Assembly (NCBI RefSeq): GCF_011386835.1
Contig: NC_088797.1
Span: 126,604,001-126,668,000, forward strand
Reading direction: 5' to 3'
From: Chrysemys picta bellii
Lineage: Eukaryota
Length of the DNA stretch: 64,000 bases
The notes beneath the pieces are model-generated. The model made no database searches and was not told the DNA's origin. It was given only the letters and a program-made list of their open reading frames with translations. Each line of letters opens with the position of its first letter. Position 1 is the stretch's first letter. Of the stretch, positions 1 through 64,000 are shown piece after piece. A program made the translations under genes and the position numbers.

Positions 1-278
1 GACTAAACAAGCCCAGTTCCCTCAGTCTCTCCTCGTAACTGATGTGCCCCAGCCCCCTAATCATTTCCGTTGCCCTCCCCTGGACTCTCTCCAATTTGTC
101 CACATCCCTTCTGTAGTGGGGGCCCCCAAACTGGACACAATACTCCAGGTGTGGCCTCACCAGTGCTGAATAGAGGGGAATAATCACGTCCCTTGATCTG
201 CTGGCAATGCTCCTACTAATACAGCCCAATATGCTGTTAGCCTTCTTGGCAACAAGGGCTCACTGCGGACTCATATCC
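1..278 (-). mobile_element. CR1 LINE fragment (3' part of ORF2)
   Basis: Reverse complement of typical CR1 ORF2 3' sequence (ctggacacaatactccaggtgtggcctcaccagtgctgaatagagg...gccttcttggcaacaaggg); truncated by the window edge. Confidence 0.8.
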
Positions 279-1104
279 TCCGGCACAATACAAGCTCATA
301 GAAAGTCTGTCATTTATTAATAGAAAATCACACACACCATTCTTGCTACCTCAAATAGAGTTTCCCAAACACTGCAATTCAAACACGTTGGTTTAGAGAA
401 AACAGTAAAACAAATGTATTAACTGCAGAAAGCTGGATTCTAAGCGATCACAAGTGATGAGGCATAAAAGTCAGAATTGGTTACAAGAAAATAAAAGTAA
501 AATGCAGCTAATGCCAAATTTAACAAAACTAAATGAATTCAAAGCAAAGGTCACTCTCACATGTCTCATCAGTCCTATTCCAGACAGGATGTCTGCTCCA
601 GTCCAATGCTGCTTTCTTCTTCTTCAGCTATTGCTGATACCATGGGTAGAGAGAAAGGGAGAGGCAACTTAGTACACTTCTACTCCTTTCTTATAGATCC
701 TTCCCTTCTTTGGGAGTCGTCTCCAGCCGAGATTCAGGAGACAGAAAATCTGTCTGGATGGGAATGGCAAGCTGTTCCTTTGTCAAGATGTAGATTTTTT
801 TTTCACCCACACCCTCTTTCCTGCCAATGAATGGCCATTTAACCAGGTGATGGCCCATTTAAACTTGTGGACACCTGGCTGAGGCATTGGCCAGCCTTTT
901 GTGTCTGAGGAACTGGTTTGTGGCTGTTCCCCAGACTTAGAGCATGTCTTAGCGATACCATACGGTAGAATCTTATAACTATACATACATGTTGCCACAC
1001 ACATTTTACCAGAACAATAATGATCAGCAAATTATGAGTTTTCAAATGATACCTTGCAGGCCATACTTTGTACAAGATTTATCACAGGGGTGCAGACGGT
1101 CACA
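279..1104. mobile_element. LTR-like fragment (5'-truncated)
   Basis: Shares sequence blocks with the LTRs at 6513-7724 and 32055-33367 (caaacac...tttattaac...aaag...gattttaagtgat type) and ends in GTCACA at 1099-1104. Left end not identifiable. Confidence 0.55.
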
Positions 1105-1149
1105 AAGTCCGTGCTGGCAATTCCTTATAACCCTGCTATGCTCCAGGGG

Positions 1150-1525
1150 CTTAACATTGATTGTTTAATAATTTGTTCAGTATCGTTCTAGGTCTTGAAG
1201 TTAGGCCGACTGGTCTATAATTGCCCGGGTCCTTTGTGTTCCTCCTTTTGAAGATAGGTTCTATGTTTGCCCTTCTTCAGTCCTCTGGGACGTCCCCCGT
1301 CCTCCCTCAGTTCTCTCCAAAATAGCAGCTAATGGGGCAAAGATTGCTTCAGCTAGCTCCTTGAGTACCCTGAGGTGAATGTCATCAGGCCCTGCTGACT
1401 TGAATACCTCTAACTTAGCTAAATACTCTCTAACCTGTTCCTTCCCCGTTCTGGCCTGAGGGCCTTCCCGTGTTGTTAATAATAATTGTGTTAAGCAGCT
1501 GGTCACCATTAATCTTCTGAGTGAA
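1150..1525 (-). mobile_element. CR1 LINE ORF2 fragment (start of RT region)
   Basis: ORF 1261-1509(-) contains KEQVREYLAKLEVFKSAGPDDIHLRVLKELAEAIFAPLA, the CR1 RT-proximal KS.GPD.IH.RVLKELA motif. Confidence 0.85.
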
Positions 1526-2117
1526 GAAAAATATCCTCTGGGGCAGTGGTCTCATGCTATGGGGTCCCTCTGAGGGGCAGGATTAAACCACTGGTCAGGG
1601 ACATCATGGGGGAGGCTCCACCTTCCTCTCTAGTGAGTTTGCCCTACCTAGCCCTCATCACCTTGGGGCAATGGCCTCCCCCTGGGAATGGATTTCTCCT
1701 GGCAGCCAGTCTGTGTCTGTGCCCCATTGCGCACATGGGGAATGGAGGTACAGAGAGGCGAAGTGACTAGCCCATGGTCACGCATAGAGTCTGTGGTGCA
1801 GCAGGGCCCTGGTCTCCTGAATCCTGGCCCAGCATCGTACCCACAAGCCCAGCCTCCCCCTGGAATGGGAAGGCACCAGTCCCTGCTGAAGGGGTGGTGC
1901 CCGCGGCTCAGTGGGGCAGTGGTATAGCCCAGTGGGGTGGGAGGCAGGGAACATGGCTAAGGGCGCGAGTGCGCTGGGCCACTCCGAGGTGGGATGGGTG
2001 CTAGGTGGCCCCGGGGCCGGTGCGGCTGTGACAGGAGGCCAGAGCCGTGCTCGGTGGCCCCGTGGCCGGCTGGGAATCCCTGCTAAGCCCCCAGGCCGCG
2101 TTCTCTCATTGCCCCAG

Positions 2118-2357
2118 ATGTCAGCCGGCGCCTTCTGCTACCTGGTGTTCTGCGGGGTCTGCGTGCTGGTGGCGCTCTACGTCTACCTCGTCATCCCCGA
2201 GACCAAGAACAAAACGTTCGTGGAGATCAGCCAGATCTTCGCCGCCCGCCGCCCCTTCCTAACTGCCCCGTCCGGCGCCGTGAAGATGGTCCCGCTCGGC
2301 GGTTACGGGGCCTTGGAGAACGGCTCCCTGGATCTCTCGGGGTCCAGCCGGGCGTGA
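2118..2357 (+). CDS. Final coding exon of a class II facilitative glucose/urate transporter (SLC2A9/SLC2A11/SLC2A15-like; SLC2A15 favoured by synteny)
   Basis: Acceptor ttctctcattgccccag at 2101-2117, phase 0. Translates MSAGAFCYLVFCGVCVLVALYVYLVIPETKNKTFVEISQIF...SSRA*, i.e. TM12 plus the GLUT PETK motif, with the GLUT9-like PETKN.T..EISQ.F pattern. High GC3. Upstream exons lie outside the window. Confidence 0.9.
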   Translation: MSAGAFCYLVFCGVCVLVALYVYLVIPETKNKTFVEISQIFAARRPFLTAPSGAVKMVPLGGYGALENGSLDLSGSSRA

Positions 2358-3116
2358 CCCACCCCAGCAGCCGCTGGACTACTGCCTCTTCGCTCTGTTG
2401 TGGCACCCCAGCCCTGGCGGGTCAGGCCAGGAGTGGGGCTGGGCTCAGATGGGGGTGGGGGGCAGTCGCTGGGGCTGTGGATTAATTCCCTTCCTTTAAC
2501 CTCTTCCCACCTGGCGTCTGGCTCGGTCCCGCGGCCTAGAAAGGCCGTGAGTGGTGTGAGGCATCACAGGTGTGAGGGTCGCTGGGCCAAGGCCGGCACC
2601 TCATGCCCAGACTCTGTCTCTCCCCATCCCACCAGTTGCCTTCTCCTCCAGGAGTCCCAGGGCAGCCTCTCCAGGTCGCTGCTCTCCAGCTCTGCAGGGC
2701 ATTGGGCCTGGATCACCCTGCACCTTCCCTGCATGGCGGAGGCGGTGCCAGCCTAGGGTGAAGAGCCAGTGGGCTCAGTTGCTGCCCGCTGTCCCCGTGG
2801 TCAGGGGAGAACCCCTGCTCCCCCCGGGGCCATGGCTGGGAGCCGAGTCGGGGCTCATCCCTGGTCTCCAGGCTGGGCGTGAGATTCTTTCCTCTCCCCA
2901 CCAGGAGCCCTCGGGGTTTGCCCCTTAGCACCGTGAGCCAGCGCCTCTGGAAGCAGTGACATCACAGCAGGCAGGTGCTGATTGGCTGACAGTGTCATTC
3001 CTGGAAGGACCGCCCTTGAAGAGGCGGGACTTCTTGGAAGGCCCTGGGGCGGAGGGAGGCGGCTCCTGCCCAGGATTGGGTATGACGCCCAGGGGGAGGG
3101 AGGTCGGGGGGTATTT

Positions 3117-3122
3117 AATAAA
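3117..3122 (+). terminator. Poly(A) signal of the SLC2A gene
   Basis: AATAAA ~760 nt after the stop codon, followed by a GU-rich element (gtcgtgtgtggtgctg) ~25 nt downstream. Confidence 0.65.
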
Positions 3123-3251
3123 GGAAATTGCCTGTTCAGGCTGCAGTCGTGTGTGGTGCTGGGGGCAGGTCATTCCCTGTTTCTGATTTGGGCCCCAGAG
3201 CGGTTGTCTCATTAAACACTGAGATACATCAGCAGATCTATGGAGGTGGGC

Positions 3252-4717
3252 GGGGCTGCGGGTCGGGACTGAGGGGCACCGGCAGGGCTGGGGGGGGGAG
3301 GAGACCAGGGCTGGGATGGCAGATGGGCTGCGGGTCGGGACTGAGGGGCACCGGCAGGGCTGGGGGGGGGGAAGGAGACCAGGGCTGGGATGGCAGATGG
3401 GCTGCGGGTTGGGACTGAGGGGCACCGGCAGGGCTGGGGGGGGAAGGAGGCCAGGGCTGGGATGGCAGATGGGCTGCGGGTTGGGACTGAGGGGCACCGG
3501 CAGGGCTGGGGGGGGAAGGAGGCCAGGGCTGGGATGGCAGATGGGCTGCAGTTCAGGACTGAGGGGCACCAGCAGTGCTGGGAGGTGGTGTGGGAAGGAG
3601 GCCAGGGCTGGGATGGCAGATGGGCTGCGGGTCGGGACTGAGGGGAACCGGCAGTGCTGGGGCGGGGGGGGGAAGGAGGCCAGGGCTGGGATGGCAGATG
3701 GGCTGCGGGTCGGGACTGAGGGGCACCGGCAGGGCTGGGGAGGGGGGAAGGAGGCCAGGGCTGGGATGGCAGATGGGCTGCGGGTCAGGACTGAGGGGCA
3801 CCGGCAGGGCTGGGGAGGGGGGAAGGAGGCCAGGGCTGGGATGGCAGATGGGCTGCGGGTCGGGACTGAGGGGCACCGGCAGGGCTGGGGAGGGGGGAAG
3901 GAGGCCAGGGCTGGGATGGCAGATGGGCTGCGGGTCGGGACTGAGGGGCACCGGCAGGGCTGGGGAGGGGGGAAGGAGGCCAGGGCTGGGATGGCAGATG
4001 GGCTGCGGGTCGGGACTGAGGGGAACCGGCAGTGCTGGGGCGGGGGGGGAAGGAGGCCAGGGCTGGGATGGCAGATGGGCTGCGGGTCGGGACTGAGGGG
4101 CACCGGCAGGGCTGGGGAGGGGGGAAGGAGACCAGGGCTGGGATGGCAGATGGGCTGCGGGTCGGGACTGAGGGGGACCGGCAGTGCTGGGGAGGGGGGA
4201 AGGAGGCCAGGGCTGGGATGGCAGATGGGCTGCGGGTCGGGACTGAGGGGGACCGGCAGTGCTGGGGAGGGGGGAAGGAGGCCAGGGCTGGGATGGCAGA
4301 TGGGCTGCGGGTCGGGACTGAGGGGGACCGGCAGTGCTGGGGGGGGGGAAGGAGGCCAGGGCTGGGATGGCAGATGGGCTGCGGGTCAGGACTGAGGGGC
4401 ACCAGCAGTGCTGGGGGGGGGAAGGAGGCCAGGGCTGGGATGGCAGATGGGCTGCGGGTCAGGACTGAGGGGCACCGGCAGGGCTGGGGAGGGGGGAAGG
4501 AGGCCAGGGCTGGGATGGCAGACGGGCTGCGGTTCAGGACTGAGGGGCACCGGCAGGGCTGGGGAGAGGGGAAGGAGGCCAGGGCTGGGATGGCAGATGG
4601 GCTGCGGGTCAGGACTGAGGGGCACCGGCGGTGCTGGGAGGTGGTGGGGGAAGGAGACCAGGGCTGGGATGGGTGATGGGCTGCGGGTCGGGACTGAGGG
4701 GCACCGGCAGTGCTGGG
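3252..4717. repeat. GC-rich minisatellite, ~75-bp unit x ~20
   Basis: Unit GGGCTGCGGGTCGGGACTGAGGGGCACCGGCAG(G/T)GCTGGGGAGGGGGGAAGGAGGCCAGGGCTGGGATGGCAGAT recurring every ~73-76 bp. Accounts for the repetitive ORFs at 2925-4764. Confidence 0.95.
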
Positions 4718-6512
4718 ATAGCAGGGGGCACTTTGGCAGGACTAAGGGACCAGGGAGGTTGTGAGGCTGCAGATCAGTTTCATGGATTCGCCCCTTGCTC
4801 AGATCTGATGCGGCGGCGTCCGTCCTGGGCGAGGGGAGGCCGAGGCGTGGTCAATGGGAGCTGCCTGGCGGTGCCACCCAGGTGAATGACAGATTCCCCC
4901 CACCCGCCCCCCATGTGCCCCTCGCTGAGCCGACTCCTGCAGGGGTTGGATGGGATGGGAGCGGAGCAGTGGGGGCCATGGGTCGGGGGTCCCTGTGCTC
5001 CAGGCCACGGGGGGATGTGCCACATGCCGGTTTGTCTGGTTGCTGGGACGGCACAAGCTCCGCGTCCCAGCGCCTGTTACCTGCCTGGGAGATGGGAGGA
5101 AAATGGCAGCTCGATCTAGCGCAGGGGGAACCTCCCAGAGCCCCCGGGCGTCACTGCAGAGAAGCAGCCGCACATTCAGCTGCGGGTCCCGGCCTCGATG
5201 GGGATCTCAGCGGGCGGAGTGGGATTCCCAGCCCCGTCTCTGGGCTCCACTCCCAGCCCAAACCCAGATCTTCAGCCTGGTCCCCCGCGGGCTGGGGATG
5301 GGCAAAGGGAGAGCTGGACCCCGGGGCAGAGGTAAACCCAGACTCCCAACTCCTGATCTGAGCCTGGCCCCCTGGAAACCCAAAGGTCAAAGGTCACCAA
5401 GCTCTTTTCAAACCTCACACCAAGTTCTGATTGGCGTTCTGGGGCCGGGTCGGGCCCGTTCTCACCCTGACGGCCCTGTTCTCCCGCCTAGTTACCCCAC
5501 TCAGCCAGAGCTGGGTTTACAACCTCGATCGCCTTGTCGTCATTGGTTTTGCAGGCTGCAGGTACCTGCGATGACCCCAAGGTGTCCCCATCCGTCAGCA
5601 CTAGGGGTAAGCGGCCCGCAGGAGGGTAGGGGCTCAGGGCACGTGGTACCCGAGAGGCCGGGTCATAAGGGGGAGGGGGCCCCAGCCCACTGGCTCAGGG
5701 TCAGGGTCGGTGCATGGCAGCAGACAGAGCTGGGGGCATCGGATGTCCTGCTGTTTCTTCCCCACATCCTGCCCCTTGGAGGCGCTGTGGGGAGCCCGGA
5801 GATAAGCTGGGCGCCCTGGCAACCCCGGTGCACGGTCCTGTCAGTGCCGGGGTTTTGCAAACATCCCGCTGCCTGTCCTGCGTCCACTGGGACAAGCGTT
5901 CATTGGGGACGGAGCGTCAGGATTCCTGGGTTCTATTTCCAGGCCCCTCACTCGCTTTACTTGGAAAAGGGCGAGGCGGTGCGTCCCCACTGCGTGTCGC
6001 TATTCCCTGCCTGGGAAATGGGACTGGTGGGTGACCCACCTCCCCGGGGCTTTGTTAGCACCCGCAAGGCACTTGGAGAGCCGCGGCTGGCGGGCGCTCG
6101 AGTTGGCTTGCAATCTCCTGGCCAGCCTGAGGTGGAAGAGCGCAGCTGGCTGACTGGCTGGCTTCAAAGCTCCCAGCAGCTAGCGCCGGGACCCAGCTAA
6201 TACGGTGAGGCATCAGGACCCTGCAGGCAGCTGTTCGTATTAACACACAGACTCACCACTTTTATCCCAGCTCCACGTCGCCCGCGCCCCGCTGAGCCCA
6301 GCGCCGTTACCGGTGCTAGGAAAATGAGAGTCGAGGGTGCATCTTCTCTCCTGCGATACGGGAGTCTGGAGCCGGTGAGTGTGATACGAGTGAGTCGCCC
6401 TCTGGTCCCGGCTCGGGGCAGCCCAGCCAGACACAGCTGTCTGCCCTCGGCCCATCCCCTCTAGCGCCGTTAGAGAGGCTTTGCTAAGGTCGGGGGTTTG
6501 CTGGTGGGGACC

Positions 6513-7724
6513 TGCGATGGCTTGCCCCCCTTCAAGATGCCACCTGATGTGTTGAGATACCACTGAGCTTGCCTGTTCTGCCAGACTGGGCCCCCTTTAT
6601 CCTGTCTTGCTGAGCCAGACTCTTAAGCCTCCTCTAACACACCCACAGGCAGGGCCACCCCCAGCCGCAGAAAGACACAGACACTGAGATCAGCTCTGAG
6701 AAGACTCAACTTAAGGGACTTGCCCCAGCACTCCGGTACCCACCTCCCTTGGAGCGCAGACCCAAAGGGATATCGTCTTGCGCTGTATAGAAAAATCTGC
6801 ACAGCGAAAGCTCATAAAAATTCACCCTCTCCCTCAATGTGAAGAGAGATGTGCACAGCTTCTTTCCCACCCCCACCCAGGTAGAAATTGCACAAACTGG
6901 GTTGAATAATAAACAAAAAAATGTATTAGCTACAAAAGGCAGATTTGAAGTGATTATAAGGGATAGCAAACAGAACAAAGCAGATTACTAAGCAAATAAA
7001 ACAAAACACTCAAACTAAGCTTGATTCACTAAGGAAATGGGCGACAAATAGTAATTTTTCACCCTAAAAGTTATTTCAGGCAGATTATAGAGATTCTTGA
7101 AAGCCAGCTGCATTGGTCTACAGCTTGAAACGTCAGGTATTACTATTCACAGGCTAGGCACCCTTCCAGGCTGGGCTCAGCTCTTCTCCCCCGGTCCAAT
7201 TCCTGTTTCCAGGTGTTTTTCAGTGTCACTTTGGGCAGGGAGGCAGAGGAGAACACCCCTGCCTTATATAGTTCTTGTGTAGGGCGGGATCCTTTGTCTT
7301 CCAGGGGAAAAACACAGGCATTCCAAGGTGGGTCCAGTACCAGGCGACTCAGACCCATGTCTCTGCAGGGTCGTAGCAGTCATTACTCGCAGGCTGTCTG
7401 GAGCGTCCACCGGAAGACAAAGCTCTTTCACAGTCCATAGTCTCTGCTAATGGGCCGTCTGCCCTGTCTGGCTTTTCATTGTTGTACCTGAAGGTCTAGT
7501 TGTGGATGTCACCCAGAGTAGCATAGTTGAAATACAGAGACATAGTCAATATTCAACTTCAGATACAGAAATGATACAGGCAGACAAATTGGATCATCAC
7601 ATTCAGTAAATCAGAACCTTTCCAATGATATCTTACATGAGCCATCTTGCATAAGTATATCTCAGTTATGTCATATCCATATCATAAGCATATTTCCATA
7701 AAGACTATGGAGTGTAATGTCACA
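6513..7724. mobile_element. Solo LTR (~1.2 kb)
   Basis: Begins TGCGATGG (TGTGA-like) and ends TGTCACA; flanks GGACC / GCACC (4/5 match, putative 5-bp TSD); similar to the LTR at 32055-33367. Confidence 0.7.
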
Positions 7725-7899
7725 GCACCACATAGAGCCTTTTGCACTGAGGGCACGGGTGCAAATCCTGGACAGGGAGGGCCTGGCTGCGTTGGGCCAC
7801 AGTTGGGTTGGTTGTTCCAGACCAGACCGGAGTCTGTGCCACAAAACCTGAAGGGGGGGTCCCAAAGAGGATGGAGCTCGGCTGTTCTCAGTGGGGGCA

Positions 7900-8074
7900 C
7901 ATGACAGAACAAGGAGCAATGGTCTCACGTTGCAGTGGGGGAGGTCTAGGTTGGATATTAGGAAACACTATTTCACTAGGAGGGTGGTGAAGCACTGGAA
8001 TGGGTTACCTAGTTGGGGTTGGACTAGATACCTCCTGAGGTCCCTTCCAACCCTGATCTTCTATGATTCTATGA
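7900..8074 (+). mobile_element. CR1 3' end (internally deleted)
   Basis: Encodes [31 protein letters not shown] (CR1 ORF2 C-terminus) and ends in the CR1 terminal repeat TTCTATGATTCTATGA. Confidence 0.9.
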
Positions 8075-8639
8075 ACTCACTCCCCCCCCCCCGCCCCGGC
8101 ACTCACTGGACAGTCCGATGAGTGAGTGGCCCCGGATGTTTCAGCCCTCTCCCATCTCCCCTGGCGGAAGGGGGTCAGGATGGTGCAGCCTCTCTTCCAG
8201 CCCCTCCACCCCCATGCTCTGCCTCCCAGCCCAGCCACACCTCACAGCAGCCAGGACACCCGTTAGGTTCCCCGGGAGCAGCCCAGCTGGTGAATTAGCT
8301 TGGCCTCACAGAGATGCCAAGGACCGAATGGGCTGGAGAAGCTGCTCTCTGCCCCCAGTGGGGTCTGGGCCAAGCTGGGTAGGATATGGGGCAAGCCCTG
8401 TTGCTGCCCTTGTTCTGGGCACGGAGGGGGCCCCGGGGCCTTGTCTACTAGCACCCAGATCACTTCTGTTTAGGGCTGTTGGTTTTTTCCTTTCGAAAGG
8501 TATTTCTGGCAACCTCAGGCTGGGAAACGCACCGATGCCCTGGCTGGCTGAGTCACGGGGGGACACGGGGAGCCAGGCTGGCAATCAGCGGCTGGAGGTC
8601 CCCCCAGCACCTGCCTTGCCCCCGTCGTGCCTTCTGCTG

Positions 8640-11420
8640 CCCTAGAGACCATCATGGCAAAACCCCTCCTGGTGCTCCAAAGACATCGCAGTGCATGGCG
8701 AGGCGACTCCAGCACCAGAGATCAGAGGCTGGCGAAGCTGATCACTGGTGCTGGCTGACGCCCCGAGCAGGGCGCATATACCCAGCCCAGGGCCGGCTCT
8801 AGGCACCAGCAAAGCAAGCAGGTGCTTGGGGCAGCAAATTTGCAGGGGCGCAAGAATCCAGCGTGAGAGCTGAGAACCAAGAGGGAGCCCTGGGAGCTGT
8901 AGTTCCTTGGTTAGCTCCCTGCCTCTAGAGCCAGCCCTGGAGCAGGGAAAGAACTACATTTCCCAGCATTCCCTTGGCCGCAATTAACAGGAAAGGGAGG
9001 GGGAAGGAGCGTGGAACTGAAACCTCATGCTGCAGCTTGCTGTGAATGGTAGGGACAGAGCCAGCTCTAGGTGTTTTGCTGCCCCCCCACCCCAGCCCTG
9101 GGCTCCCCCCGCACCCTTGTGTTGCCCCAGCCCTGGGCTCTCCCTCCACCCGCACCCCCTGCCGCCCCAGCCCTGGGCTCTCCCACTCCTGCACCCACAC
9201 CCCCTGGCATCCCAGCTCTGGCCCCCACCTGCACTCCCCTGCTGCCCCAGCCCTGGGCTCTCCCCCAAAGAAAGAATTGGGGGGACTAAATGGACAGTGC
9301 ACCTCTCTATCTGAAGCCTAGCAAGGCAGGTACGTGGATCCCACTAGAATTTAAAATGAAAAGTAAGGGAGGGGAGGCTCTGGACCTGGGCAGCTTTAGA
9401 TACAGTACCAGGCATGCAGGAGGATTTACACTTCTGAGCCATGGAAGCAGAAATTGACTTTTCCTTTCCAGATTTAGCTAATATTCAGAAAGGGAATCTA
9501 GCACCTGCCTTCCAGATTTGAACACCTCAACATTCAGGAGTGCTCAAGCTCAGTTTGGGCAGCTGTTACTTCATTTCTCCCAAATCAAATATACTGATCC
9601 ACTGGAACTTGCTGTAGAAAAAGTAGAATAAATTGAGCAAGAAATGCTGCCCAGTGGTTATTAGGACTGGAATTGCTATTTTCAACAGCCATTGCTTTTT
9701 TTTTAATTATTAATTATTATTATTATTATGTTTTAGTTTTAGTTGTTTAAAAGGAAGACAGTGATATTGCATTGGCAAATTCCCCATAGAAACAAAGAAT
9801 GGAACAAAAGAATAATAAAGGCACCTCAACTTTTCCTCATTTATGGAGGACAGTCTTATAATCTGCATCCAGACATCCTCCAATCACACACGCTGAAAAT
9901 TGTTCCACTTTACTGCAGTTCTGTAACCATATGGGAACCAATCCTGTCTGTGTTCTGTGCGCATCCAAAATTCCTGCTGAATGACCCGCCCTGGGAGCGA
10001 GTTACCAGTGACCCAGGGCTGGGGTGGCAGGAGGGTGCAGTGGGGGGGGGGGCACCCAAAATTTTTTTTGCTTGGGGCAGCATAAAACCTAGAGCCGGCC
10101 CTGACCCAGCCTCGGCGAGCTGCAGGCAGGGGACCAGGACACAGATTCAACAGCGAGGCTGCTGGCAATCAAAGCAGCTACGGAAAAGGCCATCCAGCGT
10201 CAGGCTGTCCTGTGAGCGCTAGTAGCAGGGAGGGCAGAAGACAGCAGCCCAGTACGAGGAGGAGCAGAACCAGATTTTCAAATGACGGAGGAGCTGCATG
10301 TGCGGGATGGAATGATGCTTGGAGGCCAGAGAGCCGGCGTCCTCACCGCGTTCCGGAGGGATCTCAGGCCAAAAAATACCTGCCTCACTCCTGGGTATTG
10401 ACAGCTGTCCTAGCCGGGTGCAAGAACAGGAACGAATGCTCCTTGATAGAAGGGCTTGACGCAGGAGTGGCAAAAGCTCCCTAAAAGTGCGGGGGTCATC
10501 CGAACCGTGGCCCCGCCCCTTTCCCCAAGGCCCCGCCCTCACACTGCCTCTTCCCCTGAGGCCCTGCCGCCTTCCTCTTTCTCCCAAAACCCCATCCCCT
10601 GCTCACTCCTCTCCGCCCCCTCCCCCCCCATCGCTTGCCCTTACGGCTGGTAAAAAGGACGTTCCCCTCCCGCTTTTCAAAGTGATGGGGCCATGGCCCC
10701 CTGGCTCCTCGTGTTTGACACCTGCCGGCCGTGTGAAGAAGGAGACTCTATTACCACATAAGCTGCCCACCTGGTGGTGGGAAAAGGCAGGAGTGGACTT
10801 CCTGACCTCCAAGGAAAAGCAGGACTTGATTGGACCACGACTCAAACTCTGTGGCGGTCGCCACGGTGCCTGAGACAAGGAGCAAGTCAATGGCTGGCCA
10901 ACCCAAGGCCCACGCTGCGAGACACGGCATTGCCGACGCTGGATTTGCCCACGACGGATCCCAGTTTGCCTTGAAAGAATTCAAGGAATTTGATTCCGCC
11001 CAAATGGGGGTTTGACCACCACACCTCCACCCAGCAAACCCCCAGAGTAAGGGGGAGGTGGAACCAGCCGTGACAGCATCTAAGATACTGGGACGTGAGG
11101 CTGGGTCTTGTGGCTCATTTCTGGCACACGGGGATCCCCCATGGCAGGGGTGCCGAACGATGAGGCACAGGCCCTGAGGGGATGAAGAACCGAGAGCCTG
11201 CTACCTCTGAGGGGAGACCTGTTGCTGCCAGAAGGACGGAGATACCACTGAAAGGAGACGGCCGACAATCAGAGAAAGCAGGCCCTGGAGACAACCGGGC
11301 AGCCCATGAGGCTCCAGCCATTAGAGAGCCCCCAGCAGGAGTGGACTAAAGAGGTCTAGCAGGGTGTAGCATCCTGCGAGGCGGCCAGAGGGCCCATGGT
11401 CCCAGGAGGGGCTGGTATTA
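8640..11420 (+). mobile_element. Degraded Ty3/Gypsy pol fossil (RNase H end to integrase), split by a hAT insertion
   Basis: Frameshifted translation gives PLETIMAKPL..APK.SQCMARRLQ and LVLADAPSRAHIP (RNase H ADALSR motif) before 8788. After 10103 it gives EELHVRDGM, LGIDSC..R, LLPHKLPTWWWEKAGVDF, KAHAARHGIADAGFAHDGSQFALKEFKEF and PQSKGEVEPAV (integrase core). Confidence 0.8.
8788..10103. mobile_element. Non-autonomous hAT DNA transposon (1316 bp)
   Basis: Perfect 15-bp TIRs CAGGGCCGGCTCTAG (8788-8802) / CTAGAGCCGGCCCTG (10089-10103); perfect 8-bp TSD ACCCAGCC (8780-8787, 10104-10111). No transposase ORF. Confidence 0.92.
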
Positions 11421-11759
11421 GCGGGATGCCAGAAAATCTGGGTACGGGGGGACTTGGGCTGGAAGCAACAGAGCCACACGGGCCGAGCCGTGCACAGGGT
11501 GGAATGAAGTTCCACTTGTTCAGTTTAACCCGCAGCTAGCGCCGCTTTGTGCTAACGAAACGGAGAGGGTTATGAGGTTTGTGGTGAAATTGCAGCATTT
11601 TGTCTGCAGCAGTTGGGTGGGTTTTTTTCCTGCTTGTGAAAAGTGTGAAGGGCAGCACAGCAAATGGTTCACTGATCTGCTGTGTGTCATAGGCCCTATA
11701 CTGCCAAGACAGAAACCAGCTGAATTATTTTTTGCAACTAACTAGCCCTATTTTTAGAG

Positions 11760-12029
11760 TGTGGTCCCGAAACTGTGGGGTGTGTCCCCCTAGAGGGGTG
11801 CGGAGGAATGTTCACGGGGTGCAATGTGGCCCAGGCCAGCCCCCACGGAGGGCAGGGAGAGAGCACTACTCCACCCTGCTCTGCCCCCTGCTCTGCTCTG
11901 GCCCCAGCCACAGTTCCCAGCCCCAGCTCCTGACGATGCCTCTGACCCCACTCCCAGCTCCTGCTCCCTCTCTGGGGGGCGCGGACCAGGTAAGCAGGGG
12001 AAAAGAATGAAAAACTTTGGGGACCACTG
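11760..12029. mobile_element. hAT-Charlie-like MITE
   Basis: Right TIR AACTTTGGGGACCACTG; degenerate left TIR TGTGGTCCCGAAACT; flanks TTTTAGAG / TCTTAAAG (6/8), resembling the Charlie NTCTAGAN target. Confidence 0.6.
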
Positions 12030-24341: not shown

Positions 24342-24900
24342 CAGCCCTGGGCAGAGAGCAGGCCCTGTTGGGGGCCGGCCCTGGGCAGAGAGCAGGCTCT
24401 GGGCAGAGAGCAGACCCCGGGCAGGGAGCAGGCCCCGGGCAGGGAGCAGGCCCCGGGCAGAGAGCCGGCCCCGGGCAGAGAGCCGGCCCCGGGCAGGGAG
24501 CAGGCCCCGGGCAGAGAGCAGACCCCGGGCAGGGAGCAGGCTCTGGGCAGAGAGCCGGCCCTGGGCAGAGAGCAGGCCCTGGGCAGGGAGCAGGCTCTGG
24601 GCAGAGAGCAGGCCCCGGGCAGGGAGCAGACCCCGGGCAGGGAGCAGGCCCCGGGCAGAGAGCCGGCCCCGGGCAGGGAGCAGGCCCCGGGCAGGGAGCA
24701 GGCCCCGGGCAGGGAGCCGGCCCCGGGCAGGGAGCAGGACCCGGGCAGGGAGCCGGCCCCGGGCAGGGAGCAGGCCCCGGGCAGAGAGCCAGCCCTGGGC
24801 AGAGAGCAGGCCCCGGGCAGAGAGCCGGCCCCGGGCAGGGAGCAGGCCCCGGGCAGAGAGCCAGCCCTGGGCAGGGAGCAGGCCCCGGGCAGAGAGCAGA
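24342..24900. repeat. 18-bp minisatellite x ~30
   Basis: Unit GAGC(A/C)GGCCC(C/T)GGGCAG(A/G); source of the AGSRPR / PGREQA / CPGPAP repeat ORFs. Confidence 0.95.
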
Positions 24901-24978
24901 CCCGCCAGGCATTTGAAAAACAGGCTTCGCCTGCGAGGCTCAGGGGCCGATTCCAAGACCCCACCGCCCCCTGCCACT

Positions 24979-25137
24979 CAGGGCCGGCTCCAGGGTTTTG
25001 GCCGCCCCAAGCAGCCAAAAAAAAGGGAGTGAGAGACCGTCCGCCGAATTGCCACCAAATACCTGGACGTGCCGCCCCTCTCCGGAGCGGCCGCCCCAAG
25101 CACCTGCTTGAGAAGCTGGTGCCTGGAGCCGGCCCTG
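24979..25137. mobile_element. hAT MITE (159 bp)
   Basis: Perfect TIRs CAGGGCCGGCTCCAG / CTGGAGCCGGCCCTG; TSD CTGCCACT / CTGGCACT (7/8). Confidence 0.9.
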
Positions 25138-26709
25138 CTGGCACTGAAGGCAGCTTGTTCACGTGTTGCACGAGGAGCCCTTAGGCCGGGGGGGGAGTTC
25201 CGTTCTCTGCCTACGGTCAGTTTCTGTGGGTGTTTCTCAGGCAGGGGGCAAAGCGCCCAGCTCGGGGAGCTCCAGGCGAAAACCAACCAACTTGTTTTCA
25301 TTTAAATGAAACACACACAAGGGCAGGGAAACCTGCCGGTGTGGTACCCAGCTGCCCCTGGTCCTGCTCCACCCTCCGCAGCGAAGGGTGTCCCTGAAAC
25401 GGGGCAGGCATGGGGGCCTGTGCTGCCTTAGGCCAGTCTTGAGTGTGCCTGGATCCCCGTCGGAAAAGGGGCGAGAGCAGCCCTGGGCTCCCCTAGCCCC
25501 CTGGTGCCCCCTGCAGGTCCTGGGGGGGGGGGGGAAGTGGGTGAGGCAGCTCGGGGTGGGGGGATAGGGATTGGGGTTGGCATGGGCAACAGGCGTCCCC
25601 TCTCACTGCTCTCCGTCACGCCGCCCTCCCCGCTGGTTGGCAGAAGAGCCAGCAACAGAGGAACGGGGGGCAGGCTGGCATGGGCGTTACGGTGTTTTCC
25701 TGGTGGGTGAGGGGCCCAGCAGCGGGAAGGGCCCTGTGGAAACAGGGGCGGGGACGAAGCGGGTGGAAGGGGCATCACAGTTCTGCTCCCCCACAAGGCC
25801 GTATCCCCAGCGCTGGCCTCTCAGTGTGCAAAGGGGGATCACCAGCGCCCCAAAATGGGATAGGTCTGCCTGTCCTGCAGCCCCCTGCTCATCCAACCCT
25901 GGGCTGGCTCCCCCTCACCTCCTGCCAATGGCCCTCAATCACATCCTACAGGCCACCCCCATCCCCATCCCCACTATCCCAGCCTTGGCTTCCCCTCTCA
26001 GAGCTCTGCCGGTGCCCCTCACTCCCGACTCGCAGCCCCCTCCTAACCCAGCCGTGTGCGCCCCACCATCCCTGCTCACTTATACACCCAGCTCTGCCAG
26101 TGGGCTTCAGTCACAACCTCCAGGGGTGCCCTCCTCGCCCCCCCAGCAATGCTGGTGCCCCCTGCTATCCCAGCCCTGCATTGCCCATACCCCCAGCTCT
26201 GCCCCTCAAGCCCGACCCACAGCCCCCAGACTGTTCCGGTTTTAGCACAAGACCCTGCTGAGCCGAGCTGACACGACTACACAATCGTTTCACTGGCGAT
26301 TTAGCCCGAGCCTGCCCCTGACCCTGCGGGGGCAGACACACCACGCGCGTCACCCACTGTGCCGGGGCTGGGGGGGGTTTCCATTAGCAATGGTGCCTGG
26401 AGCTGAGGTTGGCAAAAGTGGGGCCCTCAGGCAAAGACCACGATTTCCAGCTCCACGTGGGTCTGAGGAGGAGCAAACGCACCCCCCCCCGGGCGCCATG
26501 GGGCCAGGCCAGATCCTCCCCCGGCCTTGTGGCTGCCACACGCCCGCTCTCCCTTATTACCAGCGACCTGTCGACTGCCTTTGCCGCGGAGTCCCCGGCC
26601 CCACATCGCTTTTAAATGGGTTTCAGGAACGGCTCCGGTCCCTGTTAAAAGGCCAGACGCGTCCAGGCAAGGGGGAGACCCTCCGTGGGGCCCGACAGAC
26701 CCGCCCGCG

Positions 26710-27080
26710 CAAACGTTTTAATTAATGACACCGGCGGGTTTTTTTTTTTTTCCCCGCCTCTCCCCCTCCTAAGCTCTTGCCTGCATGTGTGCGGCCCGTC
26801 GGGCCCCACAGCCATGGAAATATTAGGTTGACGGATGTGCTCTGTCGTGGGGGCTCCCTCGCCGGGCCCAGCTGTCAGCGCACCGCTGATGACATTAACG
26901 CGGGCAGAAAGTGATGACAAATGCCCGTTATCAGGGAACGAGGCCTGTGACAAATCGAACGGCGCCTCCCGAGCAGCCCCATTACGCTGTAATAAAAAAA
27001 GATGGATGGCTCCCCGCGCCGGGGCCCGGCGCTAATGCGATTTCGCCTGGTCTCGCCGGGTTCCAATTAAGGCAGAGAAC
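26710..27080. promoter_or_regulatory. Candidate conserved enhancer (MEIS/TALE-homeodomain cluster)
   Basis: Five TGACA/TGTCA motifs (26726, 26873, 26890, 26915, 26948) plus TTAATTAAT, CATTAA, GTAATAAA, CTAAT and CAATTAA in unique, CpG-retaining sequence. Confidence 0.55.
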
Positions 27081-28294
27081 AGAGAGCGACCAGGAGATCC
27101 GAAGGCCCAGCCCGGCGCCCCCAGCACACACACCCCCTCCCCCCCCCCCCCCCCCCCCCCCCCGGCCCCGTCCACCAGCTGCCCTAATGGAGTCTGAAAA
27201 GCCTGATGACCTGCCCGGCGCCCCCAGGCCCCCGCTCCAGTGCTGGGTGGGAGCCGAGCCATGGCTGGGGGGGGGGGGGGGGTGCAGTGTGGCCAGATGT
27301 GCTGCACAGACGGGGCTGGGCCAAGGCAAAGGATGTTGTGTGTGGTTCCCCCAAACCCCCCCAACACATGCACCCTTAAAGTGGAGGGAGTGGAGGGATG
27401 GGGGGGGAAATTCCCTGCTCAGCTGCTCCCAGCTCCGGCTCTTCCAGGTGAACTGCTTAATCGACTTCACAGCTGCACCACTTGGAGGGGGGGAATGAGC
27501 AGGGGGGGGGGCGGAATGACCCGCATGACGAGCCATCACGCCCAGACAAATGTCACCTCTACCGGCCGCTTGAGTCATGTGCCGCAGGCATGGGTGTGAA
27601 ATTAATCCTGGCTGGCACCAGGGAGTGCTACCCCTCCCCGCTGGCCTGCCCCTGCTGCCTGTGGTGTAGCAAAGCAAGGGGGGATCGGGGGGCATTGCCC
27701 CATGGAGTGAGGCGGATGGGAGGAGTGCACCATGTAGAGGACTGATGGTGGGGTCAGGGCCATGTGGCCTGTGGGGGGGGGGGGGGGCAGTGCCCCACAG
27801 GCAGGAGGGTGTGTTGGGCGGGGTCAGTACTCCATGGGCAGGGTGTCAGCGCCATCTGGACCGGGCATTGGGGGTGAATTAGTGCCTCATGGGCGGAGCC
27901 AGTGGCGGGGCAGTGCCCTACGGGTGGAGATGATGGGGGGGCAATCAGTGGCCCCTGGGCTGGGACCATTGGTTAGGGTGTCTCAGTGCCCCGTGGGGCA
28001 GCAGTGATGGGGTGGGGGGGTCCAGGCTTCGGCGGGGCACAGGCCAGCTGGGTTGGGCTGGGGCAAGATGCTCAGGCGCACGCGTTGCTATGGGAGCCAG
28101 CAGCGGCTGATACCCCCCCCTCTGCCCCAGGGTCCCCCACCAGCCCCATCTGCAGCAGCCCTGGCTCCCCGCCCCCGCCCCAAGCACCAAACTCATCCCC
28201 CGTGTGTTTGCAGAAGCCATTTATAGCTGTCCCCCCCCCCCCAATACCTACCCACACTGCATGCCAGGGTCCTGACTGAAGCAAGACGATTACT

Positions 28295-28345
28295 AATAAC
28301 TGCATATGCAAATTATCCCATTAGCTAATTTGCATTAAGTGTCAC
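28295..28345. promoter_or_regulatory. Paired octamer (POU) element
   Basis: ATGCAAAT (28306-28313) and ATTTGCAT (28328-28335) lie within a perfect 10-bp inverted repeat ATGCAAATTA-N10-TAATTTGCAT. Confidence 0.6.
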
Positions 28346-30789
28346 ACTGAAGTCAGCCCTGCCAATGCCTGCACTGTATCAGCCCCGGAGGGGAGGGGGC
28401 AGGCAGCGAACACACATCACAGGGCACCCAGACCCTGCCCAGTTGGGTAGTGACTCTGCCAGGGGCCTGCCTGAGGGCATGGTGGGTGGGTGAGGCCATG
28501 GTACCGGGGCGGGGGTGGGTTACAACATCAGTTTCCCACCATCACAACTTTATAGTCCACCGCCCGCCAGTGTCTCACACACACCCCGCCCTTCCTGAGG
28601 CACGCCGTATGTGATCCCTCTACCACTCCCACCGCGGGCACTCAAGCTGCCCGGGCACCGCTGGGCCACCAGGCATTACAAACACAACGGCTGGCTGGGC
28701 CGTCTCTGCACCAGGCGAGCAGGTGGGTGTGTAACTCGCGTTAACCCACAGGAGGCCCCATCCCAGAGACGCCAAGGCAGCATGGAACGGCTCCGGGATA
28801 CGCATAATGCTCTCCCCAGAGTAGCCACGTAAGAGCTGGGGCAGCCCATGGGCCATCTAGCTTGAGGGGCATTACCCAGCCTAGGGCAATGAGACAGTCA
28901 GAGGTGTAGAGACACCCAGAGCATGGATTGGATCCCTGACCATCATGGCTAATAGCCACTGATGGACCTGTCTTCCAGGAACTTAGCCAGGTTTTCTTTT
29001 TAAAGAAGCCCACGGACAAGCCCCTGCATGGGCAGGCATTCAGCCTGCCGCCATGCCATGCAGAATCCAGGGTCTTGGTGCCCCAGCCCCCAGCTGAGTA
29101 AATAAGGAAGGGACATCTCCGGGGAGGCGGACTAAGGATGTTGTGAGAGGAGCAATAGTCATCAACGAAAAGCAGGCCTGTTTGCATTAGCTGGCAGGAA
29201 CGCGCTCCCAGGGAGAGCCATGAGCCGAGGGAACAGCGGGGGCTGAGGGGGCATCAACAGAAACACACACACACACACGCTCACCCAAGCACGTGGGTCA
29301 CGGATGGCCGCCATGTTGGCCAACGCTCCAGGGACTAAATGCGAGACCGGCAGAGCCAGAAGCACGTTTTGCAGCTTGTGCCAAAGCTCCCCAGCAGGGG
29401 CTGAAAGAGGCTTGTAACCGCTATGGATCGGGCGTTGAATTACACAGGGGCTTTCACCCCAACCATAGGGGCTCAAAACGTCATTTTCTCCCAGCTGAGA
29501 CCACGGAGCGGCAGCCTACTGCTCTTGGCAAGCAGGACGTCGGGCAGATCGACACATCGCTGAGCGGACGATTCGGGTTGCCCCTGGAAGGTGTGAGCTC
29601 TACGGGAGCGGGTGGGAGGAGGAGAGGGCTGAGCCGCAGCGGAGCAGGGGCTGCCTGAGGGAAGGCTTAGACTAGGTCTAGCCGTGGCCTGAGCATTGGA
29701 GCGGCTGGTCCATGCTCTTTTCATTCCCTTATGTCCTTTCCCGTAGCAGGGACGATTCGCTCCCTCCTGGCGGCGCTGGGTGAGTGACAGTCTCTGGCCT
29801 GTGCTCCGCAGGACGTCACACTTGATGAATGGTCCCCTCTGGTCTTTGAATGAGTCTGGCCTTTTCTGAAGTGTCAGCGCCTCCTACATCCCACCCTGTG
29901 CCTGTACCAGCCGGGGTGCTCTAGCCAGATAGGCGCCCATCAGTGCCACTTCTAATGAGAACCGGAGGTGGGCGGGGGCCTGGATCAAGGTAATTCTGCA
30001 TCCATCCATTTTGGCTCTGCCTGTGACTGTATTGGCTAGGAGCTGGTCACTCGCTGGAGCATGAGACGGTTCCCCAGTTTCAGGAATAACTTGTCATTCC
30101 TGAGTGGTGAAGCCAGTACATGGGAGTGGGCTCTGGAAAGACCTTGTGGGTAAAGGGTTACATATTCCCATTCCAGCTGCCCCAGTGCTTCTGGCTTAGG
30201 ATGAGGGCTTGCAAGAGGTGTCAAGGGACATGAGCCCACTGGAGAGAAATAAATAATCACTGATAATAAAATCACTCTGAAAATAGCAAAGACGATTGCC
30301 CCAGCGCTCCTGCATGGCTGCTCCCCCAGCCCATCACCTTCACACAAGGACCAACTCACTCCATGCAGGAGCCTACCCTGCACCTCCCCAAACACACCCA
30401 CACAAGTGTGCAAGAAGCAGCCAGGAGTCAGCTGGCATGAGAAACAGCCCCGCACTTTTATTAAACACGTGAGTATTCGGCTCAGGCCGAGTCTGCTCAG
30501 GCGTCTAACAATACATCTGGCTGAGCTAGAATGTCATGATTTAAGATCATCACTTATCGCCCTCGCCCCAAGCCCCACAAGGCCCTTTCCTAGCAGTTGC
30601 AATGAAATGAGAATTTTAAATTTGAAACTAAAGAAACACTTTTTACAAGAAGGAAACATTTTTGCTTCTGTTCAGTTCGTAGAAAAATTCCATGAAATTT
30701 TCCAAGCTTCTTCAAATTCCCCACAAATTGTTTCATTTGATATTTTTCATGGAAAATACCTACCAATCAAACCAGCCCTGTTCTGAATG

Positions 30790-31870
30790 GTTCGCTTGGC
30801 ACAGTTAGATTGGAATGAATTTTGCCAAATTATCATCCTCCAGAATCTCTGTAACTCTGCTTTGCAGAGTTATTGCAATGACTTTATCTGGATCAGTGAC
30901 TGAGCCATCTCTTTGCCAATTATGTGCAATGCTGATACTAGCTGCTAGACCAGTTCTTTACTTTTTAAAGCTCAGCATTACTACTTGATAATTCCCTGTT
31001 CATTCCCTCTGGGGCACCTGGCACTGGCCACTGTCAGAAGACAGGATACTGGGCTGGATGGACCTTTGGTCTGACCCAGTCTGGCCGTTCTTATGTTTGT
31101 GTCTTTCTTTCTCATGCTACAACGCTTGTCTAAGTCTTTTTTAAAGTTCAGCTTTTTATTCTGTCTATCTTCTGCACCGTGTAACCTTGCAGAGATGTAT
31201 TGGACAACCCTTTGAAATACCGCAGGAGCAGAATTAATCCCAAATGGCAGTCATTGACATTCAAAATACTTAAATTGTGTATTAAAAGTTATTAGTTTGG
31301 AGCCTAACTGACCTAACTTTATTTGTCAAATTGCATCTCCTGCATCTAATACAGCGATTACTTATGCTTCTGAGAGCTTAGCTGAACCTCCTTCAATTGT
31401 TTCCATTGGATAATGGTTGCATCATATGACTATATTTAAGTGACATTGATTGAAAGTTAGCCTGACTTTATTTGACTTTTTGACTATAATCACAGAATTG
31501 GCCCAGTCTGTAGGTTGTTTTACCTCTTCAGTAAGTCTCAGCATCTCAAGTCCAGTTTTTATTTTTATCTGTGAGGCCAAATGCCATTTTTCTTGCTGGA
31601 CGGAGCACTGACATTATTACTCCATCTATAGCATTCACCTTCCAGGCATACGACAAGAATTCTCTCAGTGTGTCATCCATGCTCCGTGCCTGACTTTCTG
31701 TGGCATTTACACCAATCTTTGCAACTAACCTGCCCATAGCTACACAGGTTTTCATCCCTACTGCAGGAGGAAATGCAATATATGCATTTAGTTATTAATG
31801 GATTGTGTTTCTTTCAAGCAAACTGAAACAGTTATTTGCCCTTGTAGCAACAATAAACAATGAGTGAATC
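30790..31870 (-). mobile_element. Degraded Ty3/Gypsy pol fossil (protease end to RT/thumb)
   Basis: Minus-strand translation: VGMKTCVAMG..RPARKMAFGLTDK, then EEVKQPTDWANSVIIVKKSNKVRL..HYPMETIE..VIAVLDAG..KLITFNTQF..LPFGINSAPAVFQR, and DPDKVIAI..ELQRF..LAKFIP; several stops and frameshifts. Confidence 0.85.
31020..31097 (+). mobile_element. CR1 3' end inserted in the Gypsy fossil
   Basis: gcactggccactgtcagaagacaggatactgggctggatggacctttggtctgacccagtctggccgttcttatgtt is a turtle-type CR1 3' terminus. Confidence 0.8.
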
Positions 31871-32054
31871 AATAAAAAAAATGCCCGTAGCACTTTTCCT
31901 CAGTAGATCTCAAAGTGATCAACAATCTTTAATGTATTTAGCCTAACAACACCGCTGAGAGGCAGCAAAGCATTATTATCCCCATTTTACAGATGAGGAA
32001 CTGAGCCACAGAGAGGCTAAGTGATTCACACAGGAAGTGCATGGTAGAGCTGGG

Positions 32055-33367
32055 TGTGACGGTCCCCTCTGGTATTATCTGGACCGGTGATCTGCTAGGT
32101 CACTCCGACCCTTGACTCTGGGAGCCAGCCTTACCCTGCTCTGCTGTGAGAACCCCCACTCCTGGGCTGTTCACACACAGCCTCTGGCGTGTAAGCTGCT
32201 CCCAGCTACTTGCAACCGAATGACACTAGCCGATATCTCCAGTCCCGGACACAACCCTAGGAACCTCCGTCTTGCAGTGTCCAGTTATGCCCACTGGATG
32301 CTGCAAGCTTGTATGAATTCGTCAATTTAACAAAGAAACTGATATGTACCGGGCTTGTTCTCCCAAGGGGAGTCTGACACGCTTCAAACCAAACGCACTG
32401 CTTCAGTAGAATAAACCAACAGATTTATTAACTGTAAAGATAGATTTTAAGTGATTACGAGTCAAAACACAACAAGTCAGAGTGGTACTAAAAGAAAATA
32501 AAACATAAGTACGCAGCCTAAACTCTCAATCCTATTAGACTGGGCAGCAAGTACACCTCTACCCCGATATAATACGACCCGATATAACACGAATTCGGAT
32601 ATAACGCGGTAAAGCAGCGCTCCGGGGGGGTGGGGCTGCGCACTCCGGCGGATCAAAGCAAGTTCGATAGAACACAGTTTCACCTATAATGCGGTAAGAT
32701 TTTTTGGCTCCTGAGGACAGCGTTAGATCAGAGTAGAGGTGTAGATGTAGCAGTTTCTCACCCCACTGGATGTTGCAGTCCTTAGTACACAGGTTTGTCC
32801 CCTGAACCTGGGCCAGTCTCCTGTGTTGGAGTCTTGTCTTCTTCTCAGTGTCCTGGTCGCTTGCAGCAGAGGTAGGGGCAGGAGCAGGGCCCAGTGTGTG
32901 TCCACACTGCCTGTTTTATACCCTCAGTCCATGTGCTTGGGGAGCACAAGTCCAGGCACGTCTGGGGGCATTGCCGAGTCTCTCCAAGCGAGGCTGAGCA
33001 ATTCCCCTGGGGTGGCCTCGTGCAGGGGACTCATCGCATTGTAGCTCCCTTGCTGGACAATGGCTGCTGATGGGTTGTTCGACTCCCCGCCCGGGCGTTA
33101 GTTACTTTCCTTGCTGTTGCCTCTGGGGAGCGAATATCTGGCCGATTCCCCAGCTCACAGCATGTTTTAGTGACAACCATACCACACAATTCTCATAACG
33201 TCGTATGCATGAACGATACACATCTATGGAGAGAGAAATGACTTTCAGCAGATCAGAACCTTTCCCCGGATACCTTACAAGGCACCCTTTATACGTAAGA
33301 TCACGACGATATGAAAATGAGGCATGCGGGGAGTACAGCACGCTCCCCCAAGGTATAGACTGTCACT
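32055..33367. mobile_element. Solo LTR (~1.3 kb)
   Basis: Ends TGTGAC...TGTCACT; perfect 5-bp TSD CTGGG (32050-32054, 33368-33372). Confidence 0.85.
32554..32741. mobile_element. Tc1/mariner (pogo/Tigger-like) MITE nested in the LTR
   Basis: TIRs CACCTCTACCCCGATATAA / TTAGATCAGAGTAGAGGTG (16/19 match); TA on both sides (32552-32553, 32742-32743). Confidence 0.85.
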
Positions 33368-34161
33368 CTGGGAATTCAGCCCAGGTCTCCCACATCCTAC
33401 ACAAGGGCCCCAACCACTGAACCAGCCTTCCTCCGAGCCAGCTCACTGCTAGTTTACATCCTGAACATGACGCGAGCTTTGCGTTTGATTTCTCCACGGG
33501 CTGCCTACTGCCCGTAGTGTAGATTTGCCTGGGAAAAACACTGAGTTGTGCTCCCATATCCAGTTTAAAGGCTACGACTCTGCCACTATCGCTTAGCTCT
33601 ATTTGTCCAAATGGGGCACGTTGATTTGCACTCTCTGTACCTACCTAAGCAGTCGGCGTGACTGCTTTCCCCACTCCCAAGAACATTGTGCAGTGGACCT
33701 GTGACAAAAACATTTTTTCTCACTTCCATAAGTGGCATTTTGGACCAAATCAAGGCAATGTCCTGACTTGGGAGGTCTCTCCCACCCTGAGTGCAGAGGA
33801 GTTTTTGCCTATCAGCAACCCTGTTGTTCCAGTTGTGACGCCCTTCTTTTCTAGCTCTATGTCGCTGACGTGATACAACATCGAGTAAGTGCAGAATGAG
33901 ATTCTAGAACCCATATGACCTCTAACAACTATCTATGGCTTAGGTTAAGGGCATATAGCGTAGCAGAAATAGATTACAGCCCTTTAAACAGTTTTGGAGA
34001 CCTCTCATGTTCTCGCTGGCCTCTATGTGTCAGAGGCCACCAGAACCCTGCCAGGGGAGCGGTGTGTATCTGTCACTGGGCCTGGCACATAATAACTGTA
34101 GGCCTTTGGATCCCGCTGTGCATTAGATATTATTCTGTAAAGATCCGAAGACGTGGCAATC

Positions 34162-34834
34162 GGTGACACGGGTGGGATCCTAATCCAGGGAGAGGGACCA
34201 CGGAGGCCTCAAAATGACCCTGCAGCCGTCGAGACCGAGTGACCGGCTCATTTCAGGGGGTGTTCCTGGGTTCGCTCACTGCTCGCGGCACCTCCTGCTG
34301 GCCATCTTGGGAATCAGCTCTGCCAGCTAGCGCTCTCCCTCCGTGGCCCCGCTCACTCCCAGATCTGCAGCCTCCTCTTCGTGGCTTGGCCCTCCGGCCA
34401 GGGTCGCTAAGATCCTCCTCTTCCGGGGAATTCACAGCGTTTCCAGACCCACTGACATCTCCAGCGCCTTGTGCCACTCCCCAGCGGCTGGCAGGGGAAT
34501 GCAGGCCTGCCCTCTACACGGGGTTCCAGCCTAGGGACCCTATAACAAGCAGCCAAAGTCTCTGCAAGGTCCTACCCTGGCTGTTCTATCCCTGGGCTTC
34601 TCCCTACCTATCTGACTTCCCTGCTGTCTGGGTTTGCCAGCCCCCAACTCCCCCCACTCAGGGAGTGACTTAAGCAGCCCCGCTCTCTGGAGCCAGCTAG
34701 CTGGCTTTATACAGCCCCCCCGTTCCGGCGCAGGTGAGCCCATTCCCTAGTCAGGGCTTTCCTCCCAGCCTTCAAGCTGCTAGGTTAATTGGTCCAGCCC
34801 TTCCACTCCTGGGTGAGGTGGACACCTCATCACA
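34162..34834. mobile_element. LTR-like segment upstream of the Gypsy gag remnant
   Basis: Starts GGTGACAC (TGTGAC-like) and ends CATCACA immediately before gag-like sequence; no clear TSD. Confidence 0.5.
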
Positions 34835-34864
34835 GGGGTGGGGGAAGGGCTTTAAATGTCTGGC

Positions 34865-36570
34865 AGTTTGGGGGAAAATGGACTTGTTTGATAGCTCAGT
34901 AGAGGACTGGCCCACCTCTGATGCAAGACTGGAAGCTACGGAATAGCTATTGGCATCACTGATGAGAAAAAGGTGGCGGTTTTGCTCACGGTAATAGGGG
35001 CTAAAACTTCCAACCTGCTGCGTGCTTCCAACCTGACGCTGCTTATTAAACTAAATCTTTGCGGCGAGTGTGGAATGTCTACAAAAACTATAGACTGTAG
35101 ACTGGGGCGTGCCGACAGCGTCCGCTTTCATAACCGGAATCCAAAGGAAACCGTTTCCAAATACGTGGCTGGATTGTGGCAATGAACAGCGAGTTGCCAA
35201 TTCGGAAAGATCGCACTTAATGGGTGCATGAAGGGACCGGTTCGCACGTGGTAGGTGCAACGAAGCAATCCGGAAACCAGCTATCGCCCGAGCTGGAGTT
35301 TGCCCTCGAATGTGGCGTGTAAATTGCTGTATCAACGTAGACAGCTAGAAAAGAGACCAGGGAAGGGCAACAGAATCCTGGCATCTGTGCAACGACTAAC
35401 CCGGGGTCATGCGGACAGGCCAGCGCTCCAAGCCTGGGAGCTTCCGTGGTGGGAAACTGCCTCTCAATGCAAATGAGCGTTGGTTCAAGGACAAACCCTG
35501 TAGAAACGGCAAGAAAATGCACAATGGCTCCCTGCCCACAAGGGCAATACCGGAGAATTTCAGATTCATCCCTTTCCAGGTGACAACCCCGAGACGGTTA
35601 CAGCCTCCCTACAATTGGTTCATTAAGAAGCTGATAAAGACACAAGCTGAAGTGTCAAAACGACTGTTTTCAAGGCCAGCGGTTCCTGAGCAGATTGCAA
35701 GCGACAACGGGACTCAGCTCCCATCGGAAGTTTCAACGGCTTGTCGGAAGAAACGGGACAAGAGACGCCACATCAGCTCCTCGCTCCCTGCCACTGATGG
35801 TTAGCCGGGGAAGCGATTCCAGCTCTGGCTTCCAACACAAGCGTCAGAATCTTCTACCGCAGCACATTCCGCTCCCCATCGGACGCCTGCTCTGTTGTGT
35901 ACGGGGTGTCGTTTCCGATCTGTCCTCAAGGGGCTCTAGAGGGACAGGCTTGGGAAACAGTGTGATCAACCGGCCACAAATAGCCCTCCCTCAAAACTGG
36001 AAGGCCTAGAAAACCTCCTGCTTCAGGGCATGAACCAACCACTGGCTCGTGGGGTCAGGAGGAAACTTACCCATAGGTGCAGATTAGCTCATCACAGAGG
36101 GTGTCACGTCCCCTTCTCTGCACCTGTTGGTACCAAGTCGATGGATCCGGGCCGATCCAGTCTGGCAGTGCCGACGTCTCTTATAAATAACAGCTTTGTC
36201 TGGGGTAACAGCCCCTCTCGGATGGATCCACACCCTGGGCCGAATCCTCGTCGCCCAGTTCCCACGTCAAAGGCTCTTACGGGTGCAGTGGTGCTGGGCC
36301 AGCTGCCTGGCGAAGTGGTTTCGCTGCAGCCCGTCGTGCAATGCCAATACTCGAACTGTTCCTCCAGCCTCCATCCCAGCAAGCCGTTACGTGCATGCTT
36401 ATATCCAGCCCTCCAGCAAAGCACGGCACCCCCTGCCGCCCTTTACAGCAACCTCAGGGAGAGCTAAGCAGCTGCTTAACGTCAGGCGGGTACCCCAGGG
36501 CCGGATCGCGGAATCGGGGGGCAAGCAGCGACTTATTTCCCACGGGCTCCCCTTGCAAATCTAGCAGACC
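34865..36570 (+). mobile_element. Degraded Ty3/Gypsy internal region (gag plus integrase; PR/RT/RH deleted)
   Basis: gag-like LGKMDLFDSSVEDW, EKKVAVLLTVIGAKT, RFHNRN..ETVSKYVAGL, and Zn-knuckle remnant WFKDKPCRN..KMH; integrase-like LFSRPAVPEQIASDNGTQ. Confidence 0.75.
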
Positions 36571-38574
36571 TCCTGGGGGGTAACTATGCCATCTTTGGAT
36601 GAATAGAATGTCTCGCACCTCCGAATGGTTCGTCAGCGCTCGGGGGGCTGGCGCATTAGAGAGATGGCAAAGGACTTTCCAGTATTCGGGTGCGCGGCTC
36701 CGCCTGAGTGCCCTCGGGCGCCGGGAAGCAGGTAAGTTGCACAGAACGCGCTCAGAGGCGTAACACGGGCATTATCAGAGTCCATAGTCGTTCCCATCGG
36801 CTCATTTCCTGACCTGGCTGCGTGTAACCACGTCTCCTGAACGGAGCTTTGGGAGGAGAGCTGCTCTGTACCACCCCAGAGCTGGGTGCATTTCAGCAAA
36901 GCAATTCCTGGCTAGGGCTTTGGGCTCCTGAAGAACTCATGGGCTGGACTTTAATTCCCACTTGGTCAGATCCCCCCAGACATGGGGCAGAGGGAAGCTT
37001 GGAAGTTAGGGGAGGGAAAGGCCAAATGAGGCTCACGCAGGCCGTATCCGGGCCACGCAGGCCTGGTCCCCATTGGAATTAGCCCGTAGTGTTCTGTCCA
37101 GACAGTGAGTTCTCCACCGGAAATCACAGAGGGACAAGCCTGGGGGGCAGGGCAGGGCTGGACTAGCCGGGGGGGGCAGGACGCGCGGCAGAGCTGGGGG
37201 GTTGGGTCTCACATCCACCAGTCATTGAGGTGGCCGCCCCTTGAACTCCCGGGCATGGTCAGAAGAGCCCGAGGGAGTCACGGTGCAAGGTGGCTGGGCT
37301 GACGGCCTCCTGCGGGTCTCGGGCGTGGGACCTGGAGGAACGGCCTGGAGTTAAGGGAGGGGAGCTGCAGCCTGAACACCAGGGGAGACCCCCGGATGGT
37401 GAGAGTGAGGGCAGGACCCGGGGAAGCAGCCTCCCTCTCGGGGCACTGGAAGCAAGACTGCCAGCACGCAGGCTGAGGTGCCGTCAGGCCCAGCACGGAC
37501 AGCAGCAGGTGCTTGGCCTGGCCAGACTGAACGGCCTCCCAGCGGTTCCCGTCCGCGTGCCCACCAGGCGCCCGCGGGTAGAGTTCCTGGGCTCATTCCC
37601 CTGCCCTGCCACTCCCGCCGCGGGCCCTTGGGCCAGTCACTTTAACCCCCCCCAACCGCCCAGCTGTAAACAGGGGTGGATGGTCCTGCTTTGCGCCCGT
37701 CGTCTCCCGTGTCTAGACAGCCTGTGAGCTCTTTGGGGCAGGAGCTGGCTGGGGCGCCCACCGGGTACCCGGCTCGCCCAGCTATGAATACTGCAGAACA
37801 ATAAATCAAATCACACACTAGGTGCCCGGGCGGGGGGGGGGGAGGGGCAGGACTCCTGGGTCCCATTCCAGACTTCTTTTGTGACCTGCACAAATCACTA
37901 ACTCACCCCGTGACTCAGTTTCCCCCTCCTAAGGGGGCTGATACTGACCCAGCTCCCCAACAGGGCATGTGACACTGACAGCACCGTGGAGGGAACGGAA
38001 GTGGGGGGACCCCTGGAACCCAGCACTGGAGCCCCAGGAACAACTGCCCAGAGACGCTTTTGTCTCCTAGCCCGAGGGCGCCTGATCCAGCGTCTCCGAG
38101 ACCTGCCAGGCCCCAGAGCCGGGCACGTGAGCAGGGAGGGCCGTGCCCCCTCCCCTCCCCAGCCAGTTCACGTTCCCTGGAGCACTAGTGACCTGCCATT
38201 AGTTACAACGCCTGAGCCCAAGTCCAAGGGCCACGAGCCAGCTCCAGCCTGGTGTGGGAGGGCAGCGGAGGGGGCTGGCAGGAGCCTGCGTGACACATGC
38301 AGCTGCTGGGAAGTCTCTGCTGCAGACCCTAGTGGGCGGCTCAGCGAATGCCCTGGGATCAGGGCCCTGGGACGCTCCGCAGGGCAGGGGCCTGTTCTCC
38401 CCCCGTCATCCCTCCCAGTGGTGACCCTGTTGGCTTCACATTGGCATGGGGAGGCTGCAGTCCCATGGGACGTGCTGCTCGCTGACCAGCCCCACCCTGA
38501 AGTGCGAGGGCAGGGAAAGGGGTCCCCTGCTTTGCTCTCTCTGGCTGCTCCATCTGCCCCCTTGACGCGTACTG

Positions 38575-39410
38575 CCGGTGCCCCTCAATCCCGACCCGCA
38601 GCCCCCTGCTAGCCCAACCCTGGGCTCCCCCCAGCTCTGCCGGTGCCCCTCACTCCCGACCCGCAGCCCCCTGCTAGCCCAGCCCTGGGCTCCCTCCAGC
38701 TCTGCCGGTGGCCCTCACTCCCGACCCGCAGCCCCCTGCTAGCCCAGCCCTGGGCTCCCTCCAGCTCTGCCGGTGGCCCTCACTCCCGACCCGCAGCCCC
38801 CTGCTAGCCCAGCCCTGGGCTCCCTCCAGCTCTGCCGGTGGCCCTCACTCCCGACCCGCAGCCCCCTGCTAGCCCAACCCTGGGCTCCCCCCTCTGCCGG
38901 CGCCCCTCACTCCCGACCCGCAGCCCCCTGCTAGCCCAACCCTGGGCTCCCCCCAGCTCTGCCGGTGCCCCTCACTCCCGACCCGCAGCCCCCTGCTAGC
39001 CCAACTCTGGGCTCCCTCCAGCTCTGCCAGTGCCCCTCACTCCCGACCCGCAGCCCCCTGCTAGCCCAGCCCTGGGCTCCCCCCTCCAGCTCTGCCGGTG
39101 CCCCTCACTCCCGACCCACAGCCCCTGCTAGCCCAGCCCTGTGCTCCCCCCTCCAGCTCTGCCGGTGCCCCTCACTCCCGACCCACAGCCCCCTGCTAGC
39201 CCAACCCTGGGCTCCCTCCAGCTCTGCCGGTGCCCCTCAATCCCGACCCGCAGCCCCCTGCTAGCCCAACCCTGGGCTCCCTCCAGCTCTGCCGGTGGCC
39301 CTCAATCCTGACCCACAGCCCCTGCTAGCCCAGCCCTGGGCTCCCCCCTCCAGCTCTGCCGGTGCCCCTCACTCCCGACCCGCAGCCCCTGCTAGCCCAA
39401 CCCTGGGCTC
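38575..39410. repeat. GC-rich minisatellite, ~65-bp unit x ~13
   Basis: Unit GCCGGTG(C/G)CCCTCACTCCCGACCCGCAGCCCCCTGCTAGCCCAGCCCTGGGCTCCCTCCAGCTCT; same family as 3252-4717 in the opposite orientation. Confidence 0.95.
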
Positions 39411-42400
39411 CCCACACAACTCTGTGTCCTTCATTACTTCATTATTCAATTGATGAGTCGCAGGTGGGTGTGCTCCGTCCCCTGCCGCCGAGCACCCGGG
39501 CAACCCCAGCGCTGCTAAGCTGAGCCTCTCCTCATCTCCGCTGGCACGACCGCAACGAACAGAAAACTCTCCGGCCAGTTCCAAACAGCCCCAGCGCTCG
39601 GCTTTCTGCCCTCCGGAGCCAGCCCGGGCCCCAGCTTGGCCGTAGGCTGCAGGAAGTGGGATGGGCAGCTTTTCAATGGGTCATTCATTTAACCAAGTTC
39701 CCCGCGGGCATTTCTACGGCTCGCCAGTTCCTGCCGCACGACCCCCCCAGAGCCGGGAGCAGCACTGGTCGGGGGGGGGGCGGCTCTGAGGATATCCACT
39801 CGCTCCCACCACGCTCAGTGACTCCTGGGGGCTCCAGCCTCGGAGGGTCTGCGACAGCCAGCCAAGGGGAAGGCACTTGCGCCCGCAGGGCAGGACCGGC
39901 GGGGCTGGGGCCAGAGAGCCAGACCCCCGTCCTGAGGATCTGACCCGCAAGGGGAGCCCAGCCCCTGAGGGAGGGGGGGTGGCTAAGGGAGGGGTGTGTA
40001 CAGCTGTTGGGTGGGTGCCGGCGTGTGCGTACACACGTCGGGGGCTGCGGGATGAGAGAAGGAACCACAGCATCCCACACGCACAGCCCTGCGCCCAGTC
40101 AAAGGCAGAGCCCCGGGGTGTCACGAGGGCCCGGACCCAGAGGCTGCTGCGGGCCCCAGCACCCCGTGCCCAGCGCGCTGTAGGCTCATGGGCTTCTCCA
40201 TTGTCTGGTCCTCCAGCTCCCTCTGCTGCCAGCAACCAGCCGCTGCTGCCCAAGTCCTACAGCAGGGCCCTGGACCCGGCTATACCAGCCGTCCCTGCCG
40301 TGGGGTCCCTCGTGGGTAATGAGGTGCTGTCTAGAACGCTGACCCCCTCGGGCACCACCCTGGCTGGGTGCGTCCAGTGACCCAATTGTCTCCTCAGCCT
40401 GTGGGTGGAGACCAGCCTAGGGTGTCACCCGATGAGCTGCCCAGGGCGGGGAGGTGCCGTGCAGCTGGCATGGGGACCCTCGTTCTCTGCTGCCCTGTAC
40501 CGTGGGCGCTCACTGATGCCAGGAGAAAGCGGGCAGGACATGACAGCTAGCCAGAACGGCTGCAACTCACAGTCCCTTCGCACGAGTGACTCCGCAAAGT
40601 GCAGGACGATGGCGAATCGGGCCCTGAGCTTTTGCACACTTGTTTCTCACCAAGTCCTCGGGCCAGGCTCTGTGTGTGTGTGTGTGTGTGTGTTAACCGG
40701 CCCATGCCAGACCATTACGCTACAGGGAGAGGGTGGGAGAAGGTCCAGCGCTCCATGCCCAGCGACTCCCCTGCACAACGCAGTCCCAGGTACCTCCCAG
40801 GTGAGCCCGACGTTCACAGCAGCTAACGAGCACGCCACGGGTGACAATGAATGACCCCAGAGCATGAGGCAGGGCAGGGGCTTTTAAAAACATATTTTAT
40901 TCATCAAACTCAATGAGGACAATTGAAGGAAAACTGAGCCGTCCCCTTCTTCGGCCCTACCTCAGAAGAGCAGATCAAAGGGGTATTTGAAAGTAAAAGG
41001 CAGGAAATTGAGCATCAGAGCCATGGAAATGTTCCGGTATCTGGCCCTGGCCCTGGCCCTGGCCCTGTGGAACTCAATGCCCGCAGAAAGCTGAGGGGCT
41101 GAATTCTGCGGCTGAAAAACGCACGTTTTGTTTTAGGGACAGAGGACTCACCGGAAAGCATCAGACCTGCCACCGCTCCTGTCAGGTCTCCTGGCTCCAA
41201 CGGCGGCTGGCACCGGATGCTTCAGACAAAGGTGCAAGAACCTCCAGAATGGACAGACCTGAAATAACCAGCCCGTCTAAGAATAACGGCCTGAACCCAG
41301 GCACGGTGCGCGTGGCCGAGTGGGGAGGGTTAATCACCACTCAGCTACGTTTTGATCCTCTTTCGTGTCATCTCTTCGTACCCAGCCAAGTGCCCGGTTC
41401 TGATCTGAATCCCACTTTGCCACCAGCTCTCAGCAAGGACAAGAGCCATGAGTTCCACAGGTTAATACCCATTATAGAGCTGAGAAAGCATTTCCTTTCC
41501 AATGCTGCCTTTCCATTTCATGGGCTGCTCCCCCTTGGATGCATATGCTGGGGCTGGGTGACGGGGAGTTGCTTCTTTCCCTCCTGTGAGTATTTTACAA
41601 GCCTCCTCTCTCACGCCCCTGGTAAATGCCTCGGGGCAGGGCCTGCGTATGGGGGCTGGAAGGCACCGTGCCCAGCGGTGGCGTTAAAACCACAAGCTAA
41701 TAAAGCAGTAAACAAGAAAGGTCAGTAATTCCGGGCAGCGGATGAAGAGGCAGCACTGCTCTGCCCACGCTGGGAGCACGTCGTACAGCTCCAAGCACCT
41801 CCGTGATGGAGCCAGAAAAGAGCAACCGAACACAAGGAAGGGGCAAGAGGGGACAGAGTGAAATCTACAGCCCCGAGCCTCGTAGAGGCAGCTGCCTGGC
41901 GCCCAGCCAGAGCTCCACCAAGGACCAGCCTTGAACCAGATCGCAGCCCAAGCTGGTTTTCTAGCATGGCTGGTGCCCCAGCGTGAGGGCAGTGCCGGGT
42001 GTGCACCCCAAGGTGCTCCGGGGGTCATGGGGGTGGGATTAACAGGCGATCTGCTCTTGGAAAACACCTGGTGAGGCCTGATAGGCTGTGGCCTCAGCTC
42101 CCAAGGGAAACACGGGAACCACCATCGCGACAAGTGGGTGGCTGAAGCCCCACGCTGCGTCCTTTCTACGGAGCGACCCCGGAGCTGGCAGGAATGGTGC
42201 TAGACGCACAGGCACCAAAGATGGGCCCTTTGCCATCAGGGAGCCCGGCACAACACTGGCCATGGGCCTGCTCCCCAAATCCCTAGAGCAGATCTTAGAA
42301 AACAGCCAATCCAGATTTAAAATGTGCCCATGCTGGCGATTCCACCATGCCCGTGGTAGATCATCGCGTGGTTAATTGCCCTCACACTCACTGTTCAAAA

Positions 42401-43794
42401 CTGGTGCCTTGTTTCCAGCCCAGATCTCATGGCAACGGCGCTAGGCCAGCACCTTGCCCGACGGGCACGGCTGCCCGGCCTCCCCCGTTCTCCCTGCTCG
42501 GGGTGCTAGACAGTCCCACTGCACCGGTGGGCAGCGGGGCTCAGTGAGGTGGCCGCGTATCGAGGCTCAGAGGGCCAGGTGTGGAAGTGGGTTGGGGCAC
42601 ATGCACTGGAGACCCAGTGCACGGCGTGAACTCGGCCACGGCCGAGCGCCAGCCCAGTGCCGAGAAAAACACAACGGCTCCGTCTCTTTGCGGCTCAGCG
42701 ACGGCCCCCGTGGGACCCATTAACCCTTTATTAACATGGTGGTTGGGGCAGACGAGGGGCCGGACTCTCCTCGCTTTCGGTTTTAATACACACACTGAGT
42801 GGGAGCGCATGGCTGTTCCTGGTAGGAAGCCAGGCGGTGCCATGGGATTTGCAGCAGTTGCTCTAAATATGTTTCAATAACCGGCCAGTCCCAGCCACAA
42901 AATCCAGGCATTGGAAAGAAACAGGTTAACCTCCTGCTTGCGGGGTTACGAGCAGAGACCAGGACGAGAGCCAGACGGGGACAGAATCGCTCACAGCTGT
43001 TGCTGTGGTGTTCTTCCTCCTTCCTCTAGCAACCGGGCCCAGCCATTGGGGTCTGGTCCTGGATTTTTAGTGGGGTGGCTCCATGCGCCTACAGACACAG
43101 ACGCCAGACACTCAGCCATGCACACACGGGCAATTTCTAGAAGCTGGACTATTTCTTTTCCAAACTTGGCGTGGGCAGGTAAATTATCCCCAAGTAACAC
43201 ATTTACCATGAGCCGGAAATATTGCTGCTGGAGCAGCCGGCCTCCATTTCCCGGACTGGCTGAGGTCTGAGTTATGGCCCTGCTGGAAAGACAGCGGGTT
43301 TGTAAATGCTTCTGTTTGTGCCGCTTGCCAGCGAAATGAGAAAACATTGATCACCGGGGCCGAGTTTGAGCCGGGAAAGAAAAGCAAAATTGGGAAATGC
43401 CGCGAGAGACAGACACTGATCGATGGGCCGGGACACCTCCCCCGGCGGCTAACCGGACTTGGAGAATTAGGTGCCAAAACCCATGGGAAGACGGGCAGCT
43501 TTGCAAGCCCCAGCCAGTGCCCAATGCCCTGCTCACTGTACCAGAGTGGGGGTCTCTCTCGTCACTGGGCTTTGAATCAGGTGGCTAGAAACAGGCAGCC
43601 AGAGAACAGCAGTTCCCCTTCACCCAGGGCCTGTGCGCCGTGCCCCGAGCCCGGAGGGAAGCCATGGGCACGTGCTAGCCACCGGGAGAACTGCCTGAGC
43701 CCACGAGCTCTCGTCCGGTCAGCGTGCCGCTGTGGGTGGGCTCAGCGGGTAGAGGGGTGAGGCTAATGGCCCGGTACTAAAAACCCAAGGGCTG

Positions 43795-44440
43795 CCGGAC
43801 TGGGTCAGACCATCTCGTCCGGTAACCGGCCTCCGACAGCGACTGGTGATGCAGCTTGAGAGAGATCCCCCCCGTCCCCTCCCAGCTCCTGGCAGCCAGA
43901 GGCCAGGGACAGCCGGAACATGGGGTTGTGTCCCTGCCCATTCTGGCTAATAGCCGTCCATGGAGCCATCCTCCAGGAACTTGGCTGATCCTTCTTTGAG
44001 CCCCGTGACACTCCTGGCCTGCACAACATCCCAGAGGCAGGGCACTGCCGTCGAGAGGGAGGCCCTGTGCCTGACACCCTCCCACTGGCCGCGAGCCGGG
44101 CATTAGCAGTCAGAGATCCACACGGTTTAAGGGACCGTTAGACAATCCAGTCTGAGCCCCTGGCCAGCATGGGGCATTACATTCCCCCAGCTCCCCCGTA
44201 CATGGCCAATGTTTGCCTGAAGCGTCTGCCAGGAAGGCAGCAAGCAGGCTCTGAACCCAGCCCGTCCCATGGCGGTTTGTTCAGGGGTGGAGCGGCCCCA
44301 TTAGAAACGTGGGTCTTCTTTCCCCTTTGAAGGGTCTGGCTTCGGCTCCCGGTTCTTGCTCTGCCCGTGTCTGCGAGATCAGAGAGCCCTTCGGGGGTTC
44401 GGATTTGCACTCAGCATCGGCTTGCCTCTCGCGCAGAGGG
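43795..44440 (-). mobile_element. Old CR1 3' fragments
   Basis: ctgggtcagacc...ctggctaatagcc...cacaacatcc are reverse-complement CR1 3' motifs; heavily diverged. Confidence 0.6.
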
Positions 44441-46005
44441 GACTGGTCAAGCCCCACTCGCTGGGGCGACGCTGGAAACCAACACCACGTGCTGCCCAGA
44501 AACAGCCCAGTGGACTGGAGAGGCCTGGGGGCAGGACCCCGCTCTAGATCAGGTCCCAAGACCAGGCCCCCCCGCCCACTTGCCCCGCTCACCCTGAGCT
44601 AGGGAGAGTTCTTTTGTATTCGTGAGAGGCTCCCAGAGGGCTCGAGGCCCCATTGTGACAGGCACTGCCCAGCCCCCTACAGAGATACAGGTCCTGGCCC
44701 TCGCAATCTAAACAGACAAGACAAAGGGTGGGGAAGGGAAACTGAGGCACAGAGCGGCGTCATGACAGAACCGACGTTTCCTGCAGGCCGGTTCAGGCCC
44801 TGTGTCACCGGACCAGATTCTGCTGCCCTCCATGTAGCGCCGCTGAAAGCGAGAGGCTGACGTGGGTCTTCGCCGGCGTTCCAGGCTTGTGCTAGGGCCT
44901 GGCACTGGGGTGAATTTAACCCAGGAGCTCTGGGCGGAGATAACCTCGCCCACGCCCCGCCCACTGCCCCCTAGTGTAGCCGCAGCCACCTCCCTTTAAA
45001 TAACAAGTGCCAGCAAAACGCATGTCCCGGAGAACCCCCGCCGCGGCGGCACCAACCCCAGCGCAGCGGGCACCACCGTGCAACGCGCCCCCGGGAAGAA
45101 CGGTGACGTTCCCGTTCACGGGGTGGGCCACTCCACACAAAGGGAAGGTATCAGAGGGTTCAGCCAAAATATATATATGTCAAAGGACTAGTTTTTGCTG
45201 CGGAAGGATACACTTATTACAAAGGTTGCGATGCATAGTTATAAAAGTGAGTCCTTGAAGCACCTGAAGTCCCCGGCTGGCCGGCCTGCAAGCCCATCCA
45301 TTTCCCCTGATCCTCGTTACCTCGTGCTAATTATCAGGGACCACCTGCGGGGCTGTGCATCTGGAAGGCACTTGGCAGGGGGGATCTGAGCCCCCCTCAC
45401 AACCCTTCGGCTCCTCGCAGGTAGGAAAGCAGCATCCTCCCCAAGGGCGGGGATGGGGAAACTGAGGCACAACTCGGTGACGAGAGGAGGTGAAGGCCAA
45501 AGGTGGAGCCAAGCACTCTCGGGTCCCAGGCCTGCCTTCTTTGGGAACACGGGTGCTGGAATGTTCCGCGGGTCCTTGGCCAGGGCTGGGGGGCCTTGCC
45601 GATGAGCCGGGACCTATCTGCAGGGTTTGTGGGACCCCTGCAGGCAAGGGGCCAGCACCGTCAGCGTCATTCCTCCCACCTCGCTGAATTCATCGACGGC
45701 CCAACCCAGAGCAGGGCGATCTTGGCCACATACCCCACCCCACCAACCCCCCCCCCCCCCCCGGCTGTTCAGAACGAGCTCGGCTGGCAAATGAGCCTGT
45801 TTCTCCAGGGAGCAAGACAGCGGAACCCGCCTGCTGCAAGAACCCCCCGGGTACCCCACACCTGGGCACCCACCCACCCCGTGGCGCCCCTGCCAGCAAC
45901 GTCCACGGCTGGATCCCAGCGCTCTGCCTCCAGGCACCCCAGGGATGCGCGCCCATCTCTGCAGCCCGTCTCCGGTGGGGGGCAGCCGTGGGGCCTGGGC
46001 TCCGC

Positions 46006-46110
46006 TCACTTGGGGCTGCCCCTGCTCGGCGTGTCGCCGGGCTCCGGGTTCTCCTCTTCCTCCAGGTACTGGCACATGCTGTCCACCAGGGAGTCCAGGC
46101 CCGCGAGCCC
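46006..46110 (-). CDS. Pseudokinase gene, final coding exon
   Basis: gggtctccgcag|GGG...AAG TGA; [34 protein letters not shown]. Confidence 0.8.
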   Translation of the reverse strand, partial: GLAGLDSLVDSMCQYLEEEENPEPGDTPSRGSPK

Positions 46111-49100
46111 CTGCGGAGACCCAGACGGGGGGTGAGTTACCAGCATGGGAGGGCCCCGCTCTGCCCTGCTGGGGGGGGTCACTGAGCTCAGCCCACCCCC
46201 AACGCCTGCTCCTGTCCCCTGCCCTGCCCGAGGCCCCCCCAGGCCCTTCGGGAGACCGTCCCCCAGCCTGAGCCATCGCACCGGTCCCCACCCCGCGGGC
46301 CCGGCTCACCTGGTGCTGGGCCAGCAGCGGGCGCACGCAGGTTCTCATGCTCTTCCGGAAGGCGTAGGGGTCCTCGCTGCTGGACAGGCTGCTGGGGTCA
46401 AAGCAGACGCCCTGGAGGCAAGAGAGGAGTGTGGGGAGGAGGTGAAACCCCACCGGCGAACCTGCCCCCCTCTCCCAGTCACCCCGGCCCCACCGCCAGG
46501 ACCCTGGGCAACAGATCATAGATCTGAGCCCCCCGCGCGATTCCCCACAGCCCAGCACCCCCTAGGGAGCCCCCCACCTGCCCCCCCCCCCGCATGCCCG
46601 GCGCCCCCTAGAGATCCCCCACCCGTGGCCCAGCGCCCCCTAGGGAGCCCCCTGCCTGCCTCCCACAGCACAGCGCCCCCTAGAGACCCCCCGCCCACGG
46701 CCCAGCGCCCCCTAGAGATCCCCCACCCGTGGCCCAGCGCCCCCTAGGGAGCCCCCTGCCCGTCCCCCGCAGCACAGCGCCCCCTAGAGACTCCCCGCCC
46801 ACGGCCCAGCGCCCCCTAGAGATCCCCCACCCGTGGCCCAGCGCCCCCTAGGGAGCCCCCCATCTGCCCCCCCTGCAGCCCGGCGCCCCCTAGAGATCCC
46901 CCACCCATGGCCCAGCGCCCCCTAGGGAGTCCCCCGCAGCTCAGTGCCTCCTAGAGACCCTCCACCCGCGACCCAGCGCCCCCTAGAGACCCCCCGCAAG
47001 CGACCCAGCGCCCCCTAGGGAGCCCCCGCCCGCCCCCACAGCCCAGCGCCCCCTAGGAAACCCCCCCACCTGCAGCCCAGCGCCCCCTAGAGAGCCTCCC
47101 TGCAGCACAGCAGCGCCCCCTGCTGCAGGGGCAGGAGCGGGGGGACGGGCTGTGGAAAGCCCCTTGTGCAGAGACCAGCGGGCGTGGGAGAGCAGCGAGC
47201 CCCACCTGGGCCGTGTAGATGGAGGCCGCGCCGACGTCCCCAGGGTGGAAGTGGTGGCGTTTGCAGAACCGCAGGAAGTTCAGCACCTCCCGCAGGGCTC
47301 GAGCTCCCTCCAGGCCGGGCCCCTCGGGCGGCCGCCCCACCGCTGGGGAGGGCAGAGGAGACAGATCAGCGACCGGGACCCTGCAGGCCCAGGCTGCCCG
47401 GTCACTCCAGCCAGGGCGACCGTCCCAGAGAACGGGGACCAGGGAGCTGCCAGCGCCCACGGCTTAGACTCGGGGACCGCCGCGTCCCAGCAGGGCCAAC
47501 CAGCCCCAGCTCCCAGCCCCAGGGCCCTCTAGGGAACCTGCCGGAGGAAAGGGGCTGCCCAGAGAACCGCCACTCGGCTGGGATCCTGCCCCACACTCCT
47601 GGGAGCCGGTGGCCCCACTAGCCCATATCCCGCCTTTGAGAGCCACTAGGCACCCAGCCCCTCGCTTGCCTCTCCAGCGTCTCAGCCGTTCCCAGAACCA
47701 GAGCCTGGCCCTGCCGGGGGGCAGACGGGCCAGGGCCTCCCCACGGCTATTCCAGCCCGACCTGGGTGGGGTGCTGGGGATCTCGGCGCTCGCCCGCCCC
47801 CCCCATTAACGGGGTGCTGGTGGGACACTGGCGGGAACCTCTCTACTGCAGCCTGGTGCCCCGCGGGTGCCCACGTGCTGCCCCGGCTGCCCCCCCATGC
47901 CCTGCCGGGCGCTCACCGTGCACGTCCCTGTCCTCCATGAGGTAGAGGATGGAGCCGTTGCGGTCGTACAGGACGGCGTAGGGTACCAGCAGCGTGGGGT
48001 GAGGGGGCAGGAACAGGAAATTGTGTAACATCTTCCTCCAGTCGGAGACCACGGGCACCTGGCAAACAGAGGAGAGGCTGAGACTGCGTCCTGGGCCCCA
48101 ACCAGCATCAACTGGGGCCCCTCAGTCCCGACCCGCAGCCCCCTGCCAGCCCAGCCCTGGGCACCCCCACCCCAGCTCTGCCAGGGCCCCTCACTCCCAA
48201 CCCGCAGCCCCCTGCTAGCCCAGCCCTGGGCTCCCTCCAGCTCTGCCGGTGCCCCTCACTCCCGACCCGCAGCCCCCTGCCAGCCCAGCCCTGGGCTCCC
48301 CCACCCCCAGCTCTGCCAGGGCCCCTCACTCCCCACCTGCAGCCCCCTGCCAGCCCAGCCCTGGGCTCCCCCACCCCAGCTCTGCCGGTGCCCCTCACTC
48401 CCGACCCGCAGCCCTGGGCTCCCCCCACCACAACCCCTGAATCCCGACCTCCAGGATACGCAGAGGTCTGCTGTTTGCAGGCTCCTCGGGGCAGGGAGCC
48501 CGTCTCAGTCTGCACTCCCTACAGCCCTGAGAACAGGGGTGCAAATGCCCATTCCTGGTCCCTCCCTCCCCAAATGCGCCTCGGCTCTGGGCCGAGGACA
48601 CCCCACTCCAACCCCCTCGTCCGGGCCAGGCCCTGGGGTCAGCTGCCGGGCCACGCTCTTCCCCGGAGCTAAATCGGGCGCCGGTTTCCAGAGGCCGCCG
48701 TCGACGGCCATCAATAGCGCTCGGTTAATTAATTTGATGGGAACAGCAGGGACCACACTTTGCATTTAGTGAAGTTCCGAGAACTTCCAACCTCATCTTC
48801 ATAATTGGCCTCATAAATTTGAGGAAAGAGAGAAATCAGCAAAGCAGGAGGAGGGAAAGGAGCGAGAGGAACCGCTGCGCGCGGCAGAGAAGAGAAGTGG
48901 CTCCATTTGGCGTCCTTATTTAATTTGATTGCACAGATCCATCTTCCCCCTCCCTCCGCCAGCCCCCGCGCTCCCTGCTGGATTGACCTAATCATGATAA
49001 ATTCATATTCATTTCCCCGCCTGCGCCGGCGGGGGGAGCGCGCTCGTTACGCCTGCCCGCCCGGCCGCCACGCCATTAGCTCCTGCAAATATTTACTCAT

Positions 49101-52100
49101 GAATATTAAGCTCTGCATTAACATGCAAAACCCACTGAGGCCCCCCACCCCCCGCCACCCCAGCTCCCGGTGTCCTTCCAGGTCTCCCGCGCTGCAGCGG
49201 GCGCCAGGCAGGTGTGATTAAACATTGAGATGCTTGGAGGAGCCGGTGATTAAAGCTCGCCGCTCCCCGGGGATGGGGAGCAGAGAGGGCGCAGGGGCTC
49301 CGTGTGGATCAGATCCTGGGAGGTGCTGAGGAGAGGCTCAGAGATTCTGCATCGCCCTCACCCCCCGCCAGCCCAATGGCCTAATGGTTAGTGCTGGGCT
49401 GGGTGGGCCCCACTGCTATTCCTGCCCCAGCTCCCTCTCACAGCCCAGGGGCAGCGGGTCGGGAGTGAGGGGCACCGGCAGAGCTGGAGGGAGCCCAGGG
49501 CTGGGCTAGCAGAGGGCTGCGAGTCGGGAGTGAGGGGCCCCGGCAGAGCTGGGGGGGGCAGGGCTGCGCTATCAGGGGGCTGCGGGTAGGGAGTAAGGGG
49601 CACCAGCAGAGCTGGAGGGAGCCCAGGGCTGGGCTAGCAGGGGGCTGCGGGTCGGGAGTGAGGGGCACTGGCAGAGCTGGAGGGAGCCCAGGGCTGGGCT
49701 AGCAGGGGGCTGCGGGTCGGGAGTGAGGGGCACTGGCAGAGCTGGAGGGAGCCCAGGGCTGGGCTATCAGGGGGCTGCGGGTCGGGAGTGAGGGGCACCG
49801 GCAGAGCTGTGGGTGGGGGAGAGCCCAGGGCTGCGCTATCAGGGGGCTGCGGGTTGGGAGTGAGGGGCACCGGCAGAGTGGGGGTGGAGTGGGAAGCCCA
49901 GGGCTGGGCTATCAGGGGGCTGCGGGTCGGGAGTGAGGGGCACCGGCAGAGCTGTGGGTGGGGGAGAGCCCAGGGCTGGGCTAGCAGGGGGCTGCGGGTC
50001 GGGAGTGAGGGGCACCGGCAGAGCTGTGGGTGAGGGAGAGCCCAGGGCTGGGCTAGCAGGGGGCTGCGGGTCGGGAGTGAGGGGCACCGGCAGAGCTGTG
50101 GGGGGCAGCACCGTAGCAGCAGGGGGCCATTCCCAGCTCCAGGACCTCCCACTCCATTTTCAGCTGCTGCAACATTTGGTTTATTTTTAATTTTCAGGAT
50201 CATCAGATTCACAGCCAGTGGGGAGGGGGGGGGGCAGCCCCTTCCCGGGAAGCAGAAGCCAGGAAGCTGTGGAATGACAGCGCATTAGAGCCGTGTAATG
50301 TCCTCATCGCTCACCATGGGCCGCTCTCGGTCCCCCTCCCACCACGCGGCCCCTCAGACACCGACGCGGGACTGTCCCCTGCTGGCTGGAGTGGGCCCAG
50401 CCCAGGCCCCCTCTCCAGGGCTCTCTGGGGCTCCGGACAGGGCAGGTCCTTGGCCACGTACCTTTTTCATCAGCATGCTCTCCCCGGTGACCCGGTCCCG
50501 CGCTCGGAACCAGCGATCCGCCAGCTTCTCCGTGACGTAGAACTGCCGGCCCAGAGCGTAGTACAGGAAGAGGCTGCAGTTGGGCAGGGTCGTGGCCAGC
50601 TTCCGCCCATCCCGCTGGAAAGGAGAAGGCATTTTAATGAACATACCAACGGCCAGACTGGGTCAGACCAAAGGTCCATCCAGCCCAGTGTCCTGTCCAC
50701 CGACAGTGGCCAATGCCAGGTGCCCCAGAGGGAATGAACAGAACAGGGAATCATCCAGTGATCCATCCCCTGTCGCCCATTCCCAGCTTCTGGCAAACAG
50801 AGGTTAGGGACACCATCCCTGCCCATCCTGGCTAATAGCCATTGATGGACCTGTCCTCCATGAACTTAACTCGTTCTTTTTTGAACCCTGTTATAGTCTT
50901 GGCCTCACAACATCCTCTGGCAACAGGTTGACTGTGTTGTGTGAAGTAGGACTTCCTTTTGTTTGTTTTAAACCTGCTGCCTATTAATTTCATCGGGTGA
51001 CCCCCTAGTTCTTGTGTTATGAGAAGGAGTAAATAACACTTCCTGATTTACTGTCTCCACACCAGTCATGATTTTATAGATCTCTATCCTATCCCCCCTT
51101 AGTCGTCTCTTTTCCAAGCTGAAAAGTCCCAGACTTATTAATCTCTCCTCATACGGAAGCCGTTCCATTCCCCTAATCATTTTTGTTGCCCTTTTCTGAA
51201 CCTTTTCCAATTCCAATATATCTTTTTTGAGATGGGGCGGCCACATCCGCACGCAGTATTCAAGATGTGGGCTTACCATGGATTTATATAGAGGCAATCT
51301 GATATTTTCTGTCTTATGATCTACCCCTTTTTTAATGATTCCCAACATTCTGTTCGCTTTTTTGACTGTCGCTGCACATTGAGTGGCAGAGAACTATCCA
51401 CAGTGACTCCAAGATATCTCTCTTGAGTGGTAACAGCTAATTTAGACCCCATCATTTTATATGTATAGTTGGGATTATGTTTCCCAATGCGCATTACTTT
51501 GCATTTATCAACATTAAATTTCATCTGCCATTTTGTTGCCCAGTCACCCAGTTTGGTGAGACCCTTTTGTAGCTCTTTGCAGTCTGCCTGGGACTTAAAT
51601 ATCTGGAGTAGTTTTGTATCATCTGCAAATTTTGCCACCTCACTGTTTACCCCTTTTTCCAGATCATTTATGAATATGTTGAATAGGACTGGGCCCTGTA
51701 CAGACCCCTGGGGGACACCACTATTTACCTCTCTCCATTCTGAAAACTGACCATTTATTCCTCCCCTTTGTTTCCTATCTTTTAACCAGTTACCAATCCA
51801 CGAGAGGACCTTCCCTCTCATCCCAGGACAGTTTACTTTGCGTAAGAGCCTTGTTAAAAGCTTTCTGAAAGGCCAAGCACACTGTACAGACTGGGTCCCA
51901 TTCACCCTTTGGGCCGCAGCGTTGCACTGGGAGCCCACGTTTAGCTGATTGTCCACCACGACCCCCAAATCTTTGTCAGAGTCGCTGCGTCCCAGGATAG
52001 CGACCCCCCCGTAGGGCTGTCTGCATTCTCCGTTCCTCCATGCAACATTCATAGATTCAAGGACTGGAAGGGACCTCGAGAGGTCATGGAGTCCAGTCCC

Positions 52101-55100
52101 CTGCCTTCATGGCAGGACCAAATACTGTCTAGACCATCCCTGATAGACATTTATCTAACCTACTCTTAAATATCTCCAGAGATGGAGATTCCACAACCTC
52201 CCTAGGCAGTTTATTCCAGTGTTTAACCACCCTGACAGTTAGGAACTTTTTCCTAATGTCCAACCTAGACCTCCCTTGCTGCAGTTTAAACCCATTGTTT
52301 CTGGTTCTATCCTTAGAGGCTAAGGTGAACAAGTTTTCTCCCCCCTCCTTATGACATTTAGCCACATTTGAATGCGTATCCCCAGCTCGCCCTGCACCGA
52401 GGATCTGACCTCTCTGTTACTTCCCACTCCCCCAGTGGGTGTGTCACCTGCAAACGTTACCAGGGAGGATTTTCGGTTTCCTTCCCGGTCACTGATCAGA
52501 ATGGTAAGTTGTGTAGGCCCAAGAACCAACCCTGGCGAGATTCCTCCAGAAACCCCCCCGCTCCATGACGATTCCCCAGTTACATTTTGAGACCCATCAG
52601 CCAGTTTTTAATCCATGTCCCGTGGCCGTGTTAGTTTGATATCGTGCTAGTTTTTTAGGCAAAATATCATGTGGTACCAAGTCAAGCGCCTGACATGGCC
52701 TTTGGGGGTGAAAGGAAACACAAGGGTCTACAAGCCGGCTGGGAACCACCAGGGAGGGCCTTGCGTCAAACCGCCTAGTGGTACGTGAACCTCATGGAGA
52801 AATCAAGCTTCAGGGCATAAACCTGCAGGGTCAGGAAGGAATTTTGACAGCAGCTGTACAATTAACCAGGTGCATTATGGGGATTTGGCCTGACTGTGGG
52901 TCATAGGTGGGATGCTTGCAGACCAGGCACCAGCTCGCCTGGGCACTGGCAAATACACAGCCGGAGTCCGGCTCACCTGCTAACACAGGTATTCGCTTGC
53001 TCAGCAGCCGTGTTGTGTCTGTGACTGCGAATCGCCGTACAGGAGAGGGGCATTAACCCGAGCGAAGAGCTGCGCAGAGCGCAGGAGCTCCGGGGCTGGA
53101 GAGTGTCTCGGAGGCTGGGTTACCGCCCTGCCTGTCCACACCCAGAGTACTAGGTGCAAACGCTGGCTCAAGTCACAAGGGGGAACGAAGCGGGTAAGAA
53201 CATAGGAGCTGCCAGGCTGGGTCAGACCAAGGGTCCATCTAGCCCAGTGTCCTGTCCTCAGTATCTTGCCAGCGGCCAGCGCCGGCTGCTGCAGAGGGAA
53301 GGAAGAGAACAGGGCAGGTATGGAGTGGAGGGAGCCGGCTCGCCGCTGTTTGGGTCCAACAGGGAAACCAGCAAGAGGCTTGGCGCCAGCAGCAGGCTGC
53401 ATTTAAAAAAGTGCGGGACTAAGTGGCCGGGGGCTGTGGGTTGGGATGGGGGCACCGGTGGGGAGGGGGAGGCTGTGGGTCAGGATCAAAGATCGCAGAG
53501 CTGAGGCAGGGGAGGGGGGGAGGGGAGTATAGGGCTGGAAAAGCTGTGTGGCGGGGTATGGGGGTCAAACCAATGAGCTCATTGGATCAAGGACTGTCCT
53601 TTCCTAGCTGCGTACCACACCTGGCACATTTGGGGCACTCCTGTAATCCTGGGGTTCTCCACCTTTTCCATACCAGGACCCCCCCCCCCATCTAGTCACG
53701 ACCCATAGCAGAGAACCCCTGCTGGGGGTCACAGCTACTAGCAGGCTCAGGGACGCAGGGCAGCAGCCGGCCGTGGGCACACGGGAGAGGGGTTAAGCCC
53801 GAGCCAGGTTCCTCGCCCGTTCAGCTCCCTGCCGGGCACCCGCCGGGCGAGCTGTCGGCACTCACCATGGGCAGGATGGCCAGCCCCAGCGCCGCATGCT
53901 CCTCCACTCGTCCCAAGACCAGGCCCGAATCCAGGAGCGAGAAGCAGCCGCCCTCGGCGTCCAGGAACGTCCGTCTCAGCTCCTCCAGGAGGGACAGGCC
54001 GCACGCCTTGGTGAGCCTCCCGTAGGCGTCCTCCACGGACGTCTTAGTGGGAGCGCTGGCACCCGCGGGCCCCAGGTCCCTGATTTGCTGGGCCTGGCTG
54101 GCCGGCTCCTGGGAGACGGGCTGGCTGCTTTCACGGCCTGGGCCGGCTGAGCCAACAGAGCTCCTGGTCCCCGGCCGCTTCCCCAGCTCAGTGCCCCGGG
54201 GCCGACTTGTAACTGCCTCCTCCTCTGTCCTGCCGGGACCTTCCGGCGGCAGCTCCTCTTCCCGTGGGTCTGCTGAGGGGGGCTCTGGCTGAGGGGGGGC
54301 ACACGGGGCCAGCCCGCTCCCCACTGGATGGGGGATGTCCCGTGTCCCTTCCCGGCCGATCACCAGCTCCCTCGTGCCCTCGCTCAGCGCGATGCTGCCG
54401 TCCCGCCGCGGCTTGGCTGCTGTTTCTGATGTCAAGGGGTCACGCCCACGGCCTGCGCCCTCAGCCCGGCGTGTGCCCGCCCTGCCCGCCGAGAGGCCAA
54501 GAGCTGCGCTGGGAGGGACGCCCGCACAGTCCTGCTCTTCCCGGACCCCACAGCGACTCTCTGGTGGAGAGACATCCCGTCCCGGCTGCATGGGGCAGAG
54601 CCGCGCCTCAGCCCAGGGGGAGCAGCCTTCTCGGATGGGGGGCTTCTCCAAGGCCGAGGGGGGAGCCGTCCCATCCTCCAGCCCTGGCTTGGTCTCTGGG
54701 GGCTCCCAGAGCTCTAGATCCAGGCCTTTGAGGCCCCCGCACCTCCCTGGCTCTCCCCAAGGCCCGCTGCTCAGCCTGGCCGGCCCGGTGGGCAGCTCGC
54801 TGGGCTGCAGTGTGAGGCGGGGGTCTCGGTGCGGGGGCGCAGAGCTGGTCCCGAAGCTGAACGGCAGTGTGGACTGGCCAAAGCCCTTCCCCGGGCAGGA
54901 CCCCGGGGGCAGCTTGGGGTAGGGGGCGTTCCAGAGTCGGCAGCCGGCGCCAGGCTGGGGTCCCGTCTGCAGCTTAGCGAGGCTGCAGCAGCGGCAGCCG
55001 GCGGGAGAGGGGGGCCCCTCGTAGCCCGGCACGGGCAGCGCCCCCGTCTCGCTGACGGCCGTCTTGATGGCGTGCTGATGGCTCCGCGTCCCCCCCGAAG

Positions 55101-55164
55101 GCAGCAGCGCGGCGGTGAGGTCGATGTCGGTCTCCGTGGTGATGGGGGACCCGGTGCGCTGCAT
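46006..55164 (-). CDS. Uncharacterised 645-aa protein with a truncated pseudokinase domain; join(55164-53866, 50614-50462, 48058-47917, 47342-47206, 46411-46310, 46110-46006)
   Basis: Six exons with canonical GT-AG sites and consistent phases (0,0,1,0,0), total 1938 nt with no internal stop. Kozak GTCACCATGC; high GC3. Kinase-like [60 protein letters not shown]. Confidence 0.85.
46310..46411 (-). CDS. Pseudokinase gene, coding exon 5
   Basis: ctcttgcctccag|GGC...CAG|gtgagc; 102 nt; [34 protein letters not shown]. Confidence 0.85.
46554..47125 (-). repeat. Tandem array (32-42-bp spacing) carrying ~15 CTCF-like motifs
   Basis: GCGCCCCCTAG occurs exactly 14 times (46601, 46633, 46673, 46705, 46737, 46777, 46809, 46841, 46883, 46915, 46976, 47008, 47046, 47080), plus GCGCCCCCTGCTGC at 47113 and two degenerate copies. 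Confidence 0.85.
47206..47342 (-). CDS. Pseudokinase gene, coding exon 4
   Basis: ctgccctccccag|CG...CAG|gtgggg; 137 nt; (A)[45 protein letters not shown]. Confidence 0.85.
47917..48058 (-). CDS. Pseudokinase gene, coding exon 3
   Basis: ctctgtttgccag|GTG...CAC G|gtgagc; 142 nt; [47 protein letters not shown]. Confidence 0.88.
48115..48420. repeat. Minisatellite of the 65-75-bp family, ~5 copies (C-rich on +)
   Basis: CCCCTCACTCCCGACCCGCAGCCCCCTGC(T/C)AGCCCAGCCCTGGGCTCC units. Confidence 0.9.
48690..49260. promoter_or_regulatory. Candidate conserved intronic enhancer
   Basis: Dense homeodomain-type motifs (TTAATTAATT, CATAATTGG, CATAAAT, TTATTTAATTTGATTG, CTAATCATGATAAAT, two GTGATTAAA, CTGCAAATATTTAC) in unique sequence between two repeat arrays. 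Confidence 0.6.
49440..50100. repeat. Minisatellite of the 65-75-bp family, ~10 copies (G-rich on +)
   Basis: GGGCTGCGGGTCGGGAGTGAGGGGCAC(C/T)GGCAGAGCTG...GAGCCCAGGGCTGGGCTAGCAGG units; inverted relative to 48115-48420. Confidence 0.92.
50462..50614 (-). CDS. Pseudokinase gene, coding exon 2
   Basis: ccttctcctttccag|CGG...AAG|gtacgt; 153 nt; [51 protein letters not shown]. Confidence 0.88.
50641..51865 (-). mobile_element. Relatively young 5'-truncated CR1 LINE (RT C-terminal half to 3' end)
   Basis: ORFs 51321-52052 and 50968-51348 encode CR1 RT ([21 protein letters not shown]...KFADDTKL) and the C-terminus (HLEYCVRMW...[12 protein letters not shown]); frameshifted by a deletion. Confidence 0.95.
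51870..52700 (-). mobile_element. Old CR1 RT fragment interrupted by a younger CR1 3' end (52050-52352)
   Basis: The outer piece encodes [13 protein letters not shown] and SLVTFAGDT-like degenerate RT motifs; the inner piece encodes [31 protein letters not shown] and the CR1 3' UTR. Confidence 0.75.
53190..53315 (-). mobile_element. CR1 3' end fragment
   Basis: taagaacataggagctgccaggctgggtcagaccaagggtccatctagcccagtgtcctgtc is a reverse-complement CR1 terminus. Confidence 0.75.
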
Positions 55165-55205
55165 GGTGACCCCGCACAGATGGTGGCTCCCCGGCAGGAA
55201 CAGCC
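53866..55205 (-). CDS. Pseudokinase gene, coding exon 1 (ATG at 55164)
   Basis: Acceptor tgtgtctcctcccag (exon starts 55205); donor ATG|GTGAGT. 433 codons [21 protein letters not shown]...[25 protein letters not shown]...LAILPM; long Pro/Gly/Ser-rich middle. Confidence 0.8.
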
Positions 55206-56139
55206 CTGGGAGGAGACACAAGGGACAGGGGTGACAGGCGCTGGCCTCGGGGCTAGCTAGGCGCTGGGCCTGCGGGTGCAGCCCGCTCCCCGGCTCGGGT
55301 GCAGCCCCAGGGCCCGTCACTGACCCGTCCCCTCAGCAGATCTCCCCAGCCTGGGGCCGAGGGGAAGCTCAGGGTCTGTTCCCACCCTGGGCAGGTCCCC
55401 AGCCCTTCTGGGGACGCGGTGCATTCTCACTGCTCCCTGGGTACCCCCCACCTACCCCAGCCAGCCCTGCAGCGACCCCTCTAGGGCGAGGGGGGTTTGG
55501 TCTCCCAGTCCCTTTCAGTCCTCGGCCCCCTCTTGGGGTCGCCAGCAAGGGGCCTGGCTAGTGCCCAGCGTGGGGGCTGTTTGTACGTGGACACCCACTC
55601 CCCGGGAACCGGGCAGTGCGCGACCCGCTTGGCACAGGTCACCAGTGGTGGTCCGGCCACCTGCTGCTCCCTCCCGGCTGCCCTGGCGGCTGAAGGGGTC
55701 TGATCTGCGGGGAGCTGGCGGGCGACCAGGCCCCAAGGACGGGCTGCAAATGAGGGAATTCCACAAGCCTTGTCCGCACACGGACTCGGCAGAGCGGCCA
55801 CAAGGGGGTGCCATTCTCACACCGATGCTCACGGGCCGGGGGAGTCAACGGGACAGCACCGTAGCCACGGCTGGGAGCCCGAGGGGCCAGGCAGGGCCTG
55901 GGGACCCCCCGCTGCCTGCCTCAGCTCCGTCCTAATGCTTTGAGAGCAAGAACGGGTGAGCTGCTGCGCCGCAGGGCCCTGCTGCCACTCCGGCTGCGAG
56001 CTTCCTCCCCACCGTGCCCTGTCAGTAGTAGGGTCAGTCCCCTTCCGGGAACTGAGTCTCCGTTACCTGTGACCTGTCCCCGTCCCCACCCCTCCATCGC
56101 TCGCTCTGTTCTCAGAGTTTTCCCCACTCAGGAACTTAC

Positions 56140-56231
56140 TGGATTCTCCCTGACTTCACTGGCGCCCAGGATCCGCCCCACGAGGACACCCGCTCACTCG
56201 CTCATGGCCTTGGTGCCGATCCGGGGGTCAG
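56140..56231 (-). other. Probable 5'-UTR exon of the pseudokinase gene
   Basis: Strong acceptor with branch point (cccactgacactcccctttctctgcag|, exon starts 56231); candidate donors at 56198 (GTGAGC), 56140 (GTAAGT) and 56067 (GTAACG). No open frame joins the main ORF. Confidence 0.45.
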
Positions 56232-59224
56232 CTGCAGAGAAAGGGGAGTGTCAGTGGGGGAGACGGCTCCTGAGGGGCGGGGGCACTGCGGCCTGTGCCC
56301 TCCCTCAGCTCTGGGCCTGGCATGAGCAAGGCCTCAATCCTGCCCATCAGAGCAAGGCCCAAGCCAGATCCAGCCACCCGATGCGAGCTCCCTGGCAGCA
56401 GTGCCCCACCAATGCCCCAGCACTCCCCAGCTCAGGCCCCTTTTCCGGGAGGCCTAGGTGGGGCCCTGGCTAAGGCTCATCTGGTTCCAGCCTGATGGGA
56501 AGTGCCCGAGAATCCCCCCCCAACCCCCCTCCACACACACACGGGGCCTATCCTCACACCCAAGTGTTCAGGGAAGCGCCCGAATCCGAGTCGCACGCCC
56601 CAGACTGCCTGCACCAGAGCCTCGCTGCCCCTTCCCCTGCACAGTTACCCAGGATCACTCTCAGTCCCTGAAAACCCCATCAGTGCCAATGTGCCTACCC
56701 CCGTACCCCAGGCTGTTGAGCAGAGCCCCATGGGGACAAAACGCCAATCCCCTCCTGCACAGGCCCTGACCCCAAAGAGAATCCCCATCCGCTGTTGGCA
56801 GTACAGGGCCAATGACACACAGCACAGCAGCTCCAGCGCCATCCAGCAGAGGGCGGCGGTGGCACAGCACCCTGGGTGGCTTATTGCCACATTCTCCCCC
56901 TACCTAGGGACAGCACTTGACAGTTTTCCAACCCAAGCGCACAGCCCCAGATCCAACCCCCCTACCCCACTCCCCACCCCCAAACGCTGGTGCCGGAGTC
57001 TGCCGCACAGATCCAAGGGCCTTCTCTGCCGCATCACCGCCCAGCTGCCCTTGGCCAAGGGCCTGCACGAAACCCCCAGGCAGCAAGACCCGTTACCTCG
57101 CCCTGAGATCCTCCGGCCTACGTGCCGTAGCCCAGGCCCGAGCGCACCGACTCTGCGGCAGGCACCCAACTTCCTTCCTCTCCACCCTGCCGGGGAAAAG
57201 CAACAGCGAGACCGAGAGGGGAGGAAGTACCGCTGCCAGACCCTAGACAAGCAGCCCTGGCTGGACGCCGCCCCACGGAGCCTGGCCCGCCGCGGCCTGT
57301 CCAGCCCCCGACAAACTCCGGGCTGGGGAAGCCGCCCGTCCCAGGGGAGCTAAGCAGCTGTGGGACATCGGTGCCAACCAAGTCCAGCCAGAGCAAGCCC
57401 CAGTCGGATGGAAAGCGAAAGCAGCTCCCGCCCGTGCGCATGTGCAGCCAACTCCGGAGGCTGGGCTTTGCCAGCTGCCCTGGCTGCGTGCCCTGGCTGC
57501 GTGCCCAGAACTGGCCCACGGCTGGTTAAGGTCCCCGGGCGGCTGCATGGGCAGCGTTAGGTGGACAGGGTCGGTTTGCCGATCGCTCCCTCGGTAGTGC
57601 GATGGGGGTCCTCGTGGGTTAGTGTCCCCCTGGGACCAGTCACCGAACCGGGGCTGGGTTCAGAACACCCCGAACCGCAGGGTCATTGTCTGGGGGCGGG
57701 CGGGAAAGGGGGATGGAGACCCCGTGACCTCTGTGAAGCAACGACACAGATGAGCTTTGAGCTCAGCTTCTGCGGCAGCAGCCCAGACAGGAAGGTGATG
57801 GGCCCTTTAGCAACGCCTAGACAGACGCCACAGCAGGGTAGGGGGCCCAGGCCTGTTTCTGCCCAGACCGTCCCCGTGGCACGACGGGGGCCCAGAAAGG
57901 CCACGGGCATCGCCTCTCTAGCAGGATGGCGTCTTCTCCCAGAGGGGCCCGGCCCAGAACAGGAACTCAGGCCTCGTTGCCTGGCTCTTCAGGTCCCAGG
58001 GGGTGGACGGGCTGAAATCCCGCTCCCTGCACGTGCCCAGCCGCCCAGGGGGTGAAGCGGGGAGCTGACAGGGAGCGAGGGGTGAGATTGGCCCAGGGAG
58101 GGACGGGCTCATTCGTGAGGTTACAGCAAACTCGGAACAGGGCCCAGTGCCAGCATCGCATGGAGTGGTGAGAAGCGCTGGGCACATAGCACCGGCTGTC
58201 CTCGTGCTCCGTGTCCAGAGTCACCCCAACACCTGGGGGAACCGGGAGGACCTGCCGGGCCAGCGCCCCTCACCCGATCGCAGCCCCAGGCAGACGGCCG
58301 GGCTTGGAGGCTTGGATCAGATCCTGCCGCTCGGTGAGAAAGGAGCGGAACGAAGACAGACAAAACTGCTGCAGTCGCTACGCTGGGCGTTCGGCCCCCT
58401 CGAGCTAGCCCCAGGGGCTCCCGCCTTCCGGGAAACATTCAGCGGAGACAAGACCGAACCGGGGCAGGGGGAACGGCAGGGAGATTTGCAAAGCCCAAGG
58501 AGGGGCAGCTTGGCTCAGCCCTCCCGGCCTGGGGGACCCTGCCACCGAGGGCTCCCTCCTTGGCAGCAGAACCGCCCTGAACGAGGGCCGCGGAGCCAGC
58601 TGGCTCCGGGCCCCAGTCACGCCCTTCCTGGGCGCCGGGAGCCGGGGGGCTCAGATCCACCCACCCAAAGGTCTGGCAGGTCCCTGCGCTGGGCCAGGGG
58701 GCCCCGGGCCTCCCCCACCAGCAATGGGAAGAGGGCGCAGCCGCGCAGCTTACCCACTCCCAGCCAGCCATCGCCGCCCTGGCTTCCTGCTCCCACCCCC
58801 GCGGCCGCTCACAAACACCAGCCGAGCTGGAGCTGACGAGCCAGCCTGCGCTCGGCCTACACGTCGCAACTCGCAGCCTGGCGGAGAGCCGAGAAGCCCC
58901 ACGCAGGGAAGGGAAGGGCTAACGGGCGAGCGCAGGCACCGCGGGGGCTTCTGGCTCCGTCCCAGACCCACCTCAGCTCCTGGAGGGGAGTCGTGGGAGA
59001 GGCTGGGCCTTCCGGATGGGTGTGAATTAACACCTGGGAGCGTCAAGAACTGATGGGGCAGCTCTGCCGGTGCCCCCCAATCCCGACCCGCAGCCCTTCC
59101 CTGGGCCGATGCCGGTCTGAGCAGCAGATAAATGCGCCCATTACCCAGGTCCCCGCCCACCCCCCAATTACAGACGGGGGGGGGGGCTCTACAGCTAACA
59201 CCTGGAGCTCTGGGGGGGTTCGGC

Positions 59225-59436
59225 GGCTACGTCCACACAAGGAGCTGGTCCCCAGCATACCGCACTGAGCTCTGCGGGTACCAAGGGCAGCGTAGCCGGG
59301 GCAGCAGCGGCGGAGGCTCGGCTGAGCCGTGGGCATGTCCCTTGACACGGTTCGGCCGGGCTGCCACGGCCACACTGCTCTTCACCCAGGCCCGGTCCGT
59401 GAGCGGGGAGCACACCCCTCGCTCACAGACGTAGCC
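59225..59436. mobile_element. PIF/Harbinger-like MITE
   Basis: TIRs GGCTACGTC / GACGTAGCC; a related fragment ends ...gtagtgcagacacagcc near 12250; TSD not preserved. Confidence 0.55.
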
Positions 59437-61517
59437 TGACGCTGACCGTTCCGGGTGCGGGGGAACAACGCCCCTGGACCCCTCCAGGGGACGCAGCCCA
59501 ACACCCCGACCAGCCCTGCACTCGCGGGCTGAGGCGTCGCTGGAGCGCGTGCGTGAGGCCTGCCGGGAGCTGGCTGGGACCCGTGGGACGCACTCTGCGC
59601 TTTGGCGAGGGGTCTGCCCATGTCGCCCGCTCTCAGCCCCCATCACTAGGGTCCTGTAGGCAGCAGACAGCCGCAGCCCCCGCCCCAAAGAGCTGCCAGG
59701 CTAACACAGGGCGAGGGACCTGGCTCCTAAGCCACAGACTCGAGGGATGGGACTCACGCCTCCTTCCCTCTGCCGGGCCGGGGCCGTCCAGGGCCGGGTA
59801 AGTATCCGCTCAGCAGCGCCACACAGAGCCAGACGAGCACAGAATAAAGCCGGCTGTGTCCCCCACACTGCACTCCCCAGAGATGGCTGTCACCGCGGGC
59901 TATCTGCCCCAGGAGAAGGGGCTGGCCGGGCCACACACACACCCCTGCAGATCGGGCCCATCTTTGGCCAGGCTGATCTGCCGGTGACCCCCTCGCCTTG
60001 CCCTCCTTGTGGGTCTGCCCCGGAGGTGCCCTTGCACAGACAAAGGCTTGCTTGCTTTCCGTGCCAGTTACTGTCTAAGCCGGGGGTGGGGGCGCTGGCA
60101 GGCCGGGGAGGGGCAGGCCCATGCACAGATGACATTACGACTTCGGCAACGACGTGCGACCCCGCCGTGCGAATTTTCTCATGGGCTGGATGTGCAGGGC
60201 CTGGCCGCCCCTCCCCAGGACAGAATCCATGACAAAAGGGGCTGGGCTGCGGGGGGCAGGAGCCTCAGCTTTCCTTCGGGGGGCTGGGAGAAGTGGCCCC
60301 CATCAAGCTCTGGCTGCTGTAAGAGCAGCAGCATCACCCCGGCTCCGGCCCACACCTGGGCTTCTCGGCCTTTTGTCAGCCGCTCGTAAAAGCCCTTGTA
60401 ACTCCGAGGCCAGGCTCTTTGATGAGCCGCAGGCTCTGGTTGGCGCCTGGGTGTGAATCGTGGCTCTGACCCCCGCTGCAGAGGGACTGACAAAGGGAGA
60501 GAATGGGGGGGGGGTCCCCCAGCCCCATCTCACATTCCCAGCCAGCAAATACCTCACGGGTGCAAAATCCAGGGCAGGTGCAGAGTGGGATCTTACCCCG
60601 CCCCCACTGCCCACGGGTCTCCCCGGCGCTGCAGAGGGGCATTCTCGCAGCGAGCAGCCCGGTCAGGCAGTGCCTGGCCCAGTCGGGAGGTGCCGTTAGA
60701 GACGGGACAGAGAGCGGCGGAGGCATTGCCCAGGGCCTTGTCCTGGCTAATTTCATGCCCCCCAAAGGCCAGGTCTCCATGGCCCAACAGGTCTCTCTGG
60801 GGCGGGGGAGCTGATCATGCTGGTTAACCTGTTTCTCCTTCATTTTCCCACCTCCGGCTACACCCCTGGAGCCCCTCAACGGTCCTCACCATCCTTGCGC
60901 CTTTGAAACACACGGATGCTCTTCTGTCCTCTGCCATCGCTCGGCCAAGCCAGACTCACTCAGGGGTTCCACCCGTCCTCGCAGGCCCCCCGTTCTCACT
61001 GCCATTCTCAGCTCCAGCAACTGCAGGACGGAGGGGCCTGGCCTGGAGAGAGTCAGGGCAGTTGTGATGCCCCCCCGGCTGCTCCGCGCCACACCTCTGC
61101 TCAGCCCACCCCAAACCACAGCCACAGGGCACCAGTTAACCAGGACACAAGGACTCACTCTGCCCTGGCCAAGGGAAGGCGCTGGTGACCCGCTGGGGCA
61201 GGTTGGAATCAGCGACCTACAAGTGACAGGGCGCTGACCCCGGTCCCCTTGCCTCACGCCCCTACAGCGGCAAGCGGGGCCCGAGCCCCCTGCTCTGGGA
61301 CAGGCTGAGGCAGGTGCTGACCGAGCAGAAGCAGACGAGAGCTGAGGCTCTGGGTTCTGTACTAGAAAGGGCTCCAGACAGCAGCCCGAGAAAGCACAGG
61401 TGGCCGACACCAGCCAAGGGGGCTGAGCTGTTCCCGGGATGAGGGCGGGATAAGAACCTGGACCGACCAGACCAGAATGAACTTACGGACATCAGCAAAG
61501 GAAGAGAGTGGGTGGAT

Positions 61518-61523
61518 TTTATT
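61518..61523 (-). terminator. Candidate POLL poly(A) signal
   Basis: First AATAAA I found on the minus strand downstream of the POLL stop (~1.3 kb). Confidence 0.45.
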
Positions 61524-62338
61524 GTACTTCCCTTCCAGGAACCCAATTTCCCAGGGTCGTGGCAGATTCTCCCCCACGAAGTTTTTAAATCAAGCTGGGC
61601 TGTGTTCTCCAAAGCTCTGAGCTAGGGATATCTGGGGGCAGGTTTCTGGCTGGCCACGCAGGTCAGACTAGATGATCACAGTGGTTCCTTCTGGCCTTGC
61701 AATCGATGACAGCAGCATTCCTCTTGCTACCCCATTCTGGCACCGCTCAGCCTCCACCAGCCCACTGCGGGTGGGAGCAGACCCCCGGCTGACGGGTAGG
61801 AGACAGCAGCCGGACCAAAGAGCCCAGCGGGAAGCTAGGTGTGAATGTGGGTTAGTGCCCCAGCGCCTGCAAAGCAGCATTGTTGCTCAGTGGCTTTCCC
61901 GTCCACGCCGACTCTCCGGGCGCTGCTGGAGAGAAATCAGCGTGTGGTTCACAAACCAGCACCCGTCTACATCATCAGAACGAGGCACTGGAGAAAACAG
62001 GAGTGGGAGAGGAGAGAGCCGCTATACGGGAGGAAGGCACGCCATGCCCAGGCTGTGAGGTCTGGTGAGCTCGCTGCTAGTTACCCCGAGGGGACCGCAG
62101 AACTGAATTCACCTGACAGCTGGGAACACTCCTGCCCCCCCAGCGGCGTTACCTGTACGGCGTCGGACCGGAGTGCCTGCCACGAGCACCACAAAATAGC
62201 AGCTCCTGGGGATGCACGGGGATGGAGAGCGGGTTTGTGCGGCTCTGATGCGGAGCTATGTCTGCCGATGTGTAACTATTGCGCTCCTGGGATCAGAGGT
62301 GCCATCACACGCACCCCCTCCCCCAGGGATCCCAGCAG

Positions 62339-62577
62339 CAGGGCCGGCTCCAGCTTTTTTGCCACCCCGAGCGGCGAAGAGAAGAAGAAAGAAAGAAAAC
62401 AATAAAAAAGCCACAACCAGCGGTATTTCGCGGGTGCTGTACAGCGCTGCTTCATCCGTCGGCAGCAATTCGGCGGCTGGTCCTTCCCTCCGAGAGGGAC
62501 TGAGGGACCCGCCGCCGAAGATCCGGATGTGTCGCCCAAGCACCAGCTTGCTGTGCTGGTGCCTGGAGCCGGCCCTG
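62339..62577. mobile_element. hAT MITE (239 bp)
   Basis: Perfect TIRs CAGGGCCGGCTCCAG / CTGGAGCCGGCCCTG; TSD CCCAGCAG / GCCAGCAG (7/8). Confidence 0.9.
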
Positions 62578-62853
62578 GCCAGCAGGCCACTGAACTACAT
62601 TCCAGAGCCGGTGATACCCCAACTCCCAGGCCTGGCTGGACAGTCACCAAGTGCCACTAGCAGCAACAGCAGCCACTGTCCATCAGGGCCAGCTCAGAGC
62701 GAGCCCGGATGATACGAGAGGAAGGAGTGCCCCCCTTCAGTGTCTGACAGGGAACCCCCACCCTACTAGGGCACTGGTGCCTGCAGGACTCATCAGGCAG
62801 CTCCCCCCAGGACACTCTGGAGGGCAGGAAGGAGAGGGTTGGGCCCAGCCCCA

Positions 62854-63218
62854 TCACCAGTCCCGCTCGGTGGGCTCCCGGTAGGGCAGCCCTAGCAGCA
62901 CGAAGACGTCCCTCTCGGTGGGGGTGGGCAGGACGAGGCCGGGCCCCACCTTGCGGCCGCCGGGGGCGCGCACCACGGCGGTGTGGAGCGCGTGCTCTGA
63001 CAGGCTCATGCCCTTGGTCTTGGCCAGCGCTCGCATGGAGCGGTTGAAGTGGGCTGAGCCGGTGAAGTACAGGAGGGCGCAGGCGAACTCGCCGTGGGGC
63101 ACCACGATGATGTCGAGGCGCCGGTGGCGCCGGCCTGGCCCGGGCAACCGGCACACGCCCAGGTACTTCTTCTGGTTGCCGCTGTCTTCTTGGCTCACCA
63201 GGTCGTCGGTGAGGAAAC
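62854..63218 (-). CDS. POLL: DNA polymerase lambda, final coding exon
   Basis: Acceptor ctcctctggcag; (G)[75 protein letters not shown]...[13 protein letters not shown]; X-family polymerase C-terminus closely matching Pol lambda. Confidence 0.98.
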
Positions 63219-63791
63219 CTGCCAGAGGAGCAGCGTGAGAGGAGGGGACGGGCTGTGACCCCACCCTCTTCCCTGGCTCCCGCGGAAGCATCCCATAATC
63301 CACTGTACGGGTCCCTGGGCTCCTCCTAAAGGGGGCTCCTGGGCACTGGCTCTGGGTGCAGCGGGAGCACTCGCCAAGCCGCACCCGCTGCGCCGGCAGC
63401 ACCAACGCTTGGCCACCTTCGAACAAGGGTCCTGTTGGGAGCCGCCCCCGCTGCAGCACCGACCCAGCCAGCTTCCCGAGCTCTGTCGCAGGCCCCCCAA
63501 GTGAGAACGCCCCTGGGACCGGCTCGGGTCCATCGAGCCCAGCATCCTGGCTCAGACAGGGTCCAGGACCAGATGCTGCCGAGGAAGACCCCTGTGGCAG
63601 GTACTATGGGGCACCCACCCACAGAGAAAGTCCTCCTGACCCCCAAGGCAACAGACCATCCTGGATTCAGCCCTTTAGTGTCTGATCCACAGGCAGGGCA
63701 AGGCCCCGCGCCGGCTGCTCGCACTGACACAAACCCCTTCGCCTCCCATCGCGGAAAGTGCCAGCCAGCCGCCCGGCTGCAAGCCACGTAC

Positions 63792-63960
63792 CGCTCCGCC
63801 GCAGGCTGTCAAGCAGCTTGTCGAAGACGCCGCGGTGAGACTGCCCGTCAGGGTGGGTAACCAGGACGTCCACATCGCCGCAGGTGGCCTTCCCCCGTCG
63901 GTACGAGCCGCACGCCATGCACACCAGCCCAGGGTTCAGGGACCGGGCTGCTTCTCGCAC
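63792..63960 (-). CDS. POLL: DNA polymerase lambda, penultimate exon
   Basis: cttccccaag|GTG...AGC G|gtacgt; VREAARSLNPGLVCMACGSYRRGKATCGDVDVLVTHPDGQSHRGVFDKLLDSLRRS (GSYRRG and catalytic GDVDVL motifs); phase 1 matches the final exon. Confidence 0.98.
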
Positions 63961-64000
63961 CTTGGGGAAGAGTCGGGATCAGGAACCGGAGACCAGCACT

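What the first reader, a model, noticed from the sequence alone, without database searches (positions are those of the whole stretch)
46006..55164. Intact unnamed gene encoding a C-terminally truncated pseudokinase downstream of POLL
Seen in sequence: six exons splice with canonical sites into an uninterrupted 645-aa ORF. The last ~210 aa align by eye to kinase subdomains I-VII: [27 protein letters not shown] (cf. Y...EKLG.G.YG.VYKARD..TGE.VALKK), HPTLL..ILYLMED (cf. HPNIV..LYLVMEY), [26 protein letters not shown] (cf. QIL.GL.YLH...HRDLKP.NIL) and CFDPS (cf. LADFG). The beta3 Lys, the catalytic Asp and a DFG-position Asp appear retained. The Gly-rich loop, alphaC Glu, catalytic-loop Lys/Asn, APE motif and helices F-I are missing. 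Established: I know of no such gene between BTRC and POLL in human. Inference: a non-mammalian, probably catalytically dead scaffold kinase, possibly undescribed.
Basis: partly seen in the sequence, partly recalled or inferred. Interest (0 to 1): 0.88.

Follow-up and report, generated by a model that had tools for sequence, protein, structure and literature searches.

The report
Hidden minimal pseudokinase gene beside POLL
A real, spliced and expressed turtle gene just downstream of DNA polymerase lambda encodes a protein whose conserved tail folds like a stripped-down, probably inactive protein kinase. The family is unnamed and has no Pfam match; it was found from sharks to marsupials but not in placental mammals, birds or teleosts.

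Summary
Six minus-strand exons (55164..46006) with canonical GT..AG sites join into a 645-aa ORF that is 98% identical to NCBI's "uncharacterized protein LOC128840655" of Malaclemys. Spliced contigs from four sequencing runs (kind on record as a guess, "RNA?") carry the exon 1-exon 2 junction. They also show an acceptor at 55205, so at least one 5' exon was missed.

No Pfam family matches, and profile searches give only insignificant hits (Snf1 kinase E 0.14; I-CreI by chance). An AlphaFold2 model of the last 281 aa (pLDDT 83, pTM 0.81) matches only protein kinases (VIA-align Z about 12 over 180-205 residues; Foldseek E about 1e-6). Language-model features also point to divergent kinases and the PAN3 pseudokinase.

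The beta3 Lys and the DFG-position Asp are invariant in 32 orthologues. The Gly-rich loop, alphaC Glu, catalytic Asn, activation segment and most of the C-lobe are absent, and the HRD-position Asp survives in only 14 of 32.

The family is single-copy and unnamed. It occurs in sharks, non-teleost ray-finned fishes, coelacanth, lungfish, amphibians, turtles, monotremes and marsupials, so it is not "non-mammalian". POLL lies directly upstream in turtles, platypus and possum. A 40-aa N-terminal motif is equally ancient. Most likely it is a scaffold pseudokinase; its function is untested.

The parts
55165..55205 (-). 5' part of the first coding exon (open frame, no ATG in this species), starting at a canonical acceptor (polypyrimidine tract + CAG) at 55205. 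At least one further 5' exon lies upstream and was not located.
   Evidence: Contigs of 4 runs all stop matching at 55205 and continue 119-1261 nt elsewhere. Sequence context. The Eretmochelys model P0006 splices an upstream exon onto this point.
53866..55164 (-). Coding exon 1 (aa 1-433): N-terminal motif, Pro/Gly-rich linker, long helix and beta extension of the C-terminal module
   Evidence: covered by spliced contigs
55033..55152 (-). Conserved N-terminal motif (aa 5-44; core SPITTE-DID-TA-LLPSGG--SH-H---AVSET), present from shark to turtle
   Evidence: D15, A18, L20, P22, S23, G24 invariant in 17 species
53923..53937 (-). LLDSG motif (aa 410-414) in the beta extension in front of the kinase-like N-lobe; D and G invariant in 32 sequences
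50462..50614 (-). Exon 2 (aa 434-484): strands beta1-beta3 of the kinase-like N-lobe. Invariant Lys483 (codon 50467-50465) is the inferred beta3 lysine.
   Evidence: junction 53866|50614 in 4 runs
47917..48058 (-). Exon 3 (aa 485-532, phase 1): alphaC-like helix (invariant W491, K493, F498, L499; no Glu), beta4, beta5 and a hinge-like LYLMED
47206..47342 (-). Exon 4 (aa 532-577): alphaE-like helix with invariant C558, and a degenerate catalytic loop HPGD (D567, codon 47238-47236; family-wide D14 N9 E5 K3 Q1) with a hydrophobic or Ser residue at the Asn position
46310..46411 (-). Exon 5 (aa 578-611): beta8 and the invariant F-D-P-S/T motif at the DFG position (D582, codon 46399-46397), then the first C-terminal helix with invariant K597
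46006..46110 (-). Exon 6 (aa 612-645 + TGA): second C-terminal helix and acidic tail
62854..63971 (-). Context: the last two coding exons of POLL (palm and thumb), same strand; the stop lies about 7.6 kb upstream of the acceptor at 55205
   Evidence: Pfam DNA_pol_B_thumb E 5e-23 and DNA_pol_B_palm E 2e-16; conserved with the platypus and Carettochelys POLL ends

Best explanation
This is the emydid-turtle orthologue of an unnamed, single-copy gene of jawed vertebrates. The protein has three parts. (1) A 40-residue N-terminal motif that is nearly unchanged from sharks to turtles. (2) A fast-evolving Pro/Gly/Ser-rich linker, about 320 aa here and up to about 1700 aa in frogs. (3) A conserved C-terminal module of about 280 aa: a long helix, a small beta extension, and a minimal protein-kinase-like fold. 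That fold has the N-lobe strands beta1-5 and alphaC, then an alphaE-like helix, a degenerate catalytic loop, beta7/8, an FDPS motif in place of DFG, and two closing helices. There is no activation segment and no substrate-binding C-lobe. Shown here: the gene, its splicing and its presence in spliced contigs of public runs; purifying selection on the C-terminal module; the predicted kinase-like fold; the pattern of kept and lost motifs; the phyletic range; and the linkage to POLL. Inferred: the module does not transfer phosphate and works as a docking or conformational unit, as in Tribbles, PEAK or PAN3 pseudokinases, while the N-terminal motif and linker recruit partners. The invariant Lys483 and Asp582 may stabilise the cleft or bind a ligand.
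For: Gene reality: exon map and splice sites; 98.45% identity to an NCBI model; spliced contigs in 4 runs; exact orthologous CDS in 3 other turtles, with dN/dS 0.16-0.42 for the C-terminal module against 0.37-0.90 for the N-terminal part. Fold: AlphaFold2 with a 32-sequence alignment gives pLDDT 82.9 and pTM 0.81. VIA-align against 48,161 chains gives 231 chains at Z>=8, and all top 50 are protein kinases, Z 10.4-12.6, 166-205 residues aligned, rmsd 3.2-4.9 A. AFDB and ESM Atlas hits are kinases and Tribbles, TM 0.55-0.63 by query in the Atlas. Sequence-only language-model features score 0.96 to divergent fungal kinase clusters and 0.95 to PAN3. [quoted passage not shown] Architecture: the N-terminal motif is conserved with the domain across 17 species while the linker varies.
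Against: No sequence method reaches significance against any kinase: Pfam finds nothing at E<=10, and the best profile hit is Snf1 at E 0.14. The kinase assignment therefore rests on a predicted structure and on language-model features. Residue equivalences (K483 = beta3 Lys, D582 = DFG Asp) come from the motif pattern and predicted secondary structure, not from a residue-level superposition; HMMER's Snf1 alignment places the KK pair four residues later. The strict conservation of K483 and D582, and an ancestral-looking H-P-G-D in shark, coelacanth, lungfish and turtles, would also fit a residual nucleotide-dependent activity. No partner, tissue or phenotype is known. The one interaction test gave no verdict.
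Confidence: 0.62

Rival explanations
1. It is an atypical but active enzyme, in the manner of RIO or Bud32/PRPK: a minimal kinase or ATPase (or another nucleotide-using transferase) that uses the invariant Lys483 and Asp582, at least in lineages that keep H-x-x-D.
For: K483 and D582 are invariant over about 450 My. Shark, coelacanth, lungfish and turtles share HPGD at the catalytic-loop position.
Against: The HRD-position Asp is replaced by N, E, K or Q in 18 of 32 orthologues although the domain stays under constraint. There is no Gly-rich loop, no alphaC acidic residue and no catalytic Asn. A bulky Leu sits at the beta3 Ala position.
Confidence: 0.2
2. These are not the exons of an independent gene. 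They would be alternative 3' exons or a read-through product of POLL, which lies 7.6 kb upstream on the same strand.
For: Contigs continue 119-1261 nt upstream of the acceptor at 55205 into sequence I could not place. POLL lies upstream on the same strand in the turtle, monotreme and marsupial loci fetched.
Against: NCBI models it as a separate gene in every species seen. The Eretmochelys model has its own start codon in a short upstream exon unrelated to the POLL domains. In gar and Xenopus no POLL gene lies within 10 kb. The ORF has its own conserved N-terminal motif straight after the ATG.
Confidence: 0.07
3. The kinase-like model is misleading, and the domain is something else: a new fold, or a relic of a LAGLIDADG homing endonuclease, as the I-CreI hits might suggest.
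For: phmmer and profile searches of PDB sequences list I-CreI. E is 0.0036-0.0095 for an engineered tandem chain and 0.18-1 for the natural enzyme. There are two ordered islands of identity: F-V-T-Q/E-K----W-F and K-x-L-H-N-F-L. No kinase reaches significance by sequence.
Against: With an 18-sequence profile the I-CreI hit vanished. The natural enzyme never scores below E 0.18. The low E of the tandem chain sums two weak copies. No LAGLIDADG motif is present. No homing endonuclease is among the 50 chains listed from the search of 48,161 chains, whereas 231 chains reach Z>=8 and all 50 listed are kinases. Language-model features, which do not depend on the fold prediction, also say kinase.
Confidence: 0.04

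Closest known systems
Tribbles pseudokinases (TRIB1-3) and STK40
   Same: Degenerate kinase fold used as a scaffold. No Gly-rich loop, an altered DFG region, and the beta3 Lys kept (motif table in PMC7586955). TRIB2/3 are among the best AFDB and Atlas structural matches.
   Different: Tribbles keep a full C-lobe with the F-helix Asp and match Pfam Pkinase. This family has no Pfam match and no activation segment, and its short acidic tail shows no C-terminal COP1- or MEK-binding motif. No Tribbles protein was found by the family profile.
NIK (MAP3K14) and COT/TPL2 (MAP3K8) kinase domains with N-terminal extensions
   Same: These are the top structural matches once the helix and beta extension in front of the N-lobe are included: COT Z 12.6 over 205 residues, NIK Z 12.1 over 203, and NIK and COT lead the Foldseek list.
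   Different: They score within 1 Z unit of generic kinases, with 12-17% identity and no sequence-level hit. NIK and COT are active kinases with complete C-lobes. A specific relationship is not shown.
RIO and Bud32/PRPK minimal atypical kinases
   Same: Small kinase-like domains. Rio2 (Z 12.5) and Rio1 (Z 12.1) are among the matches. From general knowledge, these kinases have no activation segment and a reduced C-lobe.
   Different: From general knowledge, RIO and Bud32 keep the catalytic Asp and Asn and bind ATP. Here the Asn is absent and the Asp is not conserved.
PAN3 pseudokinase
   Same: Language-model features place the domain next to Pan3_CK clusters, score 0.95. It is a pseudokinase embedded in a larger adaptor protein.
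   Different: There is no Pan3_CK Pfam hit. From general knowledge, PAN3 binds ATP and has a coiled coil and a C-terminal knob.
PEAK1 / PRAG1 / PEAK3 scaffolds
   Same: A long disordered N-terminal region with short conserved motifs, followed by a C-terminal pseudokinase flanked by helices on both sides. The comparison with the PEAK architecture is from general knowledge.
   Different: No PEAK protein was found by the family profile in 1.8 billion representatives. The PEAK pseudokinase has a full C-lobe. Dimerisation was not tested here.

Membership tests
Protein kinase-like (PKL) fold | Five-stranded N-lobe sheet with an alphaC helix, joined by a hinge to an alphaE helix, catalytic loop and beta7/8 | tested here: met
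   Predicted only. AF2 pLDDT 82.9, pTM 0.81. All top-50 VIA matches are kinases, Z 10.4-12.6 with 166-205 residues aligned. Foldseek lists only kinases at E about 1e-6 to 1e-5.
Eukaryotic protein kinase domain (Pfam PF00069 / PF07714) | Significant match to the Pkinase or PK_Tyr_Ser-Thr profile | tested here: not met
   No Pfam family at E<=10 for six full-length orthologues or for single exons. The best kinase by profile against PDB sequences is Snf1, E 0.14.
Catalytically competent protein kinase | Gly-rich loop GxGxxG | tested here: not met
   The beta1-beta2 segment F-Y-V-T-E-x-L-x-x-x-W-F has no conserved Gly. Canonical motif taken from PMC7586955.
Catalytically competent protein kinase | beta3 Lys (VAIK) | tested here: met
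   K483 is 32/32 in M-L-M-K. The register is inferred from the motif pattern and the predicted strand, not from a superposition. The Ala position holds Leu in 31/32.
Catalytically competent protein kinase | alphaC Glu pairing with the beta3 Lys | tested here: not met
   The alphaC-like helix reads W-x-K-x-L-H/Q-N-F-L, with no acidic residue.
Catalytically competent protein kinase | Catalytic loop HRDxxxxN (Asp and Asn) | tested here: not met
   Asp position: D14 N9 E5 K3 Q1 of 32; it is D in this turtle. Asn position: I, L, S, M, V or T.
Catalytically competent protein kinase | DFG Asp | tested here: met
   F-D-P is invariant (32/32) directly after predicted beta8, 15 residues after the HRD-position residue. 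The register is inferred.
Catalytically competent protein kinase | Activation segment ending in APE, and helices alphaF-alphaI | tested here: not met
   Only about 63 residues follow the FDPS motif. They form two helices and an acidic tail, and there is no APE motif.
Pseudokinase (kinase fold lacking canonical catalytic motifs; canonical motifs as tabulated in PMC7586955) | Kinase-like fold plus loss of at least one of the VAIK Lys, HRD Asp or DFG Asp, or of other essential motifs | tested here: met
   Family-wide, the HRD Asp is lost in 18/32, and the Gly-rich loop, alphaC Glu and catalytic Asn are lost in all. The turtle protein itself keeps all three signature residues but lacks the other motifs. 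Lack of activity was not measured.
LAGLIDADG homing endonuclease | LAGLIDADG helix motif and alpha-beta-beta-alpha-beta-beta-alpha fold | tested here: not met
   Natural I-CreI scores only E 0.18-1 and is absent with the 18-sequence profile. No such chain is among the structural matches listed.
PEAK / Pragmin family | Sequence relationship to the PEAK pseudokinase and dimerisation through the flanking helices | tested here: inconclusive
   No PEAK protein is among the 34 hits of the family profile in 1.84 billion representatives. Flanking helices are present in the model. Dimerisation was not tested.

The most novel reading that the evidence does not exclude
This is a previously unrecognised family of the kinase-like superfamily. 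It is a single-copy 'minimal pseudokinase' that arose by the time of the jawed-vertebrate ancestor. It is not detected as a kinase by Pfam or by profile searches against solved structures. It carries an equally ancient N-terminal docking motif, has stayed directly downstream of POLL in turtles, monotremes and marsupials, and has been lost independently in eutherians, archosaurs, squamates and teleosts. It would then be a signalling or adaptor component that the standard model organisms, apart from Xenopus, lack, which would explain why it was never studied.
Probability: 0.55. Interest if true: 0.7.

Novelty: new variant of a known kind. Interest (0 to 1): 0.6.

Why it matters
Kinome and pseudokinome catalogues are built from sequence profiles and centred on human and mouse. 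A conserved vertebrate protein that matches no Pfam kinase profile and was found in no placental mammal falls outside both. If the fold prediction holds, this is an unusually reduced kinase-like domain under purifying selection for about 450 million years. It would show how little of the kinase scaffold is needed for a conserved, presumably non-catalytic role. The repeated losses give a natural experiment on what it is needed for. Xenopus tropicalis and the opossum both carry it, so genetic tests are possible. The gene models in public databases also need attention: several are named 'collagen alpha-1 chain-like' or 'serine-rich adhesin-like' because of the low-complexity linker, and the 5' exon is missing from most turtle models.

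Tried and rejected
- Pfam on each exon and on six full-length orthologues found nothing at E<=10.
- ESM Atlas features for exon 1 alone gave no usable hit.
- The I-CreI homing-endonuclease similarity was followed and rejected. It disappears with one profile, is never significant for the natural enzyme, and has no structural support.
- Complex prediction of the N-terminal motif (aa 1-60) against the C-terminal module (aa 365-645) returned 'no answer' (score 0.00). The alignments were not used and the domain itself folded poorly there, pLDDT about 55. This is evidence neither for nor against an intramolecular contact.
- Four literature searches found no paper on this family. They covered the LOC identifiers of six orthologues and combinations of pseudokinase, marsupial, monotreme, loss and fold terms.
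- A pattern search for WD40 repeats in all six frames found nothing, so BTRC's WD40 exons are not in this window.
- Pfam on 17 long ORFs elsewhere in the window gave only low-complexity hits.
- I tried to find the missing 5' exon with the Eretmochelys N-terminus and by conservation with Carettochelys. There was no convincing match, only small conserved blocks at 55568-55643 and 55780-55835.
- The scan's own notes hold nothing for this place.
Full report
**1. What is in the sequence**

On the minus strand, six exons join into one 1938-nt reading frame of 645 codons plus TGA:
- E1 55164-53866
- E2 50614-50462
- E3 48058-47917 (ends in phase 1)
- E4 47342-47206
- E5 46411-46310
- E6 46110-46006

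. Each intron begins with GT (GTGAG, GTACG or GTGGG) and ends with a polypyrimidine tract and CAG.

**2. It is a real, expressed gene**

- The translation is 98.45% identical over its full length to NCBI's "uncharacterized protein LOC128840655" of Malaclemys terrapin. Seven other turtle species have orthologous models.
- Projecting the window's exons onto the Malaclemys, Gopherus and Carettochelys loci gives coding sequences that translate exactly to the database proteins.
- Logan contigs were laid on 50400-55400 from four runs, four studies and three species labels. The record gives their kind only as a guess ("RNA?").
- In every run a contig carries the joint 53866|50614 (3251 nt skipped, GT..AG on the minus strand). 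Depth is zero over unique intron sequence. The deep parts of the intron are interspersed repeats.
- These contigs extend 130-634 nt past exon 2, which fits the 486 nt of exons 3-6 plus some 3' UTR. This agreement is arithmetic, not a direct observation.
- The contigs also stop matching at 55205 in all four runs and continue for 119-1261 nt. Position 55205 follows a canonical acceptor, and the sea-turtle model P0006 splices a short upstream coding exon onto exactly this point.

**3. Selection**

Nei-Gojobori estimates among four turtles give:

| Region | dN/dS |
|---|---|
| C-terminal 246 codons | 0.16-0.42 |
| First 399 codons | 0.37-0.90 |

. The C-terminal part is under purifying selection. 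The N-terminal part, outside its first 44 residues, evolves almost freely and is 17% Pro and 14% Gly.

**4. Family and range**

A profile of the C-terminal domain was searched against 1.84 billion representative proteins. It finds 34 proteins and nothing else at E<=0.001. All carry names such as "uncharacterized" or a name driven by low complexity, for example "collagen alpha-1 chain-like" or "serine-rich adhesin-like". They come from:
- sharks (Pristiophorus, Scyliorhinus, Rhincodon)
- Polypterus, sturgeon and paddlefish, gar and bowfin
- coelacanth and lungfish
- frogs, salamanders and a caecilian
- turtles
- platypus and echidna
- seven marsupials

No eutherian, bird, crocodilian, squamate or teleost protein appeared, either there or in the 90%-cluster search. 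This reflects absence from annotated proteomes; genome-level absence was not tested.

POLL lies directly upstream on the same strand in Malaclemys, Gopherus, Carettochelys, platypus and Trichosurus. In the window itself, POLL's palm and thumb exons are at 63971-63789 and 63222-62854. Gar and Xenopus have no called gene within 10 kb.

**5. What the C-terminal domain is**

Sequence methods fail. Pfam gives nothing at E<=10. The best kinase hit of the family profile against all PDB sequences is yeast Snf1 at E 0.14-1.1.

Structure prediction is clear:
- With 18 sequences, the last 246 residues give pLDDT 71.
- With 32 sequences and 35 more N-terminal residues, the model reaches pLDDT 82.9 and pTM 0.81.
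- Its elements, in model numbering, are: a long helix (13-38); a small beta extension (45-78); three strands (94-122); a short helix (127-135); two strands (146-162); a 17-residue helix (180-196); a short loop; two short strands (208-217); and two helices (228-265).
- VIA-align against 48,161 chains finds 231 with Z>=8. The top 50 are all protein kinases or pseudokinases, Z 10.4-12.6, 166-205 residues aligned (first model).
- AFDB Swiss-Prot, AFDB clusters and the ESM Atlas agree. TRIB2/3 are among the best matches, and the family forms its own AFDB cluster.
- With the longer model, COT and NIK lead the lists, but they score within 1 Z of other kinases, so I draw no specific relationship.
- Independently of any fold prediction, language-model features of residues 365-645 score 0.96 to divergent fungal kinase clusters and 0.95 to PAN3 pseudokinase clusters.

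**6. Catalytic motifs**

I used the canonical list in PMC7586955 and the 32-sequence alignment.

| Canonical motif | State in this family |
|---|---|
| Gly-rich loop | Absent |
| beta3 XAXK | M-L-M-K; Lys483 invariant; Leu (31/32) at the small Ala position |
| alphaC Glu | Absent; helix reads W-x-K-x-L-H-N-F-L |
| HRD Asp | H-P-G-D in turtles, shark, coelacanth and lungfish; overall D14 N9 E5 K3 Q1 |
| Catalytic Asn | Hydrophobic residue or Ser |
| DFG | F-D-P-S/T; F, D and P invariant |
| Activation segment, APE | None |

Two helices follow FDPS and close the domain. The residue equivalences are inferred from the motif pattern, the spacing (15 residues between the two Asp positions, against 18 in PKA from memory) and the predicted secondary structure. 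They do not come from a superposition. HMMER's Snf1 alignment shifts the KK pair by four residues.

By the usual definition the family is a pseudokinase. The turtle protein keeps all three signature residues but lacks the other motifs.

**7. Other conserved parts**

- The first 44 residues hold a motif with D15, A18, L20, P22, S23 and G24 invariant in 17 species from shark to turtle.
- A second short motif, LPFSFG, recurs in turtles, platypus, a caecilian and lungfish.
- LLDSG (aa 410-414) is invariant and sits in the confidently modelled beta extension.
- The linker between the N-terminal motif and the C-terminal module ranges from about 300 to about 1700 residues.

**8. Mechanism**

The pattern is an invariant end motif, a free linker, and a constrained but catalytically stripped kinase-like module. 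This is the pattern of scaffold pseudokinases such as Tribbles and PEAK, and I consider it the most likely reading (about 0.6).

An atypical enzyme in the manner of RIO or Bud32 remains possible (about 0.2), because Lys483 and Asp582 never change. A test of whether the N-terminal motif docks on the module gave no verdict. Whether transcripts start at their own promoter or include POLL read-through is open, but the separate gene models and the gene's own start codon argue for an independent gene.

**9. The I-CreI hits**

phmmer and one profile list the homing endonuclease I-CreI, with two ordered islands of identity. The E-value is significant-looking only for an engineered tandem chain. The hit vanishes with another profile and has no structural support. 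I treat it as chance.

**10. Novelty and verdict**

The gene is predicted by annotation pipelines but is unnamed, has no Pfam family, and appears in none of the papers I could search. Its kinase-like nature and its phyletic pattern appear to be unreported.

"Non-mammalian" is wrong, "catalytic Asp retained" holds for turtles only, and the transcript has an extra 5' exon.

Species: the window is about 97% identical in DNA to Malaclemys. Another note of this scan calls this genome painted turtle; I did not verify that.

Noticed in passing
window 49448-50102, 48115-48414 and 38572-39424: The same GC-rich 65-72-bp tandem satellite occurs twice in intron 2 of the gene and again about 7 kb downstream of it, partly in opposite orientation. 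Copy number differs from Malaclemys, which accounts for the different gene lengths.
   Followed up: partly
window 46544-47121: Intron 4 is largely a C-rich tandem array (periods 32, 72 and 104 bp, 70-83% matches). It creates long spurious proline-rich ORFs on both strands.
   Followed up: partly
window 50968-52365 (minus strand): Intron 1 holds a fragment of a non-LTR retrotransposon: an ORF with a reverse-transcriptase domain (RVT_1, E 5e-18). It is covered at very high depth by repeat-derived contigs in all runs.
   Followed up: partly
window 62854-63222 and 63789-63971 (minus strand): These are the last two coding exons of POLL (thumb and palm), conserved with platypus at 75-83% DNA identity. 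The POLL stop is at about 62854.
   Followed up: yes
However, the spacing is off by one, the Ser is not conserved, and the segment is a confidently modelled beta strand. It is probably structural.
   Followed up: no
window 55568-55643 and 55780-55835: Two short blocks 82-83% identical to Carettochelys lie just upstream of the acceptor at 55205, in otherwise poorly conserved intergenic DNA. They are candidates for a promoter or 5' exon of the gene.
   Followed up: no
window 23302-25184 (both strands): A GC-rich stretch (about 68-70% GC) with overlapping ORFs of more than 540 aa on both strands gives only low-complexity Pfam hits (FH1-like, below cut-off). It looks like compositional ORFs, not genes.
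   Followed up: partly
orthologues P0028, P0030-P0035 (frogs): In neobatrachian frogs the linker has expanded so that the protein reaches 1800-2076 aa, while the N-terminal motif and the C-terminal module stay in place. Several public names ('serine-rich adhesin for platelets-like', 'collagen alpha-1 chain-like', 'streptococcal hemagglutinin-like', 'AKAP5 protein, partial') are artefacts of this low-complexity region.
   Followed up: partly

What the first reader, a model, noticed from the sequence alone, without database searches (positions are those of the whole stretch)
46554..47125. Intronic tandem array of ~15 same-orientation, roughly helically phased CTCF-like motifs
Seen: 14 exact GCGCCCCCTAG plus one GCGCCCCCTGCTGC. 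On the minus strand these read (T)C(T/C)CTAGGGGGCGC(T/C)G and GCAGCAGGGGGCGCTG, matching the CTCF core CCASYAGRKGGCRS with 1-2 mismatches at its 5' end. Spacings are mostly 32,40,32,32,40,32,32,42,32 bp, close to 3 or 4 helical turns, so sites face roughly the same side of the DNA. Inference: repeat expansion has built a multivalent, directional CTCF/cohesin barrier at the edge of a developmental-enhancer landscape, and copy-number variation could tune insulation. Every motif contains a CpG, so methylation could switch it.
Basis: partly seen in the sequence, partly recalled or inferred. Interest (0 to 1): 0.8.

Follow-up and report, generated by a model that had tools for sequence, protein, structure and literature searches.

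The report
Intronic minisatellite with partial CTCF motifs
A 600-base stretch inside an intron of an unnamed turtle gene next to POLL is an ordinary GC-rich tandem repeat; each of its 17 units carries a good half of a CTCF binding motif, so it could bind CTCF weakly, but nothing here shows it is a purpose-built chromatin barrier.

Summary
There are 14 exact GCGCCCCCTAG, one GCGCCCCCTGCTGC and two decayed copies, making 17 head-to-tail units at 46549-47147. All carry the CTCF-like motif on the minus strand. They are organised as a 104-bp higher-order repeat (32+40+32).

The array lies in the 795-nt fourth coding intron of an expressed, unnamed pseudokinase-like gene just downstream of POLL.

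By PWM, 8 units are moderate CTCF matches (13.7-15.7 bits, p 2-7e-6), 6 are weak (9.0-11.8 bits) and 3 fail. The 3' half of the motif is perfect, but the 5' CCA triplet is never present inside the array. The best site straddles the array/flank junction. This fits partial duplication of one ancestral site.

Co-orientation, regular spacing and multiplicity follow automatically from tandem duplication. The helical phasing is fragile. The only core CpG is at the methylation-insensitive position 12.

The array is present in three related taxa, one apparently with about half the units.

Verdict: an ordinary VNTR with possible but untested weak CTCF binding. This scan has noted at least ten similar arrays elsewhere in this genome.

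The parts
46549..47147 (-). Minisatellite array: 16 full units of 29-46 bp plus one partial unit at the right edge. The CTCF-like motif is on the minus strand, which is the sense strand of the host gene.
46595..46908 (-). Three young copies of the 104-bp higher-order repeat (subunits of 32+40+32 bp), 87-93% identical to each other. The right-hand part of the array is older (70-76%).
47111..47129 (-). Best CTCF-like site of the array (15.7 bits, p 2e-6; core GCAGCAGGGGGCGC). Its 3' half lies in the last partial unit and its 5' half in unique flank, making it the candidate ancestral seed site.
46411..47205 (-). Fourth coding intron (795 nt, GT..AG) of the host gene. The sense strand is 49% G, with 69 G-runs of 3 or more and 14 non-overlapping canonical G-quadruplex motifs.
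47206..47342 (-). Coding exon 4 of the host gene (ends ...IYTAQ, then the GT donor).
   Evidence: (RNA contig record 19)
46309..46410 (-). Coding exon 5 of the host gene (GVCFDPSS...LLAQHQ).
   Evidence: (RNA contig record 16)
46006..55164 (-). Coding span of the host gene: six coding exons. It is the ortholog of 'uncharacterized protein LOC142015620' of Carettochelys insculpta and has no Pfam domain.
   Evidence: first-reader note s1-335640
50370..50388 (-). Context: strong single CTCF motif (17.4 bits), the nearest strong minus-oriented site.
55795..55813 (+). Context: strong single CTCF motif (19.7 bits) just upstream of the host gene, plus-oriented.
56840..56858 (+). Context: strong single CTCF motif (19.4 bits). 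It is the only perfect match to the IUPAC core in the window.
62854..63222 (-). Context: last coding exon of DNA polymerase lambda (POLL), matching residues 454-575 of the human enzyme.

Best explanation
This is a GC-rich variable-number tandem repeat in an intron. It grew by unequal exchange or replication slippage, first as ~32-40-bp units and later as a 104-bp three-unit block. One ancestral CTCF-like site (core GCAGCAGGGGGCGC, now at the array/flank junction) probably lay across the edge of the duplicated segment. Only its 3' half (AGGGGGCGC) was copied into every unit, while its 5' half was replaced by TCTCT or CTCCC. That would explain why all units share a perfect 3' half-motif, one orientation and a regular spacing, yet none inside the array has the CCA triplet. 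The units are medium (about 14-15 bits) or weak (9 bits) CTCF motifs. The array may attract some CTCF and would then add to the minus-oriented flank of a boundary-like cluster of stronger single sites near POLL. I judge it most likely a neutrally evolving repeat and not a selected, tunable insulator. Shown: anatomy, intron position, motif scores, presence in relatives. Inferred: the seed-site origin, neutrality and weak binding.
For: Array anatomy and higher-order repeat with an age gradient (93/87/88% versus 70-76% identity). PWM: 8 units at 13.7-15.7 bits, 6 at 9.0-11.8, 3 below threshold; the 5' triplet region is the most variable aligned part (17/64 cells) and never reads CCA. The best site straddles the junction, and similarity of the last unit to the others ends right after ...GCGCCCCCT. 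The window holds 9 other GC-rich minisatellites, so such arrays are the local norm. Two decayed units lost the core CpG by CpG>TpG/CpA, one still intact in organism C, and CpG o/e is 0.48, like the flanks, so this is not an unmethylated island. A 3112-nt contig of organism D spans the array but lacks 38+237 bp (about 9 units instead of 17). Stronger single motifs (17.4-20.4 bits) exist in the same window. A <=2-mismatch IUPAC match is near chance here (71 found, 50 expected).
Against: A random unit of this composition reaches >=13.7 bits only about 0.2% of the time, and none of the 9 other arrays exceeds 8.1 bits, so the resemblance is not trivial. The 11-mer is nearly invariant (3/176 cells) while its flanks vary by 16-27%, which could reflect constraint. 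The array sits in a region that is a CTCF boundary in mammals, on the side that fits its orientation. Other notes of this scan report many CTCF-motif arrays in this genome, hinting at a real class. Tandem 34-bp CTCF-site repeats do bind CTCF at mouse DXPas34.
Confidence: 0.55

Rival explanations
1. A working multivalent CTCF/cohesin barrier. Several units are occupied by CTCF in vivo and stall cohesin arriving from lower coordinates. This would strengthen the minus-oriented side of the boundary between the BTRC/LBX1-side and FGF8-side domains, and copy number would tune its strength.
For: Eight units reach p<1e-5, and a unit-level chance match is about 0.2%. The 11-mer is nearly invariant. The array is retained at the same place in organisms B, C and D. 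Strong motifs in the window are arranged divergently, (-) at 12570/25502/34286/50370 and (+) at 55795/56840, with the array on the (-) side. POLL lies within a divergent-CTCF TAD boundary in mouse and human. DXPas34 shows that ~34-bp tandem CTCF sites can be bound.
Against: Six units are weak and three fail. A 32-bp spacing is shorter than the roughly 40-50-bp CTCF footprint (my knowledge), so not all units could be occupied at once. The array is in the body of an expressed gene, with CpG decay typical of methylated DNA. The divergent ordering has a 1 in 15 chance with six sites. There are no occupancy data.
Confidence: 0.2
2. A transcription- or RNA-level element. The G-rich sense strand forms G-quadruplexes or R-loops, or supplies G-run splicing enhancers (hnRNP H/F type) for a short GC-rich intron. 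Alternatively, intragenic CTCF slows RNA polymerase II to aid exon recognition.
For: The sense strand of the intron is 49% G, with 69 G-runs and 14 canonical G4 motifs in 795 nt, against about 1 per kb per strand in the window. The 104-nt repeat RNA folds better than shuffles (z -3.0). The intron is spliced in RNA contigs. CTCF-dependent polymerase pausing and splicing effects are documented (PMC8373115).
Against: G-richness is a by-product of the repeat's composition. Other arrays in the window are equally G- or C-rich on either strand. There is no sign of alternative splicing here, and the unit number appears to vary without known consequence.
Confidence: 0.1
3. A repeat maintained or driven by another DNA-binding zinc-finger protein or by recombination. 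One candidate is a turtle PRDM9 allele, whose hotspots are known to coincide with GC-rich minisatellites. Others are SP/KLF/EGR/MAZ-type factors binding the C-rich spacers.
For: The conserved block (about 18 nt, CCCAGCGCCCCCTAGRGA) is longer than the part that matches CTCF well. Spacers read as GC-box/CACCC-box-like strings (my reading). The higher-order structure and copy-number change point to frequent unequal exchange.
Against: No motif of turtle PRDM9 is available to test, and no tool result links any other factor. This is speculation from composition.
Confidence: 0.07

Closest known systems
Mouse DXPas34 minisatellite (Tsix/Xist locus)
   Same: Tandem monomers of 30-34 bp, CpG-containing, each carrying a CTCF site. 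Monomer types and CTCF-site numbers vary strongly between related species (PMC3149622).
   Different: DXPas34 is bound by CTCF and has a genetic role in X-inactivation. Here binding is untested, the motif lacks the 5' triplet, and the array is in an intron of an autosomal-type protein-coding gene of a reptile.
DXZ4 / Dxz4 macrosatellite
   Same: A tandem array of co-oriented CTCF sites whose orientation directs long-range contacts (PMC3491370 and bioRxiv 10.1101/165340, listed).
   Different: DXZ4 units are kilobases long, there are 50-100 copies, and CTCF binding is shown and specific to the inactive X. The array here is 0.6 kb with 32-40-bp units.
Ordinary GC-rich minisatellites (VNTRs)
   Same: Units of 10-100 bp, variant repeats, higher-order blocks, rapid copy-number change, a G/C strand bias, and enrichment in GC-rich gene-dense DNA. 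Nine others lie in the same window.
   Different: Its unit scores far higher against the CTCF matrix (up to 15.7 bits) than any other array in the window (8.1 bits or less).
[quoted passage not shown]
   Same: The same neighbourhood (POLL), and a divergent arrangement of strong motifs in the window.
   Different: The mammalian boundary is made of a few single CTCF sites. No tandem array is described there, and the host gene of the array is absent from the mammalian locus descriptions I read.

Membership tests
Vertebrate CTCF binding site (core CCASYAGRKGGCRS / JASPAR MA0139.1) | 3' half of the core (A-G-R-K-G-G-C-R-S) present | tested here: met
   AGGGGGCGC is exact in 15 of 17 units.
Vertebrate CTCF binding site (core CCASYAGRKGGCRS / JASPAR MA0139.1) | 5' triplet C-C-A of the core | tested here: not met
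   Internal units read TCT or TCC, and only the middle C is kept. The junction site reads GCA.
Vertebrate CTCF binding site (core CCASYAGRKGGCRS / JASPAR MA0139.1) | PWM match at p<1e-5 (usual FIMO cut-off) | tested here: inconclusive
   8 of 17 units pass (13.7-15.7 bits), 6 reach only p<1e-4, and 3 fail. With the G-rich local composition, p per position rises about 5-fold.
Vertebrate CTCF binding site (core CCASYAGRKGGCRS / JASPAR MA0139.1) | CTCF occupancy in vivo or binding in vitro | not testable with these tools
   No ChIP or ATAC run could be listed, and the single read-laying run returned contigs only.
Methylation-switchable CTCF site (H19/Igf2-ICR type) | CpG at core position 2, where 5mC blocks binding | tested here: not met
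   The C at position 2 is followed by T or C. The only core CpG is at position 12, where methylation has almost no effect in vitro (PMC8084297; sequence).
Minisatellite / VNTR | Head-to-tail units of 10-100 bp with variant repeats | tested here: met
   17 units of 29-46 bp; TRF periods of 32 and 104 bp.
Minisatellite / VNTR | Copy number differs between individuals or close relatives | tested here: inconclusive
   An organism D contig spans the array with 275 bp less, but other short contigs of that run cover part of the missing stretch. Contigs of organisms B and C break inside the array. Long reads are needed.
TAD boundary / insulator | Insulation or loop anchoring in contact maps | not testable with these tools
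   There are no Hi-C data. Only indirect context is available: POLL lies within a boundary in mammals, and the motifs are arranged divergently.

The most novel reading that the evidence does not exclude
This array is one member of a turtle-wide class of minisatellites that multiply CTCF sites. Notes of this scan list at least ten other co-oriented CTCF-motif arrays in the same genome, one of them with 82 consensus units. In this reading the arrays are bound by CTCF in vivo. At this locus a fast-evolving array (17 versus about 9 units in a close relative) modulates the strength of the deeply conserved boundary next to POLL, between the LBX1/BTRC and FGF8 regulatory domains. That would give a natural copy-number series for asking how CTCF-site multiplicity sets insulation.
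Probability: 0.12. Interest if true: 0.65.

Novelty: new member of a known kind. Interest (0 to 1): 0.3.

Why it matters
Taken alone this is a routine VNTR. It shows that tandem duplication by itself produces the co-oriented, evenly spaced, multivalent motif arrays that can look designed. It would matter only if CTCF really binds. The array would then sit at a boundary region whose disruption causes split-hand/foot malformation in humans, and its variable unit number would be a natural dosage series for testing how many CTCF sites are needed for insulation. The recurrence of CTCF-like arrays in this genome deserves a genome-wide census against composition-matched controls.

Tried and rejected
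1. Relation to the very abundant 65-75-bp minisatellite family of the window (3253-4717, 38572-39413, 48115-48414, 49448-50102): local alignments score no better than shuffles (z -0.7 to 1.9), so this was rejected.

2. Other copies of the unit or its flanks in the window: none. The depth spikes over 46736-46811 and 47040-47191 therefore come from loose (85%) matches of short C-rich stretches elsewhere in the genomes. I could not characterise them.

3. Pfam on the flanking exons and on full-length homologues: nothing.

4. Known RNA families in 45800-48200: none at E<=0.1.

5. Open-chromatin libraries holding the intron: none was listed.

6. Earlier notes by sequence: blank.

7. A remembered beta-TrCP C-terminal signature and a WD40 pattern to place BTRC in the window: no match. 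The long ORFs at 4950-6200 and 26982-27695 look non-coding, so the genes to the left of the host gene remain unidentified.

8. The IUPAC core with <=2 mismatches as a criterion: abandoned, because 50 matches are expected by chance in this window.

9. Constraint on the 11-mer: my hand count of variant positions puts no shared (old) variant among its 11 positions and at least 8 among the 15 other aligned positions (about 1% by chance). The register was chosen after seeing the data and the C-run spacers are slippage-prone, so I do not count this as evidence of selection.

Full report
**What is there.** The + strand between 46549 and 47147 is a head-to-tail array. The exact 11-mer GCGCCCCCTAG occurs 14 times, all inside the array, against 0.10 expected in shuffles. 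GCGCCCCCTGCTGC follows at 47113. Two decayed units (GCACCCCCTAG at 46555, GTGCCTCCTAG at 46944) bring the total to 17 units, with spacings 46,32,40,32,32,40,32,32,42,32,29,32,32,38,34,33. Tandem Repeats Finder gives a 32-bp period (15 copies, 70% matches), but the best period is 104 bp (4.3 copies, 83%), that is, a higher-order repeat of three subunits of 32+40+32 bp. The first three 104-bp copies (46595-46908) are 93, 87 and 88% identical, while the right-hand part is only 70-76% like them. So the array has a young left part and an older right part. The excess over chance is trivial for a tandem repeat, because the 14 copies are one event amplified.

**Where it lies.**
- Both flanks are minus-strand exons.
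- A search with the exon at 47918-48058 found a 631-aa protein, 91% identical over the exon. It is named only 'uncharacterized protein LOC142015620' in the pig-nosed turtle, with equally unnamed relatives in platypus, possum, frogs, a caecilian and gar, and it has no Pfam domain.
- Its C-terminal 200 residues line up exon by exon with the window. The coding exons are at 55164-53866, 50614-50459, 48067-47918, 47342-47206, 46410-46309 and 46109 to about 46006.
- Contigs of a run guessed to be RNA join 46109 to 46309 and 47342 to 47917 without a mismatch (records 16 and 19), so the gene is expressed and spliced as modelled.
- The array fills most of the fourth coding intron (46411-47205, 795 nt, GT..AG).
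I confirmed the POLL part: the ORF at 62857-63459(-) has the polymerase-beta palm and thumb domains and matches residues 454-575 of human DNA polymerase lambda at E 1e-67.

**How CTCF-like are the units?**
That criterion is nearly worthless here. The window holds 71 such matches where 50 are expected by chance, and the units of an unrelated 65-bp repeat family pass it too.
- A position weight matrix discriminates better. The CTCCCTAG units score 9.0 bits (p 7e-5), and the junction site scores 15.7 bits (p 2e-6).
- In all, 8 of 17 units pass p<1e-5, 6 pass only p<1e-4 and 3 fail.
- This is not a trivial resemblance. A random 32-bp unit of the same composition reaches 13.7 bits with probability about 0.18% (7 of 5000 shuffles), and none of the nine other arrays in the window exceeds 8.1 bits.
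- It is not a strong site either. Six single motifs in the window score 17.4-20.4 bits.

**Why half a motif?** Aligning the units shows an almost invariant 11-mer: 3 variant cells of 176, all C>T or G>A changes at or beside the CpG, in units 1 and 12. The positions corresponding to CTCF's 5' CCA triplet are the most variable of the aligned block (17 of 64 cells) and never read CCA. The right-most unit shares only ...CAGCGCCCCCT with the others and then continues into unique flank (GCTGCAGGGG...). As a result, the best-scoring site of the whole region straddles the array/flank junction. My inference is that one ancestral site of the CAGCAGGGGGCGC type lay across the edge of the segment that began to duplicate. 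Its 3' half was carried into every new unit and its 5' half was not. This accounts for the perfect 3' half, the defective 5' triplet, the single orientation and the regular spacing without invoking selection for CTCF binding.

**Phasing and methylation.** The site angles have a resultant vector length of 0.63 at 10.5 bp per turn and 0.73 at 10.45, but 0.44 at 10.55. An equally high value (0.65) appears at 8.0 bp, simply because 32 and 40 share the factor 8. So the phasing is an arithmetic by-product and is not robust.

[quoted passage not shown] In these units the C at position 2 is followed by T or C, and the only core CpG is the GGCGC one at position 12. The proposed direct methylation switch is therefore unlikely. 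CpG observed/expected is 0.48 in the array and 0.47-0.54 in the flanks, at 66-77% G+C. The decayed units lost their core CpG by CpG>TpG or CpG>CpA, and one of them is still CpG in organism C. This is what germline-methylated gene-body DNA looks like, not an unmethylated island.

**Relatives.** Contigs of three other coded organisms, with flanks 1-2% diverged, place the array at the same spot. In organisms B and C the contigs break inside it. In organism D one 3112-nt contig runs through but lacks 38 and 237 bp, that is, about 9 units instead of 17. Other short contigs of that run cover part of the missing stretch, so this may be an allele or an assembly effect, and long reads are needed. Fast turnover with retention of the locus is typical VNTR behaviour.

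[quoted passage not shown] In the window the strong motifs are minus-oriented at 12570, 25502, 34286 and 50370 and plus-oriented at 55795 and 56840. That is a divergent pattern, and its turning point lies within the host gene's coding span (between 50.4 and 55.8 kb). The minus-oriented array sits on the matching side. With six sites this ordering has a 1 in 15 chance, so it is suggestive only. Mouse DXPas34 shows that 30-34-bp tandem monomers, each with a CTCF site, can be a working CTCF element (PMC3149622). Notes of this scan list at least ten other co-oriented CTCF-motif arrays in this genome. One was followed up as 82 consensus units belonging to a repeat family. These notes are unchecked leads, but they suggest a genome-wide class, of which this array would be a weak member.

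**Other properties.** The sense strand of the intron is 49% G, with 69 G-runs and 14 canonical G-quadruplex motifs in 795 nt, against about one per kb per strand in the window. The 104-nt repeat RNA folds somewhat better than shuffles (z -3.0). No Rfam family matches. These features allow a transcription- or splicing-level role, but they are equally by-products of composition.

**Verdict.** The feature is real and correctly described. The most likely explanation (0.55) is a neutrally evolving intronic minisatellite that amplified half of one CTCF-like site. A working multivalent barrier is possible (0.2). It is helped by the locus context but weakened by four things: the missing 5' triplet, the weak third of the units, a spacing shorter than a CTCF footprint (my knowledge), and the absence of any occupancy data. 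It is a new member of a known kind (CTCF-motif tandem repeats such as DXPas34). Interest is modest.

Noticed in passing
window 3253-4717, 9090-9267, 38572-39413, 48115-48414, 49448-50102: One dispersed minisatellite family (65-75-bp unit, present in both orientations) recurs five times in the window, twice inside the same host gene. Contig depth over its first bases (48104-48150) was 36,000-62,000 against a baseline of about 20 in three related organisms, so it is extremely abundant genome-wide. Each unit carries CTAGCAGGGGGCTG (2 mismatches to the CTCF core) but scores only 7.8-8.1 bits.
   Followed up: partly
window 46006-55164 (-): The host gene is a conserved but unnamed vertebrate gene (turtle, platypus, possum, amphibians, gar; no eutherian among the hits whose names I looked up). 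It has no Pfam domain, and its C-terminal region looks kinase-like to the eye (VKK, LMED, HHFHPGD).
   Followed up: partly
window 12570-12588(-), 25502-25520(-), 34286-34304(-), 50370-50388(-), 55795-55813(+), 56840-56858(+): Six strong single CTCF motifs (17.4-20.4 bits) are arranged divergently: minus-oriented on the left, plus-oriented on the right, turning within the host gene's coding span (between 50.4 and 55.8 kb). They are better boundary candidates than the array, in a region that is a TAD boundary in mammals.
   Followed up: partly
window 62854-63222 (-): The last coding exon of DNA polymerase lambda (POLL), which places the window in the POLL/DPCD/FBXW4/FGF8 neighbourhood.
   Followed up: yes
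window 50968-52052 (-): A fragment of a CR1-type LINE reverse transcriptase (RVT_1, E 5e-18, plus the typical C-terminal tail) in the first coding intron of the host gene (between the exons at 53866 and 50614).
   Followed up: partly
window 23302-24078 and 24344-24903: Two further G-rich arrays lie side by side: about 21 units of 34-38 bp with a variable poly-G tail, and 31 units of 18 bp (86% matches). Like the studied array, the first has a conserved core plus a slippage-prone homopolymer spacer.
   Followed up: no
window 46631-46650, 46735-46754, 46839-46858 (40-bp subunits): The CTCCCTAG-type units contain the 8-bp palindrome CCCTAGGG. In the transcript, neighbouring units pair through it (fold z -3.0).
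   Followed up: partly
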